From: Mesotaenium endlicherianum
Lineage: Eukaryota
Length of the DNA stretch: 64,000 bases
Reading direction: 5' to 3'
Assembly (NCBI GenBank): GCA_009602735.1
Contig: WELA01002573.1
Location: 1-64,000, forward strand
The notes beneath the pieces are model-generated. The model was not told the origin of the DNA, searched no databases, and saw only the letters and a program-made list of their open reading frames with translations. Both the position numbers and the translations under genes were made by a program. Shown here one piece after another: positions 1-64,000 of this stretch (positions are counted from its first letter, which is position 1; every line of letters starts with the position of its first letter).

Positions 1-124
1 TAAACCCTAAACCCTAAACCCTAAACCCTAAACCCTAAACCCTAAACCCTAAACCCTAAACCCTAAACCCTAAGCCCGAAGCCCTAAACCCGAAGCCCTA
101 AACCCTAAACCCTAAACCCTAAAC
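1..124 (+). repeat. Telomere, (CCCTAAA)n / TTTAGGG type, with variant units (e.g. CCCGAAG) in the proximal part
   Basis: Tandem TAAACCC from base 1, C-rich strand 5' as expected at a left chromosome end; variant units at about 72-100. Confidence 0.97.
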
Positions 125-257
125 ACTTGGCTTGCTGGGCGCTGACAAGAAATTCAGTCTCGCTCGCAGGCACTCAAAGTGGGATGCAATCGTAATCAAT
201 CAATCCCTGGACACTTGGCATATTTGCACTCTGCTTTTGGGAAAGACTTTGGTGTTA

Positions 258-335
258 GTACAAGGAAGTGGTCCAATCCCTTCACTAACAAGTACGTACA
301 AGGAAGTGGTCCAATCCCTTCACTAACGAGTACGT
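258..335. repeat. Two-copy 38-bp subtelomeric tandem duplication
   Basis: GTACAAGGAAGTGGTCCAATCCCTTCACTAAC(A/G)AGTAC occurs twice head to tail. Confidence 0.85.
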
Positions 336-1139
336 GTGGAAGTTTGATGCGCATCAGCCGAACACACATTTATCTCACATCTCATTGAAAATTCAAGCAG
401 CAAGCATATTCAAACAGCCAACGAATCCACTTCTACGAACACAGGTATAAGAGCAAAACAACTGCCACCATGAACACTATGGTTTCTTTTCTTCTCAACC
501 ACCAAAAACTTCACTCCAATGCCTTGATGTGGTCATGAAGACAACAATGATGTGATAAAGAATGCCCAGGCAAGTGCTGGACAACCATGCAACCCAGCTC
601 CTCATGCCAGAACTTCCGCTCGTCATGGAGGGTAAAAATTTTGAGCACATACAGCTCACACATTGTAGCCAACGACCAACTTATAGCTGACAATGTGCAC
701 CTTGTACACACGCTTTAAATATTAGGCGTGTGCCTACTCATACCACCTTTGAAGGTCACTTGCAACGCTGGGGCCCTTCCCAGGCCCTTTTGCTCCGGAG
801 CCAGTGAGGGGAGCAAAATACTTACTCCTGTACTCTGTCACCAGCTTATCCAAATTGTCTCCGGCACCTGCAGGTCGCCCACCCCTCTTCCTCTCTCTCC
901 GGCTCAATGGGACGTCTGTGGCCGAGACGTACTCTCCGACTGGCGCGCCAGCCAGCAGGTCAGGCGCAGCGGGGCTCTGTAAGTTCCAAAATTTAAAGCA
1001 ATGGAAGCGTTCGTCAGTTACTCTGAAAAGAATGATACACAGCCCATCTGTGCTCCAGCTCCATGATCACTTGCCAAGCAGCACCAGCCGCCTATAAATT
1101 TGCGGAAAGTTGTACGTAAGAGAATGTCAATGTTGCAAG

Positions 1140-4100
1140 CTACCCCAGAATCTCAAGCAGCCGACGGAAGAATGGTACCTTCTTCTCCTTGTCTGCTCTG
1201 GACTTGCCACCTGCAGGCGGCGGCAACGGCCCTCTCTTCTTTCCACTAGCAACCTCTTGCAGCTGAGCTCCCCTCTGCAAAGGTGCACCCTTGTCGTTGC
1301 GCTCCGTCCCGTCTTTCCTGGGGACCTTATTTCTGCCTGCGCCCTTCTCAATCCCATCTTGCTGCCGCCGCCTCTTGTCCCCAACCCCATGCGCCTGCTG
1401 CTCCTCTCCATGCCGTGGCCCTTTGGGTTGTCGGCCTCCTCCCCCTCCTCCTTCTGGGAGGGCACCATCATCATCTCCTCCTTCTGCTTGTGGTCCGGGC
1501 CGCTTGTGATGGGGGGGCGCGGGTTTCTTGCCCTTGGAGTTGGCAATCTGCACTTTGCGTTTGTGCAGAATGGACTGGTTCTCAATCGCAAACTCCACAA
1601 TCGGCCGGTGCTCCGCCCCAAATGTTGCTGCACACGCATACACGTGCATGTTCTGAGCGCACTGGCCAACGTGCCACCAGGGCCCATACGGATTGGAGCG
1701 AGCCCACACACACTAAAGGCGATGGCTGGTGAGGAGAGGAGAGGAGAGGAGAGGTGCGCACCAGGGTTGTTGTTGAGGGCGCGCAGCGCCACCAGAGCAT
1801 GCTGGTGCTCCGTGAACTCCACAAAGGCCGCCCCCCGCGACCGCCCTGCCTGCCCCTCGGGCCCCTTCTTTGTGTCGTCCACCAGTACCTTCACCTGCCC
1901 ACACGCGCACTCCGGTATCCCCCCACGTGTCAAACAGCCCGCACCCATGCACCCATGTGCTGCCCTTTAGCGTCCCAGACACAAGACAGAGAGAGCAAGA
2001 ACAGCCCCTCTGAACACACAGGCAGGGCTGGGAGCCAACCTGCTTGATGACGGGATGCTGCTTGGTGGCGCGCTGGCGCACGGCCGCGAGGAACAGCTCC
2101 TTGAGGGCGCGCTCGCCCATGTCCTTGGGCACGTTGTGCACGGCCAGGCGCGTGCGCGACACGGCAAACATGGGGCTCCTCAGCTTCGTCTCCTTCTCCC
2201 TCTCCAGCCTGCTCACCTTCTTCCCCCCCAATCCCAATCCCAATCCCAATCCCAATCCCCTCCAGCGTGACTGCCCCTCCTTTTTTGGGCCAGAGAGTAC
2301 ATGCCTCAGGACCAGCACGTGTGCATCAGAGCCCGCCTGCATGATTAGGAGCAGGAGTGTTGCGTAGGTGGGGAGGATGTCGGGAGGTGTGACAACGCAC
2401 CGCTGGCGCCGCGCCTGGTCCCCTTTGGACATGCCCTGAGCGGCCGCGCTGCCCTGTTTGATGGCCCCCTCCTGCACCCCCACAGCAGCAATCGTCGTCA
2501 GCCAGCAGGCCAACTGGTGCTAGTTGCAATGGCAGACTACAAAGCAGCAGCCCGGGCGAGTTGGGGGCTTTTACCCCACCTGGGCAAGGTAGAGGCTGCG
2601 CTTGTCGCGCTCGCGCTCCTTGGTGCCCTGCTCCGCCGCCAGCTTCCTGGCCTCCTCCTTGCCCACCGCCAGCGACAGCGCCACCTGTCGCGATCCTACC
2701 ACCACCCCCCGCCCTGCGGACGGCGCAGCAGCTTGGGCGGCGGCCACAGCGGCAGCGGCGGCAGCGCTGTCGGTGAACTCCACAAACGCCGTTCCCTTGG
2801 GCCGTCTGCAATGCCACACCACACCACCCGACATGCACGCATGGGCCATACACCTCCCTCAGCTCCCTCCCTCCACTGCTGCAGCCCTGCGCAAGGCGTG
2901 TCGCTTCCCAGGAGGAGCATCGTCTTTGGGGGCGGGCGGGCGGGCGGGGGGGAGAGGGACATACTTGGTGACGGGGTGCAGCACAAGACGGCAGGTGGCG
3001 ATGGCGCCGAACGCGCCCAGAGTGTCGCGCACCTGCTGCACGCGCACGTCCGGCGCCAGGTTGCGCACAAACACCTCCCTCTTCGCCTTCTCCTCCAGGG
3101 CGGCTGCTTCCGCTGCTGGCCCTGGGTGCTCTGACCCCCTGGCCCCCTGCGGCTCAGTAGCCGCATCCTTCACCTCCTTCACCGCTCCTCCTGCTCCTGC
3201 TGCTGCTGGTGGTGGTAATGCTGCCGCTGCCGTCTCCTGCGCTTCTACCCCCTCAGGGCCCTCTTTCTGTTGCTTGTCCTTCTTTGCCATCTTCTTCTTC
3301 TCCTTCTTCTCCTTCCTCTTCTCCGCCTTTGTCTTCCCCGTGGCTCCTCCTTTCCCTGCGGCTGCTTGCGGAAGCTCCACGTCATCCACCTCGCCTGCGT
3401 CCAGGCTGCTGGCCCCATTGCCGGCGGGGGGCTCCTCGGGCCCCGGCTGGCGCGACACCACGTGGGCCAGGACGCGCCGCATGAGCTCCACCTCCTCCGC
3501 CACGCCCACGGGCACCCCCTTCTTTGCCTTCACCGCCCGTTCCCCCTGCTTGCCAGCTGGCACATGCTCAGTCGCAGGCACCCGGGCAGCCGGCATGGTC
3601 CGGGCTTCATAGTCGTCGTCCTCGTCGTCGTCGTCATCGTCGCCGACGCTGCTGTCGCCCTCCCCCTCCGCTCCAGTAGTTGCTGCCCTCCACAAGTTCC
3701 AGGAGCGCCAGGACTGAGTTAAGCGGTCAGAGTTCAGGGCGCAGGGGATTCAGAATCAGGGTTACTCCCAGGGCAGCAGCAGCACCGGAGGCAGCAGCAG
3801 CCCAGGGGGACCAAGTACCGGCAGGGGCGGCGGGGCCAGGTGGCGGTGCGGCAGCAGAGGCAGCGTCGTAGTCTTTCTTGGCCACAGCCCAGTCCACCGC
3901 CACCGGTCGCCCGCCCACCACCTTCCCATTCATATTCTTCACCGCCTGCCCGCCCAACCCGCAAGACAGTGCGCGCGTGAGTGTGAGAGAGATAACGCGA
4001 GAGACATCACACACATTTGTGAGAGGGGCATGCGGGCATGGAGGGAGGCGAGGGGGACAGAGGTGGCACCTTCTGGGCGTGTGCCTGACACGTGTACCCC

Positions 4101-7100
4101 ACAAAGGCGAAACCTCGCGACCTGCAGGCACCCCACCCCACCCCAATCCAATCCCACCTCCGCCACGCAGTCAGTCTGCACTCGCGCCGTCGTCGGCATC
4201 GAAGAGCGTGGAGCTGCGCGCGGACGTCGCCATCGTGAGTGGGGCGGACGAGTGACCCACCTGCCATCGGGCGAGCGCGGGAGGGTGAGCTCCCAGATGA
4301 AGCCGGCCGGCGCCAGCAGCTCGCGCAGCGCTGCTTCCGTTATCTGCACCCACCCACCCCCATCCCATGGGTCACTCAATCCCACTCCTGCAGCTCTGCA
4401 TGAGAGAGGGGAAGGGAGGGCCGGTGGTTGGTAGGAGATGTGAACCTGGAAGGGCAGGTTGCGCACAATGAGGCGATGCTTCTTCAGCTTTGCCCCCTGC
4501 TCCCCCCCCAGCAGCAGAAGCAGAAGAAGAAAAAGGTGCTTCAGCCACAGCGCCGGTGTGGCCCGTTGCAACAGACAGCTCCTCCTCCTCCTCCTCCTTT
4601 CTACCCTTGGAGCCCGGAAAAGAGGACAAAGGTAGCCCCAGACAGATACGGAGGACGTAGGGACGGGCAGGAGAGGAGGAAGGGGAGCAACCTCTCCGCC
4701 CAGCTGGCGAGCCCAAAGAGTAGCGCCGGCAACGGCGAGGCCGTGCAGCGCGGCCACGGCGCGCATGGCGCTGGTCACGGACTCGTACACCACCGCCACC
4801 GCCGGCGCACTGCACCCGTCCCTGCTCAGGCCTGCTCCGTAGCCCGCCCGCCCGTCAGTGAAGTGAGGTCTGGTGAGGCGAGGCGGGAGGGCCGACCGGT
4901 TACGCCAGCAGCAGCAGCGGCGGCGGAGGGAGTGGCGGCACTGACCTTGCTGGGCGAGGTGCTGCGCGGGGTAGGGGTCGACGACGCACTCCGTGGGGCC
5001 CACCGCGCGGGCCGTGGCCAGCACCTGCGCCTGCTGCGGCGCCGCCTCCGGGAGGCCGCCCACCACCACCGTCCTCGCCGGCCTGCACCCTGGCCGAGGT
5101 CAGATGCCATTCCCCTGCCCTCTCCATCCTGCGGCAAGTGGTGGGAGCCCATCTTGAGGGGCAGCGAGGGGCGAGGAGAGGAGGACGCACCTCTGCTTGT
5201 CCGATGCCTTGCCCGCCACCTGCGGCTGCTTTGGGTCGTTGGTCTTCTTCCCTCCATCTCGTCCTCCTGCCATACCGCACCCCCCCTCTTCCTGGAGCTT
5301 GTGAGGGCCCGCCCTTCCGCCCCCCCCCCTTACCCCCCCGCAACCACTTGAGCAGTAGCAGCAACTGCAGCAGCACAGCCAGCAGCAGTAGAGGAAGCGT
5401 GGTCCCCACCTGCTTTGTGGCGCTTGGAGCCGCTTGCGGCCCCGTCCCCCTCCCCCTCCCCCTCCCCCTCCTGCTGCTGCTGCTGGGCGGCTGCGAGTGG
5501 TCTCTTCTTCTTCTTCTTCTTGCCTTCCTCCGGCTTCACCTCCCTCGCATCCTGCGCGGCTGCTGCTGCTGCTGTTGCTGCAGGAACGTCCTCAGACTCA
5601 CCTGCTGCTGGAGTACACAAGTGCATACCACAGGGAGACCATCACTGTCGTCACCAGCAGGAGCTGCCATCTCTTTGGTACATGAGGCTGCGCAGGGAGC
5701 AAATGGCCATGGGCAGATGTGGATGGACGGCCGTGACTGCCTGTAGTATGTCTGTGCTCGTTGAGTGCGTCTGAGCCACTAGGAGGAGGAGGAGGAGAAG
5801 AGGGCCACACGTGGAGGCGGTGCATGCATCTACCTGCGTCCTGCTCGGCACTGGCAGCTGCCACGCCATTGCTCACAGGCACAGCCTCCCCATCTGGCCC
5901 TATGGTCGTGCCTGCTCATCCCCACCGCCATGCACACCCCCACCCTCACGCATGTCACCCTTCACTCGGTTATGCTCCCACTGAGGGGCACGCCCCTCCA
6001 CGCCACTCCTCACAGCAGCAGCAGCACCTACCGGCGGGGAACTTGCGCGGGCGGCGCTCGTCCAGAGGGGCACGCTTCTGCGCTATCTCCAGCTTGAGCT
6101 TGCGCCCGCCCAGCAGGCTGCCCTGCAGCGCTGCCACCGCCCGCTCCGCATCCTCCACCACCGCACTGTCCCCCCCAAAAGGGCGTCACTTTCCGTATGA
6201 GGGCCCTGGCATGAGGACGACCCTAGGTGCATAGCTCCCTCTCTGCTTCTTATTTCCACGGAACAGATCAAACCTAGAGGTTGCAGCCGAGGGCAAAGAG
6301 GGAAGGAGACACGGAGAGAGACGAGGAACTCACAACTGCACGAATCCGAATCCTCGATGCAGCTGCTCTGACCCTGCTCCCCCACACCCGTACTCCGCCG
6401 TGAGTGGTAAAAGCATGAGGGCACAGAGAGGAAGAGTGGCAAAGAGAGGGAGGGAGGGAGGGAGGGGGGGACGGGAAGGAAGAATAGAGAGGGAGGGAGG
6501 ANAGGGAGGGAGGGAGGGAGGGAGGGAGGGAGACTGCCACACGTGAATGAAGGCCCAGCACCCTCCCTCCTCCCACCCAGAGTGTCCATGGCTCCTCTCT
6601 GCCTGACACCTCCCCAACACTCCCTCTAGCTGCCTGCTGACCCGCGGAAGGGGAACAAGCACGACAGCAATCTGCAGACTTGTGCACCAGCTGTCCACAT
6701 CCACACTCCGCGTTGTAAAGATAAGGCTGCACAGGCTAAAAAATAGCAGCGTGGTGGGGCTACAGCTGCGCACCTTTCTGCTTCACGGTGAAGCACTGCC
6801 TCACTGGTCCTATCTCGCTGAAAGCCTCCTCCAACTGCGTGTACAATAAACCTGCATTAGCTTGCCGCATTCTAAACGCACACTTTCCCCAGTCTGCAGT
6901 CACTTCCTCTCGTTGTCTTGTCACCCCTAACTTTCAGGCTTCCACTGCACCATGGAAGTAGCCTTTGAGCCCGCTAACTGCACTCGCTTCAAAAACTTGT
7001 GCTACATATTGCTTCTTATTCAAACTCGCTTTCAGACAATGCCACGGCCGTCCTTCATATTCACTTAACATGCAGCTGCAGTGAAGAGTGTGGTCCATGA

Positions 7101-7368
7101 GCATTTTTGCTGCCTATATTTCTGTTTGCTTAATCAAGGATGCCTCCACTGACAAGCACAATAGTGTCCACGAGCCTCCCCCCTCTCCGACTGATGAAAC
7201 CCAGCTTCACGGATGAGGAATTTTGGTGAAGGTATGACCAAATTTGAAGAGGCGGAAAGTTTGCTTTACCTTAGCATCTGTAGTAGTGAAAGCAAGGTTC
7301 CTGACGAAGACCGTCTTCTTATCAACCGAACCACTTCCCTTCTCCATGGGCCCTGCATCGATGGCCAT
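1140..7368 (-). CDS. RBM28: RBM28/NOP4-like nucleolar RNA-binding protein with four RRMs (multi-exon)
   Basis: Exon 1 at 7368-7270 MAIDAGPMEKGSGSVDKKTVFVRNLAFTTTDAK, then LEEAFSEIGPVRQCFTVKQK, HRGFGFVQF, AVVEDAERAVAALQGSLLGGRKLKLEIA (RRM1); HRLIVRNLPF..SRGFAFVGY..NMNGKVVGGRPVAVDWAVAKKDY (RRM2); EVFVRNL..PKGTAFVEF (RRM3); DKRSLYLAQ, KLRSPMFAVSRTRLAVHNVP, SRGAAFVEFTEHQHALVALRALNNNP, HRPIVEFAIEN (RRM4). GT-AG junctions seen; C-terminal end approximate. Confidence 0.9.
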
Positions 7369-7997
7369 AACGCACACCCACAAACGCCTACGTCCTACGT
7401 TTCGAATCTATTTCGAGAGAGCTCCGCTTGCTAGTATATATAAGACTTGGGATCTACAGAGGCTTCTGCGTATACTGTAGGTGCAAGTACACTTGTCGCT
7501 GAGACATTTATAAGCGTTCAAAAGGTAAGAGCAAGTGTATATCGATTAGGATGACATTCCCAGAATTACAGATGCCTTACCCAGTTACGTCCAATCCGTT
7601 ATGTACTGAATAACAACAGTGAGTCCGAATGATGTATGCAACCAAGGAGGGCAAGGGCGCACTACTTGCGCACTTCGAGGGGGCTAAGAGAACATTGTGT
7701 GGGTTGAGAATATGTCCCGGGCAACCCAATGTCACCTCTGGCATGCAGCTAGGTGCCTGTAAATTACCAATGAGAGGATTTGTCGCATTTCCCAAATATT
7801 AAGCTTCATAGACCTATGCTGAAGAGTTTGACCTCGCGGCAGGGGTCCAGGGGTTGCAGGGGTTTTGAGGGAAGGGGGTTCCCTTGGATTTTCAACTGTT
7901 TTCAACTGTTCCCAACTGCTAGATTATGGCTCTAGCATGTCCCGACCGACATACCGTACCCCTTCCACTCTTGCTGTCGTTCCCATTGGTTCCCATG

Positions 7998-8215
7998 CAA
8001 TCTCTGCTCGCGTACCCCTGCCATCTCTGCTCGTGTACCCCCGCCGTCTCTGCTCTCGTATCCCTACCATTCTGCTCGCGTACCCCTGCCGTCTCTGCTC
8101 GCGAAACCCTGCTGAACCCTGCCGTCTCTGCTCGCGTAACCCTGCCGTCTCTGCTCACGTACCCCTCACGTCTCTGTTCTCGTACCCCTGCCATCTCTGC
8201 TCGCGTACCCCCAGC
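7998..8215. repeat. Minisatellite, about 21-22 bp unit, about 9 degenerate copies
   Basis: Recurrent CTCTGCTCGCGTACCCCTGCC(G/A)T between the divergent RBM28 and TRPML genes. Confidence 0.85.
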
Positions 8216-9207
8216 CGTTCCTGCTTGCTGCCGACATTCCGCTCAGCGTACGAATTTTGTACTATTTTACCTGTCTTTATTGTGTACTGGTGCCAACAGG
8301 GCAATCCCTTTTTGTGTACCCCTAGAGACTGACTTTCTCGCGTTTACAAACTCGTGGTCAATGCAGTCAAGTCAAATCATATTGAAGGCAGCCAATAGCC
8401 GCGCCGCGATCGTTAAAGGCCACGCGCTGCGTGGCTTCGATTCCAATGCGATCTTTGCTACTCCCTCAGGCTCCAACCATGTTTCGAAGCTCTTTCCAAT
8501 CATTACCAAGTGTCCCAACGTGAAGCTTTGAACAAATTCAGCTTCATTGTAAAGTCGTGCCAAGGCGGTGCAACTTCGTGGCACTTCATAACATGAAAAA
8601 TCCACCAGAAGTTTATAGCCAGGCGCCTGCCGTGAGCAAGATTGCAGACTTGCTTCAGTAGCAGGACTTGTGTTGGTATACATGCACAAACCGCTCGGGA
8701 GCTCCTTAGCCTAAGCAGTGAGAACGTGACTGACTATTGGAGCAAGTACATTTTTCCCGCTGTTCTCAGTGTTACTAGAGTGCATATAGGCAGCTGGATC
8801 TATCTATCTTGCAGTGAGAGCTTCACAATTTGAAGGCACTGGATTAGCTTATGGGACGTACATTATAACGCAGCTGTCAACAGTACTCGGCATGCTGGTA
8901 GAAGAATGCACGGAAAGGCTTAGCTGCATGCTATATTCTGTGCACAAAAATTCCTTGGGCAGGCCTTCTCAGCCAGTGCTTCTAGCTCAACTTATTGGTC
9001 AAGCGACATTTCTGCTTATTGGAGCCAAATAGATGTTCAAAAGTATTAGCCTCATGGCGGTAAACTTTGAAACAAGTAGGCAGGGCTTAAGAGTTTCCTC
9101 TTGCTTTTGTGGTAGCTGATGATTGATTCCTTCCCTTGTCCTCTCAGAGCCTGTACTTGCTGAGTCCAGAATCGGCAGAGGGAACGACGAGGTAGAGTGA
9201 GGCCGAC

Positions 9208-11006
9208 ATGGGGAGCCCTTCCATGCCAGTGCACGAGAGGATGACCCTAAGCCCGTTCATGAAGTGGAAGAAGTACGGCAGGTGCGGGTGCTAACCCGCA
9301 TCTGAGGTCCTAGTCAGCAATGTGTTCCGGAGAGTTGCTCACTCGTCACAAGAGCAACAACTTTCTCGAGTGTCCTCACTGACGGTGGGAGCTATCATAT
9401 CGCTGCGCTACCAGTATAACAGGCCCTCTTCTTGGTTGCTACTGAGTGAGAGGTAGAGGTCAGAAGCGTTTCTACTGCTCTCATGGCTGCGGCTTCTAGA
9501 CGGCTGGAAAGTAAGAACCAACAGGTCCTTGTGGGGAGCAGGCTTTTTGCAACTCAAAAAGTGTGATGAGTGCAGAACGTCTGGTCAGTACTTGGAGTAC
9601 GAAATTGGCAGTTTTTGGGGAGCGGGAGCGGTGGTAGAGGAGGGCAGAGTAGGGGCGCAGTGCCACTGCAGACAAGTTTGGGCGTTGTCAGCTGCAACTA
9701 GGTTGTGTTTGTAAGCTGTCAGGGGCCGGGGCCGTGACAGCCTGCGCGCGCGCGTGTCTGCATGTGTGAGTGGTGCGTTGTGGGGGACAGAGTGCCGTGG
9801 AAGTTCTTCATCAACATCACGCTCACCTTCCTGCTCACCGTCCAGGTACCTGTAGCTGCTGCTGCTCCCTGGCTCTGACGCTCTGCCTCGTAGCCTCTCC
9901 CCTTTGATGGTGCGCCCTCCCACGCGAGCAGCTTACTGATGCGGAGGGGAAGGGGGAGAGGGACAGGTGTCGTTCCTGAACAGGAGCACGCCGTACCTGG
10001 AGCACACGCGGGCGGCGCTCACCGGCATGTTCCTGCCCTCCGGCTTCAAGGTAGGCCTGGCTGGGCTGGGCTGCAGGCTCTCTGCTGCTCCACACGCCTC
10101 CCTCGCATTCAGAGTGAGATGGGCACAGCACAGCTGCTAGCGCGTGGCAGCGGAGCTGACGGGGTTGAGGGTGCTGGCAGCTGGCAAAGAAGAGCCCCAG
10201 GGGCGGGGAGCTGCCGGTGTACACGTTTGACAAGTTCTCGCAGCTGCTGAGCCACGTGGCCAACACCTACAAGTACGCGGCGCTGGCCTCCTACGTGGGC
10301 CAGTTCGAGCCGCACGGCAACGCCAGCCTTACCGTGCACCTCCTGGACGAGCGCCAAGGTACCCTCCCCTCCCCTGCCCTGCCCTCGCCTCACTCAGAGG
10401 CAGAAGCTGGAGCGTGTGGCCCTCGCTCTTGCGGTGCACGTGAGCCTGGAGGGGTGGGGGGGGTGGGCAGAGGTGTACAATTTGCAGGACACTCCGTACG
10501 GCCCCTTCCACATCGGCAACTTCTCCCAGGTGGGTGCTGGCTGCTGGGTGCTGGATGGGCGCGTGCATGTGTCACGCATTGAGGCCATGCTCGCATGCTT
10601 GGTGACTTCCACAGTAACTGTCAGGCAAACATGCAGCACATCCAACATCCTGGCGTGCGGGCGGGCATCTGTTGGTTTGGGGGGGGGGGGAGAAGGGGAG
10701 CAGCTGAGGGCAGCGGTGGAGAACATGAGCGCGGCGGAGGTGCAGGTGCGGCTGCACAACGTGGAGAGCGACGCGCGTGCCGGCGCCACCCCCATCTGCT
10801 GGCTGTGGACCGTGCTCTGCCGCTTCGACACCACCAGCCGCTCGCACATCCGCTTCGACTTCCGGTGCCTGCCTGCCCCCCCGCCTGCCCGCCTGCTGTG
10901 CTCCTCGCCGCTCGAATGCCCCACTTTGAGAGAGAGAGAGAGAGAGAGTGGAAGAGGGGCGTGTGCAGCAAGCTCAACAGGACTGGCACGAGGGGGGGGG
11001 GGGGGN

Positions 11007-11042
<36 letters not shown>

Positions 11043-14000
11043 GCTGTACTGGAAGCAGTCGCGCGACAAGTACTGCGTGGCGGCGGGCGCGCAGGGCCAC
11101 GAGTGGAGCCGCCCGCGCTCCGCGCTCTTCTGGCTGGCCGTCGCCATCGTGGCGCTGGCGATCGTGTCGCTGGCGCTCACCGCGCGCTCCATCGTGCGCT
11201 CCGTGCGCCTCTACCGCATGGCGCGCGACCACTACAGCGCCGACAACATGCACGCGCGTTCCGACCAGCTGCCGCTCTTCTGGGAGTCGCTGTCCCTGGG
11301 GGTGAGACACCCCCCCCTCCCCCCCCCACTCCCCTCCCTCCTCCTCCCTCCTCAGCTTCAGCTCGATGATGGCACCACAAGGGTTGAGTGCGGTCAGGCT
11401 CCTCGTCTTCCCATCTCGGTGTACTGAATGGGGGAGCAGGACAAGCTGCGGTTCTTCAACCTGTGGGTGGTGGCCACGCTGGTGTGCAACGTGGCGGCCA
11501 TCCTGTCGGGCCTGCTGTACATCACGCCCCTCTCCAGCGCCGGCTACGACCAGCACTGGTGTGCATCTCTCCCTCCCTCTCTGCGTGTGGTCTCCTGAGG
11601 GTTCCGCTTTACAGGTGTGACAGTGGGTTGGCATGGGCTTGACCAAGGGAATGGTTGGAGCTGCGGGGCAGGTGGGTGCATCTGCTCATGGGCATTGCAG
11701 GCGCGGCCGCATGGGCGCAGAACACCCAGTACTTTGAGTAAGCCCGCTTGCTGTCTCTCGCTCTCGCTCTCGCTCTCCCATTCTCTCGTTCTCTCTACAT
11801 CTGCTAGGCAGCCAGGTAGGCAGGCAGACAGGCAGGAGGATGTGGGACGGCCGTTGCCGGGCTGGCTAAGCAGGAGCGGAGGGGGGGGGGNNNNNNNNNN
11901 NNNNNNNNNNNNNNNNNNNNNNNNNNNNNNNNNNNNNNNNNNNNNNNNNNNNNNNNNNNNNNNNNNNNNNNNNNNNNNNNNNNNNNNNNNNNNNNNNNNN
12001 NNNNNNNNNNNNNNGGGGGGGGGGGGGGGGAGCGCAGGTTTGACAAGGAGCTGGCGGTGTTCCTGCTGGCGCTGCGCACGGGCGTGCCCTACATCCTGCG
12101 CCTCGTCGTCGCCATCGGCCCCGTCTTCGTCGGTGCGCCCTCTCCCTCTCCCTCTCCCTCTCCCTCTCGCTGATGCCAGCTGTGACTTCTGGGGCAACTC
12201 ATCTGGAGTGAAGCTGTACCACCGCCACCACCACGAATCGTTGCGTCTTTGAGTCGAGATGATCTTCCACCGTTACAATTCAACAGCTGCACGAGTCTTA
12301 GTGTCTGGGCAAAGAACCGCTCGTCGTCTGTTCCGCACACGCGTCCACTTCTTTTTTGCAACCGCAAAGATGAATGTAACGAAGCAGACTCTCTGAGCCC
12401 GGAGCGGCTTCCTCCGACATGGCTGGGGGGGAGGCTCTCGGGTGCATTGTATCATGCACTGGGTTGGGTGCCGGAGGAAGTGCCGCCAGAGTGACCTCCT
12501 GTGAGGAGGGGGCGGGGGCAGGCTATGCGCTGTTTGCGTGGACGTTCTTTGGCGCCTTCAACACCACCTTCAACACCTTTGGCAGCTCCGCCGTCATGCT
12601 CTTCTCGTGAGCCCCCCTTCTCCCCTTGCTGCACACGTACACGCATCCGCTTGGTGTCATGCCAGCATGGGTCGGTGGGTGGGGGGGTGGGGAGGGGCTG
12701 GCACCCGTGCGCGGGAGGTGCAGCAGCGCCCTCTGCTGACTCGCACGGGGGCCGGGGCTGAATGGGGGCGATGCAGTATCGTGAACGGCGACAGCATCCA
12801 CGACACGTTTCAGCTGTATACGGAGGAGCACCTGGTGATTGGGCGGCTGTTCCTGGTGTCGTTTATCATGGGCTTCATCTACTGCGTGCTCAACGTGTTC
12901 ATCTATATCATGGAGGACGCCGTGCACTCCACCAAGCTGCTCTACCGCCGCAACCAGCAGAACTCCATGTCCGCTCCCCCATCAACCCACTCCCCCTTTC
13001 CCCTACCCCCCCTACCCCTGTGCCTATCCTACCCCCTTTTCATTCGTCCCATCACTGTCACTGTTCACCAATGCATCTCGTCATCATTTTAGGCAGCGAC
13101 AATGAAACAAGGAGTTAGTGTAAGCCGGCCCCGCACGCACGCGCACAGGGGCCAATTACGGCAGGCAGGCTTTCACATGGTGGCTAATGAAGCTGACGCA
13201 AGGGAGGGCGGGAGGGAGGGAGGGAGGGGGTGTCAGATTCGGGAGCAGCGGCAGCGCCAACTTCTTCATGGACGACGAGCTCCTGCAGGAGATGCTCAGC
13301 CCCTTCAACCAGCTGCTCCACATCCCCCCCTCCCCCCATAGCCACGACGGCGGCGACGCCCCCCCCAGCCCGCGGGGCAACGGCGCAAGCGTGATGCCAC
13401 GTGGCACCATGCGCTCCTTCAGAAGCACCTACTGGGGCTCCGCAGATGGCGAGGCTGGCACCAATGCCAGGGGAGGCCTGGGGGCTGTGCTGGAGCAGCG
13501 GGCCCCTCCCTACCAGGCACCCCCCCTGGTTGAAGAAGACGGCGACGGCGGCCGCGGCGGCCATCCCAGCAGCATGAGCATCGGCCGCAGTGAGAGCATG
13601 GGCCTGGGCGGCTCCCTCTCGCGCCGGGGCAGCAGAGGGCGAGGCGCTGCTGCCGGGGCCGAAGAAGGTGACAAGGAGCGCTCTATGGACGGCAGCAGCG
13701 CTTGGCACAGCTACGGCCGAGGCCCCAGCCTGGACCGCGGAGACAGCTCTGCTAGTCTGCTGGATGCAACTGCGACTGCTGCTGCTGCTACTGCTGGCCC
13801 GCCCTCCTCAGCCGAGCTCAACACGGACCACCCGGCAGCTGCTGGTGAAAGTACCGCGCCTGAAAACTCGTCCAGTGCAGCCACGGCATCAATCCTGGAG
13901 CAAGCACATGCAGTGAGAAGAGAGCCGAGCGGTGCCTTGGAGAGCAGCGTGGGTTCTGACATGGACACCGTCAGGCGAGGCCTTGCACGGCTCAGATCTG

Positions 14001-15439
14001 GCGGCGGCGGATCATCGTCTGCGCGCATGCTGGGCGGCAGCGAGGGCGAGAGCGAGCGCGAGCGGGAGAGGGAGCCTCTGCTGTCTCAGTTGCCGCGGAG
14101 CCCCAGGCTGCGCCACAGCGTGTCCGCCGCCGGCACCACGGGCAGTGGGGCATGGGACGCGCGCGACTTGCAGAGGGTGGCGGTGGTGGACTACGTGCTC
14201 AAGGCCCAGGAGCGCCTCCACCAGCAGCACCTCTTTGCCTTCTCCGAGCGCCTCGCGGTATTGCACCCCCACCACCACCCCCACCCCCACCTGCCCCGCA
14301 ACCCAAAAAGATAGCGCACAGACCCCGCTGAGAGAGTGCGTCCATGCACCCCTTGCACCTGTCTGCCCTCGAGAGGAACTTTATATAGAGGAATTGATGC
14401 TGTCTACTTGTTCAATTTGTAATGCTTCGTGCTTGACAGTGGAGCAAGTTGGCCCCTTCTTCGTTTTTCTTCCTTTCCACCCTCCCGCTGTTTGATGCAA
14501 TCACGAAACTATGCAAGCACTGGTCTAAAGGTGCAGCAGCAAGCTGAGAGGGGGGAGGGTGCGTGCTGGCAGGCGCTGTACTTGGAGCACCAGAGGGGAC
14601 TGGCGCACGCGCACGAGCAGATCGTGGACATGCTGGACAGGCGCCTGCACCGCGTCCTGGCTCCCGCCCCCTCCACCTCTCCTCCTCCGCCCGCTGGCAT
14701 CGCAGCAGCCCCCACTGGAGCTGCCCCTGCTCCTCCTCCTCCTCCGGCGGCTCAAGCGCAGCAGGCCGTTGCTTCTGCCAGGTGGTATCCTCTTTCGCCG
14801 GACCTCATTGGTCGTCTCTGTTTGTGTCGTGTGAGTTCGACTGGGAGTGGGTGGTCAACTACCTCGCAGCTTACTGTATGTTTTGAATGGCGGCCGTGTG
14901 AGCGAGTGAGGCAGAGGAGAGGAGCTGACATGGTCACCTGCGTGGCTGCCAGTGGCAGGCTTGGCCCCGGAGCGGCTCCATTGAGACCGGTGGCGGCGCA
15001 CGGCGGTGCCCTTCCGCCGCAAGACCTTCGCCAACACTCTCACTCCCTGCCGCGTCTCCGCACACTCGACCAACCAAGAGCACCTGCACCTGGCCATGGT
15101 GCTGTTTCTACGCTTGTGCCCGAGGGCAGCCACGTAGGGACTGTGGGCGCGCAGCCCAGCGCTGATGATGCTGGCGCGACATCTGGAGGGGAGCAAGCGG
15201 AGCCCACGCAAACCAGTTCATTTGTTCCACAGACGGCCGCTTCTCATGCGCCGAACGCAGTAGGACCTGGTGGCGTTTCTGCTCCGTGTGAGCTGGAGGG
15301 CAATGGGCCAAACGTGGCAAGTGCGCCACGCTCCTTGTTAGGAAATCGAAGCTTGACTTTTACTCCCGAGCCGGAGGAAGAGCGCTTGCCACACGACTCC
15401 GCTAGCGGTGGCATCGATGGGAATCACAAACAACTATGA
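9208..15439 (+). CDS. Mucolipin/TRPML-like (polycystin-fold) cation channel, multi-exon, with long low-complexity C-terminal tail
   Basis: MGSPSMPVHERMTLSPFMKWKKYGR|VPWKFFINITLTFLLTVQ (pre-S1/S1); luminal domain VYTFDKFSQLLSHVANTY..CWLWTVLCRFDTTSRSHI; S2 WLAVAIVALAIVSLALTARSIVRS; DKLRFFNLWVVATLVCNV (S3); LLMGIAGAAAWAQNTQYFE (S4); LLALRTGVPYILRLVVAIGPVFVGYALFAWTFFG (S5); pore FGSSAVMLFSIVNGDSIHDTF; S6 GRLFLVSFIMGFIYCVLNVFIYIMEDA. The last exons (about 14573-14782 and 14959-15439) are joined by inferred splicing; without it the stop is at 14314. Confidence 0.85.
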
Positions 15440-17055
15440 TCCACGAGTCACATAGTGGGGTCACAAGAGGGATGCCTCCTGATGCAAGAAGTGATAAGTG
15501 CAAAAGGGAGTTTTTTTCCATATGTGGTGCCTCTTAGTCATTGCTAATAGGTGTAATCTCTTGCAAATTGCCCCCATTTAGAATTTCTCAAGTGCAGATT
15601 CTTTACTTCCTCAAAGGAGGAAATAGCCACAACATGCTAATGACTACTTTCTCAGGGATAAATTTTATATTTTTCACTACTTGGCATCTGCACATCTTAA
15701 GCACAGCATCAGTCCTCACGCTCCACTATGCCGTTCAAGGCATAGCACAATATGGATCGATGCATGATTTCTCTATAAGTTCAGCTCAGAACGTAAGATA
15801 TACATATAAAAGTGGCTGTTTTATACACTTTAAGACCTCTCCGTGAACTGCGTTGAACTTTCACCTTGCGTAGAACAAAATCATTCTTACGATGAGGGTC
15901 ATGGGCGAGGCTGGTCTCTTTTGTTTGTCTAGGAAATCAACGCGTACGCTTATGGGTCCCTTAGAAACTCTTACTCGTTCTCGCCCTCACAATAGACGGG
16001 AGCACGCCTGCAAGCAGGAGCCATGGGACCCTCTCCAGCCTCAGGCCTGGCAGAGAGACCAGTGTGCCTCAGAAGGGGGGCTGTCGCAGTTGGAGAAAGT
16101 GGTCTGCTGGGGGGTCCAGTTGCAGCAAGTGGAGAGACGGGAGATCCAGAGGAGCGCACCAAGGCCCGGGAGGATCGGCCTCACATTTTTAAGGAAGTGT
16201 AAGCTCTCACAAATTACAAAAAAGGAGGTATGAGGTGTTGGAGTTTGGAATGTAGGAAGACCTGCCCAGATGATCCTGTGTCCCATCCTTTTGCTCGACC
16301 TTTCTCAACAAATTGATTTGCAGGTGCCCAAGCCTAGCGGCTCGTGGTGAGTCACTCGCTGAACGGCTGCTCAGCGAAGGGGCAAGGGACCAGCCTAAAG
16401 TGTCCCGTTTGCGTTGCTTTATGAAGACGCAGCAATTTATTACAAGGTACAACTTGTTCCCAACACGTACTGTCCCCCTGAAATCACAAATGGGTATACG
16501 CAACTCCTCTCAAACTTGCGCATACTAAACTTTGAAGTGTACCTGACACCACATTTTATGTGGGTGGTTTGCATTCAGTAAGAACGACGGAAAAGGGTGG
16601 AGTGACGCGGTCGTAGCTGGAGTGACCAAGGTCAGATGTGGGAGCAAATGGCAATGCATCAGCTCATTATTTGGCACACGTAGTGGGTCGTCATTGTTCC
16701 CGTGCAAGCTTGAACGCAGTGCCCACACAAGAAGGGTTTGACTGCGACATGATCACATGTATATCAAAACCAGATGCTGGTATTGCTTGTCAAAACAGCT
16801 CGCCCTAAGTGGATAAGATTTCTCCTCCTCCTCTAGGCTGTGCTTTCGTCGATCTTGGGACACTATTACCAACTAGGACTCGAGATGTGCTTCTACATAT
16901 ATACACGCAGAAAGAAACAACTAATACAGGTATCCATCTTAAATATCGTATAGAGAGTAACTTTACCTGGAAGCATGTGCTTGAGCTCAACATGATATGC
17001 GAGCAGTACCTGAAAACCTCCACGAAGCTAGCCCTGCTGCTATTGACTACACTAA

Positions 17056-20000
17056 CTAGACCTGCGACCCTCTCCACCTGAGCGAAGGGATGAAAGACGA
17101 TATTCTCACAGACACAACTTCTCCCGAGGAGGAATTGCACTCCTCAGAATCAGCAAGCCTAACACTTGCCTCGCTACCCTCTTCCCTGGGATCGGAGCTC
17201 TCAGCACTCGTCAAGTCCTCATGCGGACGTTCATTTGTGCTGCTCCCCCTTCTAGTGACTGCTCCCTCACCTTGAGGAGCAGTCGGAGTTCTGAGGACTG
17301 GCTGTACGGCCGTGGTAGCAGCAGTAGTAAGGCCGTGAGTGTGCCCGACATCCCCCAGCCTCTTGCCATGGCCGTGTCGCGGTGGCGGAGGAGGAGGAGG
17401 AGGAGGTGGAGAGGCTGGATGGCTTGAGAAGCCTCCTCCTCCTCTTCCCCCCCCTCGACTTGCCTCCCTCGGCAAGCCACGGGCGCCACCCGCATACGGC
17501 TCGCTCTTGCGGCCCCTTCCCAGCCACCAGGCCAAGCGTGCAACCCGCGTCCCTAGCACTCCTGCCTCTGCTGGCGGTGCCCTTTGTGCCCCGCCGCTAC
17601 TGCCCGGTCTTGTGGTATTTCTGGCACCACCGTCGCCACCACCGCTACCTCGCGCTTGCTCACCGCCTGTCGACAAATCTGCAGCATCGGCATCGTCGGC
17701 TTCTCCTTCTTCGGCTACTTCTTCGCTCGTGCTCCCCGAGCTTCCTTGCCCTCCTCGCACTTCATCCACCTCAGAGGGCACCTCAGAGGCAGCGGCCTCA
17801 GTGACTGTAGCAGTAGTAGTAGGCACGCGCTGTGGGCTGTTGGTGGGTGGGGAGAGTCTGGAGGCCCCCACGAGCAGGCGCGGTGCAATGGTGGCGGAGG
17901 GGCCTCCTCCCGCGCGATGCTGCCCCCCACTGCAGCTGCTGTTGAAAGGTGCCAGCTGGCGATGTCGCCCTTGACTTGCCAACAAGTTGCCACCGGAAGA
18001 AGTACCAGCGGTGCTACTAATATTACCACTATTAGAACTGGTGGCTCCAGCGGACGAGCCCAGGTGAGCACCTTGAGAGACACCAGGGGTGTCTCCAGAG
18101 GAGGAAGGCGCAAAAGAAGAAGAAGAAGAAGAAGAAGAAGACGAAGAAGAAGAGAAAGCGCTGCTGCTGCTGCTGCTAGCAGTGCCAGTTGGTGTCGCGG
18201 CATTGGAGCCGGACAGGGGGCTGGCCCTGGCTGTGGTGACCAGCCCGAAGATGCCGCTTGCCTGGGCGGCAGCAACAAGCATGGAGCCTGCCCCTCCCGC
18301 TCCTTCACCTCCTCCTCCTGCTGCTGCAGCGGCGGCTGCCACGCCAAGTCCCACGGGGCTGGGGGCCAGTGTGGCAGATCCGCCTAACGCACTCAGGGCT
18401 GCAAAGTCAGCAGGCTGCCCCCCAGCAGCAGCAGCTAAGGCAGAGAGCAGGCCCAGGGTTGACGATGCGGCAGCCGTGTGGGCGGGGTCCCGCTGGTGCT
18501 GCTGCTGCAGCTGCTGCAAGCGCCGCTGAATTACCACCTGCAGCGCTGGAATCTGCACTCAGCACATCCCCACCTCAGTTACACGCCAGCCATCCACCAG
18601 TCGCCCCCCCCTCCCCCCTCCCCCCNNNNNNNNNNNNNNNNNNNNNNNNNNNNNNNNNNNNNNNNNNNNNNNNNNNNNNNNNNNNNNNNNNNNNNNNNNN
18701 NNNNNNNNNNNNNNNNNNNNNNNNNNNNNNNNNNNNNNNNNNNNNNNNNNNNNNNNNNNNNNNNNNNNNNNNNNNNNNNNNNNNNNNNNNNNNNNNNNNN
18801 NNNNNNNNNNNNNNNNNNNNNNNNNNNNNNNNNNNNNNNNNNNNNNNNNNNNNNNNNNNNNNNNNNNNNNNNNNNNNNNNNNNNNNNNNNNNNNNNNNNN
18901 NNNNNNNNNNNNNCTCTCTCCCTCTCCCGCTCCCCCCCTCCCTCCCTCCCGTCCTTCGTCCCTCGCTCCCCCGCTCCCTATATCCATATAGAAAGACATC
19001 CTCCATACCTACGTATCCTAGTCCATCACTGCATTGTCACTCAAATCTTGGCCCTCGTGCGCGGGGCTGCAGACGTACCTCGTAGCGGTTCCAGAAGTAC
19101 AGCACGCAGTGCTGCATAAAAGCGGCCATGGTGAAGAATGCCAGATACGACAGCCCTGCAGGTCAAGCACACCACCAACCACCATGAGCGCGTGGACTCT
19201 GCCCTGTCACTGGCCTCCACAAGGGGGCACCGACTTTTGCCATGCTATGCGGGCTGCAGCTATCTATCTGGCATTGCTCCCCCACATGTAACCCTCCTAG
19301 AGACTTGCGAAGCATGCCCCGGGATCGTGACAGCTCACCGTAGGTGTAGGAGAAGAAGTAGATGTGGAAGAGCATGAGGTAGAGGAAGAAGAAGCGCGGG
19401 AAGTTTTGCATCGACAGCCTGGTCCTCACACTGCACCCCCGCCCCCATCGCCCATCCAGCGAGACCGAACGTCAGTCCCGAGAAGAGAAGGCTCACGCCT
19501 CAGCCTGATGGAGAGAGCAAGAGCTGCAGGCGGTCATGGCCGGCACGGCAGACCGACACCCTGCGGGGGGAACACACGGCTGAGCACCACAAGAGTGCTT
19601 GCAGCTGCCGTGTACACCAGGCGTGCAGGAGCATGACCTTCTGATATGCGCGCACAACTGCAACGCGTAAACTCTTCCTCAACGCCGTGGCACCTTCTAG
19701 CACCCAAGAAGTTGAGCGCAATCCACACCAGATTGGCACAGTGTCTGACTGCTTGACTGACAAATCGAAGCGAGTGCGAGGGGACCCAGAGAAGGTGGGT
19801 GGGCACGTGCCTGATCATGGAGAAGAGCTCGCAGAACCAGACGAGCGTGAGGACCATGAAGGCCAGCAGCTGGTCGTCGAAGAACTCAAACAGAAAGAAC
19901 AGGATGCCTATCATGATCTGCCACCCGGCACACGCACACGGACAACAAGTACCATGTAAGTATTACTGTCGTACGGGCACGTGGGAAAACAGGCAGCTCC

Positions 20001-23000
20001 GATTTGCAGAACCCCTACATGGGACTCAGGTTGAAGCAAGCAGCAGCATTGCCAGAAGAGCACGCAGGATTCAAGCATGGTCCCCGTTCAGCAAAGCCAG
20101 CCCAGGGCCGGGCCAGGCCAGGCCAGGCAGCTTACCGGGACAAACACGAGGGACTCCACCACATGCATGAAGATGAGGCGGAACGTGGGCAGCCGGTGCC
20201 GCGCGTGGTGCTGCAGCTGCACTGCACCACGCTCCCCCCCAACCCCCCCACCCCCAGGACTGTCAGCAGCCCCCCTCCCTGACCTCCTGACCTCCAAGCA
20301 GGGCGAGGAGTCCGCGCCGACAAGCCCGAGCTGACTCCACATGCTGACGCAGTTGATGACAAGGGCGAGTGAGGTGCAGTTAGTGGCCTGCCTTGCGAGG
20401 CAGGGGGAGTACAAGGAAAGACTGGGCATGCAGGTTCATGCGGTGCTCGTCGTGTTGCTGGTGGTGTTACCTGTGAATCTGAGCATGCGCGACTGGGTCT
20501 CCCTCAGGGTGAAGGACACCGACATGGTCGTCGTGAAGAACACAAACAGGGACGTCACCACCACCCCAAACTTGAAGATGAAGTAGTCTGCACACGTCAT
20601 ACCAAGTGATTGAAGGGGGGNGCCCGCTTGACTGCCTGCCCTGCACTAGCGCAAGCTCCACGCTACCAGCAGTCGCTCACCCAGTGGACCTCTATTTGGC
20701 ACAATAGGACAAACACATTGCCTAAGAGCAACCCCACCCCCCCACCACCCTTCCCCTGTCAAAAGGAAATGCAGAAAAAGCAAACAGCAAACTCCCCCCA
20801 TCAACCCTAACCTTGTTCGAAAACCGATGGCATCAAGGGAGATGCAAAGGCGCATGCTTGTGCAGGTGAGCCACGAGGTCGGGTGGGACCTGAGAGGCTG
20901 TCAGCGGGGCCTGGCAGCTCCTGTGCGTGATTGAGGTTGTACAGCTCCTTGGCTTGCACGTTGTACAAGTAGCCTGCCCACGCACCACCCGCACACGCAT
21001 GACTTACTCCACTCAGTCCAGCCAAAAAACGGATGCTGCTGCAGCAGGACAACTAGCCGTCACTTTTAGTGGTCAACAAACTGTGTCCACTGCCACATAG
21101 AAGAAGGTGCACAAGGACCCGGGCCCGGCTCAACCAAGCAGGTGGAGAAGTAAAAACAACAAGGTCCTGTAGCGGTGAAGTACCCGATGAATAGGCAGGC
21201 CCCAGACAACATCAAGAAGACTGACTGCTTGCCATACACAAGATGCTGCAGGAAGTCTCATGCATCCCTTCACTGCAGCCCAGCAGAGCACGCACGGCAT
21301 TGCCACAAGCTAAAGTGGAGGAAGGGAGAAGGGAGGGGGGGGCCGCATACCTCGCCCTCTGGCGCTCAGAAGGCTGTTCATCAAAATGGTGTCGTACCCC
21401 ACCAGGTTCTCTATCAGAGCTTGCTGCCACCTGCATCCCCGCGTGCACAAGAGCAGGCAGGGTGAATGCCCACTGGAGACGCGCTCACAATTTAGAAGGC
21501 CCAAACGCAACAACAGCAGTCCATAAGGTATGCAAAGGAGATGAATGATTCTTGGTGAGGCGAGCAGGCAGGCGGGCGGGCAGGCAGGCAGCCTACCAGG
21601 GCCCAAAGCAGGCGTGCTCGGCCGGGATGCTGATGTTGTGCGTGGGCACGCTGTGCCTCAGCTTGGCCGCCTCCGACAGCATCATGTACCCCTGCAAGCG
21701 TGCACCCCCCACCTCCCACATCAGCCGCCCGCAGCTGCACCTGATACTGGGCAGCAAAATCAAGTCAGTCTTTTCCACGCACACATCTGCCCGATGCCGC
21801 ACCGCAGCGCAGGCTGGCGCTTACCTTTTCTGTGCTGTAGACGTAGACAGGGTCCCCAATCTCCTGCCTCAGCACTTCCAGCGCCTCCTCCACGCTTCCT
21901 GCACGCACTGGCGTCGTCAGGATGCATCACCCCCCGGCTTCTTGAGTTCAGACACGTGATAGCAGGACAAGCCACGCCAAAATGCCTCTCGGACGCACGG
22001 GGGTGACACAAAGGCCCACGAGGGCTCATATGGCGTGCAGCGAGTCCTGGCGGAGCAGAGACACCCGCAACACACACTGCTCAGTGGGTCCGCTTGCCAC
22101 GCAGAAATATCAGGGCACCCAGGTCTGCAACTTACTGTCATGGGACTGGAAGGGCTTCTTCTGGTGACTGACAGTCGCTGCAACAGCCATATCGGAAGAG
22201 CCCTGCCTCTGCACGACCCACAGCAGAGAGGCCCGTCCACACAAGTTGTCAAGGTCCCTTCCGCACAGCAATTCACGCGCTTCAAAACTGTCTGAACGCC
22301 TGGGCTCTGTAAGAGGCCCAACACACGTCAGGAAGTCCCAAGTCCCCTCTCAGAACGCCATCTCAGCTAACAGCTGCCTCCCGCTGCTTCCTCTTGACCA
22401 CATTGTTCCAATGCTGTGTATGTTGAAGATAGACTGCTCTCTGCAATCAACAGAATGGTCTCCTCTCACTGATAAGCCTCCACGAGGTTCTCCCCTGATT
22501 CACCTCGTCACGTACATATGCACCACAGGCAAGCAGCGTACACACAGCTGCAGGCAGGAGCCAGGCGCTAAGCACTGCCCAGGCACGCAGTAGCTCAGAA
22601 GCGCACAGCCGTAGCGTACCCATTCACGCCAGAGTGCCTTGGGCATGCTCTGCAGGCGGTCCACGGCTGACGAGAGCTTGGCCGCCCACAGCCTGAGGTA
22701 GTGAAAGAGGGCGAGCCCGAGAGGCCCCCTCCCGGGCCCTGCCACCACGCCTATGCTCGCTGCTCTCACTGTAGGAGGACTCCCAAAGCTCTTGGCAGAT
22801 ACAGCGTCGGCCGCAGTGTCGTGAGCTCCACTGCTCACAGTGCTATCATCGGCAGCAGGAGCAGCATCACTACACGAAGTCCCTATGTCACCCTGCGTAG
22901 CATGTGCTCCCCCCTCTAGAGCTGTCCTATCACTTTGGGCCCCTTGTGCAAAGCCCGCTGCTCGAGATTCCTCAGAAAGCCCTATCTCGTGAGCGGCGCA

Positions 23001-24252
23001 GACCTCCCCTGAAGGCCACAGGCTGGGCCGCCTCGCCAAACAAATATTCTGCAATGTGTGCTGATTTCGTTCATCCCGTTCCCCGTCGCCCTGCAGCCCG
23101 CCTTTTGGCTCTGACTCCTGTAATTGAGTCTGTATAGGCTTTGACCTCTCCTGAGACCGCAGTAAGGCCTGTGTTCCCAGTAAGTTCACACGATACTTCT
23201 CCATTGCCTCCTTCCATTTCTCTTTATTCTCTCGCATAGCTGCTGTTTTCTCTTTGAGCCGCACTAGGAGTTCATCTGCTAGCTCACTCCACTTCCCTGT
23301 AATCTGCACAAAAGAGGAAATTCGATACGTGAAGCCCCATCAATGAAAGGTTCGAGCTCTTCAAGCCACCCTGTGAAAGTTGGTACTGCTTAGACTTTGA
23401 GGAACTACCACTGTAACAGAATGCTTTTCTCCCACTGCTGGGCACATAGCATGGCTCCACCTGATCGTCAGATGAAAAAGATGCAAAATTACAGGCTGAA
23501 TTCAAGCGGAATACGTCATATAGCAAGTTTTGCGGCCCTGTCAGCCATGGTATGCATGGTAAGCAGGAATTGACTATGCTCATAGTTGCCTCAAAACACA
23601 ATTTGTCCAACGGAGACCACCTTCTCATTGCAGGTGTCATGATACGAGCGACCAAAGCAATGTGCTCAAAATTGGATTGCCACTAATTCAGAGGGACACT
23701 TAAATTCCCAACTCCCCTCCCAAGTTTATGTAAAAATGTTGTACCTTCCTATCCCGCCAGGTATTAAGGTGCAGAGGGACTGCTTGTAATTTACCTTTAT
23801 CTCGAGTATATGTGTGTCAGTTAAATGTGGTGCAGAGAAAAGCTCCCCACAGGCGGGCTGCATATGAATTGGTCAAGCGAGAAGATAACATTAATACTGC
23901 GTGAAGGAACGCAAATACGGCTTTGACTCATTATGCCACTTAAGTAGTATGTGCAGCGTAGAAGCTGGCATAGATGATAGAAAAGGCAGCCCATGCACAA
24001 AGGCCCGCAGAACGTGTGTGAGCTGACCCTTCTGTGAGCAACGACGCTATGAGGAATTGAAATAAGAAAGAGGACCTATTATCTTACCTGACCGACAAAA
24101 TTAATGTGCATAAGTATTAGTATTGCTAAGAGCCCCACGGCGTACAACAGGAACGAGAACTCCAGGATGCTTCGTAGTCTGGGTGTTAAAAAACGAGCCA
24201 AGACTCTGGAAAGCCTGGCGTGCACCCTGAAAAAAGTTTGCTCCGGATCCAT
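17056..24252 (-). CDS. TMEM259: Membralin (TMEM259-like) ER membrane protein, multi-exon
   Basis: Exon 1 MDPEQTFFRVHARLSRVLARFLTPRLRSILEFSFLLYAVGLLAILILMHINFVGQ (plant-type N-terminus); GYMMLSEAAKLRHSVPTHNISIPAEHACFG; LIENLVGYDTILMNSL; YLYNVQAKELYNL; VVTSLFVFFTTTMSVSFTLRETQSRMLRFT; FRLIFMHVVESLVFVP; IMIGILFFLFEFFDDQLLAFMVLTLVWFCELFS; LSMQNFPRFFFLYLMLFHIYFFSY. The Ser/Ala/Gly-rich last exon is less certain, and there is an N gap at 18626-18913. Confidence 0.9.
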
Positions 24253-24770
24253 GACGAGCGGTCAACTATATAAACGAAGCCAAGAACACGGACATCACTC
24301 CGTCACTCTCCCTGGGAGTTTATACGGATTCTCAACTACATGCCGAGAATGTAAAAGGGCGTCAGAACAGTTCTGCACACGCAAACCTCAGCCTTTCCCG
24401 TAATAGAAAACCAACAAAGGACACTGCCCAACACAACCTCCAAAAATACATAATTAAGACGAGACATCGCAGAGTAGAAGCTTATACCACATAATATAGT
24501 TGTTATCACTCATGCATGCCTACAGATGACACTAAGGGCACTGTTAGGAGGACGAAGGTACAGGACGATCATATCCACGCGCTCCGCGGCCTGTCACGCT
24601 AGTTTGTGAATTGAAAGCCGTGCCGAGCAGTGCCGAGTCTACAAAAGTCTTACTGCTTCTATGGCGTGACGTTGCATCACCGTGTTGCACGCGGACTATG
24701 TGCGTATTAAGAGGCAAATCATGCCTTCGTTCGTCTTATTTTAAGCGCTGAGTCTAACCTTCCAGAAGCC
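24253..24770. promoter_or_regulatory. Short head-to-head intergenic region, probable bidirectional promoter of membralin and prefoldin 5
   Basis: Divergent start codons at 24252 (-) and 24771 (+), 518 bp apart. Position only; no motif verified. Confidence 0.5.
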
Positions 24771-26459
24771 ATGGCGTCAGAAGGTGGACAAACGAAGGTG
24801 ACTCTGGAGGATCTTCCGAAGCTCCCTCCAGAACAGCTGAAGCAAGTAAAAGAACAGCTCGAGTCTGAGCTCAACGTATTAAATGACTCCCTGACGAATA
24901 TACACACTGCAATCAACCGCCTGGACGTCGCTGGAAGGGTTGTCAAACAATTAGAGCAGCATCCAGAAGGTATAGTGCACTATCTGCTTCTTGAGCATAA
25001 GTCGTGGCCTGCTTTTTATTAAGTTTAAGGGATAGCAGCTGCGGGTAGCTCCGTGACTCTTCTTCTTGCACGCAAAAATACAAATCTTAGGTCTCTCCTG
25101 TATTGTGGTATTGTGCATGTTGTCAAGTACACGAAAATGCTTCGAGCAGATCGGGGAACTATATGGGTGGAAACTTCAGAAGAACGTATGCTCAATATAA
25201 TAGTGCTTAATATGACCAGGAATGCGGACATGGCAGAACTACTAGAAACTTTCCTCAGCTTTAGGCTGGAGGGTAGACCTTTGCAGCTAGGATGGAACGG
25301 TACCGGTAACTGGGTAACATTTGCTCACCGCCATCTATGAGTATTCCCATCTCCACTGGGTCCATATTGGATTCATGAGTGGAAAGTACATCCCATATTT
25401 GTTAAGGCAGTGTGTGGTTGATCCTTGTAGTGGACTAGGACTGTCTGACGAGCGTCAAACTTTTGTAACCAAGTGCATTGACAAAAATCTGTAACATGTT
25501 TGCAACAGGAAAGAGGGTTCTCATTCCTCTGACTGCATCCCTCTACGTGCCTGGAGAGTTGAGCAATACTAAGTCAGTCCTTCTAGATGTTGGAACTGGC
25601 TACTTCATTGAGGTACTCTCGCTTGCTGGCCTCGTCTCGACTCTGTGTTGTATAATCAAAAACTTTGCAACAAGCTTACCTGTAAGAAATTGCTTTGTGC
25701 ATGATTTGACCATTTGGTCTTTTCTGCCACGTCGTGTTGGTAGAGCGTGAAGATACCGAATTGTACTTGTTATCTATACTACACTCAAACAATGGGGGGT
25801 AGTGGTGCATCTCACGATCTCATTGGCTACATTGTTTCTATCTATAGCATAAACTGACTCTGCTGTGTTGCCAGGTGTATGCTTCTTACTGTGCCACTGC
25901 TTAACGTGCTTGCAGAAGACAATTCCAAGCTGTGTTGATTACTGCAAGCGAAAAATTGATTACCTTAAAGGAAACCAGGAGAAGGTCATAGAGGTATGCT
26001 TCCTCGTTTTGATTTTTCATGCTTGGTGATTTCAGAGTTGTTCACCCTGACTACTATATATCAGCCGTCGGTAATTGTTACATCGGTACATGGGATACGT
26101 AGGGAACAACTCCAGATTTTTTGCTTTTGTATCGCTGTGCTGCCTTGATATGGCAAGGCATTTGTTACCCCGATGTAACAAGTAAGATGCACTGGGTTGA
26201 ATGATTATTAGGCTACATATTGGAAGTTAGGCGGATTAGTCAACTATCTCCACCTGCTCACTGGTATGTTTCTATGTGACGTCTAGGGGTATGTAGTTGT
26301 ATGGTGCCGTCAACATCTATATTTGTTAAGGTACTCATTACATAGTGGCTGTTTACACGTCTGTGTTTCTGTATTGTTGCACAGCTTGCGAGCCAGAAGG
26401 GGCAGGCTCTTGAGCAAGTCTCCATGTTTCTGCAACAACGGCCTGCTGCAGCAAGGTAA
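24771..26459 (+). CDS. PFDN5: Prefoldin subunit 5 (alpha-type), at least 4 exons
   Basis: [108 protein letters not shown] with GT-AG introns. The stop may instead lie in a fifth exon starting near 26569. Confidence 0.92.
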
Positions 26460-28623
26460 TGTTGCAGTGCTTATGTGGGTCAAGTGGGGTGCTAGTTTAC
26501 TACTTCCACTAGGGTAGCATGGCAAAGGGCAAACTGCAATCAACAGCTGCAAGTTTTGTTACTTTTAGATGGCAAAGGCTGCCGCATAAGGGCAGGAGAA
26601 GGGCAAGGCATGCAGGAGATGTAGATAAGGGTTAAGCATGCCAGTATGGTATTGCCCTCTTCCCTTTCTAAATCTAGCGTACTAGAGTATCATTTTGCTC
26701 TTTGATCTGATAAGGACTATATGAAAGATAGGACACTTTGTCCTCCCTAGTGGAATGTCTATTAGAGGACAGCCTTATGTCATGAGATTCAACGAGCTTT
26801 GAATCCAACTTACATTTAGAAGAAAGGTAAGCTCTTAGGGCAGGCAGCGGGCCATGAATGGAAAGCTCAAACAACACGAGCAAAAACAAGTTTATTGCGA
26901 CCAAAACGAGAGAGATGATTATGACCATATTTCTTATGATGTGTGTACAATTTGTGATTTGTGTAGCGGGTTTCATCACGTGAGCTTTGAGCATTTTATT
27001 GCAATTTCTTGCTGGTTGAAGAAGGGCTTTCGTACATGACTCAGTGCTTTTCAACGACTTGTAGACTTATGGGTGGGTTTGAGACATCCGCTGAGAAGCT
27101 TGTAAAAGGATGAGGTCATGATCCTTCTATGTGACTCTGAGATCATTGGATGATCTCGAACCACTCGAAACTTGGCCTCTTCTTCAAGGTTGTAACAGTA
27201 CACAAGTCAACTGCCAAAGGATGTCAAAAAAACACATCAATTAGCATAATACACTCTATCGTCAATGTCTTTACTAGACCACTCCAGCACAAGGCGTGAT
27301 GTTTTGAACTCCTCTTCACAATCGCCCTCGTTTGATGGCACCACAATTATTGTCACGTGTGTAGTTACTTGCAAACCAAAGTTGACAAGTATGAAAATTG
27401 TCAATTTTCGAACACGTTGCCGCTCTCGCTCGACACATCTAATTCCCTCTGAAGGCTTTCTCTTACACTAAGGCGCGTAGACAAGACATACAAGAAATCA
27501 ACATGTAGTTGAGAATGCCATTAATTGCTTTATATTTGGCAATGATTCAACAACCATTGCATACCACAGGGACGCAGGTAACAGGGTTGCGCACTTGCAA
27601 CCAATGGTAGAAAGAGGGGAGGGGAGTCAAGGAGGTCCCAGCGAATTGCCATCGCATGGAGAGCAGCTCAATCAGGTCGGTGGGGGCTAGCGTAGCAAGT
27701 AGACTGACAGCTATTGAGCTCGCTAGGGTACACACGAAGTCTTTGAGCAAATATAAGAGCGGGCAGACAGAGCTCAATAAAGCAGAAGCTGCTGAGCTCA
27801 GAGCAATTCAGCAAGCTGCTGCCGTACAAGTCGCAAAACTGCAAGAAGTTGTAAGAAAGCTAGCGCAAACCAAAATAGCCAGGGCTCACGAGGGCGAAAA
27901 AGCCAACCCATCCTCTCAATCTAAATCGATTATTTTGCCAAAAAAATTTTGCAAAATCGATTTTCTCGCAATTTGGCTTGCCACCAAATCGCGTTTTTCG
28001 CCATTTCCTTGTGAAGTCGTGAGGAATGGTGAGGAACATGCTTTCAAACCACTGAACCGGCACGTTTGCCTCGTGTAAGCGTCACAATTGCGAACGCTTC
28101 AACATTTAAAGCGAGCGAATGAAAGCCTGGGCTCTCACCCAAATCTGCCCAGATTCACCAAGTGGATTACACGTGCATCCAAATTTGGCCATCCTTTTGG
28201 CAACTTTCCCCACGAACGTCAAAATCGTTGATGTGGGCGCCTTCGGTCCGAATTAACCAGATCCTTGCGATCGAGCTCATCTAATTGGTTTCGTTCGTCG
28301 GTGCGTCGAGCGTGTGAATCTTTTGGTTCTGTAGACTTTCACACAAGAACGGACACGCACGTGCGAGCGACCGTCCACCATGCATGCGGGCGCCGGGAAA
28401 GGAGCACTCGGGTGCCTGTCTACACGAATAAAGTCGAGCATGTGTGCGTACCTTCATGCGGGTTTGCGTGCTGGCCAGCATGCATGTGTGCGTATGTGTA
28501 TATGCACACGCGTGCAAACGAACGGGCGATTGACGCGAACGTCATCAGGTGTCATCCATTATTCATGACGTAATATCCTCACAATTGTACATTTGACGTC
28601 ATTAAATGCTCCACATTTAGAAG

Positions 28624-28626
<3 letters not shown>

Positions 28627-28697
<71 letters not shown>

Positions 28698-28719
28698 NNN
28701 NNNNNNNNNNNNNNNNNNN

Positions 28720-28765
<46 letters not shown>
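28627..28765. repeat. (TC)n microsatellite (contains a small N gap)
   Basis: Direct reading. Confidence 0.95.
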
Positions 28766-28770
<5 letters not shown>

Positions 28771-31700
28771 GGGAGAAGGGTGCGGGGAGTGCGCCCATGC
28801 ACACTCACGCACCCTCACCCGCGAGTGGAAGCGTGCACGAGGACCTTTCCTAGTTGCATACACAAGGTGGAGTGGCCTGGTGGTATGCCACCCTTGCAAG
28901 AGTTAGAGGGCTACATGAGAGAGGAGTTGAAAAGCACTCACTTTATTAAGAAAAGTTGTGTACAAGATACGAAGGTTAGACTAGAATAGAATAAGCCCCC
29001 TCTACTTCCTTGTGCTTCCCATTTATCCTTTAACTCTAAGTGTCCTCTCTAGCAAAGTACCTCCAGAATCTTCTCCTATGGCTCCTTCCATGTAGGTGAC
29101 CTTGCCTAGTTGGACAAGCTAGCACACTCACACGCACACAATCACACTCTAGAATATTCTACTACACAAACCACTAACTCCTCACGGAGTTTTTAGAAAT
29201 TCCACGATCACTTTGGCACTCTACGTAATTGTACGTACTTTCTGGAACCCTCATGTTTCAATGTCCTACTTTCTGGACTCCAACCGAAATTTTCGTCACT
29301 GGACCTGTCCTTGTCACTAAATAGAATCTGTGACATTAAAAACTCACTAAAAACTTCCAAAATTCATAACTATCTCAATACTTGTCCAAATGACTTGAAA
29401 TAAAGGCCAAAGTTCTTCTAAAATCACACTCTATGCACATAAAATACTAGAAAGAAACAAACTACACTTTCATAACCTTACATCATCCCCCTCCTCAAGA
29501 TGCGACGTCCTCGGCGCATACTAAGCATAAGTGACGTCATATGAGGAATCGAGCTCACTTATACGCTAGAAAAACACATATTCACATATATTATACAAGT
29601 TGCAGGTCTTGAACAGGCTACAGGATGACACTTAATACTCCAAACTTGCTCCACTTAGTAAAAGCTCCATCGCCTACATTGGCTCCACACATGGCGTCTC
29701 CTAACACAAATGCATCTTCTCTTCAACTCCTTCGTCTTGGAGTAGGTCAATATCTTCATAAGGGCTGTGACATACTCCCTCCATCAACTCCACATACTCC
29801 AAAGCTGGATCCAAGGCGTAATAGTCCGCCAAATCGCCAAAATCCTCATTCTTCGCCCTCTTGAACAAGTGGCAACTCCTCGTCGCGCCATGTCGCTTAC
29901 TCGTGGTGCTCTTATAATTTTGACCAGAGTACATCATGAACCTGACTCCACTATGTTCCTGAACCTTCTGGTACCCTTAGCTACCTCTAGCTCTAAGCCA
30001 TACTCCTTGTAGAGGTATTGCACTCTCTCACTCGTGTGCGTGACTCGTGGTGACCTCTCAAGACGCCAAGTGGCACCCCCCTGACTTTTTTTGACATTTT
30101 TAGCCTGAAAGTTGTGTAATCTACATAGTGTCTCCCCTTTGAACTCACTGGTATGCTTTGTTTCTCCTGATTCCAAGCCTAAGACCATGATACCAGATTG
30201 CGCCTTGCCTCACACATGTGGCTCGCACGGCAGTCCAGCAGACCGCCATGTGGCATGTCAGGACTTAGATTAATATTTTAGGGTTTATTAGAAAAATTAC
30301 TTTTTCTGAATCTCAACCCATAGGACTACCTCTCCACAAAATTTCAGAGTCTGAATCAAAGTCTAACACTCAAACGAGATCGTCACTTTGTGCCTCACGC
30401 TCGTAGGACGCACACGCGCGCAACATGGATAAAGCTCCCGCGCCTACAAATGGCACATGCTTAAACCCCTGATTCTGAAACTTGACTATGACTCAAGGAA
30501 GGCCTCATACTAGGCCTCTCACATCATGTAGGACTTCTAGTGAAAATATTACCCACTCTCTCCTAAGTAGGCAAAAAGTAGCCAAAATCTGCCAACTTTA
30601 AACCTCGCGCTCGCCTACCCGTAAAACCCTCAAACATAGACAGATTTGAGTATCTTCCAAGCTCTTGCTCTCAAACTTCTTTCCACTTCACATCTCTTAG
30701 TTACAACTGAACTCATGGGACTGGTTTGACCTTGCTTACAAGCACTATAAACAACTATAACACTCCCCCCCCTCATCATGAAGGTAAGGCGCTTACCACT
30801 CGAGTGTCCAAGTCCAGATTTTACGCCTCTCTCGTGCTTGCTTGTATAGGCGCTGATTCTCCTAGCTTCATGTCCAGGTCTTTGTCATATATCTCCATCT
30901 TAGGCAGGACATATCAGCCCCATAACACTTGGTCTCCTCCTCATAGGTCCATATCCATAAAGTCGTAGTCTCCATCAAGCGACGATAGTAATCTTCACAA
31001 GGCATGAGCGCGTAGTCTCGCTCGTGGTGCACCAAACTCCATCATAGTCTTCTCCTTGGCTAGATGCTCACTCCCACATACCTCTGGCTCTTCTTGAAGG
31101 TCAGCCTTCACACAAGGCTCCAAGAAACACATCTGGAACGCCTCCAAGAGCTCCATAACTTGGGCATACGCACATACTCTTAGTGCTTGCACCTCATCTT
31201 GTGCACGCACACACGTCGTCTTGCAAGCGGGCTTCTCTTGAGCTCACTTTCTAGGAGCTCCTCCACTTGAGCAGTTGGGGTCTGCTCTATATATGAGCAA
31301 GGGGATCATACACCTCTACTTGCTCCACCGGCGATGTACATTCGCCAAGGTTGTTAGGAGGCACGCTTGCTCCGTGTGATGACCGGGCCAAGGTCACCAA
31401 AACAAGCGCTTCTCCTTCACCTTCACCTTCCCGCGTCGCTTCTTTGCTAGCGGGCTGAAGATAGCTACTTGTGGTCATATCTACCTCCACCTATTTCACT
31501 ATCCTCACTTGACCATACTCCTCCTCGGTCTTCACTTGACCCGTGCACTAAAGCACTAGAGGATAGGCTACTCTCTTTGTGCAACTCCTTCCACATGCTT
31601 AGCTTCTTGAGTGCACTCTAGCCTTGGTCACCCCAATGACACTTTTTACTACTAAACCCAGCTTGCCTTGGTGCTCTACTTTCACATGAAGAGCTTCCAT

Positions 31701-33452
31701 AGATGCACCAAAATCTGCCCCTTAACTATGCCATCACACAACTAATGGCACACACGCTTCAAGTGGGAGACATCTCTTGCACTAGCCCTCTTGCACCAAC
31801 TTCATACCTTGCTTCTTCTTCCACACCATAGGCTTGTCTTCATCATAGTTCTCAACTCCATATACTCCGTAGTACTCTCCTCCATAAGAAAAGAGAAATC
31901 TGAACTTGAAAGGCTCCATCTCCATCTCTCCTCTTTGAAGAAAAAATCTGCGTCACTTCTTTTTGCTCTAAGCCTTCTCCACGGCGCTTTTCTTCACTTG
32001 AGGCTTCATCAATCTCCATGAGAATGACCAAGCTCCATCATGGCTGCCCAACATATCCAGTGGCTATATAGGAGTGATGCAAGGCAACCCAAATCTGGCC
32101 ACATACTTGGCCAACTTGGTGCAACACACCGGTGCACCCTCTCTTGAGCTTCTCATGAGCTCCTCTTGAGCTTGCGAGTGCTATGCTCGCCAAAGCTCCT
32201 AGACTTGCAAGTACACATGCTTGCTAAGTCCCTGGTTGCCTACCCTTAAAATCTGCTCCACCTTCATTGAAGATCTGAAATAAAGATGGGCACACACTCC
32301 TTTCTAGCCACTATCACCTCTATGCTAAGCCCCCTCATCAAAGAAAGAGCTTAACACTAAAGCTTGCATCTTCAAGGAAAAATCCAGCCGTGTGAACTCC
32401 AGAATTTCTTCATGCTCATATGTCTCCATACTCAAGCAAAGGCTGCTCTATATTACTTATATCACTACCATGCTTGGGCAACCCTTTCATACTACAAGGA
32501 AGATGTACAAAAATCTGGTTGCATCCAAGTTAACACTTCTTGGAGCACCTCCCTCTTCCCATCTTCTCCCTCTTTCAAGAGAGTGAGATGCTAGCTTGCA
32601 TCATGTCTTCATGGCTGCCCGTAGCAACTTATAAGTCATGTTTGCTTCTCCTCTATACTCTCTCTACACTCCTACAAGCATCACCAACCAAAGCTCCCTC
32701 CTCCAAATGAAGCAACTAGGTAGCTCCGATACCATGTGAAAGGGGGAAGGGTGCGGGGAGTGCGCCCATACACACTCACGCACCCTCACCCGCGAGTGGA
32801 AGCGTGCACGAGGACCTTTCCTAGTTGCATACACAAGGTGGAGTGGCCTGGTGGTATGCCACCCTTGCAAGAGTTAGAGGGCTACATGAGAGAGGAGTGG
32901 AAAAGAACTCACTTTATTAAGAAAAGTCGTGTACAAGATACGAAGGTTAGACTAGAATAGAATAAGCCCCCTCTACTTCCTTGTGCTTCCCATTTATCCT
33001 TTAACTCTAAGTGTCCTCTCTAGCAAAGTACCTCCAGAACCTTCTCCTATGGCTCCTTCCATGTAGGTGACCTTGCCTAGTTGGACAAGCTAGCACACTC
33101 ACACGCACACAATCACACTCTAGAATATTCTACTACACAAACCACTAACTCCTCACGGAGTTTCTAGAAATTCCACGATCACTTTGGCACTCTACGTAAT
33201 TGTACGTACTTTCTGGAACCCTCATGTTTCAATGTCCTACTTTCTGGACTCCAACTGAAATTTTCGTCACTGGACCTATCCTTGTCACTAAATAGAATCT
33301 GTGACATTAAAAACTCACTAAAAACTTCCAAAATTCATAACCACCTCAATACTTGTCCAAATGACGTGAATAAAAGCCAAAGTTCTTCTAAAATCACACT
33401 CTATGCACATAAAATACTAGAAAGAAACAAACTACACTTTCATAACCTTACA
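28766..33452 (-). mobile_element. Element A: non-autonomous Ty3/Gypsy derivative with two near-identical ~717-bp LTRs and a decayed 3.2-kb interior
   Basis: Direct repeats at 28766-29482 and 32737-33452. Minus-strand PBS TGGTATCGGAGC (initiator-Met type) at 32734-32723 and PPT GAGGAGGGGGA near 29496-29486. Interior ORF 31287-31490 (EVDMTTSS..VLVTLARSSHGASVPPNNLGECTSPVEQ) matches element B pol ([36 protein letters not shown]). Confidence 0.9.
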
Positions 33453-33454
33453 CA

Positions 33455-33456
<2 letters not shown>

Positions 33457-33490
<34 letters not shown>

Positions 33491-33491
33491 N

Positions 33492-33562
<71 letters not shown>
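33457..33562. repeat. (TC)n microsatellite flanking the right end of element A
   Basis: Direct reading. Confidence 0.95.
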
Positions 33563-33567
<5 letters not shown>

Positions 33568-33614
33568 TTTGCTCTTTCTATCTCTCTGGGGTTCTCTCCT
33601 TCCTCTCTCTCTCT

Positions 33615-34159
33615 AAACTAACTTGCTGACACATTCTTTAACAACCTGGTGATTGCCTCAAGAATGCATCGATGGTGATTGGTTAGATAAATGTGCAAAT
33701 GACGCCTTAGGCAAATGGCGAATCGAGATAATAGGAGATGGTTGTGCATTGGGCTCACCAAGGTATTTTTTACGTTGTTATTTACCTCATAGACGGTGCC
33801 ACCCGATCTACGGAGCCATGGCATTGCCATTGAATAGTAAATTCATTCCATGTACATACGTTATATTTGCTTTCGAGATTAGCATTTGAGAACAAGGCCA
33901 ACTCTATGCAAAATCTAGTGATAAAAAATATGAAATTAAGCGTGCAAGTTGATACACAAACAGTATTTACCGCACTTATAAGATTGCTAATTGATTATTG
34001 CTGTTTCACTTACATTCGACTTATTGAATATACTTGCTCATATTGTATTGTTCTTCTGCTGTTAAATGAGTTAACCAAAACACCATAATGATTACTTGCT
34101 AATATAGAAAGATCTTCATTAAAATGTCAATTGCCTTCTGGTACGTTGATTTATTTTCA
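33615..34159 (+). mobile_element. Old, diverged, 5'-truncated LTR of family D
   Basis: Shares CTTGCTGACACATTCTTT, TTGAATAGTAAA.TCATTCCATGTACATA, GATTACTTGCT.ATATA and a terminal TTTCA with the LTR at 61488-62170. Confidence 0.8.
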
Positions 34160-34722
34160 AGACTCTTACTCTGGTTGCATTGCCTCCTCAGCTTGACGTA
34201 CCTGCTTGAACTTTGGTTGACTTGCCACACTTAGCCTGCCTCACTTGCTAACAATCCAAGCATACATCACAAAATGAGTTTACTATACAACTACAATGTG
34301 ATTACACCACATACTGATTATTTAACCATATTGGGACTTGGTCGGACTTCGGCTAACCAAATTCTCAACCAATTTCTATCAAGTCAAGTTGCCACCTGCC
34401 TGAGACATAATTTTAACAACTTCATGCTACATTGAACGTAAGTTAAGAGACTCAACTTCATTCAAAATGATAGCCAACTAAATAATCACGTTAGGAGTCT
34501 TGTCATGCCCGCTCTTGTCGAGTCCCTTTTGGTGTCTAGTGGTTTTCACTGAGGGTGGAGGGTTAATGACAGGTTCTAGTGGTTAGTCGGGTTAGGGTGG
34601 TAGGTGAGGATGTTCTAGTTCATGTGCAATAGTGGTGAACACTGGGACCCATGATCTGCTCACGAGGTTCTGCTGTTGAGCAGCTGTGAGGCTCCTCCCA
34701 GATCACGCGCTTTAATCTTTAT

Positions 34723-37700
34723 TGTAGGGTCATAGGTTTATAAAGTGCATTTTTGAGTTTCATAAAAATATGTATTGATTGTATAGTAGTTTGTGGTCAT
34801 TTTGATATGAAGTTCATCAAATTTGGTCAAGTATTGAGAGAGTTATGGATTTCCAAAGTTTAATTAGTTTTGAGGTCGGTTGACGACTGTCCTTAATTCG
34901 CGGTGAGCGCAACCGTTGGATTGACCGACAGCGTCGAGCGATCTGGCCCGTTGGAATGAACTCGAACCTTCACGGAAGTTTGGGTGACACGGAGTGCCGA
35001 CTAGGTCGATTTACCTAGAAGTTTCGGTTTAGCCTAGCGCGTCTAAGATAGAATATTCTAGTAATGTCGATGCATGTATGTGGACGTCAATTCGGCCCGA
35101 CACGTCAGATTAGACTAATCTGGCTTACTCACGAATATTCTGGAAGGGACAATTTGACGAACACTTAGGAAAATTCGTAGCTTCCTCCTAGGGAGGAGCA
35201 CTTAGGCAGAAAATTATATATAGGCATAACTTCTCTGTTTCTTATCGATTTTCATTTCTGTAAATTTCTACAGGTTTGTAATGACAAGGCCTTTCATCCT
35301 ACATCATTTGTGAGCAGTTTCTTGCCACTCAAAATGTCAAGTAATTTTCCTAAGCTTTGTTAGCAATATGCCGCTGCACTCTTGAATATGATTGCAACTA
35401 GCTTTGTTCCTCGTGAGTCACTACGCTTCCATTAGGGCACTCTGCCCCTTTCATCTGGTATTGGAGCTGGGCTAGTTTGCATGTTATATTATGGAGTCGC
35501 AGCCGGCAGCTGGAGGAGGCGAACATGTCGAGCATGTTGAGCGCGCGGGGCAGCAAGCAGCACCAACAATGACCAGAGAGCAACAAGAAATGCAGGCGAT
35601 GCTAAGGCAAATGGCAACTGCAATTGGAGGAGAAGTTTACACCCAGTTTCAACAAAATATGCGCGCGGAGGTAAAGAGTGCTTTGTTATTGTTGAAAATG
35701 CGCTTTGACGAGTTCGGTACCTGCAATCTGGTGTACCACCAATCCATGTCCAATCAAAGATGCAACAAGTTATTCTACCCGCATCGGGAGTGCGTGCGCT
35801 TAAGCCTGAAGTGTATACTGGAGAGCGTGGATCACCGCCTGTTCATCAATGAATTTTTGGAGTGAAGAAGTTTATGGAGTATTCTGCGCTCACGCCCGAC
35901 AGGCAAGTCGCCTTTGTCATAACTTTGCTGCAGAAGAGTGCTGGAGCTTGGTATGAGCAACAGGAGCAGCTATTTGGAGTTCCTGCTACTGTTGATCAGC
36001 TATTTGAAGGCTTGAAGAGGCATTTCAACCTATTGCACCCGAGGCTACCGCTCGAGATCTATTGGTGCGCCTTCGTCAACGAGGAAGCGTTCAAGAGTAT
36101 GTATCGCGCTTCAACAAGCTGGTGCTTCAATGTCCATCCATGCACGAGTCGAAGATGATGGACAATTTGAAGAGGGGACTCAAGCCAACTGTGGCCAAGG
36201 AAGTGGCGCTCAAGGACCCTACCAGTCTTGGAGAAATGATGGCATTGGCAACAAGGGTCGACGCTGTGGAGTATAGTCAGAGGCAGTAGGGCAGCCACAA
36301 CTTTGGAGGATATTGACACTCTGGATGTCAAGCGCCAAGCACGAGTGCACAAGGTCCAGTACTTATGGAGTTGGGCCTAGTCCAGAACCAGCGCAGGCAA
36401 CAGAATTACAAGCCGAGAGGACCTTGCTATAATTGTCGCAAGCTTGGACATCTGGCTCGAGACTGTCATGTGAAGGCGAAGCAACCTCAACAGCAGGAAA
36501 AAGGAGGACGCCAGTAAGTCGTTCTGGGGTGTCTACTGGCGTGAAGACAAGAACTCACAAGGAGGTTATCCCCAGGAGCCTTCCAAGAAGCGAAAGACAA
36601 GAAGTTGACAAGCCTATCATCGTGGAAGGAGTGGTCGACGGCAACAAGGCGAAGTGTATGGTTGACAGTGGCGCAAGTGCAAACTTTGTGCACAAGAAGC
36701 TGGTGAAAGAGTGGCGAATCCCTGTGCAAAATTATGAGCCCAAGGAGGCAATTTTGGCAAATGGGCAGAGACTCAAGTGTGGTGCACCTACGGAAGCTAT
36801 TCACGTAGAAGTAGCGGGGCACCAGAGTAAGGAAGTTATGGAGCAGGCAGAGTTGGGTCACCATGAGGTGATATTGGGCCGACCATGGCTGAGGAAAGCC
36901 AACCCTCAAGTGCACTGGAGCACAGGACAAGTGAAGGTCCAAGGGCGTGATGGTCGAATGGAGACAGCAAAACAGGTGGAGGTAGACACGACCACAAGTA
37001 ACTGTCTTCTATCGAGCCTGCAAGTTAAGAAGCTATGCAGGGCAAATCAGGTGAAGGAGATGTACCTTGTTTTGGTAGCCCTGGCGAGGTCATCAGATGG
37101 AGCAAGCGTGAATCCTAACCACCTGGGCGAATGTACATCGCCAGAGGAGCAAGTAGTGGTGTCTGATCCCCTTGCTCAGAAGGAGCAGAGCCCAATCGCT
37201 CAAGAGAAGAAGCCTGCAGAGATGCCTGCCCAAATTAAGGCGCTGTTGGAGGAGTTCAAGTGCGTATTTCCTGAGAAGCTACCTGTAGGATTACCTCCAC
37301 AGAGAGCTATGGAGCACAAGATTGAGTTGGAACCAGGGAGCAAGCCACCAGTGAGACCCGCCTATCGTCAATCGTTTGCGGAGTTGGATGAGTTGAAGAA
37401 GCAGCTGACAGAGCTTCTGGAGAAGGGATTCATCCGACCCAGCGAGTCTCCATTTGCAGCGCCAGTCTTATTTGTGAAGAAGAAGGATGGGACTATGAGG
37501 ATGTGTGTCGACTACCGAGCTCTCAACAAGGTCACCATCAAGAACAGGTACCCACTTCCACGAGTGGACGAGTTAATTGACAGGCTTGTCGGGGCAAAGT
37601 ATTTCTCGAAGATCGATTTGAGGAGTGGCTATCACGAGGTACAAATTGCGGAAGGAGACGTTTAGAAGACTGCTTTTAGGACTCGCTATGGTTTATTAGA

Positions 37701-40030
37701 GTTCACAGTCATGCCTTTTGGGCTGACTAATGCACCTGCTACATTCATGGGACTCATGAATAGTATCTTCAGACCCTATCTAGACCAGTTTGTGGTGGTA
37801 TTTTTGGACGACATCCTGATTTATTTAAAGACCTTGGAAGAGCATGTGGAGCATCTGAGGAAGGTGTCGGAAGTCTTGAGAGATTAGAAGCTATATGGGA
37901 AGATGAGCAAGTGCGACTTCCGTCTCAAGGAGGTTGAGTTTTTTGGGCACATAGTGGGAGCTGAAGGAGTCAAGGTGGAGCAAAAGAAGGTGCAAGCAGT
38001 CAGAGATTGGCCGATACTTTCTGATATTCATCAACTCAGGAGTTTCCTCGGCATGGCAAATTATTATCGATGTTTCATTGAAGGATTTGCCAAGGTGTGT
38101 GCACCGCTCACGGACATGTTGAAGAAGCGGGAGAAGTGGCTATGGGGTGACAAAGAGCAGCAAGCTTTTGAGAAGATTAAGGAGCTGTTAACACAGGCAC
38201 CTGTGTTGGCAATTGCCAATCCAGAGCTTCCTTTCACCATCATCACGGACGCATCAAATTTTGCAGTGGGAGCCATTTTTCTCCAGGACCAAGGCAAAGG
38301 ATTGCAGCCTGTGGCATATAAGAGCAAGAAATTGAGTCCTGCTGAGCAAAACTATGCAGCACATGAGCGGGAGATGTTGGCTTTTATCCAGGCTTTGAGG
38401 ATTCGGCAATGTTATGTGGACGGCCGGAAGGTGTTCGTCAAGACCAACCACAAGAGCTTGGAGAAGTTTATGACGCAGCCAACATTGACACCAAGACAGG
38501 TAAGGTGGATGAAGTTTCTGCAACAATTTGACCACAAGATTGAGTACTTACCTGGGAAGATCAACCATACAGACGTTTTATCCAGGAGATGTGACCTTGC
38601 AGCTGTCTCAGTCATCAAGAAGAGTATGGACTTCAAGGAGAAGCTTCAGAGAGGTTATGAGGAGGACCCAGAGTTTGTTGATCGTGGAGCAGCTGAGTCC
38701 AACTCGAGTATGCAAAAGAAGGACGGCATATGGTATTATGGTGATTCCAAGAGAGTGGTGGTACCTGACATCAAGGAGCTACGAGACTTACTACTTGCGG
38801 AGCATCATGATTGCTTATATGCTGGACACTTTGGAAGCGAGAAGACGGCAAGCGTGCTGAAGCGAGAGTACTATTGGAGAAATATGGACAACGACATCGA
38901 GGAGTGGATCAGGAGTTGCGATGCGTGCCAGCGTAACAAGACACCAATCAAAAGAAGGGAGGTATCTTGCAACCCTTGCCTATTCCAGAGTATCCTTGGG
39001 AGCAGATTGCTATAAACTTCATCACGTCGTTACCAGTTAGTGGTCAAGGGCACGATGCAGTTTGGGTTGTATCTGATAGACTCAGCACAATGGCTCACTT
39101 CATTCCCATGAAGGAGACTTCTACGGCAGCGGATGTGGCACGGCTATTCTTTGATCATATGTTCAGGCTACATGGGTTGCCGAAGGTGATTGTTTCAGAT
39201 CGGGATCCAAGGCTTACTAGCAATTTTTGGCGGTCATTGTTTACTTTGATGGGGACCAAGTTGAGTATGAGCACTTCCTATCATCCTCAGACAGACGGGC
39301 AGAGTGAGAGGCTCAACAGAACACTGCAAGAGGTGCTCAGGAGTTTCACTATGGAGGACCCTTCAGAGTGGGATACGAAGCTACCAGGATTGGAGTTTGC
39401 TTACAACAACAGCACGCAGGGATCGACCAAGCAGTCACCATTCACTATGGTTTATGGGAGAGAAATATATCATCCAGGGAACATCTTGTTGGAGAAGGCC
39501 AAGGAGACTCAGGTTCCTACTACACAAGCTTTTATGAAGCAGATGGCCAAGACTTAGGATATGGCGAAGACGTGTATTCGGAAGGCACAGGAGGAACAGG
39601 TCAAGTATGCCAACAAGCACAAGAGGGAAGTGACATACCATGTGGGTGACAAAGTACTCTTGTCAACAGAGAACCTACCTTTCACGGGCAAGAGGAATCG
39701 CGGGCACGATTTACAGGTCCCTTTGTGGTGCTCAAGCAGGTGAATCCAGTGACCTACATGTTGGAACTTTCTTCAGGCTGGCGTATCCATGATGTGTTCC
39801 ATGAGTTGTTTGCGGCCATACGTTGACCCGAATGAAGGACATCCAGGACAACTACCTAGACCGCCACCACCGGTCGAGATCGATGATGTATTGAAGTATG
39901 AAGTGGAGGCGATTGTCGGCGATCGACGAGTCCAGCGAGATCAACGACTTGTTCAACAGTATCTGGTCAAGTGGAAAGGCTACCATGCGGACGACAACAC
40001 TTGGGAGTCGGAGGCCAACTTGACTCATTG
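34723..40030 (+). mobile_element. Element B: decayed Ty3/Gypsy chromovirus (5' LTR, PBS, gag, pol), cut at the chromodomain by element C
   Basis: LTR TG..CA at 34723-35453, related to LTR A; PBS TGGTATTGGAGC at 35456; gag with [14 protein letters not shown]; protease [25 protein letters not shown]; RNase H TDASNFAVGA; integrase HHD..GH..CDACQ, VSDRDPR, TDGQSERLN; chromodomain [23 protein letters not shown]. Multiple stops and frameshifts. Confidence 0.92.
35491..40030 (+). pseudogene. Element B gag-pol (PR-RT-RH-INT-chromo), disrupted
   Basis: ORF pieces 35491-36517, 36433-37665, 37903-39015, 38967-39557 and 39789-40030 carry the domains in Ty3/Gypsy order. Confidence 0.9.
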
Positions 40031-40570
40031 TGTAGTGATTTGAGTTATTATATATTAGTTTGCATATATTTTAATATTTTCACATATATTTCTAGTAGTA
40101 TTGTATAAAGTCAAGTGTGAATAGGTACTCTAGTAAATTGGTTCATGTTCTTTGAACCTTCCAAGGCATTTTCGAAGTTAGAGGAAAGACCTAGAAGAAC
40201 TCCATGTGGCAAAAGTCAAATGTGCCATTTTAAGGTCAAAAGGACATGTGTACATTATTCTAGAAAGAGGTGGCAAGTTTTGGGATGTGTTGGGTGCCAA
40301 CACATCAACATACACCTTCCTAGAAATTACTTATGTAGCAAGTATATAAACAAGAGCTAGAACATAGAAAGACATTCCAGAATCACTCTTGTACTTGCCA
40401 AAATCCAGAAATATATTAACTTTCAAGAAGCCATCTCTCTTTCAAGAAGCTACCACTTGTGTTCAAAGATCCTTGTCTTGAATAGATAAAGTATTCTGTT
40501 TTACTAAGTACTTTATCTATCTGTTTCACTACAGTGGTATCGGAGCTAGGCACTTTGGTAGCACAAGAAG

Positions 40571-41851
40571 ATGGCCGATCCTCAAGACCAACAGCAAGCT
40601 TTCGAAGGAAGCCCTTCCTCTCCAAGACACCCTCCTCCAGCGCCGATGGGAGAGCCCACTCAAGAAAATCTGCAACAACAAGAAGCACCACAAGGAGGAG
40701 CACACCCTCCTCCAGCGTCGATGGGAGAGCCTACTCAAGGAAATCTGCAACAACAAGAAGCACCACAAGGAGGAGCACCGTCAAATCCCGTGGCAGCCGC
40801 TATAGCAAAGTTGACCCCACCACAAGGAGTTCCCGCAAATGAGTGGGCAGCCTTCCTAATGACCGTCCACAACCAAGTGGGCTTGGCCACCTATGAAGCA
40901 ACCGTGCAAGCGTCAAGAGAAGCTATGGCTGCCATGGTTGCCCCTATTGCGAGCAATGCTCAAAATCCAGCCCCGGCTCAAGCGCCTCCACAAGAGCCAA
41001 CGAGAGCAAGGAAACTCATCAAGCCCGGCAAACCCGACACTTTCAACCCCGGGAAAGGTGCCAACCTGAATTTATGGCTCTACCAAGTGGAGACGTACCT
41101 CGCGTTCCTTGAAGTACCCGAGGAGGACTACGTTCCCTTTGCCGTTACCTTACTTAGAGGAGCAGCAACATCATGGTGGCGTAACTATCAAGCGGCTATA
41201 TATCAAGCTATGGCGCACCCCATGCTCGGCCAAGAGCCCCCACCATCATATGCAAGATGGGCAGATTTTCGTGAGGCCCTCAAGAAGCAATTCATGCCCA
41301 TCAATGCGGAGAAGATTGCCCGAGGAAAGCTCCACCATCTCAAGCAAACGACGTCCGTTCAAGAGTATACATCCAGATTTCACGCCCTCACTCTTGAGAT
41401 CCCCAACATGTCTCTCGAGGAGAAGATTGACCGTTACATCTTTGGCCTCAAACCCAAGGTGGCAAAGGAAGTGGAGTTACGCGACTTGACGGACTTCTCA
41501 AAGATCATTGAAGTGGCCCAAAAGGTGGATACCTTGGATTTCAAGCACTCCGTGCCTTCATCTTCACGGGTACCGACGACGCGGGTGTACGCAGCCCCTT
41601 CCACATCCGAATCTGGACCCACACCCATGGAAATCGGAGTTATTAAAAGGGACCCCGCGGCTGCCCGGAAGAGTGGAAGACCCTCCAATGACACTTATGA
41701 TGCAAGAAACCAGCAAGGAGTGAAAGCAAGACTCTCCCCGGCTGAAAAAGAAGCTCTCATGACGGCTGGACTATGCTTCTATTGCAAGGAAAAGGGCCAT
41801 CGTGCACTTTCATGCCCCAAAAAGTTGTCAAAAAACGGACAGCGCCGGTAG
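40571..41851 (+). CDS. gag: Element C Gag (open, 426 aa) with CCHC zinc knuckle
   Basis: Retrotransposon gag core ([27 protein letters not shown]), [23 protein letters not shown]; starts 25 nt after the PBS. Confidence 0.9.
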
Positions 41852-44800
41852 GCCAGGAGCCTACCACCCCAAGACCCACTTCACGAGAAGGCAACACGCC
41901 AAGTGAGGTGGAGACCCCCGTTGAAGACGACGTTCCAGCCCCAATGAGTTTGAGAGGTTACCTTGGAGGAGAGAAGGTCCACATCTTGGTGGATAGCGGA
42001 GCTCAAGGCAACTTCATTGCTGCAGATTTTGCCACCAAGCACGGTATTACTATGCGAACTCTTGACCACGACGAGGAGATTATGATGCCCGATGGATTCT
42101 CCTATACTACCCCTTCCAAGAAGACGTACCCCTTGGCACTCTCTATCAAGTCCTTCAAGGATAGAGTAGTGTTCTCCCCCATGCAATTGGGCAAGTACGA
42201 CGTCATCCTAGGGACGCCTTGGTTGACCAAGCACAACCCCCAAGTTGATTGGAGGACCGGTACTATCAAGATCAAGAATGACATCACTTCAAGAATCTGT
42301 ATTTTGCGCGCAATCCAGAATATCCAGACCCAAGACATCCAGAAGCCGGCACACGAGATACTATTGTCCGCCCTCCAACTCAAGAGACTTGTGAGGAAGG
42401 GACACGAGCTTCTTTTGGCCTTGATCACGCCAAAAGACATCAAGAAAGACATCGAGAGTCAAGAAGGCAGCCCCGTTCCCAAGGAGATACAAGAAGTCTT
42501 TGAGGACTACAAAGAAGTGTTCTCCCCGGAATTGCCCAAGGGCCTACCCCCCAAAAGATTCGTAGACCACAAGATAGAGTTGGAGCCCGGAAGCAAGCCC
42601 ATCTCTCGGCCTACGTTCAAAATGTCATACACGGAGCTAGACGAAGTCAAGAAGCAAATCAAGGAGCTACTGGAGCATGGCTTCATTCGACCTAGCAAGT
42701 CGCCATTTGGAGCCCCGGTGCTATTTGTCAAGAAGAAAGATGGTACCTTGAGGATGTGTGTGGACTATCGCGCCCTCAACAAGATCACCATCAAGAATCG
42801 ATACCCGCTGCCGCGCATGGATGAGCTCATGGACCGGCTGGTTGGAGCCAAGTACTTCACGAAGATTGACTTACGGAGCGGCTACCACCAGATTCGCATC
42901 GCAGAACCGGACATAGAGAAAACGGCATTCAGGACAAGATATGGACATTTTGAGTTCATGGTCCTGCCATTTGGACTCACCAACGCGCCAGCAACTTTCA
43001 TGACTATGATGAACACCATATTTCAACCCATGTTGGACAAATTTGTGGTGGTATTCATCGATGACATCCTTATCTACAGCAAGACCCTTGAAGAGCATGC
43101 GAGACACTTGAAAGAAGTCCTTGAAGTATTGAAGCAAAACAAGCTATTTGCGAAGGAGTCAAAGTGCGAGTTTGCCAAACAAGAAGTGGAGTTCCTAGGT
43201 CTCCACGTGACTGCTGATGGCATCAAGATGGACCCCAAGAAGACCATGGTGGTGGAGGAATGGCCAACTCCCACGACCAAGAAGAACTCCAATCGTTCTT
43301 GGGATTTGCCAACTGGTACAGGAGATTCATCCAGAGCTTCTCGCACATAGCAGCCTCTCTCACGGATCTACTGAAGAAAGACAAGCCATATGTTTGGAAG
43401 AAGAAAGAGGAGGAAGCATTCCAATAATTGAAGCAAAGATTGACGACATCCCCGGTGCTCACACTCCCAAGTCCAAACCCAGATTGGCCCTTCCACGTCA
43501 TCACCGATGCATCTTCCTGTGCAATAGAAGCAATCCTGTTTCAAGACCAGGGCAAGGGACTGCAGCCCATTTGCCTACGAGTCAAGGAAGCTAAATTCAG
43601 CCGAGCAAGATTATACAACCACGGAGCGAGAGGCCTTGGCTATTGTACATGCCTTGAAGGTTTGGCGCTGCTACGTTGAAGGATGCAAGGTGCTGGTCAC
43701 TACGGACCACGAGGCGTTGAAGCACCTCCAGACGCAGCCGTATCTCTCAAGGAGACAAGCAAGATGGAGTGGATACTTGCAACAATACAACATCATGATT
43801 CAGTACCAGCCCGGCAAAACAAGCCCGGCTGACCCCCTCTCAAGATTGCACTTAAACGCAGTGATGACAACCCTGAAGACTAATCTGAAAGCTCGATTTT
43901 CAGCCGCCTATGAAAGAGACCCTTACTAAAAGAACGGAGAAGCAGCCTTGGACCCACACAAGAAGCAAGAAGGCAATTATAAAGTGAGGCAAGATACGGG
44001 TCAAAGATGTATTCTTGATGACTTAGACCTCCGGCTCTTGCTTCTACGAGAAGCACACGACAACCCTCTTGGAGGACACTTTGGAATCCTAAGGACCACG
44101 GGCGTTCTAGCCAGGACTTATTGTTGGCCAGGCATGTCTAAGCAAGTCAAGGAGTACTACAGGTGTAGGGATTTCAATTATACTATATTAGTATGCATAT
44201 ATTTTAATACTTTTGAATATATTTGGAGTAGTATTGTGTGTAGTCAAGAATGAATAGATACTCTAGTGACTTAGTTCATGTCCTTTGAACCTTCCAAGGC
44301 ATTTTTGAAGTTAGAGGAAGGACCTAGAAGAACTCCATGTGGCAAAAGCCAAATGTGTCATTTTTTGGTCAAAGGGACATATATACATTATTCTAAAAAG
44401 AGGTGGCAAGTTTCGGGATGTGTTGGGTTCCAACACATCAACATACACCTTCCTATAAATTACTTATGTAGCAAGTATATAAACAAGAGCTAGAACATAG
44501 AAAGACATTCCAGAATCACTCTTGTACGTACCAAATTCCAGAAATACATTAACTTTCAAGAAGCCATCTCTCTTTCAAGAAGCTACCACTTGTGTTCAAA
44601 GATCCTTGTCTTGAATAGATAAAGTATTCTATTTTACTAAGTATTTTATCTATCTGTTCCACTACAGCAAGAGCTGTGACACATGCCAAAGAGTCGCGCC
44701 ATCATCACAAAAGGCGGGAGGACTTCTCCAACCACTACCAATCTCCGAAAGACAATAGACGGACATCTTGATGGACCTTATCGTGGACCTGCCCGTGACA

Positions 44801-45790
44801 CCTCGAGGCCATAATGCAATACTCACGGTGGTGGACAGACTTACTAAGATGGCTCATTTTAATCCCACGACGACTAAGGCTACAACACCACAACTTGCAA
44901 GACTCATCTTTGACAACATATTCCGACTCCATGAACTACCATCAAGAATTGTGTCGGATAGAGATCCAAGATTCACAAGCCATTTCTGGAAAAATCTCTT
45001 CAAGAACTTGGGTACATCGCTGGATATGTCCACTGCCTATCACCCGCAATCAGATGGGAAAATTGAGCGTATGAATTGTACCCTAAAGACCTCTAAAGGC
45101 CTACGTGTCTACTCTGGAGCACGATTGGGACATGTACTTGACCCCCCTGGAGTTTGCCTACAACAACACGACGCAGGCCTCTACCCAAAAGTCCCTATTC
45201 TTCCTCAACTATGGCTTCCATCCAACCACGCCGCTGAGCTTCACGGCAGGCCATGATGAAGTACCTGCAGCAACAGAATTTATAGAGACGTTAGATGCAG
45301 CCGTTACAACAGCGAGAAAAGCTCTATAACACGCGCAATATGCTCAAGCAAGAGTCGCAAACAGGTCCAGAAGAGAAATTACGTACAGATTCGGTGACAA
45401 CATGTTACTATCATCCAAGAATATTCCCTGAACAACAAGCCTGCCGGCAGCAAGTTCTCTCCCAAGTATTTGGGACCCTTCAAGATTATCCAGCAAGTCA
45501 ACCCCGTTGCTTTCAAGCTAGAACTTCCCCCGACTATGTACATCGACCCTGTATTCCACGCTTCCCTCTTCAAGCCATATGTGCAACCCGACAACAAGTT
45601 CCCAGGACGAGTGACAACCCCATCAGCCCCAACAATAGTGGATGATCATTTGGAGTACGAAGTGGAAGACATAGTGGCTATGAGAAATTTCAGGAGACAG
45701 CAGCAATACTTGATCAAGTGAAAAGGATATCCAGATTCTGAGAATAGTTGGGTGGCGGCGCACTACCTTGACAAAGTTCAGAGAAAGCTG
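41830..45790 (+). pseudogene. pol: Element C Pol (PR-RT-RH-INT-chromo), frameshifted and interrupted
   Basis: Open to about 43285, then frameshifts and stops; integrase zinc finger interrupted at 44164-44666. Confidence 0.9.
44164..44666 (+). mobile_element. Solo LTR of family C inserted into element C integrase
   Basis: 503-bp TG..CA copy of 40031-40533 with no PPT before it and no PBS after it. Flanks are ACAGG/GCAAG, and removing it restores VKEYCKSCDTCQR. Confidence 0.88.
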
Positions 45791-46339
45791 ACACGCTTCC
45801 ATGCCGCCAACCCCCATCTTGGAACAGCCCCAAGTCTCTCTACTAGAAGCCCAAAGACTTCAGGGAGGCAGCCTGCCACCATCAAGAAGCAGCAGAAGAC
45901 CCCTTGGAGGCAGCCTGCAAGAACCACAAAGAGGAAAAAATGACATTAGACACTTTTCTCTTCTCGCAGTTTCTGGACAGAAAACTTAAACTTATATTGG
46001 TGATAGGTCTCTGCATAATAAATTTTGAAGATTTACTTAGCTGTATTCCATGAGTAGCCGGTCATTTAAAATTCAAGTTTGCTCAATTTGGAGCACTGGT
46101 GAGCGAGATATGATGCTTTGAGTAGAAGGGGGTCAGGCTGCTCGCATTATTAGGGCAGAATATGCCTTCTGACATTGTGCCCTCTCTTGAACTTGGAATG
46201 CTCGAAAACTCAAGACTCTGGTAGTACATTTTACAGCGCCCATTTAGAGACTTACGATTTAAGCAGCCACCCAAGAGATATGGGTTGCGACGTCACCTAG
46301 ACCTGCATGTTAGCCAAAAGGTTAAGCCACCCGGGTGAT

Positions 46340-47163
46340 AAACTCGAGGAATGCATGCATGCGTTGTTAAAAGGTTGTGACGCAGCATGGGGACTCTCGA
46401 GAGAAAGATGCCTGCATGCATGTGCCTGGATAAGGCACGAGCAGTGCACGCGCTTACCTTATTCTCGCCGCACACATTTTGCCAAGAAGCAGAAGGAGAG
46501 CAGGAGAAAGAAGAGAAGAGGAAGAGAAGGGCGCGAAGGAGAAGGAGTTCCCAAGGCCATAGGAGAGCCAAAGAGACACGCTCCAACCGACGCACTGAGA
46601 TTCCCTCTCTTGGTGTATTATAGACAGGTTAAATCGACAAGTTCCCAAGAGGGATCTCGCTACTAGAAAGTAGAGAGCTTCTAGAATAGAATTGCTAGGA
46701 TTTCTAGCGCAGAATTGGATCAAACGCCACAAGCGTGCTAAAGCACATAAAATGGTGAGAGCTATCTTAGTTTCCAAGTTCTCAGAAGTCTCTATTGTCA
46801 AATTGCTGATAGCAAGAGCAGAGTGAATCGGCAAAGCTCTCAGTAAAGAACTGAGTGAGCCTAGTCAATAGTGTGAACTGCTACGGCGCGGTGTAGGGCA
46901 AAGAGCTCAAACCAGGCCATAGTTGCAGAGTTTAATAAGCTGTCTTTATAAAGTTAAGCGAAAGCCTTGGTGGGCGATTTTCTCTATACTTGGTGTTGTG
47001 TGTGTTCATCTGCTTAGACGTGATTTCTGCAAATTACAAATTTGTTCACTTGGTTAAATCTTCAGCGTGGGCGAAAGCCTATTTGGAAGTAAGGTGCTTC
47101 CGTCCTACTTCTGAGAACTTCAATTGATTGATTCAGGTGAACACGAGTTCCCAAGCAAATCGG
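46340..47163 (+). mobile_element. Diverged second copy of the element E leader/LTR-like region
   Basis: Collinear with about 51580-52420 (GCATGCATGC, AGAAGGAGTTCCCAAGGCCATAG, AGAAAGTAGAGAGCT, GTTCTCAGAAGTCTC, CTACTTCTGAGAACTT, TTCAGGTGAACA). Confidence 0.8.
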
Positions 47164-47904
47164 TGAAATAAATCGACTTACCAATAGGCAATTAACAGTC
47201 AATAAAGATCTTTATATTAGCGAGTAATCTTTATGGCATTTTATGTTGGCTGACTAAACAGAAAAAGACAAACGTACTAGCGGTGGACAATACTCGCAAG
47301 TCAAATGCAAGTAAACGCGCATCAATAATGCACTCAGTAAAATTATACATAAGCAAGGCTAGAAGACAGTGCGTACCAATGGCTTCTCGCCTTGGATTCA
47401 GATATCTCTCATTAAGCAGTACAAGAGAGCTGGTCTCGTTTTCAAATCTGAACTCGAGAGCAATCGTAGCATATGTACATGCAATGAGTTTACTGTTCAA
47501 CGGCAAGTGCGATGGCACCGCCTACCCGGGAGTTAACCACGTTGGTAAGACATCGGCTAAACAAATCCACAGCCATCTTCCATCATCTCGAATCGCACCC
47601 ATCGAGTGTCATCTGGCCACTCGTCTAGCACACCACACTTAGATGCATAGCTAGGCAGTTCGCTGCTGCCGAGTACGGCAGCCAGCTGACTGTCAAAGAA
47701 TGTGTCAGCAAGCTGACACAAGCCAACAGGCTGACCTAATGGACTTCAGCCTGCTGCTCTTGGCTGAGTCATTTAACTAAGTATTAAGTATTTAGCAATA
47801 TAAATACAGCGGACTATGTATTAACTAAAGTTCAGCGAGCTGAACTTATTTAACTATCATATCTAAATGAACATTATATCTATCCAATATACTGATTCAT
47901 TGCA
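47164..47904 (-). mobile_element. Family D LTR (reverse orientation), probably a 3' LTR
   Basis: Reverse-complement match to 61488-62170. Minus-strand purine tract TTGGAGGGAT lies immediately upstream (47914-47905), and the flanks ATCGG/ATCCC are not a clean TSD. Confidence 0.85.
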
Positions 47905-48027
47905 ATCCCTCCAATTTAAATCGTTGTCCACTCGACAACAATTCTATTATCATTTACAAGAAAGTAACACACATGCAACACAACCAACTGAATCTATAAA
48001 GACAACAGCAAACTAAGTACCAGGGGC

Positions 48028-48618
48028 TCAGTCTTCTGGGGAGCAAGACCTGGAACCGAATCTACTTCTCCGGTCTGATGGTCTCCTGAAACCTGGAGGC
48101 TCAGGCCAGGGTGAATCAGGGGGTGAACGCAGCAACTGGTCAGCCTGCTCTTGCACTGTCTGCAAGTTGATGGAGATCGCTCTCTCCTGTGCAGCTCTCA
48201 AACTGACAAGGACATACACTGGCATATCGGAAGGGTGCTGCATGACATGGGCTAGGAGTACATGCCCTCTATGAGAGGGGGATGCTAGCTGCTCTCTGGC
48301 TGCCTCTTTGGCAGCCCTTCTGTCTAATCTGTCTGACTGAGTCTCACCTCCTAGGGTGGGACTCCTCCTGTTGAAACTCTCCAGCCACTAAAGATCTGGA
48401 TCTCTTGGTGGGCTGGTAAACTGCTGCAAGGCTGCCTCTGTCAAGGACCTTCCAATCTGCTGCAGAGTGGGGGATGTAGCAGGAGTCTGTGCCTCAGCAA
48501 GGCTAGACTCCTCTCCGGCGCCTACCTCCTTTTCGTCCTCCTGTTCCTCTGTGACTTCTGGAGTCTCTCTGGTCATCTCGTTGTAACAATTTGAGCTTTT
48601 TAGGCGTATTTTGGTCAT
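48028..48618 (-). pseudogene. Decayed ORF of unknown function (one internal stop)
   Basis: ORFs 48388-48618 and 48028-48243 share a frame and read through a single TAG at 48388-48390; acidic and Pro/Ser/Arg-rich; no family recognised. Confidence 0.4.
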
Positions 48619-49013
48619 TTTCCCAAATTACCTAAAATACGTTATACTATTTATCATTCATTATTTGATAAATGATTGCATCACCTTCAATTATTCGTCA
48701 CACACGTGTGCCGATTAATTCCCGGTCGATTGGCGAAACGACCGAGATACTATTGCAAAAAGCGTCGTAACGTAATTTGACTACTTTGCAAAAGTACGAC
48801 ATAATTATTCATAAAGCTACTTTGATTAAATTATGAGATGATACCTTAATTAATCATTATTTGATTAAGTTATTTTGATTGTCATTATTTCGAATAATGC
48901 ACAGTCACAGACTTCGGATTTACGACCAGTCGTTAATACGAACAAACAGTCGTATCATTAATACGAACAAACAGTCGTAATAGTCGGACGAAACGAAAAA
49001 TGCAAAGTCGCTT

Positions 49014-49085
49014 TGCATCCGAGCGGATTCGAACCCGCGACTTGTCGTTTGAAACGTTCACACCTAATCGATTGGCCAAGGTAGC
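49014..49085 (-). pseudogene. tRNA-like sequence (degenerate, Arg-like) / Pol III type 2 promoter
   Basis: 72 nt GCTACCTTGGCCAATCGATTAGGTGTGAACGTTTCAAACGACAAGTCGCGGGTTCGAATCCGCTCGGATGCA: A-box-like TGGCCAATCGA, B box GGTTCGAATCC, imperfect cloverleaf, T5 run about 14 nt downstream. Confidence 0.6.
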
Positions 49086-49470
49086 TTTTTAAACTACCGG
49101 TTCATGACGAAAGCATGTGTACGCGACTCCGCGAGCAGTCGCGACTTTTTGGAAAGTCGAGAGAACGCAAAAACGCCCGTTTGGCGCGAAACGGCTTTTT
49201 GGAAACCGTCGAAAAGTCTCCAAACGGCCAAACGGCGCGTTTCGAGCATTCAGCCGAAATGGGTCGTACCCTTTCGCCTGATTTTGTTGACATGAACCAG
49301 TACCCTAGGCGGTGACTCGAAGCACTCCAGTGCCTCACGTTGTGCAGGTATAAATACCTGTATAGTCATTGTGAGTGCAACTCTCACAAGCACACATTCT
49401 ACGTTAGTTTTCATTTTTGCTTTCTCGAGGATTTGTCAATTTGCACAAGTATATAGATTTTCTTTCCACT

Positions 49471-50660
49471 TCAATTAAATATTCCTTGAATACCGAGAAA
49501 AAGATCCTCTCGAAAAGCAAAAACGTTACACTCGTCCAGCCGTTCCCGAGAAAAAGAGTATCCCACTGACCTCCCCCTTTTGGGTGCAAGTGGGGGTTGC
49601 TGGGTCCTGATCGCATACAGGTCTTTCTCCCCTTGCTTACTTGCCCATTTGGCATAAGCATGCTTCCCCTTAAAGAAAGAATCTCTAGCCCTGGTCCTAT
49701 CCTTTTGTGTCTCTTGAGTCATGCAGTCCCTGACTCCATCCAGCCTTGGGTCCCATGCTGCAATGTGAGGTGGCAGCACTATCTTCCCCTGCAAATCTGC
49801 CAAGAAATCGTCTTCCTCAGCTCTGTCATTTTGCTGGTCCATCATAGTGATGGTCATCCAGCGCCAGTCAGTGGGCCGTAGAAAGAAAGCAGAATTCGTC
49901 CTCTTCGAAGTACAGGGTACCAATGACCTGAGAAATCCAACTGGCTGGTCTCCCTTGCCAAGAACTCCCAACTTCTTCTCTCCACCTCGTTATACATGGC
50001 CTTGAACCGATTGTGGGAAGTGGTATCCTTGAAGCTGTTTGTATACATAAGGATCAACCTGATGACCTTGTCTGCACTCCATATCCCAGGTATTGGCATC
50101 GTTTCAGATTCACCTATCTGGGCCAATGCTTTGGCCTTCCGGATTGTATATTCCACCATCCTGGCATAGTCATGGTACAGTAGAAGCTTTGTGCTGACCT
50201 CTATGTACTCGTCAAAACCTTGGGCTGTCACCCCTTCCCGCTACAGTATGTTCCTTTGTGATTTACTTCGATTCCTCTGGGGGTACTTGAAGGCCTCCTC
50301 CAAAAGGTCAAAGTCCTTGCCCAGCACCGTGTAGCGGTAGCTTTTGGTTCTCCTCTGTTCCTCCCAAGCCTGCTGCTTCTGTCTCTCCTCAACCAACCTT
50401 TGTTCCTCCGTCTTCTTGGCTTCCTCTGCAGCTTTTTTGTCCTACTCCTCCTGTCTCAACCTGGCTTGTTCTTCCTCCTCCTTCCTCTTCTGAGCCTCCC
50501 GCTGTAGTCGGAGTCGCTTTGATTTTTGAGAAGAGATGGAGGATGATTTGATGTCGCCATGGAACTTCTTGTACTCCGCCTGTGTCTCATTCGCCCTTTG
50601 TTCCTCTTGAGTTCAGACAATTGAGTCATCTTGCTCATTAATACCGTTAGTGTAGCCATG
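49471..50660 (-). pseudogene. Decayed ORF of unknown function (~390 codons, frameshifted)
   Basis: Overlapping minus-strand ORFs 50456-50818, 49854-50231 and 49471-49971 with protein-like composition (charged N-terminal part, then a W/Y/H-containing globular part); no family recognised. Confidence 0.5.
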
Positions 50661-51111
50661 AAATCATGCACAGGATTGAGTACTTTGACAGGGAAGAACG
50701 TAGTTGAGGGAGTTAGGGCGTGCACTACCTGGTGTAAGTAAATTGAATGTGCGAGTGTGCTTGAGAGAGAAGTGAGTGTGAGCGCAGTTGAGTGTCGAGG
50801 ATGAATATGCAACGGCAATCGGGAATTGGCTAGTTTTCGAGATGTTTATCCCACTCCCTCCAACTTAATGTTTAAGGTGGGTTGCCTGTTTCAATTGTCA
50901 CTGGGCTGCCTGTCCGAACTGTCACTCACTGTCAACTAATACTGTCACTTTAGGCCACGTTTGGCCACATTTCCCCTCCAACTTAAATGGAGACAAGACC
51001 TCTTGTCACCTTCCCATGTCAATTGAAATGACAGTTAGGAAGGGTCCCAGCCTCCCGAAGGTAAAACCGTTTCAACGCCCCTTTGGCATTGGTCAAATAG
51101 TTCTTAAATTT

Positions 51112-51141
51112 TGAAATGAATCGACTTACCAAATAGGCGAC
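51112..51141 (-). mobile_element. Terminal fragment of a family D LTR
   Basis: TGAAATGAATCGACTTACCAAATAGGCGA is the reverse complement of the LTR end at 62142-62170. Confidence 0.75.
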
Positions 51142-54089
51142 TATTGATGTCGCGATTGCTATCCACTTGACGGTGCCGCACGCGCAGCGCAAGTCGTGGC
51201 CGCCCAGGTACGGGAAGTCAGCATTGACTCACCGACCAGAGGACCAAGTTATCTCAGTTAGCGGTCATGTCAAAGTCGTTATCACTGTCAAATTGGTCAC
51301 GACACGTCAAACCCACACCCAGGAATGGATGGGGATTTGGTCGGAGTAGTCAGCTGAAAAACTAGGGATATGGAACCAGCAAGTGCCTGGAAAGGTGCTG
51401 ATCAATTGCCGATCTAAGCCAAGTACAGCAGGGATATTGCAGAGGCGTTGTGTGCGCCACCTCGGCCAAGACCCTCAGGTGTCTAGTCACGGCTTGAGCG
51501 TTCATTCTGAACAATGCCAGCCAGCCACATAGGCGTGAGTGCCAGCTGAAAGACTAAGCGGTCACGCGCGACAATCCCAGAGCATGCATGCATGCTGAAT
51601 GACAACTTCTAAGCTGTGTGAGAGCTGCTGGGTAAGGACGGCATGCAAGCTAAGCGCTGTGACTAAGCACTGGCATTCTCAAGAGAGGATAATGTGTGGT
51701 GCCTGTGAAAGGCACAAATCCTGCCTGAAGCTGCCTCACTCTTGCTCGCATCGTTGTCAAAGAAAGTTGAAGAAGCAGAAGGAGCGCGAAGAAGAAGGAG
51801 TTCCCAAGGCCATAGAAGAGACGTGGCGCCACGCTTTTGGCAACGCTGGAAGATTTCTTCCTAAGTGCATCATAGAAAGGTTAGACCGCAGGAGTTCCCA
51901 AGAGAGGGTCTCGCTGGTAGAAAGTAGAGAGCTGCAGAATAGAATCTGCTAGGAGATTGGCACAGATTTGGGTCACACACCACAAGCGTGCGAGGGACAC
52001 TTAAAATGGTGAGTGCTGTGTTAGTTTCCAGGTTCTCAGAAGTCTCAATTGTCGAATTGCTAATAGCAAGAGTAGCCTTAACAAGTAAAGCTCTCAGTGA
52101 AGAACTGAGTGAGTCTAGCCGAGCAGTGAAGAGCTGTTACGGTGCGGTGTTGAGTGAAGAGCCCAGACCAGGCCAGCATAGATATGCTGTTTCAGAATTT
52201 TGTAAGCTGTGACTTGTGGAAGTTAAGCAAAAGCCTTGAAGGGCGATCTTCTCTGAATCTGGCATTGCCTGTTAAGCTGCTTAGAAGTGATTTCTGCAAA
52301 TCACAAACCCGTTCATCCTGTAAACCCTCAACTTGTGCAAAAGCCTGTGTGGAAGTAAGACACTTCTGTTCTACTTCTGAGAACTTGATGATTGGTTCAG
52401 GTGAACAAGAATTCCCAAGTCAGTTGGGGATTGAGGCCTGTGAAGGCTGCCAGTGTTCAACCTGGAAGGGGACCTGGAGAAATTCAACTATATATGCGGT
52501 TGAGGAGTGGAAGACTCTACCACTCTGTGGAGCCTGAAGAAGGTTCTGATTCTAGCCAGAGTCCACGAGGAAGTGAGACATCTGAGCATACTGACAACCG
52601 GTGGAGTAAGCAACCGTTCAGAGACGAGTCTCGTTATATCTCCGCAAGCGGTGAGAACCCGGATAACACACAAGCCTTTGCACCTGATTTGGGCAGAGAG
52701 CAAGACGTGTGGGGAAGAGTCGGTGAGTCCTGGTCACCGTTTGAAATGGCCGATGATGATCGGGATGAAAATCCTAAGTTCAAGCTGTCTGCAAAGTGTT
52801 TTTAGGGACGAACCAGCGGAAACGATCTCACTTTCGAAGAGTTTGATGAGATCTATTGGGCAGAATTCTTTGAGAAGATTCGGAAGGATTCTTCTTATAC
52901 GCAATCTGTCGCATTTATAGACTTGGTTCAGTACTTGGACAAGGATGCCCTGCTGCTATATCGCCAATTCCGGAAGAATGAGGATCTCACCCAGGAATGG
53001 GCATTTGCAGAACAAAAAAGGGCAAGGGATTTGAAAATCCAGAAAGAGGCTGCGAAAGCCCGAATGTCTGCTTTATCTTCAGGAAGAACAGTGACAACAG
53101 CACTTGTTGAGAGCATAGACTTAGCTGCACTAACACAAGAATTAACAGAGGCCATGAGGCAACTCACTGAGGGTCAGCAAAGGGTTGCTACTCAGAGCGA
53201 TGATGCTGGCTCTGTCGCAGAATTGCGAAAAGTGTGTGCAGAATTGTCTGAAAAGATTGCTATTGCTCAGGAACGAGTACCACGCAGAGCTGCTCTCCCC
53301 ATGGTCAGCAAGGCGATAGCGCCACGACAAAGGGAAGGCATGTGCAAGCCTTGGCTAGCTGTGGTGAGGATATGGAGGCTGGGGATGACCAGCTAGACCC
53401 CAAGCATTGTCTGCGTCGTTCCTTTAAGTTGCTTGAAGCACGATTCCCAGAGGATCGCAGTCTTAAGGTGCACTGTTATGTGCATTTTGTCCGACAGAAG
53501 AACAAGACAGTCATGGAGGTTAAATCCAGATTGGTAGACCTCGCCAAAAAGGAAAAAATATACGAGCCCAGAATAGTGGCTGACAAGTTTCTGTTGTGCT
53601 TGGGCAAGGAAACAGATCGTGAAGTCAGGCCACATCTGTCCGCAAAGCACGGGATTGACTAGGACATCGACGAGACGGCTGAAATAGCACGCAATGTCAA
53701 AGAAGGTAAAGTGTGGTACAAAGAGGCTTCCAGGACGCTTATGGCTCCTGAGAGGAGGGAGGAATCCTCTCCACCTAAGGCCAACAACTCTAATTTTCAG
53801 TTTAAGAAAAAGAGCGGGTCTTTCAATAAGTTTGCTAAGCATGCCAACACTGCTGAAAAAGCAGAGAGCTGTTGGAATTGCGGGAAATCGGGACATCAAA
53901 AGAGGGATTGTTCGTACCCAGATGCTGAGCAATAATCTGCTGGCAAGGCACAGATATGTGCACATTGCAGCAAGAAGGGACATTCAGAAGATGAGTGCTG
54001 GTCTAAGAACCCAAAGTTAAAATCACCTTGGGCAAATGCTGCCACAAAAGAGGCAGACAAGGAAAGAAAGAAAGAAAAGGGTGGCTCTG

Positions 54090-54809
54090 TGAAATGAATC
54101 GACTTACCAAATAGACGATTAACAATTAATAAAGATCTTTATATCAGCAAGTAATCTTTATGGTATTTTCCGTTAACTAGTTAAACGGCAAAGGACAACA
54201 CACTAGCAGTGAACAATACTCGTAAGTCAAATGCGAGTGAACTAGCATCAATAATGCAATCAGTAAACTCATACATAAGCAAGGTTAGAAGACAGTGTGT
54301 ACCAATGGCTTGTCGCCTTGGATTCAATTTTATCTCAGTAAGCTGTGCAAGAGAGTTGGCCTCGTTCCCGAATGCTGAACTCGAGAACAATGCCTAGCAT
54401 ATGTACATGGAATGAGTTTACTGTTCAACGGCCAGTGCGATGGCACCGCCTGCCCGGGAGTTAACCACGTTGGTAGGACCTCGGCTAACCAAATCCACCG
54501 CCATCTCCCATCATCCCAAATCGCCATCCATCATAGGGATGTCATCTGGCCATTCATCTAGCATATCACACTTAGATGCATATCGAGGCAGTTCGCTGCT
54601 ACCGAGTACGGAACTCAGCTGGCTGTCAAAGAATGTGTCAGCAAGCTGACTTAAGTGGACTTCAGCCTGCTGCTTCCGGCTGAGTCATTAAACTGCTATT
54701 AAATATAAAGTCCAGCAGACTGATTATCAACTAGAGTTCAGTAGGCTAAACTTAAATAACTATTATATTTAAATGAATATTACATCTACTAATATACTGA
54801 TTCATTACA
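54090..54809 (-). mobile_element. Solo LTR of family D inserted in element E gag
   Basis: TG..CA ends, reverse-complement match to 61488-62170, TSD CTCTG/CTTTG. Excision restores the frame KEKGGSGNRKGNQKDEAMSAE. Confidence 0.92.
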
Positions 54810-56006
54810 CTTTGGTAATCGCAAGGGTAACCAGAAGGATGAAGCTATGAGTGCAGAAATCGCTGAGTTGAAAGCTCAGTTTGCGAAACTAAACGCGCCC
54901 AATGTCGACTATGATGCAGATATTGCAGAAAAGACCGTCTGCAAAGGCGAGAAGTTGATGCCTGAAAAGGTTGTGGACGTAACGGCTGCCGAGCAAGCAA
55001 ATCACAACCGTCTAGTGCCAAGGAATGCTGGGAAGCTTCCTCAAACTTTTCGGATCACTCTGGATGAAAATGAGACCTTGCAGCTACGACAAGCCAAGCC
55101 TGGGACGCGTAAAACATTTAGTTTTTCGCTGGAGAAGCTGAAGGCCTGGGTGGAACACCGGATCCAGCATACTCCTTTGCTCTCTCTCGCTGATTTGCAT
55201 ATCAGTTACCCATTCACAGTTGAAGAAGCCGGACATCAGCTGGATATGGCTGAGGAAGGTGCAAATAGCGCCTCATTGCCCACCAATTTCAGCACCGTGA
55301 GAGTGCAAAATAGGGATGGTGCATTAATCTTCAACAAATGGGCAGCTCCCAACATTTTGTTGGATGCAGGCGCACAGCCAGTCATCTTGGGAAAGCGAGC
55401 TCTGAAAGCTCTAGGATTGACGGCAAGGGACCTGAAAGAGAGCCCTTTCCAGTTGAGAACTGCCTCAGGACAAGTCTCAAAGTTTTGTGGGATTACCGCA
55501 AGCCTGTGAAAATCACAATAAATCCAGGGAAACCTGAAGAGGCATCACTACTCATGGAGTGCACAGTGACGGAGGCAGAGAACTATGAAATTCTCTTGGG
55601 AACAGAAGCACTGATTTCCTTGGGTATGGTCATTGATCTGCGGAAGCAGAGCGTGATTTACCAGTCAACAGATCGGCAGCCGGCAGGAGAAATTCCTGTG
55701 AAGATGGTCTGCACAGGAGAAGCAAACTACGGATTGCTAGACTGCTGCGTTAACGACAGGTACCCAGAAGCCGCCGACAACATCATGAAGCAAGAAGAGG
55801 AAGACTATACAAACATCAACATGCCAACACCCTTGGTATGGCAACCCCAGATCATGAAGCCGTTGGATACTGTGAGTAATAGGGATTGCGGCCCGCAAGA
55901 ATTGCTGCCAGTACCTTACCCAGTTACCTCCACTACAAATCTGATGCCTGGAGTTGAGCCACTGCCGCAAGGCATTGATAGGATGGAAGATCCTTTTCGC
56001 AAAAGG

Positions 56007-56970
56007 GGAGTAGTGGTGTTGGAATTATTCGTCGGACTTGGATCTGGAACCATAGCATTGATCCAGCGAGGAATACAGGTGGCCAAAGTCCTGTATGTGG
56101 ACAATGACGACCACGCTTTGCTAGCATTCCAAGAAGTCATGAGTAAGATGCGGCAAATGCATCTTTATAAAGGGTTGGCGCCCGCATATAGCAATGACGA
56201 GCGCATCGCCGGAGGCAACATTATCGATGTGAAGCCTGAACACCTGTATGGCTACAAAATTGACTGAATCTTTGTTGGATTTCCTTGTCAACCATTTTCT
56301 CAAGCTGGAAACCGGAGGGGATTCAGTGATCCACGAGCACAACACTGGGGATGGATAGTGAAAATCATCAGCAGGCTGCGGGAACGACAGCACTACTACC
56401 CACCAGTGTTTGTGATTATGAATGTACATCTAGAAATGGATTACAAGCAGATGAAGCCGGGAGAACCATGGCTGATTTTCAACTCCACTTTGGACCATCA
56501 TGTGCTAATCAACGACGCCAAGTACGGAGGATTATCCCATAGGGCCAGGATATTTTGGACCCAAGGCATATCTATTGAGGTCCTGAGGGAGATGGAGGAC
56601 ATTACACGGCAATCACCAACCGCATTGACAGTGAAATAGGCGCTGGCGGTGCATACCAGACTAGTGGTCAGGAGGGATTCCTATCCACAGTGTGTCATCA
56701 ATGAACCAGATCAGCCAAGGGTGGTACTGCCAACCTTCACAGCATATCCAAGATCCCGAGCCTTCATAGAAGGTGGACCAGGACTGGTCAAAGGCATGCA
56801 TGAAAGAAACGCCGTTTGGAGAGAGCCTGCTGCGGTAGAGAAGGGCAAATGCCTTGGAATACCCGACAACATAGCTCGGCATATAGCCGGTGCTGTAGGG
56901 TCAGATGAAGCTGCAAAGATTTTTGGCAACATGATTGGGCAGCACTCTATGACTTGGTTGGTGGAAACAA
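56007..56970 (+). pseudogene. C5 DNA cytosine methyltransferase domain within the element E polyprotein (two in-frame stops)
   Basis: One reading frame: motif I VLELFVGLG; II YVDND; III GNIIDV; IV ID*IFVGFPCQPFSQAG (PC at 56283-56288); V GFSDPR; VI FVIMNV; VIII SHRARIFW; IX WREPAAVEKGKCLGIP; X KIFGNMI. Stops at 56265 and 56637. Confidence 0.88.
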
Positions 56971-59149
56971 TCATGACAAGGCAGCAGCTGACTTTCACTG
57001 ACAAGCCTCTGTCGAGAACAAGACCAGTGACAATTGGAGTCAACGTGGTGCTAACATCTGATCAAAGAGCTATCAGGACGGCACACCAGCAACAAGAAGA
57101 ATACGGTGTGCAAAGAGACGTAGCGGAAGCTGCTAGAGACAAAGCACTCAGGGAAGCTAGGGTGGCTGAATGTAGGAGATGCCAGGATCTGTTGGACCGG
57201 ATTGATAATCGGACCAATGAATTACAAGCACCTCTGGAAAGAGAAGATACACCCATGGGGGACCAAGCACCTGAGCAGGCAACGGCGCTGCCAACTGCAG
57301 AAGACGATACGCAGGACACCCCATCATCTGCAAAAAACGCCACTCACAGCCAGATATTTGGGAGCTCACCTCCCGGAGCCATGACATTACGACGTGAGGA
57401 GACTCCAGAAGATGCCAGATCAGGGTATGATACTAACCGCAGTCCAAGAGCAGCTGGGCGCGGAGACTACTGACAAGAAAGCTCAAGTAGCTGGGAAGCT
57501 AACCAACAGTGTCTGTTGTCTTCACCAGAGCAAGCGCCGTTACAAGACATGTCAGAAGAATCTGAGAAGAAGACTCCCGAGCCAACGCCTGAAGAAATTG
57601 GATTTTATCTAAACGAAGCAATAGAGCGAGAACGCCAGTGCAATATTGGTGAATGGGCTGAAGAGAGTAGCCAAAATTCATGAGATTCTGAAAGGTCTGC
57701 AAAGACCATATGCCTCGAAGTGATATTCGAAGAACTCCAGGAGGAGTTGGACAAGAAATTATCTACAAAACCTGCTTTAGTGAGCCCAGAGCCGCAGGCT
57801 AAGGGGCAACAGCAGGGTTCAGCTAGTCAAACAGCTGAATCCATTACAAGGCAGATCATCGAGCACAAGGAAAAAGAAGTGGCTAAGGCAGCAAGCACGC
57901 TGTAATCAGCCATTGTCAACTTGGCAAACCTCAACACAGATAATGATGAAGAGCCGCCACCACCTAGAGTGGAGACGTCAGTTGAAGATGACGCAGAAAT
58001 GCCAGACCTGCCAGGGTTTGACCTGCCGTCAGTCACCAATGAAGAGGAGATTCAGGAAGAAATTCCACGTTTTCCTACTCCAGAGCTGGATCTGTTGGAG
58101 CTACAAGAGCTCAGGACGGATGACTGGGTGACCGACCACTTGGTAATGGAGGGGCCCAGCCCATCAGATCTATACAACAATCTGAGGTCGCCTACATCCA
58201 GCACTCCAACCACCAGTTTGCCAGTACCAGAAGCTACCCCCCATCAGTTACAACAGCCGCAGGAAGTGGCTGCCTATACCGCTAAGGTGGAACCAACACA
58301 AGGTAATTCTCGCGGTCGTGCAAGCAGACCAAGGAAGGTAGCCCGGGAACGGAATGCACCTTTTAGGCGCATGCTGATGCGTTATCTCAAGTATAGGGGA
58401 ACAGCTCAAAGAGAAGCGGTTCCGAAAGGAACCATGGCTCCACCTCCGCAACCTATCTTAGAGATTCTGCAGAGAGAAGGAGAGGATGGCTTGATTCGCA
58501 AAGCCATGGCACTAGGAATTCACATTCCCATGGTGTGTCCGTCATCCATTGGAACGTGGGAAAAGGACAGTTCAGCTCCTAGGACATCTGCAATTTTTGA
58601 AAGGGAACTGGTAGAGCTGAGAAGCATCATAAGCCGCTTGACAGCAGAAAATGTTGTATACGCACGACTAGCTGCGGCTCAAAGACAGCAGACTTTGACA
58701 CAAGCATGGACGGTTACGCCACCAGCCAGGGAGGAGTTTGGCACAACCGTTGCGCGCATTACTACTATTGAGCGCGAATGGGGTTGGAAAATTGACCCCA
58801 GGGCAGATCCAGCAGGGTGGCCGTTGCCAAACCCGCCCCCGCCACGTGAAGAGGGAGGAACAGGGACCAGCTGGACTGTTGCAGATGAAAAAAGGTTCTT
58901 GAGGCAGCCCATCCGGAGGCGTCTGACATACCCCAGTCAACACGAGAGTCGACGATCCATCGGAAAAGGTAAAAAGCCTAGGAAACAAGCCGCCGAGCCT
59001 AAAGCAGCGGAGGAGCAAGCTACGAAGTTTGCCACTCCACCTCCTAACAATCAGGCAAAAAAGCCTTAAGGTCAGGATGAGGGCGAAAAACCCCCACCTG
59101 AACCCAAAGAGTAGCAACTACTGGATGCGTGTGTTGAGGAAAAGCAGCT

Positions 59150-61487
59150 GGAAACTGAGATTTTCACCATCAAAAAAATGGTCTCAGCCCAACAGAGAGC
59201 ACAAGTAGAAAGGCTGCTGAAAAAGCACCGCAAGGTGATCTCTCTAACCAAGGAAGAGATCGGTAGAACCACTGCCAGTGTGTGTGAGATCACACTAACT
59301 ACTGATAACCCAGTCAGACTTGGGCCGCATAAGCTCAGTCAGACCGAATGAGACTCTGTGGAGAAAACTTGACAGGAGCTGCACAAGCTCGGTATGATTG
59401 AGAAATCAACCTCAGTACATGGAGCTCCCACAGTAGTAGTTGCCAAGAAGGACGAGGCTGGCAATTATACAGCCACTCGTATGTATGGAGATTATAGACG
59501 ACTGAACCTTCACACAGAGCCAGACAGCTATGTGATGCCTACACCAGAGCGGATCTTTGCGATTGCTACCACCGGGAAGGTGTTCAGCATCAACGATCTA
59601 CACCAAGGCTTCAACCAGATCCCTGTGAAAACAGAAGATCGAGGTAAGATCGCTTTCAGGGCCCAAAGGGAACTTTGGCAATGGACGGTAATGCCGTTTG
59701 AGCTGAAAAATGCCCTAGCCATCTTTTAGAGGACTATGGACAAAGTGCTGGAGGCGCTGGATTCTGCAAAATCATACATTGATGACGTGGTGGTGTTCAG
59801 CAAGTCCATAGAGGAGCATCTCAAACACTTGGAACAAGTGTTCCAGCGCCTGGAGAAATTCCAGATGACGCTGCACCCTGGAAAGTGCAGATTCTTTGAG
59901 GCACATGTGCCTTACTTAGGACATGAGATTGGGAACAATGCTATGTCCCCTCAGGCTGTAAAGACTGAAGCCATTTACAAGATACCTGCACCGACAAATG
60001 TGTCTAAGCTGAAAGCCCTGTTAGGGCTAAGCGAATACTATCGTAAACTTGTGAAGGATTAAAGCAAAATTGCTAAACCCTTGACAGAACTCTTGAAAAA
60101 GGACGTACCTTTTGTGTGGACGGAAGCCTAGGAGAAGGCCATGAACGAGCTCAAGGAGCGGCTGGTAACGGCCCCAGTTTTGCGAACGCCCGACTACTCC
60201 AAGCCGTTCAGTCTACCCACAGACTGGAGTCGTGTGGGAATCGGCGCAGTACTCACGCAGGCCGCAAGTCCTAGAGAGGAGTACGTCATTGCCTATGCCT
60301 CGCACTCTAACAACCGAGCGGAGAGCAACTACTCGACCTACGAAGGAGAGCTGCTGGCAGTGGTTTGGGCTGTTGCACATTTCAGAGAGTATCTATGGGG
60401 AAGACTCTTCTTGCTGATCACATATCACTCGCCGTTGCTCTGGCTGATGAAGAATGGAGACCTCATTGGTAAATTGGCTCGCTGGGCTCTTAAGCTCCAT
60501 GAGTACCAGATGACAGTGATACATCAAGCAGGTATACTCAACAACAACGCCGATGGACTTAGCAGGAACTTGGACCCATCCGCAGACAACAGAACGGGAG
60601 CTCGAGAAGACGAAGATCCGAGCAGCCCAGCAGAATTGGCAGCCTGCCTGACCGAAATGGCTAGAATGATAGCGTCAGGAGAAGTTGAGCCTCTACCCCT
60701 GTTCAGTCCAGAGATCTGGAAGGATCAAGCCACTATGCATTGGCTGAAGACGGGAGTCCACATGGAAGAAATATCGGGGAAAGAAAAGGACCAGGTGAGC
60801 CATCGAGCTAAAAGGTTTTGCTGGAAACGCAATAACCTTTTCAAGATTGAAGAAACTGGTCAGGAGAAGTTGGTGCCAGAACCCACCAAAAGGCGAGCTC
60901 TGGTGCAGGAAATGCACGAGAATACTGGACACTATGGTGTCAAGAAGACATATCATCTTCTGGAGCTGTCTTACTGGTGGAGGGGCATGAAGCAGCAGTG
61001 TGAGGATGTGATCAAGCCCTGCAAAAGCTGCGATCGCGTTAAGGCTGGTTTCATGCAACAACGCCCACACCTGCAATCTCTGCCAATCATGGGCCTAGGC
61101 TACCGCTGGAACTGCGATCTCGCAAGAGAGCTACCGCTGTCCAAGCGAGGTAACAAGTACATTATGGTCATGATTGAGCATTTTTCTAAGTGGATAGAGG
61201 TTGTACTTCTAACTGCTAAGGAAAACTTGGGGACCCTGGAAGCCCTTCTCAACGGTGTGATTGTACGTCATGGAGCTCCAGCAGAAGTGCTGACAGACCA
61301 GGAGTTTGAGTTCCAAGGATCTTTTCAGAAACTCTTGAACAAATGCTTCATTGACCATCGCATTACGTCAAGAGATCACCCACTGGCAAATGGTCTAGCA
61401 AAACGGATGGTGCAAACCATAAAGTCTGCTTTGCGCAAATTTTGCCTTGAGCACAACAAGCGTGATTGGGATCTGGCTTTGCCATGG
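59150..61487 (+). pseudogene. pol: Element E RT, RNase H and integrase (disrupted, truncated by element D)
   Basis: ORFs 59394-59729, 59736-60062 and 60141-61487 lie in one frame, separated by stops. Confidence 0.92.
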
Positions 61488-64000
61488 TGTAATAAATTAG
61501 TATACTTGTTGATATAATATTTATTTAAATAATATAGTTAAATCTGTTCAGCCTGCTGAACTCTAGTTAATGACTTGGCCGGAAGTAGCAGGCTGAGGTC
61601 ACCTTAAGTCAGCTTGCTGACACATTCTTTGACAGCCAGCTGACTTCCGTACTCGGTAGCAGCGAACTGCCTCGATATGCATCTAAGTGTGGTATGCTAG
61701 ATGAATGGCCAGATGACATCCCTATGATGGATGGCGATTCGGGATGATGGGAGATGGCGGTGGATTTGGTTAACCGAGGTCCTACCAACGTGGTTAACTC
61801 CCGGGTAGGCGGTGCCATCACACTGGCCGTTGAATAGTAAACTCATTCCATGTACATATGCTAGGCATTGCTCTCGAGTTCGGCATTCGGAAACGAGGCC
61901 AACTCTCTTGTACAGCTTACTGAGAGAGATCTGAATCCAAGGCGAGAAGCCATTGATACGCACTGTCTTCTAACCTTGCTTATGTATGAGTTTACTGATT
62001 TGCATCACTGATGCTAGTTTACTCGCATTTGACTTACGAGTATTATTCACTGCTAGTGTATTGTCCTTTGCCGTTAAACCAGTTAACGAAAAAATATCAT
62101 AAAGATTACTTGCTGATATAAAGATCTTTATTAATTATTAATCGCCTATTTGGTAAGTCGATTCATTTCAGTGGTATCGGAGCAGTTATCACAGTCTTCT
62201 TTGTATGGTAAGGACAAGGTCTCAAACTAGCAACTCCCGAGACATGGAGAACCAGGATAACGAGAATGTCAAAAACCAGGCGGAAAGCCATGTAGCGGGA
62301 AACCGTACCTATTCGGAAGCAGTAGCAGATACTGCAGCTAGGGAGGCTGCAGATGAGGCAGCTGCTATTGCCGCAGTTGCAGCTCAACAAGCTGAGGAGG
62401 AGAGAGCCAGGCTAGAAGCTGAACAAGTAGCAAAGGCCGCTGAAGATACAGAAAGGAGGGAAAGACAGCCAGCTGACGAGCGCACTGTCGAGGAAATCAT
62501 GGCATCAAGGGCCAATGTTTTGAACCCACCTCCTGCTGTACAACTCAATGTACCCCTAGGTCAAATACGTGATCGGCTGAATGCGGCAGGAATTGCTGCT
62601 GCAGGAGCGAGAGGGATTGTTGAGGACACTACTCAGCGAGTAGATACCAATGCTGCCGCTGCATTTGCTAATCTACCACCCCAAAGTGTAGACTTGGGAG
62701 CTTTGTTCGTTCAGATGCAATCGCAAACGGCGACCATGTATCAGTCCCAAGAGGAGGACAAAAGAATCATAATGTCCCTATTGCAGGACAAAGACCAACT
62801 GGGGTCTCACACCACTAGTGGTGGTGGCCGAGGGCCTAGTAAGCCCAAGCCGAAACCTCCCCAGGAATATGATCCTGAGGGGAACTGAAAGTATTACCTG
62901 ATCAAGTTTCTCGCGGATGTTGAGCAGTGGCTGGAGAACTACCCAGAACTGCAAGATTACGAGAAGGTCAGGCACACTGGTGCGCTAGTGAAAGGTAGTG
63001 CCGCAGACTGGTGGCTTTACTGGAAGGGGGAGCGTAAGGCTCGGCAACTCGGTGACCCTACGTGGGTAGAGTTTGTCGAGAAGTTGCATGAGAAGTTTGA
63101 TGTCATCAACCAGCAGGAGAAAGCTATCTATGCGATGATCTCCCTGACACTGAAGCAGACCACTTCAGTTGCTGAGTTTGCTCAAAAGTTCCAAGAGAAC
63201 ATGATGAAGCAGCCAGATTTGCCAGAACGGTATAGGATAGCATACTTCAGGTATGGCTTGAAATCCGAGGTCTCTGGTCATTTTGCTGAGAAAAAGTATG
63301 AGAAACTGGCTGACTTGATCCAGGATGCTGACGCCTGGGATCAGCAGCAGTTCAATCACAAGCGCCAGAGTAACGCTTTGGTGTCTAACATTGTCAAGAA
63401 GCCCCACGGTTCCTACAATGCAATTGAAGGAGACCAGGCTGAGGATAATCAGGGTGATGAATATGGGTATGAGTACAATGCTATTCAGTCTAGAGGTAGA
63501 GGTGGTCCCTCTCGAGGTGGCTATGGAAGGGGTGGTGGTAGGACTAAGCCGAGACCAGCCTCAGCAAAATCTACTTGCTACCATTGTCAGCAGAAAGGCC
63601 ACTACAGAGAACAGTGTCCGGTCAAGCACCTGCCTAAGGTCGAGAGAAAAGACCAGCCTTTAAAAGACAGCAACAGTCAGTAATCCAGTCTACTGACTGT
63701 GAGGATGCTAGAGATAGTGAGTCGTCACTAGCTGCCCTCGTAGCAGGTATTATGGGTCCTGCTGAACTGGATTCACTATGCATGCCTGACAACCAGATAA
63801 AGGAGACCATCAGCAATATAGACGTCCAGAGAGTGCACACTCTGGATGCTCTTGTTCCACCTGATGTCCAACATTTCTTTGCTACGTCAGGAGAACAATG
63901 CGAAAGTCAGGAAAAGACAGTCCCCCCTATCCTACTGCATTGCATGATTGCAGGTAGGAAGGTGAGGGCATTTGTTGACGGAGGGGCGTCACATACTTTT
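61488..64000 (+). mobile_element. Element D: Ty3/Gypsy 5' LTR, PBS, gag and start of pol (runs off the window)
   Basis: LTR TG..CA at 61488-62170; PBS TGGTATCGGAGC at 62172; gag 62205-63683 (MVRTRSQ.., LKQTTSVAEF, CYHCQQKGHYREQC) with one in-frame TGA at 62886; the -1 frame is open to AFVDGGASHTF (protease) at the window end. Confidence 0.92.

Follow-up and report, generated by a model that had tools for sequence, protein, structure and literature searches.

The window, that is, the whole stretch of 64,000 nucleotides analysed here from the genome of Mesotaenium endlicherianum, contains a Ty3/Gypsy element (element E) whose protease, reverse transcriptase (RT), RNase H and integrase follow each other in the Ty3/Gypsy order, and in which a C5 cytosine methyltransferase domain lies between the protease and the RT (Table 1). 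The C-terminal half of the protease, the methyltransferase, a spacer, the RT, the RNase H and a cut integrase share a single frame, (position − 1) mod 3 = 2, that spans 55311–61515 with 12 in-frame stops, in agreement with an earlier sequence-only reading of this DNA, which had placed the methyltransferase in one frame with these domains.

Table 1. Features of element E and of the insertions that interrupt it, in window coordinates
Feature	Position	Strand	Remarks
Putative 5' LTR of element E	51148–52422	+	TG...CA, ~1275 bases; left end supported, right end putative
Gag region	52494–54089	+	Interrupted by stops and, near 53293, a frameshift; zinc knuckle 53867–53914
Solo LTR from another Gypsy family (F), unrelated and far more abundant	54090–54809	−	Between gag and protease
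Aspartic protease	55333–55640	+	Split by a frameshift near 55495–55500; active-site Asp at 55365
DNMT3-like C5 cytosine methyltransferase	56007–56990	+	Profile, alignment and fold; stops at 56265 and 56637
Methyltransferase motifs	I 56028; catalytic Cys 56286; VI 56418; VIII Arg 56541 and 56547; X 56925	+	
In-frame spacer, role unassigned	56991–59180	+	Five stops in the window copy; multi-copy
RT (YIDD) and RNase H	59181–60506	+	Five stops; RVT_1 E 1.5e-23, RT_RNaseH E 8.6e-32
Integrase (H2C2 finger and core)	60882–61487	+	Cut at 61487; Integrase_H2C2 E 6.3e-15, rve E 6.1e-8
Family F Gypsy element inside the integrase	61488–64000	+	5' LTR 61488–62170; gag from ~62250

That reading had let the element run from 54815 to 61487; its start lies well to the left of this, near 51148, and 61487 is the point at which another element interrupts the integrase. 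In two DNA runs, 81 and 83 contigs support the left terminus, showing unrelated letters before 51148. The region 51759–52430 is 77% alike to 46507–47166, the match stopping at the same CA, and the repeat at 46507–47157 yielded no target duplication. No standard tRNA primer site was recognised after the putative 5' LTR, and no tRNA genes were found in the window. The integrase C-terminus and the 3' LTR fall outside the window, behind the family F element, which is identified by its gag (Ty3_capsid, E 1.8e-9) and bears at 62172 a primer site that we take to be of Met type.

In the gag region the zinc knuckle matched zf-CCHC (E 4.6e-6), a second knuckle-like motif near 53955–54000 was seen in the sequence with no Pfam match, and no capsid was matched in Pfam; 5 contigs per DNA run carry one additional base near 53293. 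The solo LTR is 87% alike, in inverted orientation, to 61479–62170 and is flanked by CTCTG and CTTTG; none of the 15 contig joints listed, to which 470 further joints are to be added, crosses it. Removal of its 720 bases together with one 5-base target duplication (the flanks being alike at four of five bases) brings the N-terminal half of the protease into frame with the last gag ORF, so that the fusion of gag to protease anticipated by the sequence-only reading holds as a matter of frame arithmetic. The protease matched Pfam gag-asp_proteas below the cut-off (E 7.6e-4), and both halves matched a local profile built from relatives (E 1e-14 and 9e-13). As the N-terminal half (ILLDAGAQ) lies in a different frame, one frameshift is placed near 55500, and 1–2 contigs per DNA run have an additional base at 55495. 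The spacer had no match in Pfam or among the fetched proteins, nor did its longest ORF in the Atlas; it sets the enzyme 816 residues from the RT, compared with 107–217 in nine same-order relatives. A Tle3_C match (E 0.017, below the cut-off) was dismissed as chance.

Translation of 55983–56990 with stops as X matched PF00145 with an E value of 1.1e-13 and 51.8 bits against a cut-off of 22, the significant DNA_methylase hit that the sequence-only reading had proposed to look for, and the unaltered ORF 56268–56636 by itself gave E 5.6e-10. The Pfam match spans profile positions 3–119 only, so the C-terminal motifs rest on the whole-length alignment with relatives and the fold (residues 1–336). 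On this basis the claim that the C5 motifs appear in canonical order stood, except that motif VI is not intact, reading MNV rather than ENV; motif I is retained, as are the catalytic Cys and the pair of Arg in motif VIII. The motif GFPCQPFS begins at 56277, directly behind the stop at 56265 as had been noticed, and a second stop in the enzyme, at 56637, had been overlooked. The window copy thus has neither an open frame nor the full set of catalytic residues.

A profile of the family ranked DNMT3A/B (E 1e-24) ahead of DRM (5e-13), HhaI (1e-10) and DNMT2 (5e-6), which together with the canonical, non-rearranged motif order marks the family as DNMT3-like; with the window enzyme searched alone, HaeIII and HhaI scored above DNMT3. 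A structure model guided by the family alignment (pLDDT 89.8) gave a Foldseek match at E 8.5e-13 and had DNMT3B as its best VIA match (Z 26.6, rmsd 2.9, 273 aligned), with the bacterial CpG methyltransferase 4dkj (Z 25.5) and HhaI (Z 24.4) as near runners-up. The predicted fold is therefore nearest to DNMT3A/B, by a small margin.

The Mesotaenium family apparently has hundreds of copies. The summed contig depth of the enzyme in DNA run X1 was ~10,000–16,500, more than 100 times that of single contigs (~60–70) and similar to that of protease and spacer; RT and RNase H reached ~31,000–37,000, 2–3 times more. At the motif VI codon, 16–18 contigs (99–100% of the depth, in one DNA run) differ from the window and encode the conserved residue. 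Twelve of the 20 majority differences between window and contigs are C-to-T or G-to-A in the window and one runs in the opposite direction. No contig row lists the stop at 56265 or that at 56637, both of which are close to the ends of the stretch compared. With its two enzyme stops, the missing motif VI Glu, a frameshift and two LTR insertions, the window copy is dead. RNA reads on 56240–56660 numbered 2, 0 and 0 among 6.9, 9.3 and 12.3 million, which, with no control stretch, gives no gauge of expression.

Two domain orders were distinguished among the relatives, the first being protease-methyltransferase-RT, as in the window, and the second RNase H-methyltransferase-integrase. Among the 120 RT-integrase relatives listed, 15 carry a homologous methyltransferase over 180–340 residues and two a remnant; the closest at 93–100% cover, P0004, P0005 and P0007 (46–48% identity), all have the enzyme before the RT. 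In P0153 one unbroken ORF runs from a zinc knuckle and protease through DNA_methylase to RT, RNase H and integrase, and P0005 is built likewise, with an additional PHD finger; both support the ancestral gag-PR-DNMT-RT-RH-INT polyprotein suggested by the sequence-only reading. The first order is common to proteins of Klebsormidium, Mesostigma and Closterium. A HMMER search of representatives with the enzyme gave 596 clusters at E up to 0.001; among the best 150, which were examined, the enzyme shares its ORF with another retroelement domain in 96 (20 in the first order, 75 between RNase H and integrase, one other), and none exceeds 34% identity to the window enzyme. When longer proteins were searched by words with the enzyme as query, none of 2479 candidates matched. 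The catalytic Cys and the motif VI Glu are each conserved in 107 of 108 relatives; of the Arg pair in motif VIII, one is conserved in 107 and the other in 104.

Elements of the second order form an RT-sister lineage from Scenedesmus (unbroken protein KAF8056149.1) and metagenomes whose integrase is PHD-tipped: a PHD finger follows the integrase in 29 of the 32 second-order relatives within the best 150 in which RT, RNase H, enzyme and integrase are all present. Of the first-order relatives, P0005 and P0023 have such a finger and P0274 does not. Nine PHD-bearing relatives of the same RT clade show no methyltransferase; since their ORFs start 110–240 residues before the RT, a loss is not claimed.

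Trees were computed by FastTree and LG+G4, the careful ones on subsets of 34 and 37 rows (every second second-order protein, duplicates dropped); the larger RT tree left out 10 of the 120 matches for short cover, and the enzyme trees excluded proteins of undeterminable order and matches under 230 residues. The window joined the same-order elements both in the RT tree (support 100/96, 34 rows) and in the enzyme tree (97/94, and 99 in the tree of 109 rows). Its branch measures 0.63 for the RT and 2.3 for the enzyme, against 0.5–0.9 in same-order relatives, and owing to this length its place in the enzyme tree is flagged as unsure.

A Gypsy element with a Dnmt3-related enzyme inside Pol, KnitGypsy-Dnmt3 of Klebsormidium nitens, was described in 2018 by de Mendoza et al., the legend of whose Fig. 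4c speaks of a DIRS-like repeat layout (PMC5890265). The precedent taken from that paper by the sequence-only reading, namely methyltransferases borne by retrotransposons of dinoflagellates and charophytes, is accordingly sound and closer than stated, as KnitGypsy-Dnmt3 is itself a charophyte Gypsy element. The Mesotaenium element shares with it the Gypsy RT, RNase H and integrase, the intronless Dnmt3-related domain in the Pol ORF and a streptophyte algal host, and is a new member of this published kind. It differs in its host, in its much longer enzyme-to-RT spacer and in having only ~25% identity to the partial K. nitens protein GAQ93235.1 (P0139; knuckle-protease-methyltransferase), which the enzyme tree puts on the side of the Mesotaenium element. 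Its apparently hundreds of copies also compare with 33 DNA_methylase genes in all in K. nitens, where the Gypsy-borne DNMT3 is treated as a lineage-specific acquisition with few copies (PMC5890265).

SymbioDIRS-Dnmt3 of Symbiodinium likewise carries a Dnmt3-type enzyme inside its Pol ORF, in two alternative domain orders, and differs in being a dinoflagellate DIRS element with a tyrosine recombinase, whereas the window element has a DDE-type integrase (PMC5890265). The EpiLTRs/DAM-LTRs of green algae resemble it as Ty3/Gypsy-like elements with DNA methyltransferases, and also bear a chromatin reader; they differ in having an adenine methyltransferase together with a chromodomain and, at the pol 3' end, a DNMT4-sister enzyme, and are distinguished in the preprint from the streptophyte 'Gypsy-DNMT3' (bioRxiv 10.64898/2026.05.21.726589). 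A literature search, with most subscription journals and Repbase outside its scope, retrieved no description of such elements in Mesotaenium, Closterium, Mesostigma or chlorophytes, and neither the breadth of the clade nor the second-order RT-sister lineage, with its PHD-tipped integrase, was found in print.

The window element is almost certainly the decayed remains of one member of an abundant Ty3/Gypsy family of Mesotaenium, in which a DNMT3-like methyltransferase is fused into the polyprotein between protease and RT. It is very improbable that the methyltransferase instead entered this copy alone, as an insertion of its own or by capture of a host gene, or that its motifs match by chance. 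The lower depth of the enzyme relative to RT and RNase H would suit such a reading, but the multi-copy depth of the enzyme, the frame continuous from the protease, the unbroken alignment of window residues 1–500 with a Klebsormidium protein (E 1e-28), the agreement of the RT and enzyme trees and the lack of any termini of its own in the window all speak against it, and the unbroken relatives with the enzyme in the same slot had already refuted it; the independent insertion that the sequence-only reading had allowed for is thereby set aside.

As to function, LTR-retrotransposon biology suggests that one polyprotein would be made and then cut by the protease, and that the methyltransferase would be packaged in the particle with RT and integrase. 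By analogy with DNMT3 and with SymbioDIRS-Dnmt3, which introduced de novo CG methylation in yeast (PMC5890265), the enzyme would methylate cytosines de novo, probably at CG, and a new copy might thereby enter the genome already marked like host DNA. Self-methylation was proposed in the same paper, where the Klebsormidium enzyme is reported to be under purifying selection and its failure to methylate in yeast is called inconclusive (PMC5890265). That the element's own new cDNA would be the target seems to us about evenly balanced. The CpG observed/expected ratio along the element (0.53–0.61) does not fall below that of neighbouring Gypsy elements that showed no methyltransferase (0.46–0.64) and so leaves no self-methylation footprint; CpG and CHG depletion gave no signal particular to the element.

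Alternatively, the enzyme may act on the target site and the chromatin beside it, during integration or afterwards, steered by a PHD finger at the integrase C-terminus, silencing the new copy and limiting harm to the host, an option also named in PMC5890265. The PHD finger in most complete relatives and the adjacency of enzyme and integrase in the sister lineage would fit; in the order of the window, however, the enzyme sits away from the integrase, which is cut before a PHD finger could be seen, and P0274 has none. This reading is unlikely. PHD fingers are remarked to be common in retrotransposons (among PMC11982613, PMC9861306, PMC9998398 and PMC6673714). It is quite unlikely that the enzyme is active in the clade and has lost or changed its role here, toward another sequence context, an RNA or RNA-DNA hybrid substrate, or binding without catalysis. 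The long enzyme branch beside the shorter RT branch, the low identity to all of the best 150 of 596 relatives and a spacer longer by 600–700 residues would accord with this, but the motif VI Glu is kept in other copies, the remaining catalytic residues are kept in the window, and part of the branch reflects private decay of this copy. On balance we consider it probable that the best explanation joins the decayed family copy to an enzyme likely methylating the element's own fresh cDNA; established within it are the order of the domains, a fold and profile of DNMT3 type, inheritance together with the RT, the many copies in the host species and the dead state of the window copy.

Tentatively, and with more doubt than confidence, one may posit a large, old Gypsy clade of green plants in which DNMT3 was captured once, before the chlorophyte/streptophyte split, and then moved between two slots (protease-DNMT3-RT in streptophyte algae, RNase H-DNMT3-integrase in chlorophytes), KnitGypsy-Dnmt3 being one twig. 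If so, a histone reader, the integrase PHD finger, and a de novo methylation writer would have been carried together, and the methylome of the lineage sister to land plants could bear the imprint of hundreds of copies in Mesotaenium. As the design is abundant in Mesotaenium, occurs in Mesostigma and Closterium, and has hundreds of diverged relatives that keep the catalytic residues, the advantage to a retrotransposon of carrying an enzyme for its own silencing becomes testable with the many unbroken natural enzymes and in an alga that is in culture. Counts of DNMTs in algal genomes can be inflated by such elements, or can miss enzymes because of them.

Element E, the Ty3/Gypsy retrotransposon under study, carries a real methyltransferase, and its copy in the window is dead. 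With its 12 in-frame stops translated as X, the frame (position-1) mod 3 = 2 was matched by Pfam to the C-terminal half of the protease, DNA_methylase, RVT_1, RNase H, an H2C2 finger and the integrase core, in this order, bearing out the sequence-only reading that one frame joins the protease half, a C5 methyltransferase and RT/RNase H/integrase. The DNA_methylase match reached E 3e-12 in the whole translation, and the HMMER comparison proposed there for the stop-corrected enzyme stretch alone was significant (E 1.1e-13). The motifs do follow the canonical order as had been described, but motif VI is not intact, reading MNV without the catalytic Glu that 107 of 108 relatives possess; a second stop inside the enzyme lies at 56637. 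The N-terminal half of the protease is in a different frame from the C-terminal half, indicating one frameshift near 55500. Once the inner solo LTR (of family F, an unrelated and far more abundant Gypsy family) and one target duplication are removed, this N-terminal half falls, by frame arithmetic, in the gag frame, consistent with the proposed junction of gag with the protease ORF.

Features of element E and its surroundings in the window
Feature	Position	Strand	Remark
Plant telomere repeat	1-119		window start
RRM-protein host gene	about 1700-5400	minus	
Further Gypsy element	36433-39557		
Gypsy element with chromodomain	40030-45942		Chromo E 7.9e-11
Solo LTR, own LTR family	44163-44667		within integrase of chromodomain Gypsy
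Repeat	46507-47157		77% alike to 3' half of element E's putative LTR
Family F solo LTR	47164-47904		follows the repeat
Element E, left end	51148		inside 35-base stub of family F LTR
Family F solo LTR	54090-54809		within element E
Element E, main frame	55311-61515		
Methyltransferase	56007-56990		
Spacer	56991-59180		in frame, 730 residues, common to many copies
Family F element	from 61488		cuts integrase of element E

In three DNA runs from one sample, element E was covered along its whole length by many diverged contigs. Summed contig depth in run X1, which is no copy number, was about 10,000-16,500 for the enzyme, 7,000-15,000 for the spacer and 31,000-37,000 for RT + RNase H, thousands against a single-contig depth of 60-70, roughly suggesting hundreds of copies of the family. 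For motif VI, 16-18 contigs amounting to 99-100% of the depth have a different codon from the window's and specify the conserved residue; the 57471 stop and both frameshifts likewise vary among copies. In 56275-56611 the window departs from the majority at 20 sites. Twelve of these departures are C-to-T or G-to-A changes on the window's side and one has the reverse direction, an excess that would match the expected decay of methylated DNA after insertion. The enzyme is part of the element family and no passenger: an independent insertion, raised earlier as the alternative, is countered by its multiple copies across the DNA runs and its presence before RT in unbroken relatives. The spacer had no match in Pfam, in the Atlas searched with the longest ORF, or in the relatives' proteins.

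Scored against solved structures, a profile from 65 aligned family members placed DNMT3A/B well ahead of DRM, HhaI and DNMT2. The structure model of the enzyme (pLDDT 89.8) matched DNMT3B best with bacterial enzymes close behind, and for the window's single decayed sequence alone HaeIII scores first.

A homologous methyltransferase was found in 15 of the best 120 of 122 RT-integrase relatives. P0004, P0005 and P0007 (46-48% identity) bear it upstream of RT in unbroken ORFs, and in P0153 a single ORF spans knuckle, protease, enzyme, RT, RNase H and integrase. Searching with the enzyme alone gave 596 clusters (E up to 0.001). The best 150 of these (24-34% identity) were assigned a domain order with local profiles: 96 have another retroelement domain in the same ORF, 53 are enzyme-only, 20 show the window's order protease-enzyme-RT (order A), and in 75 the enzyme sits after RNase H and before integrase (order B), with a PHD finger at the C-terminus in most cases. 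Nine of 19 order-A proteins looked up gave species names (Klebsormidium nitens, Mesostigma viride and seven Closterium), compared with one of 10 for order B (Scenedesmus sp. PABB004), so the host range of order B rests on a single name.

Order B is exemplified by P0161, P0128 and P0130, which have the same DNMT3-like enzyme and end in a PHD finger. P0024, also of order B, may carry both C5 and adenine methyltransferases, given a weak MethyltransfD12 match behind the PHD finger (E 0.003, under the cut-off). The order-B elements P0022 and P0027 retain only about 40 residues of enzyme motif I between RNase H and integrase, possibly through enzyme loss or strong divergence. The eukaryotic P0129 has RT directly followed by an enzyme nested among those of order B. 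In P0109 and P0110 the domains follow a third order, RT - RNase H - methyltransferase - PHD - integrase, possibly the product of a module transfer.

RT + RNase H trees grouped the window with order A (support 100/96 and 100/95) and made orders A and B sister groups (100/99; 37 rows including 17 other Gypsy elements), with the B-like P0110, whose RT belongs to the third arrangement, outside this clade. Enzyme trees set A and B on opposite sides of one branch (support 99; also 97/94, bootstrap unsettled). The window's enzyme joined A on a long branch, a placement flagged unsure by the program, and scored 188 bits with the A profile versus 159 with the B profile. As the enzyme trees have no outgroup, both one capture with a later move and two captures are compatible with them.

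The suggestion of an undescribed family stood in part. The design is that of KnitGypsy-Dnmt3 in the available text of PMC5890265, its domain order being read here from the partial protein GAQ93235.1, whose sequence stops behind the enzyme. In their accessible portions, PMC12344493 and PMC6338049 only cite that element, and a 2026 preprint (bioRxiv 10.64898/2026.05.21.726589) names 'Gypsy-DNMT3' of streptophytes; the elements it describes are different, DAM-bearing ones. In the literature searched, the element names occurred only in PMC5890265 and this preprint, and no description was found of Gypsy-DNMT3 in Mesotaenium, Closterium or Mesostigma, or of a sister Gypsy lineage with order B. Element E is thus a further case of the known design, in Mesotaenium; its presence in these three genera and the order-B sister lineage form the new part, not found in print.

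LTR retrotransposons make one polyprotein that is cut by their own protease within the particle, and DNMT3 enzymes methylate de novo. Cleavage of a single polyprotein inside the particle would place the enzyme with RT and nascent cDNA; methylated there, the new cDNA might pass as host DNA or resist editing. Because of this placement, the de novo activity of DNMT3 and the CG methylation by DIRS-borne Dnmt3 in yeast (PMC5890265, available text), methylation of new cDNA would be the likeliest role. In the same text, the Klebsormidium Gypsy enzyme was silent in yeast, a result regarded there as inconclusive. Rival readings are that the enzyme methylates the target site, or that its role has changed in the long-branched Mesotaenium family. 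No extra CpG loss was seen in element E relative to neighbouring elements in the window, likewise for SymbioDIRS-Dnmt3 in the available part of PMC5890265.

Element E lies in a nest of Gypsy elements and was itself entered twice by family F. Its left end is marked by contigs with unrelated flanks, >80 per run in two runs, and its 3' end lies beyond the window. No standard tRNA primer site was found at 52423-52440, after the putative LTR end. The host gene identifies the host as the zygnematophyte alga Mesotaenium endlicherianum: for its 62-residue exon at 2037-2222 (minus), a protein of that species gives 100% identity at 94% coverage, the next-best matches being at 61-67%.
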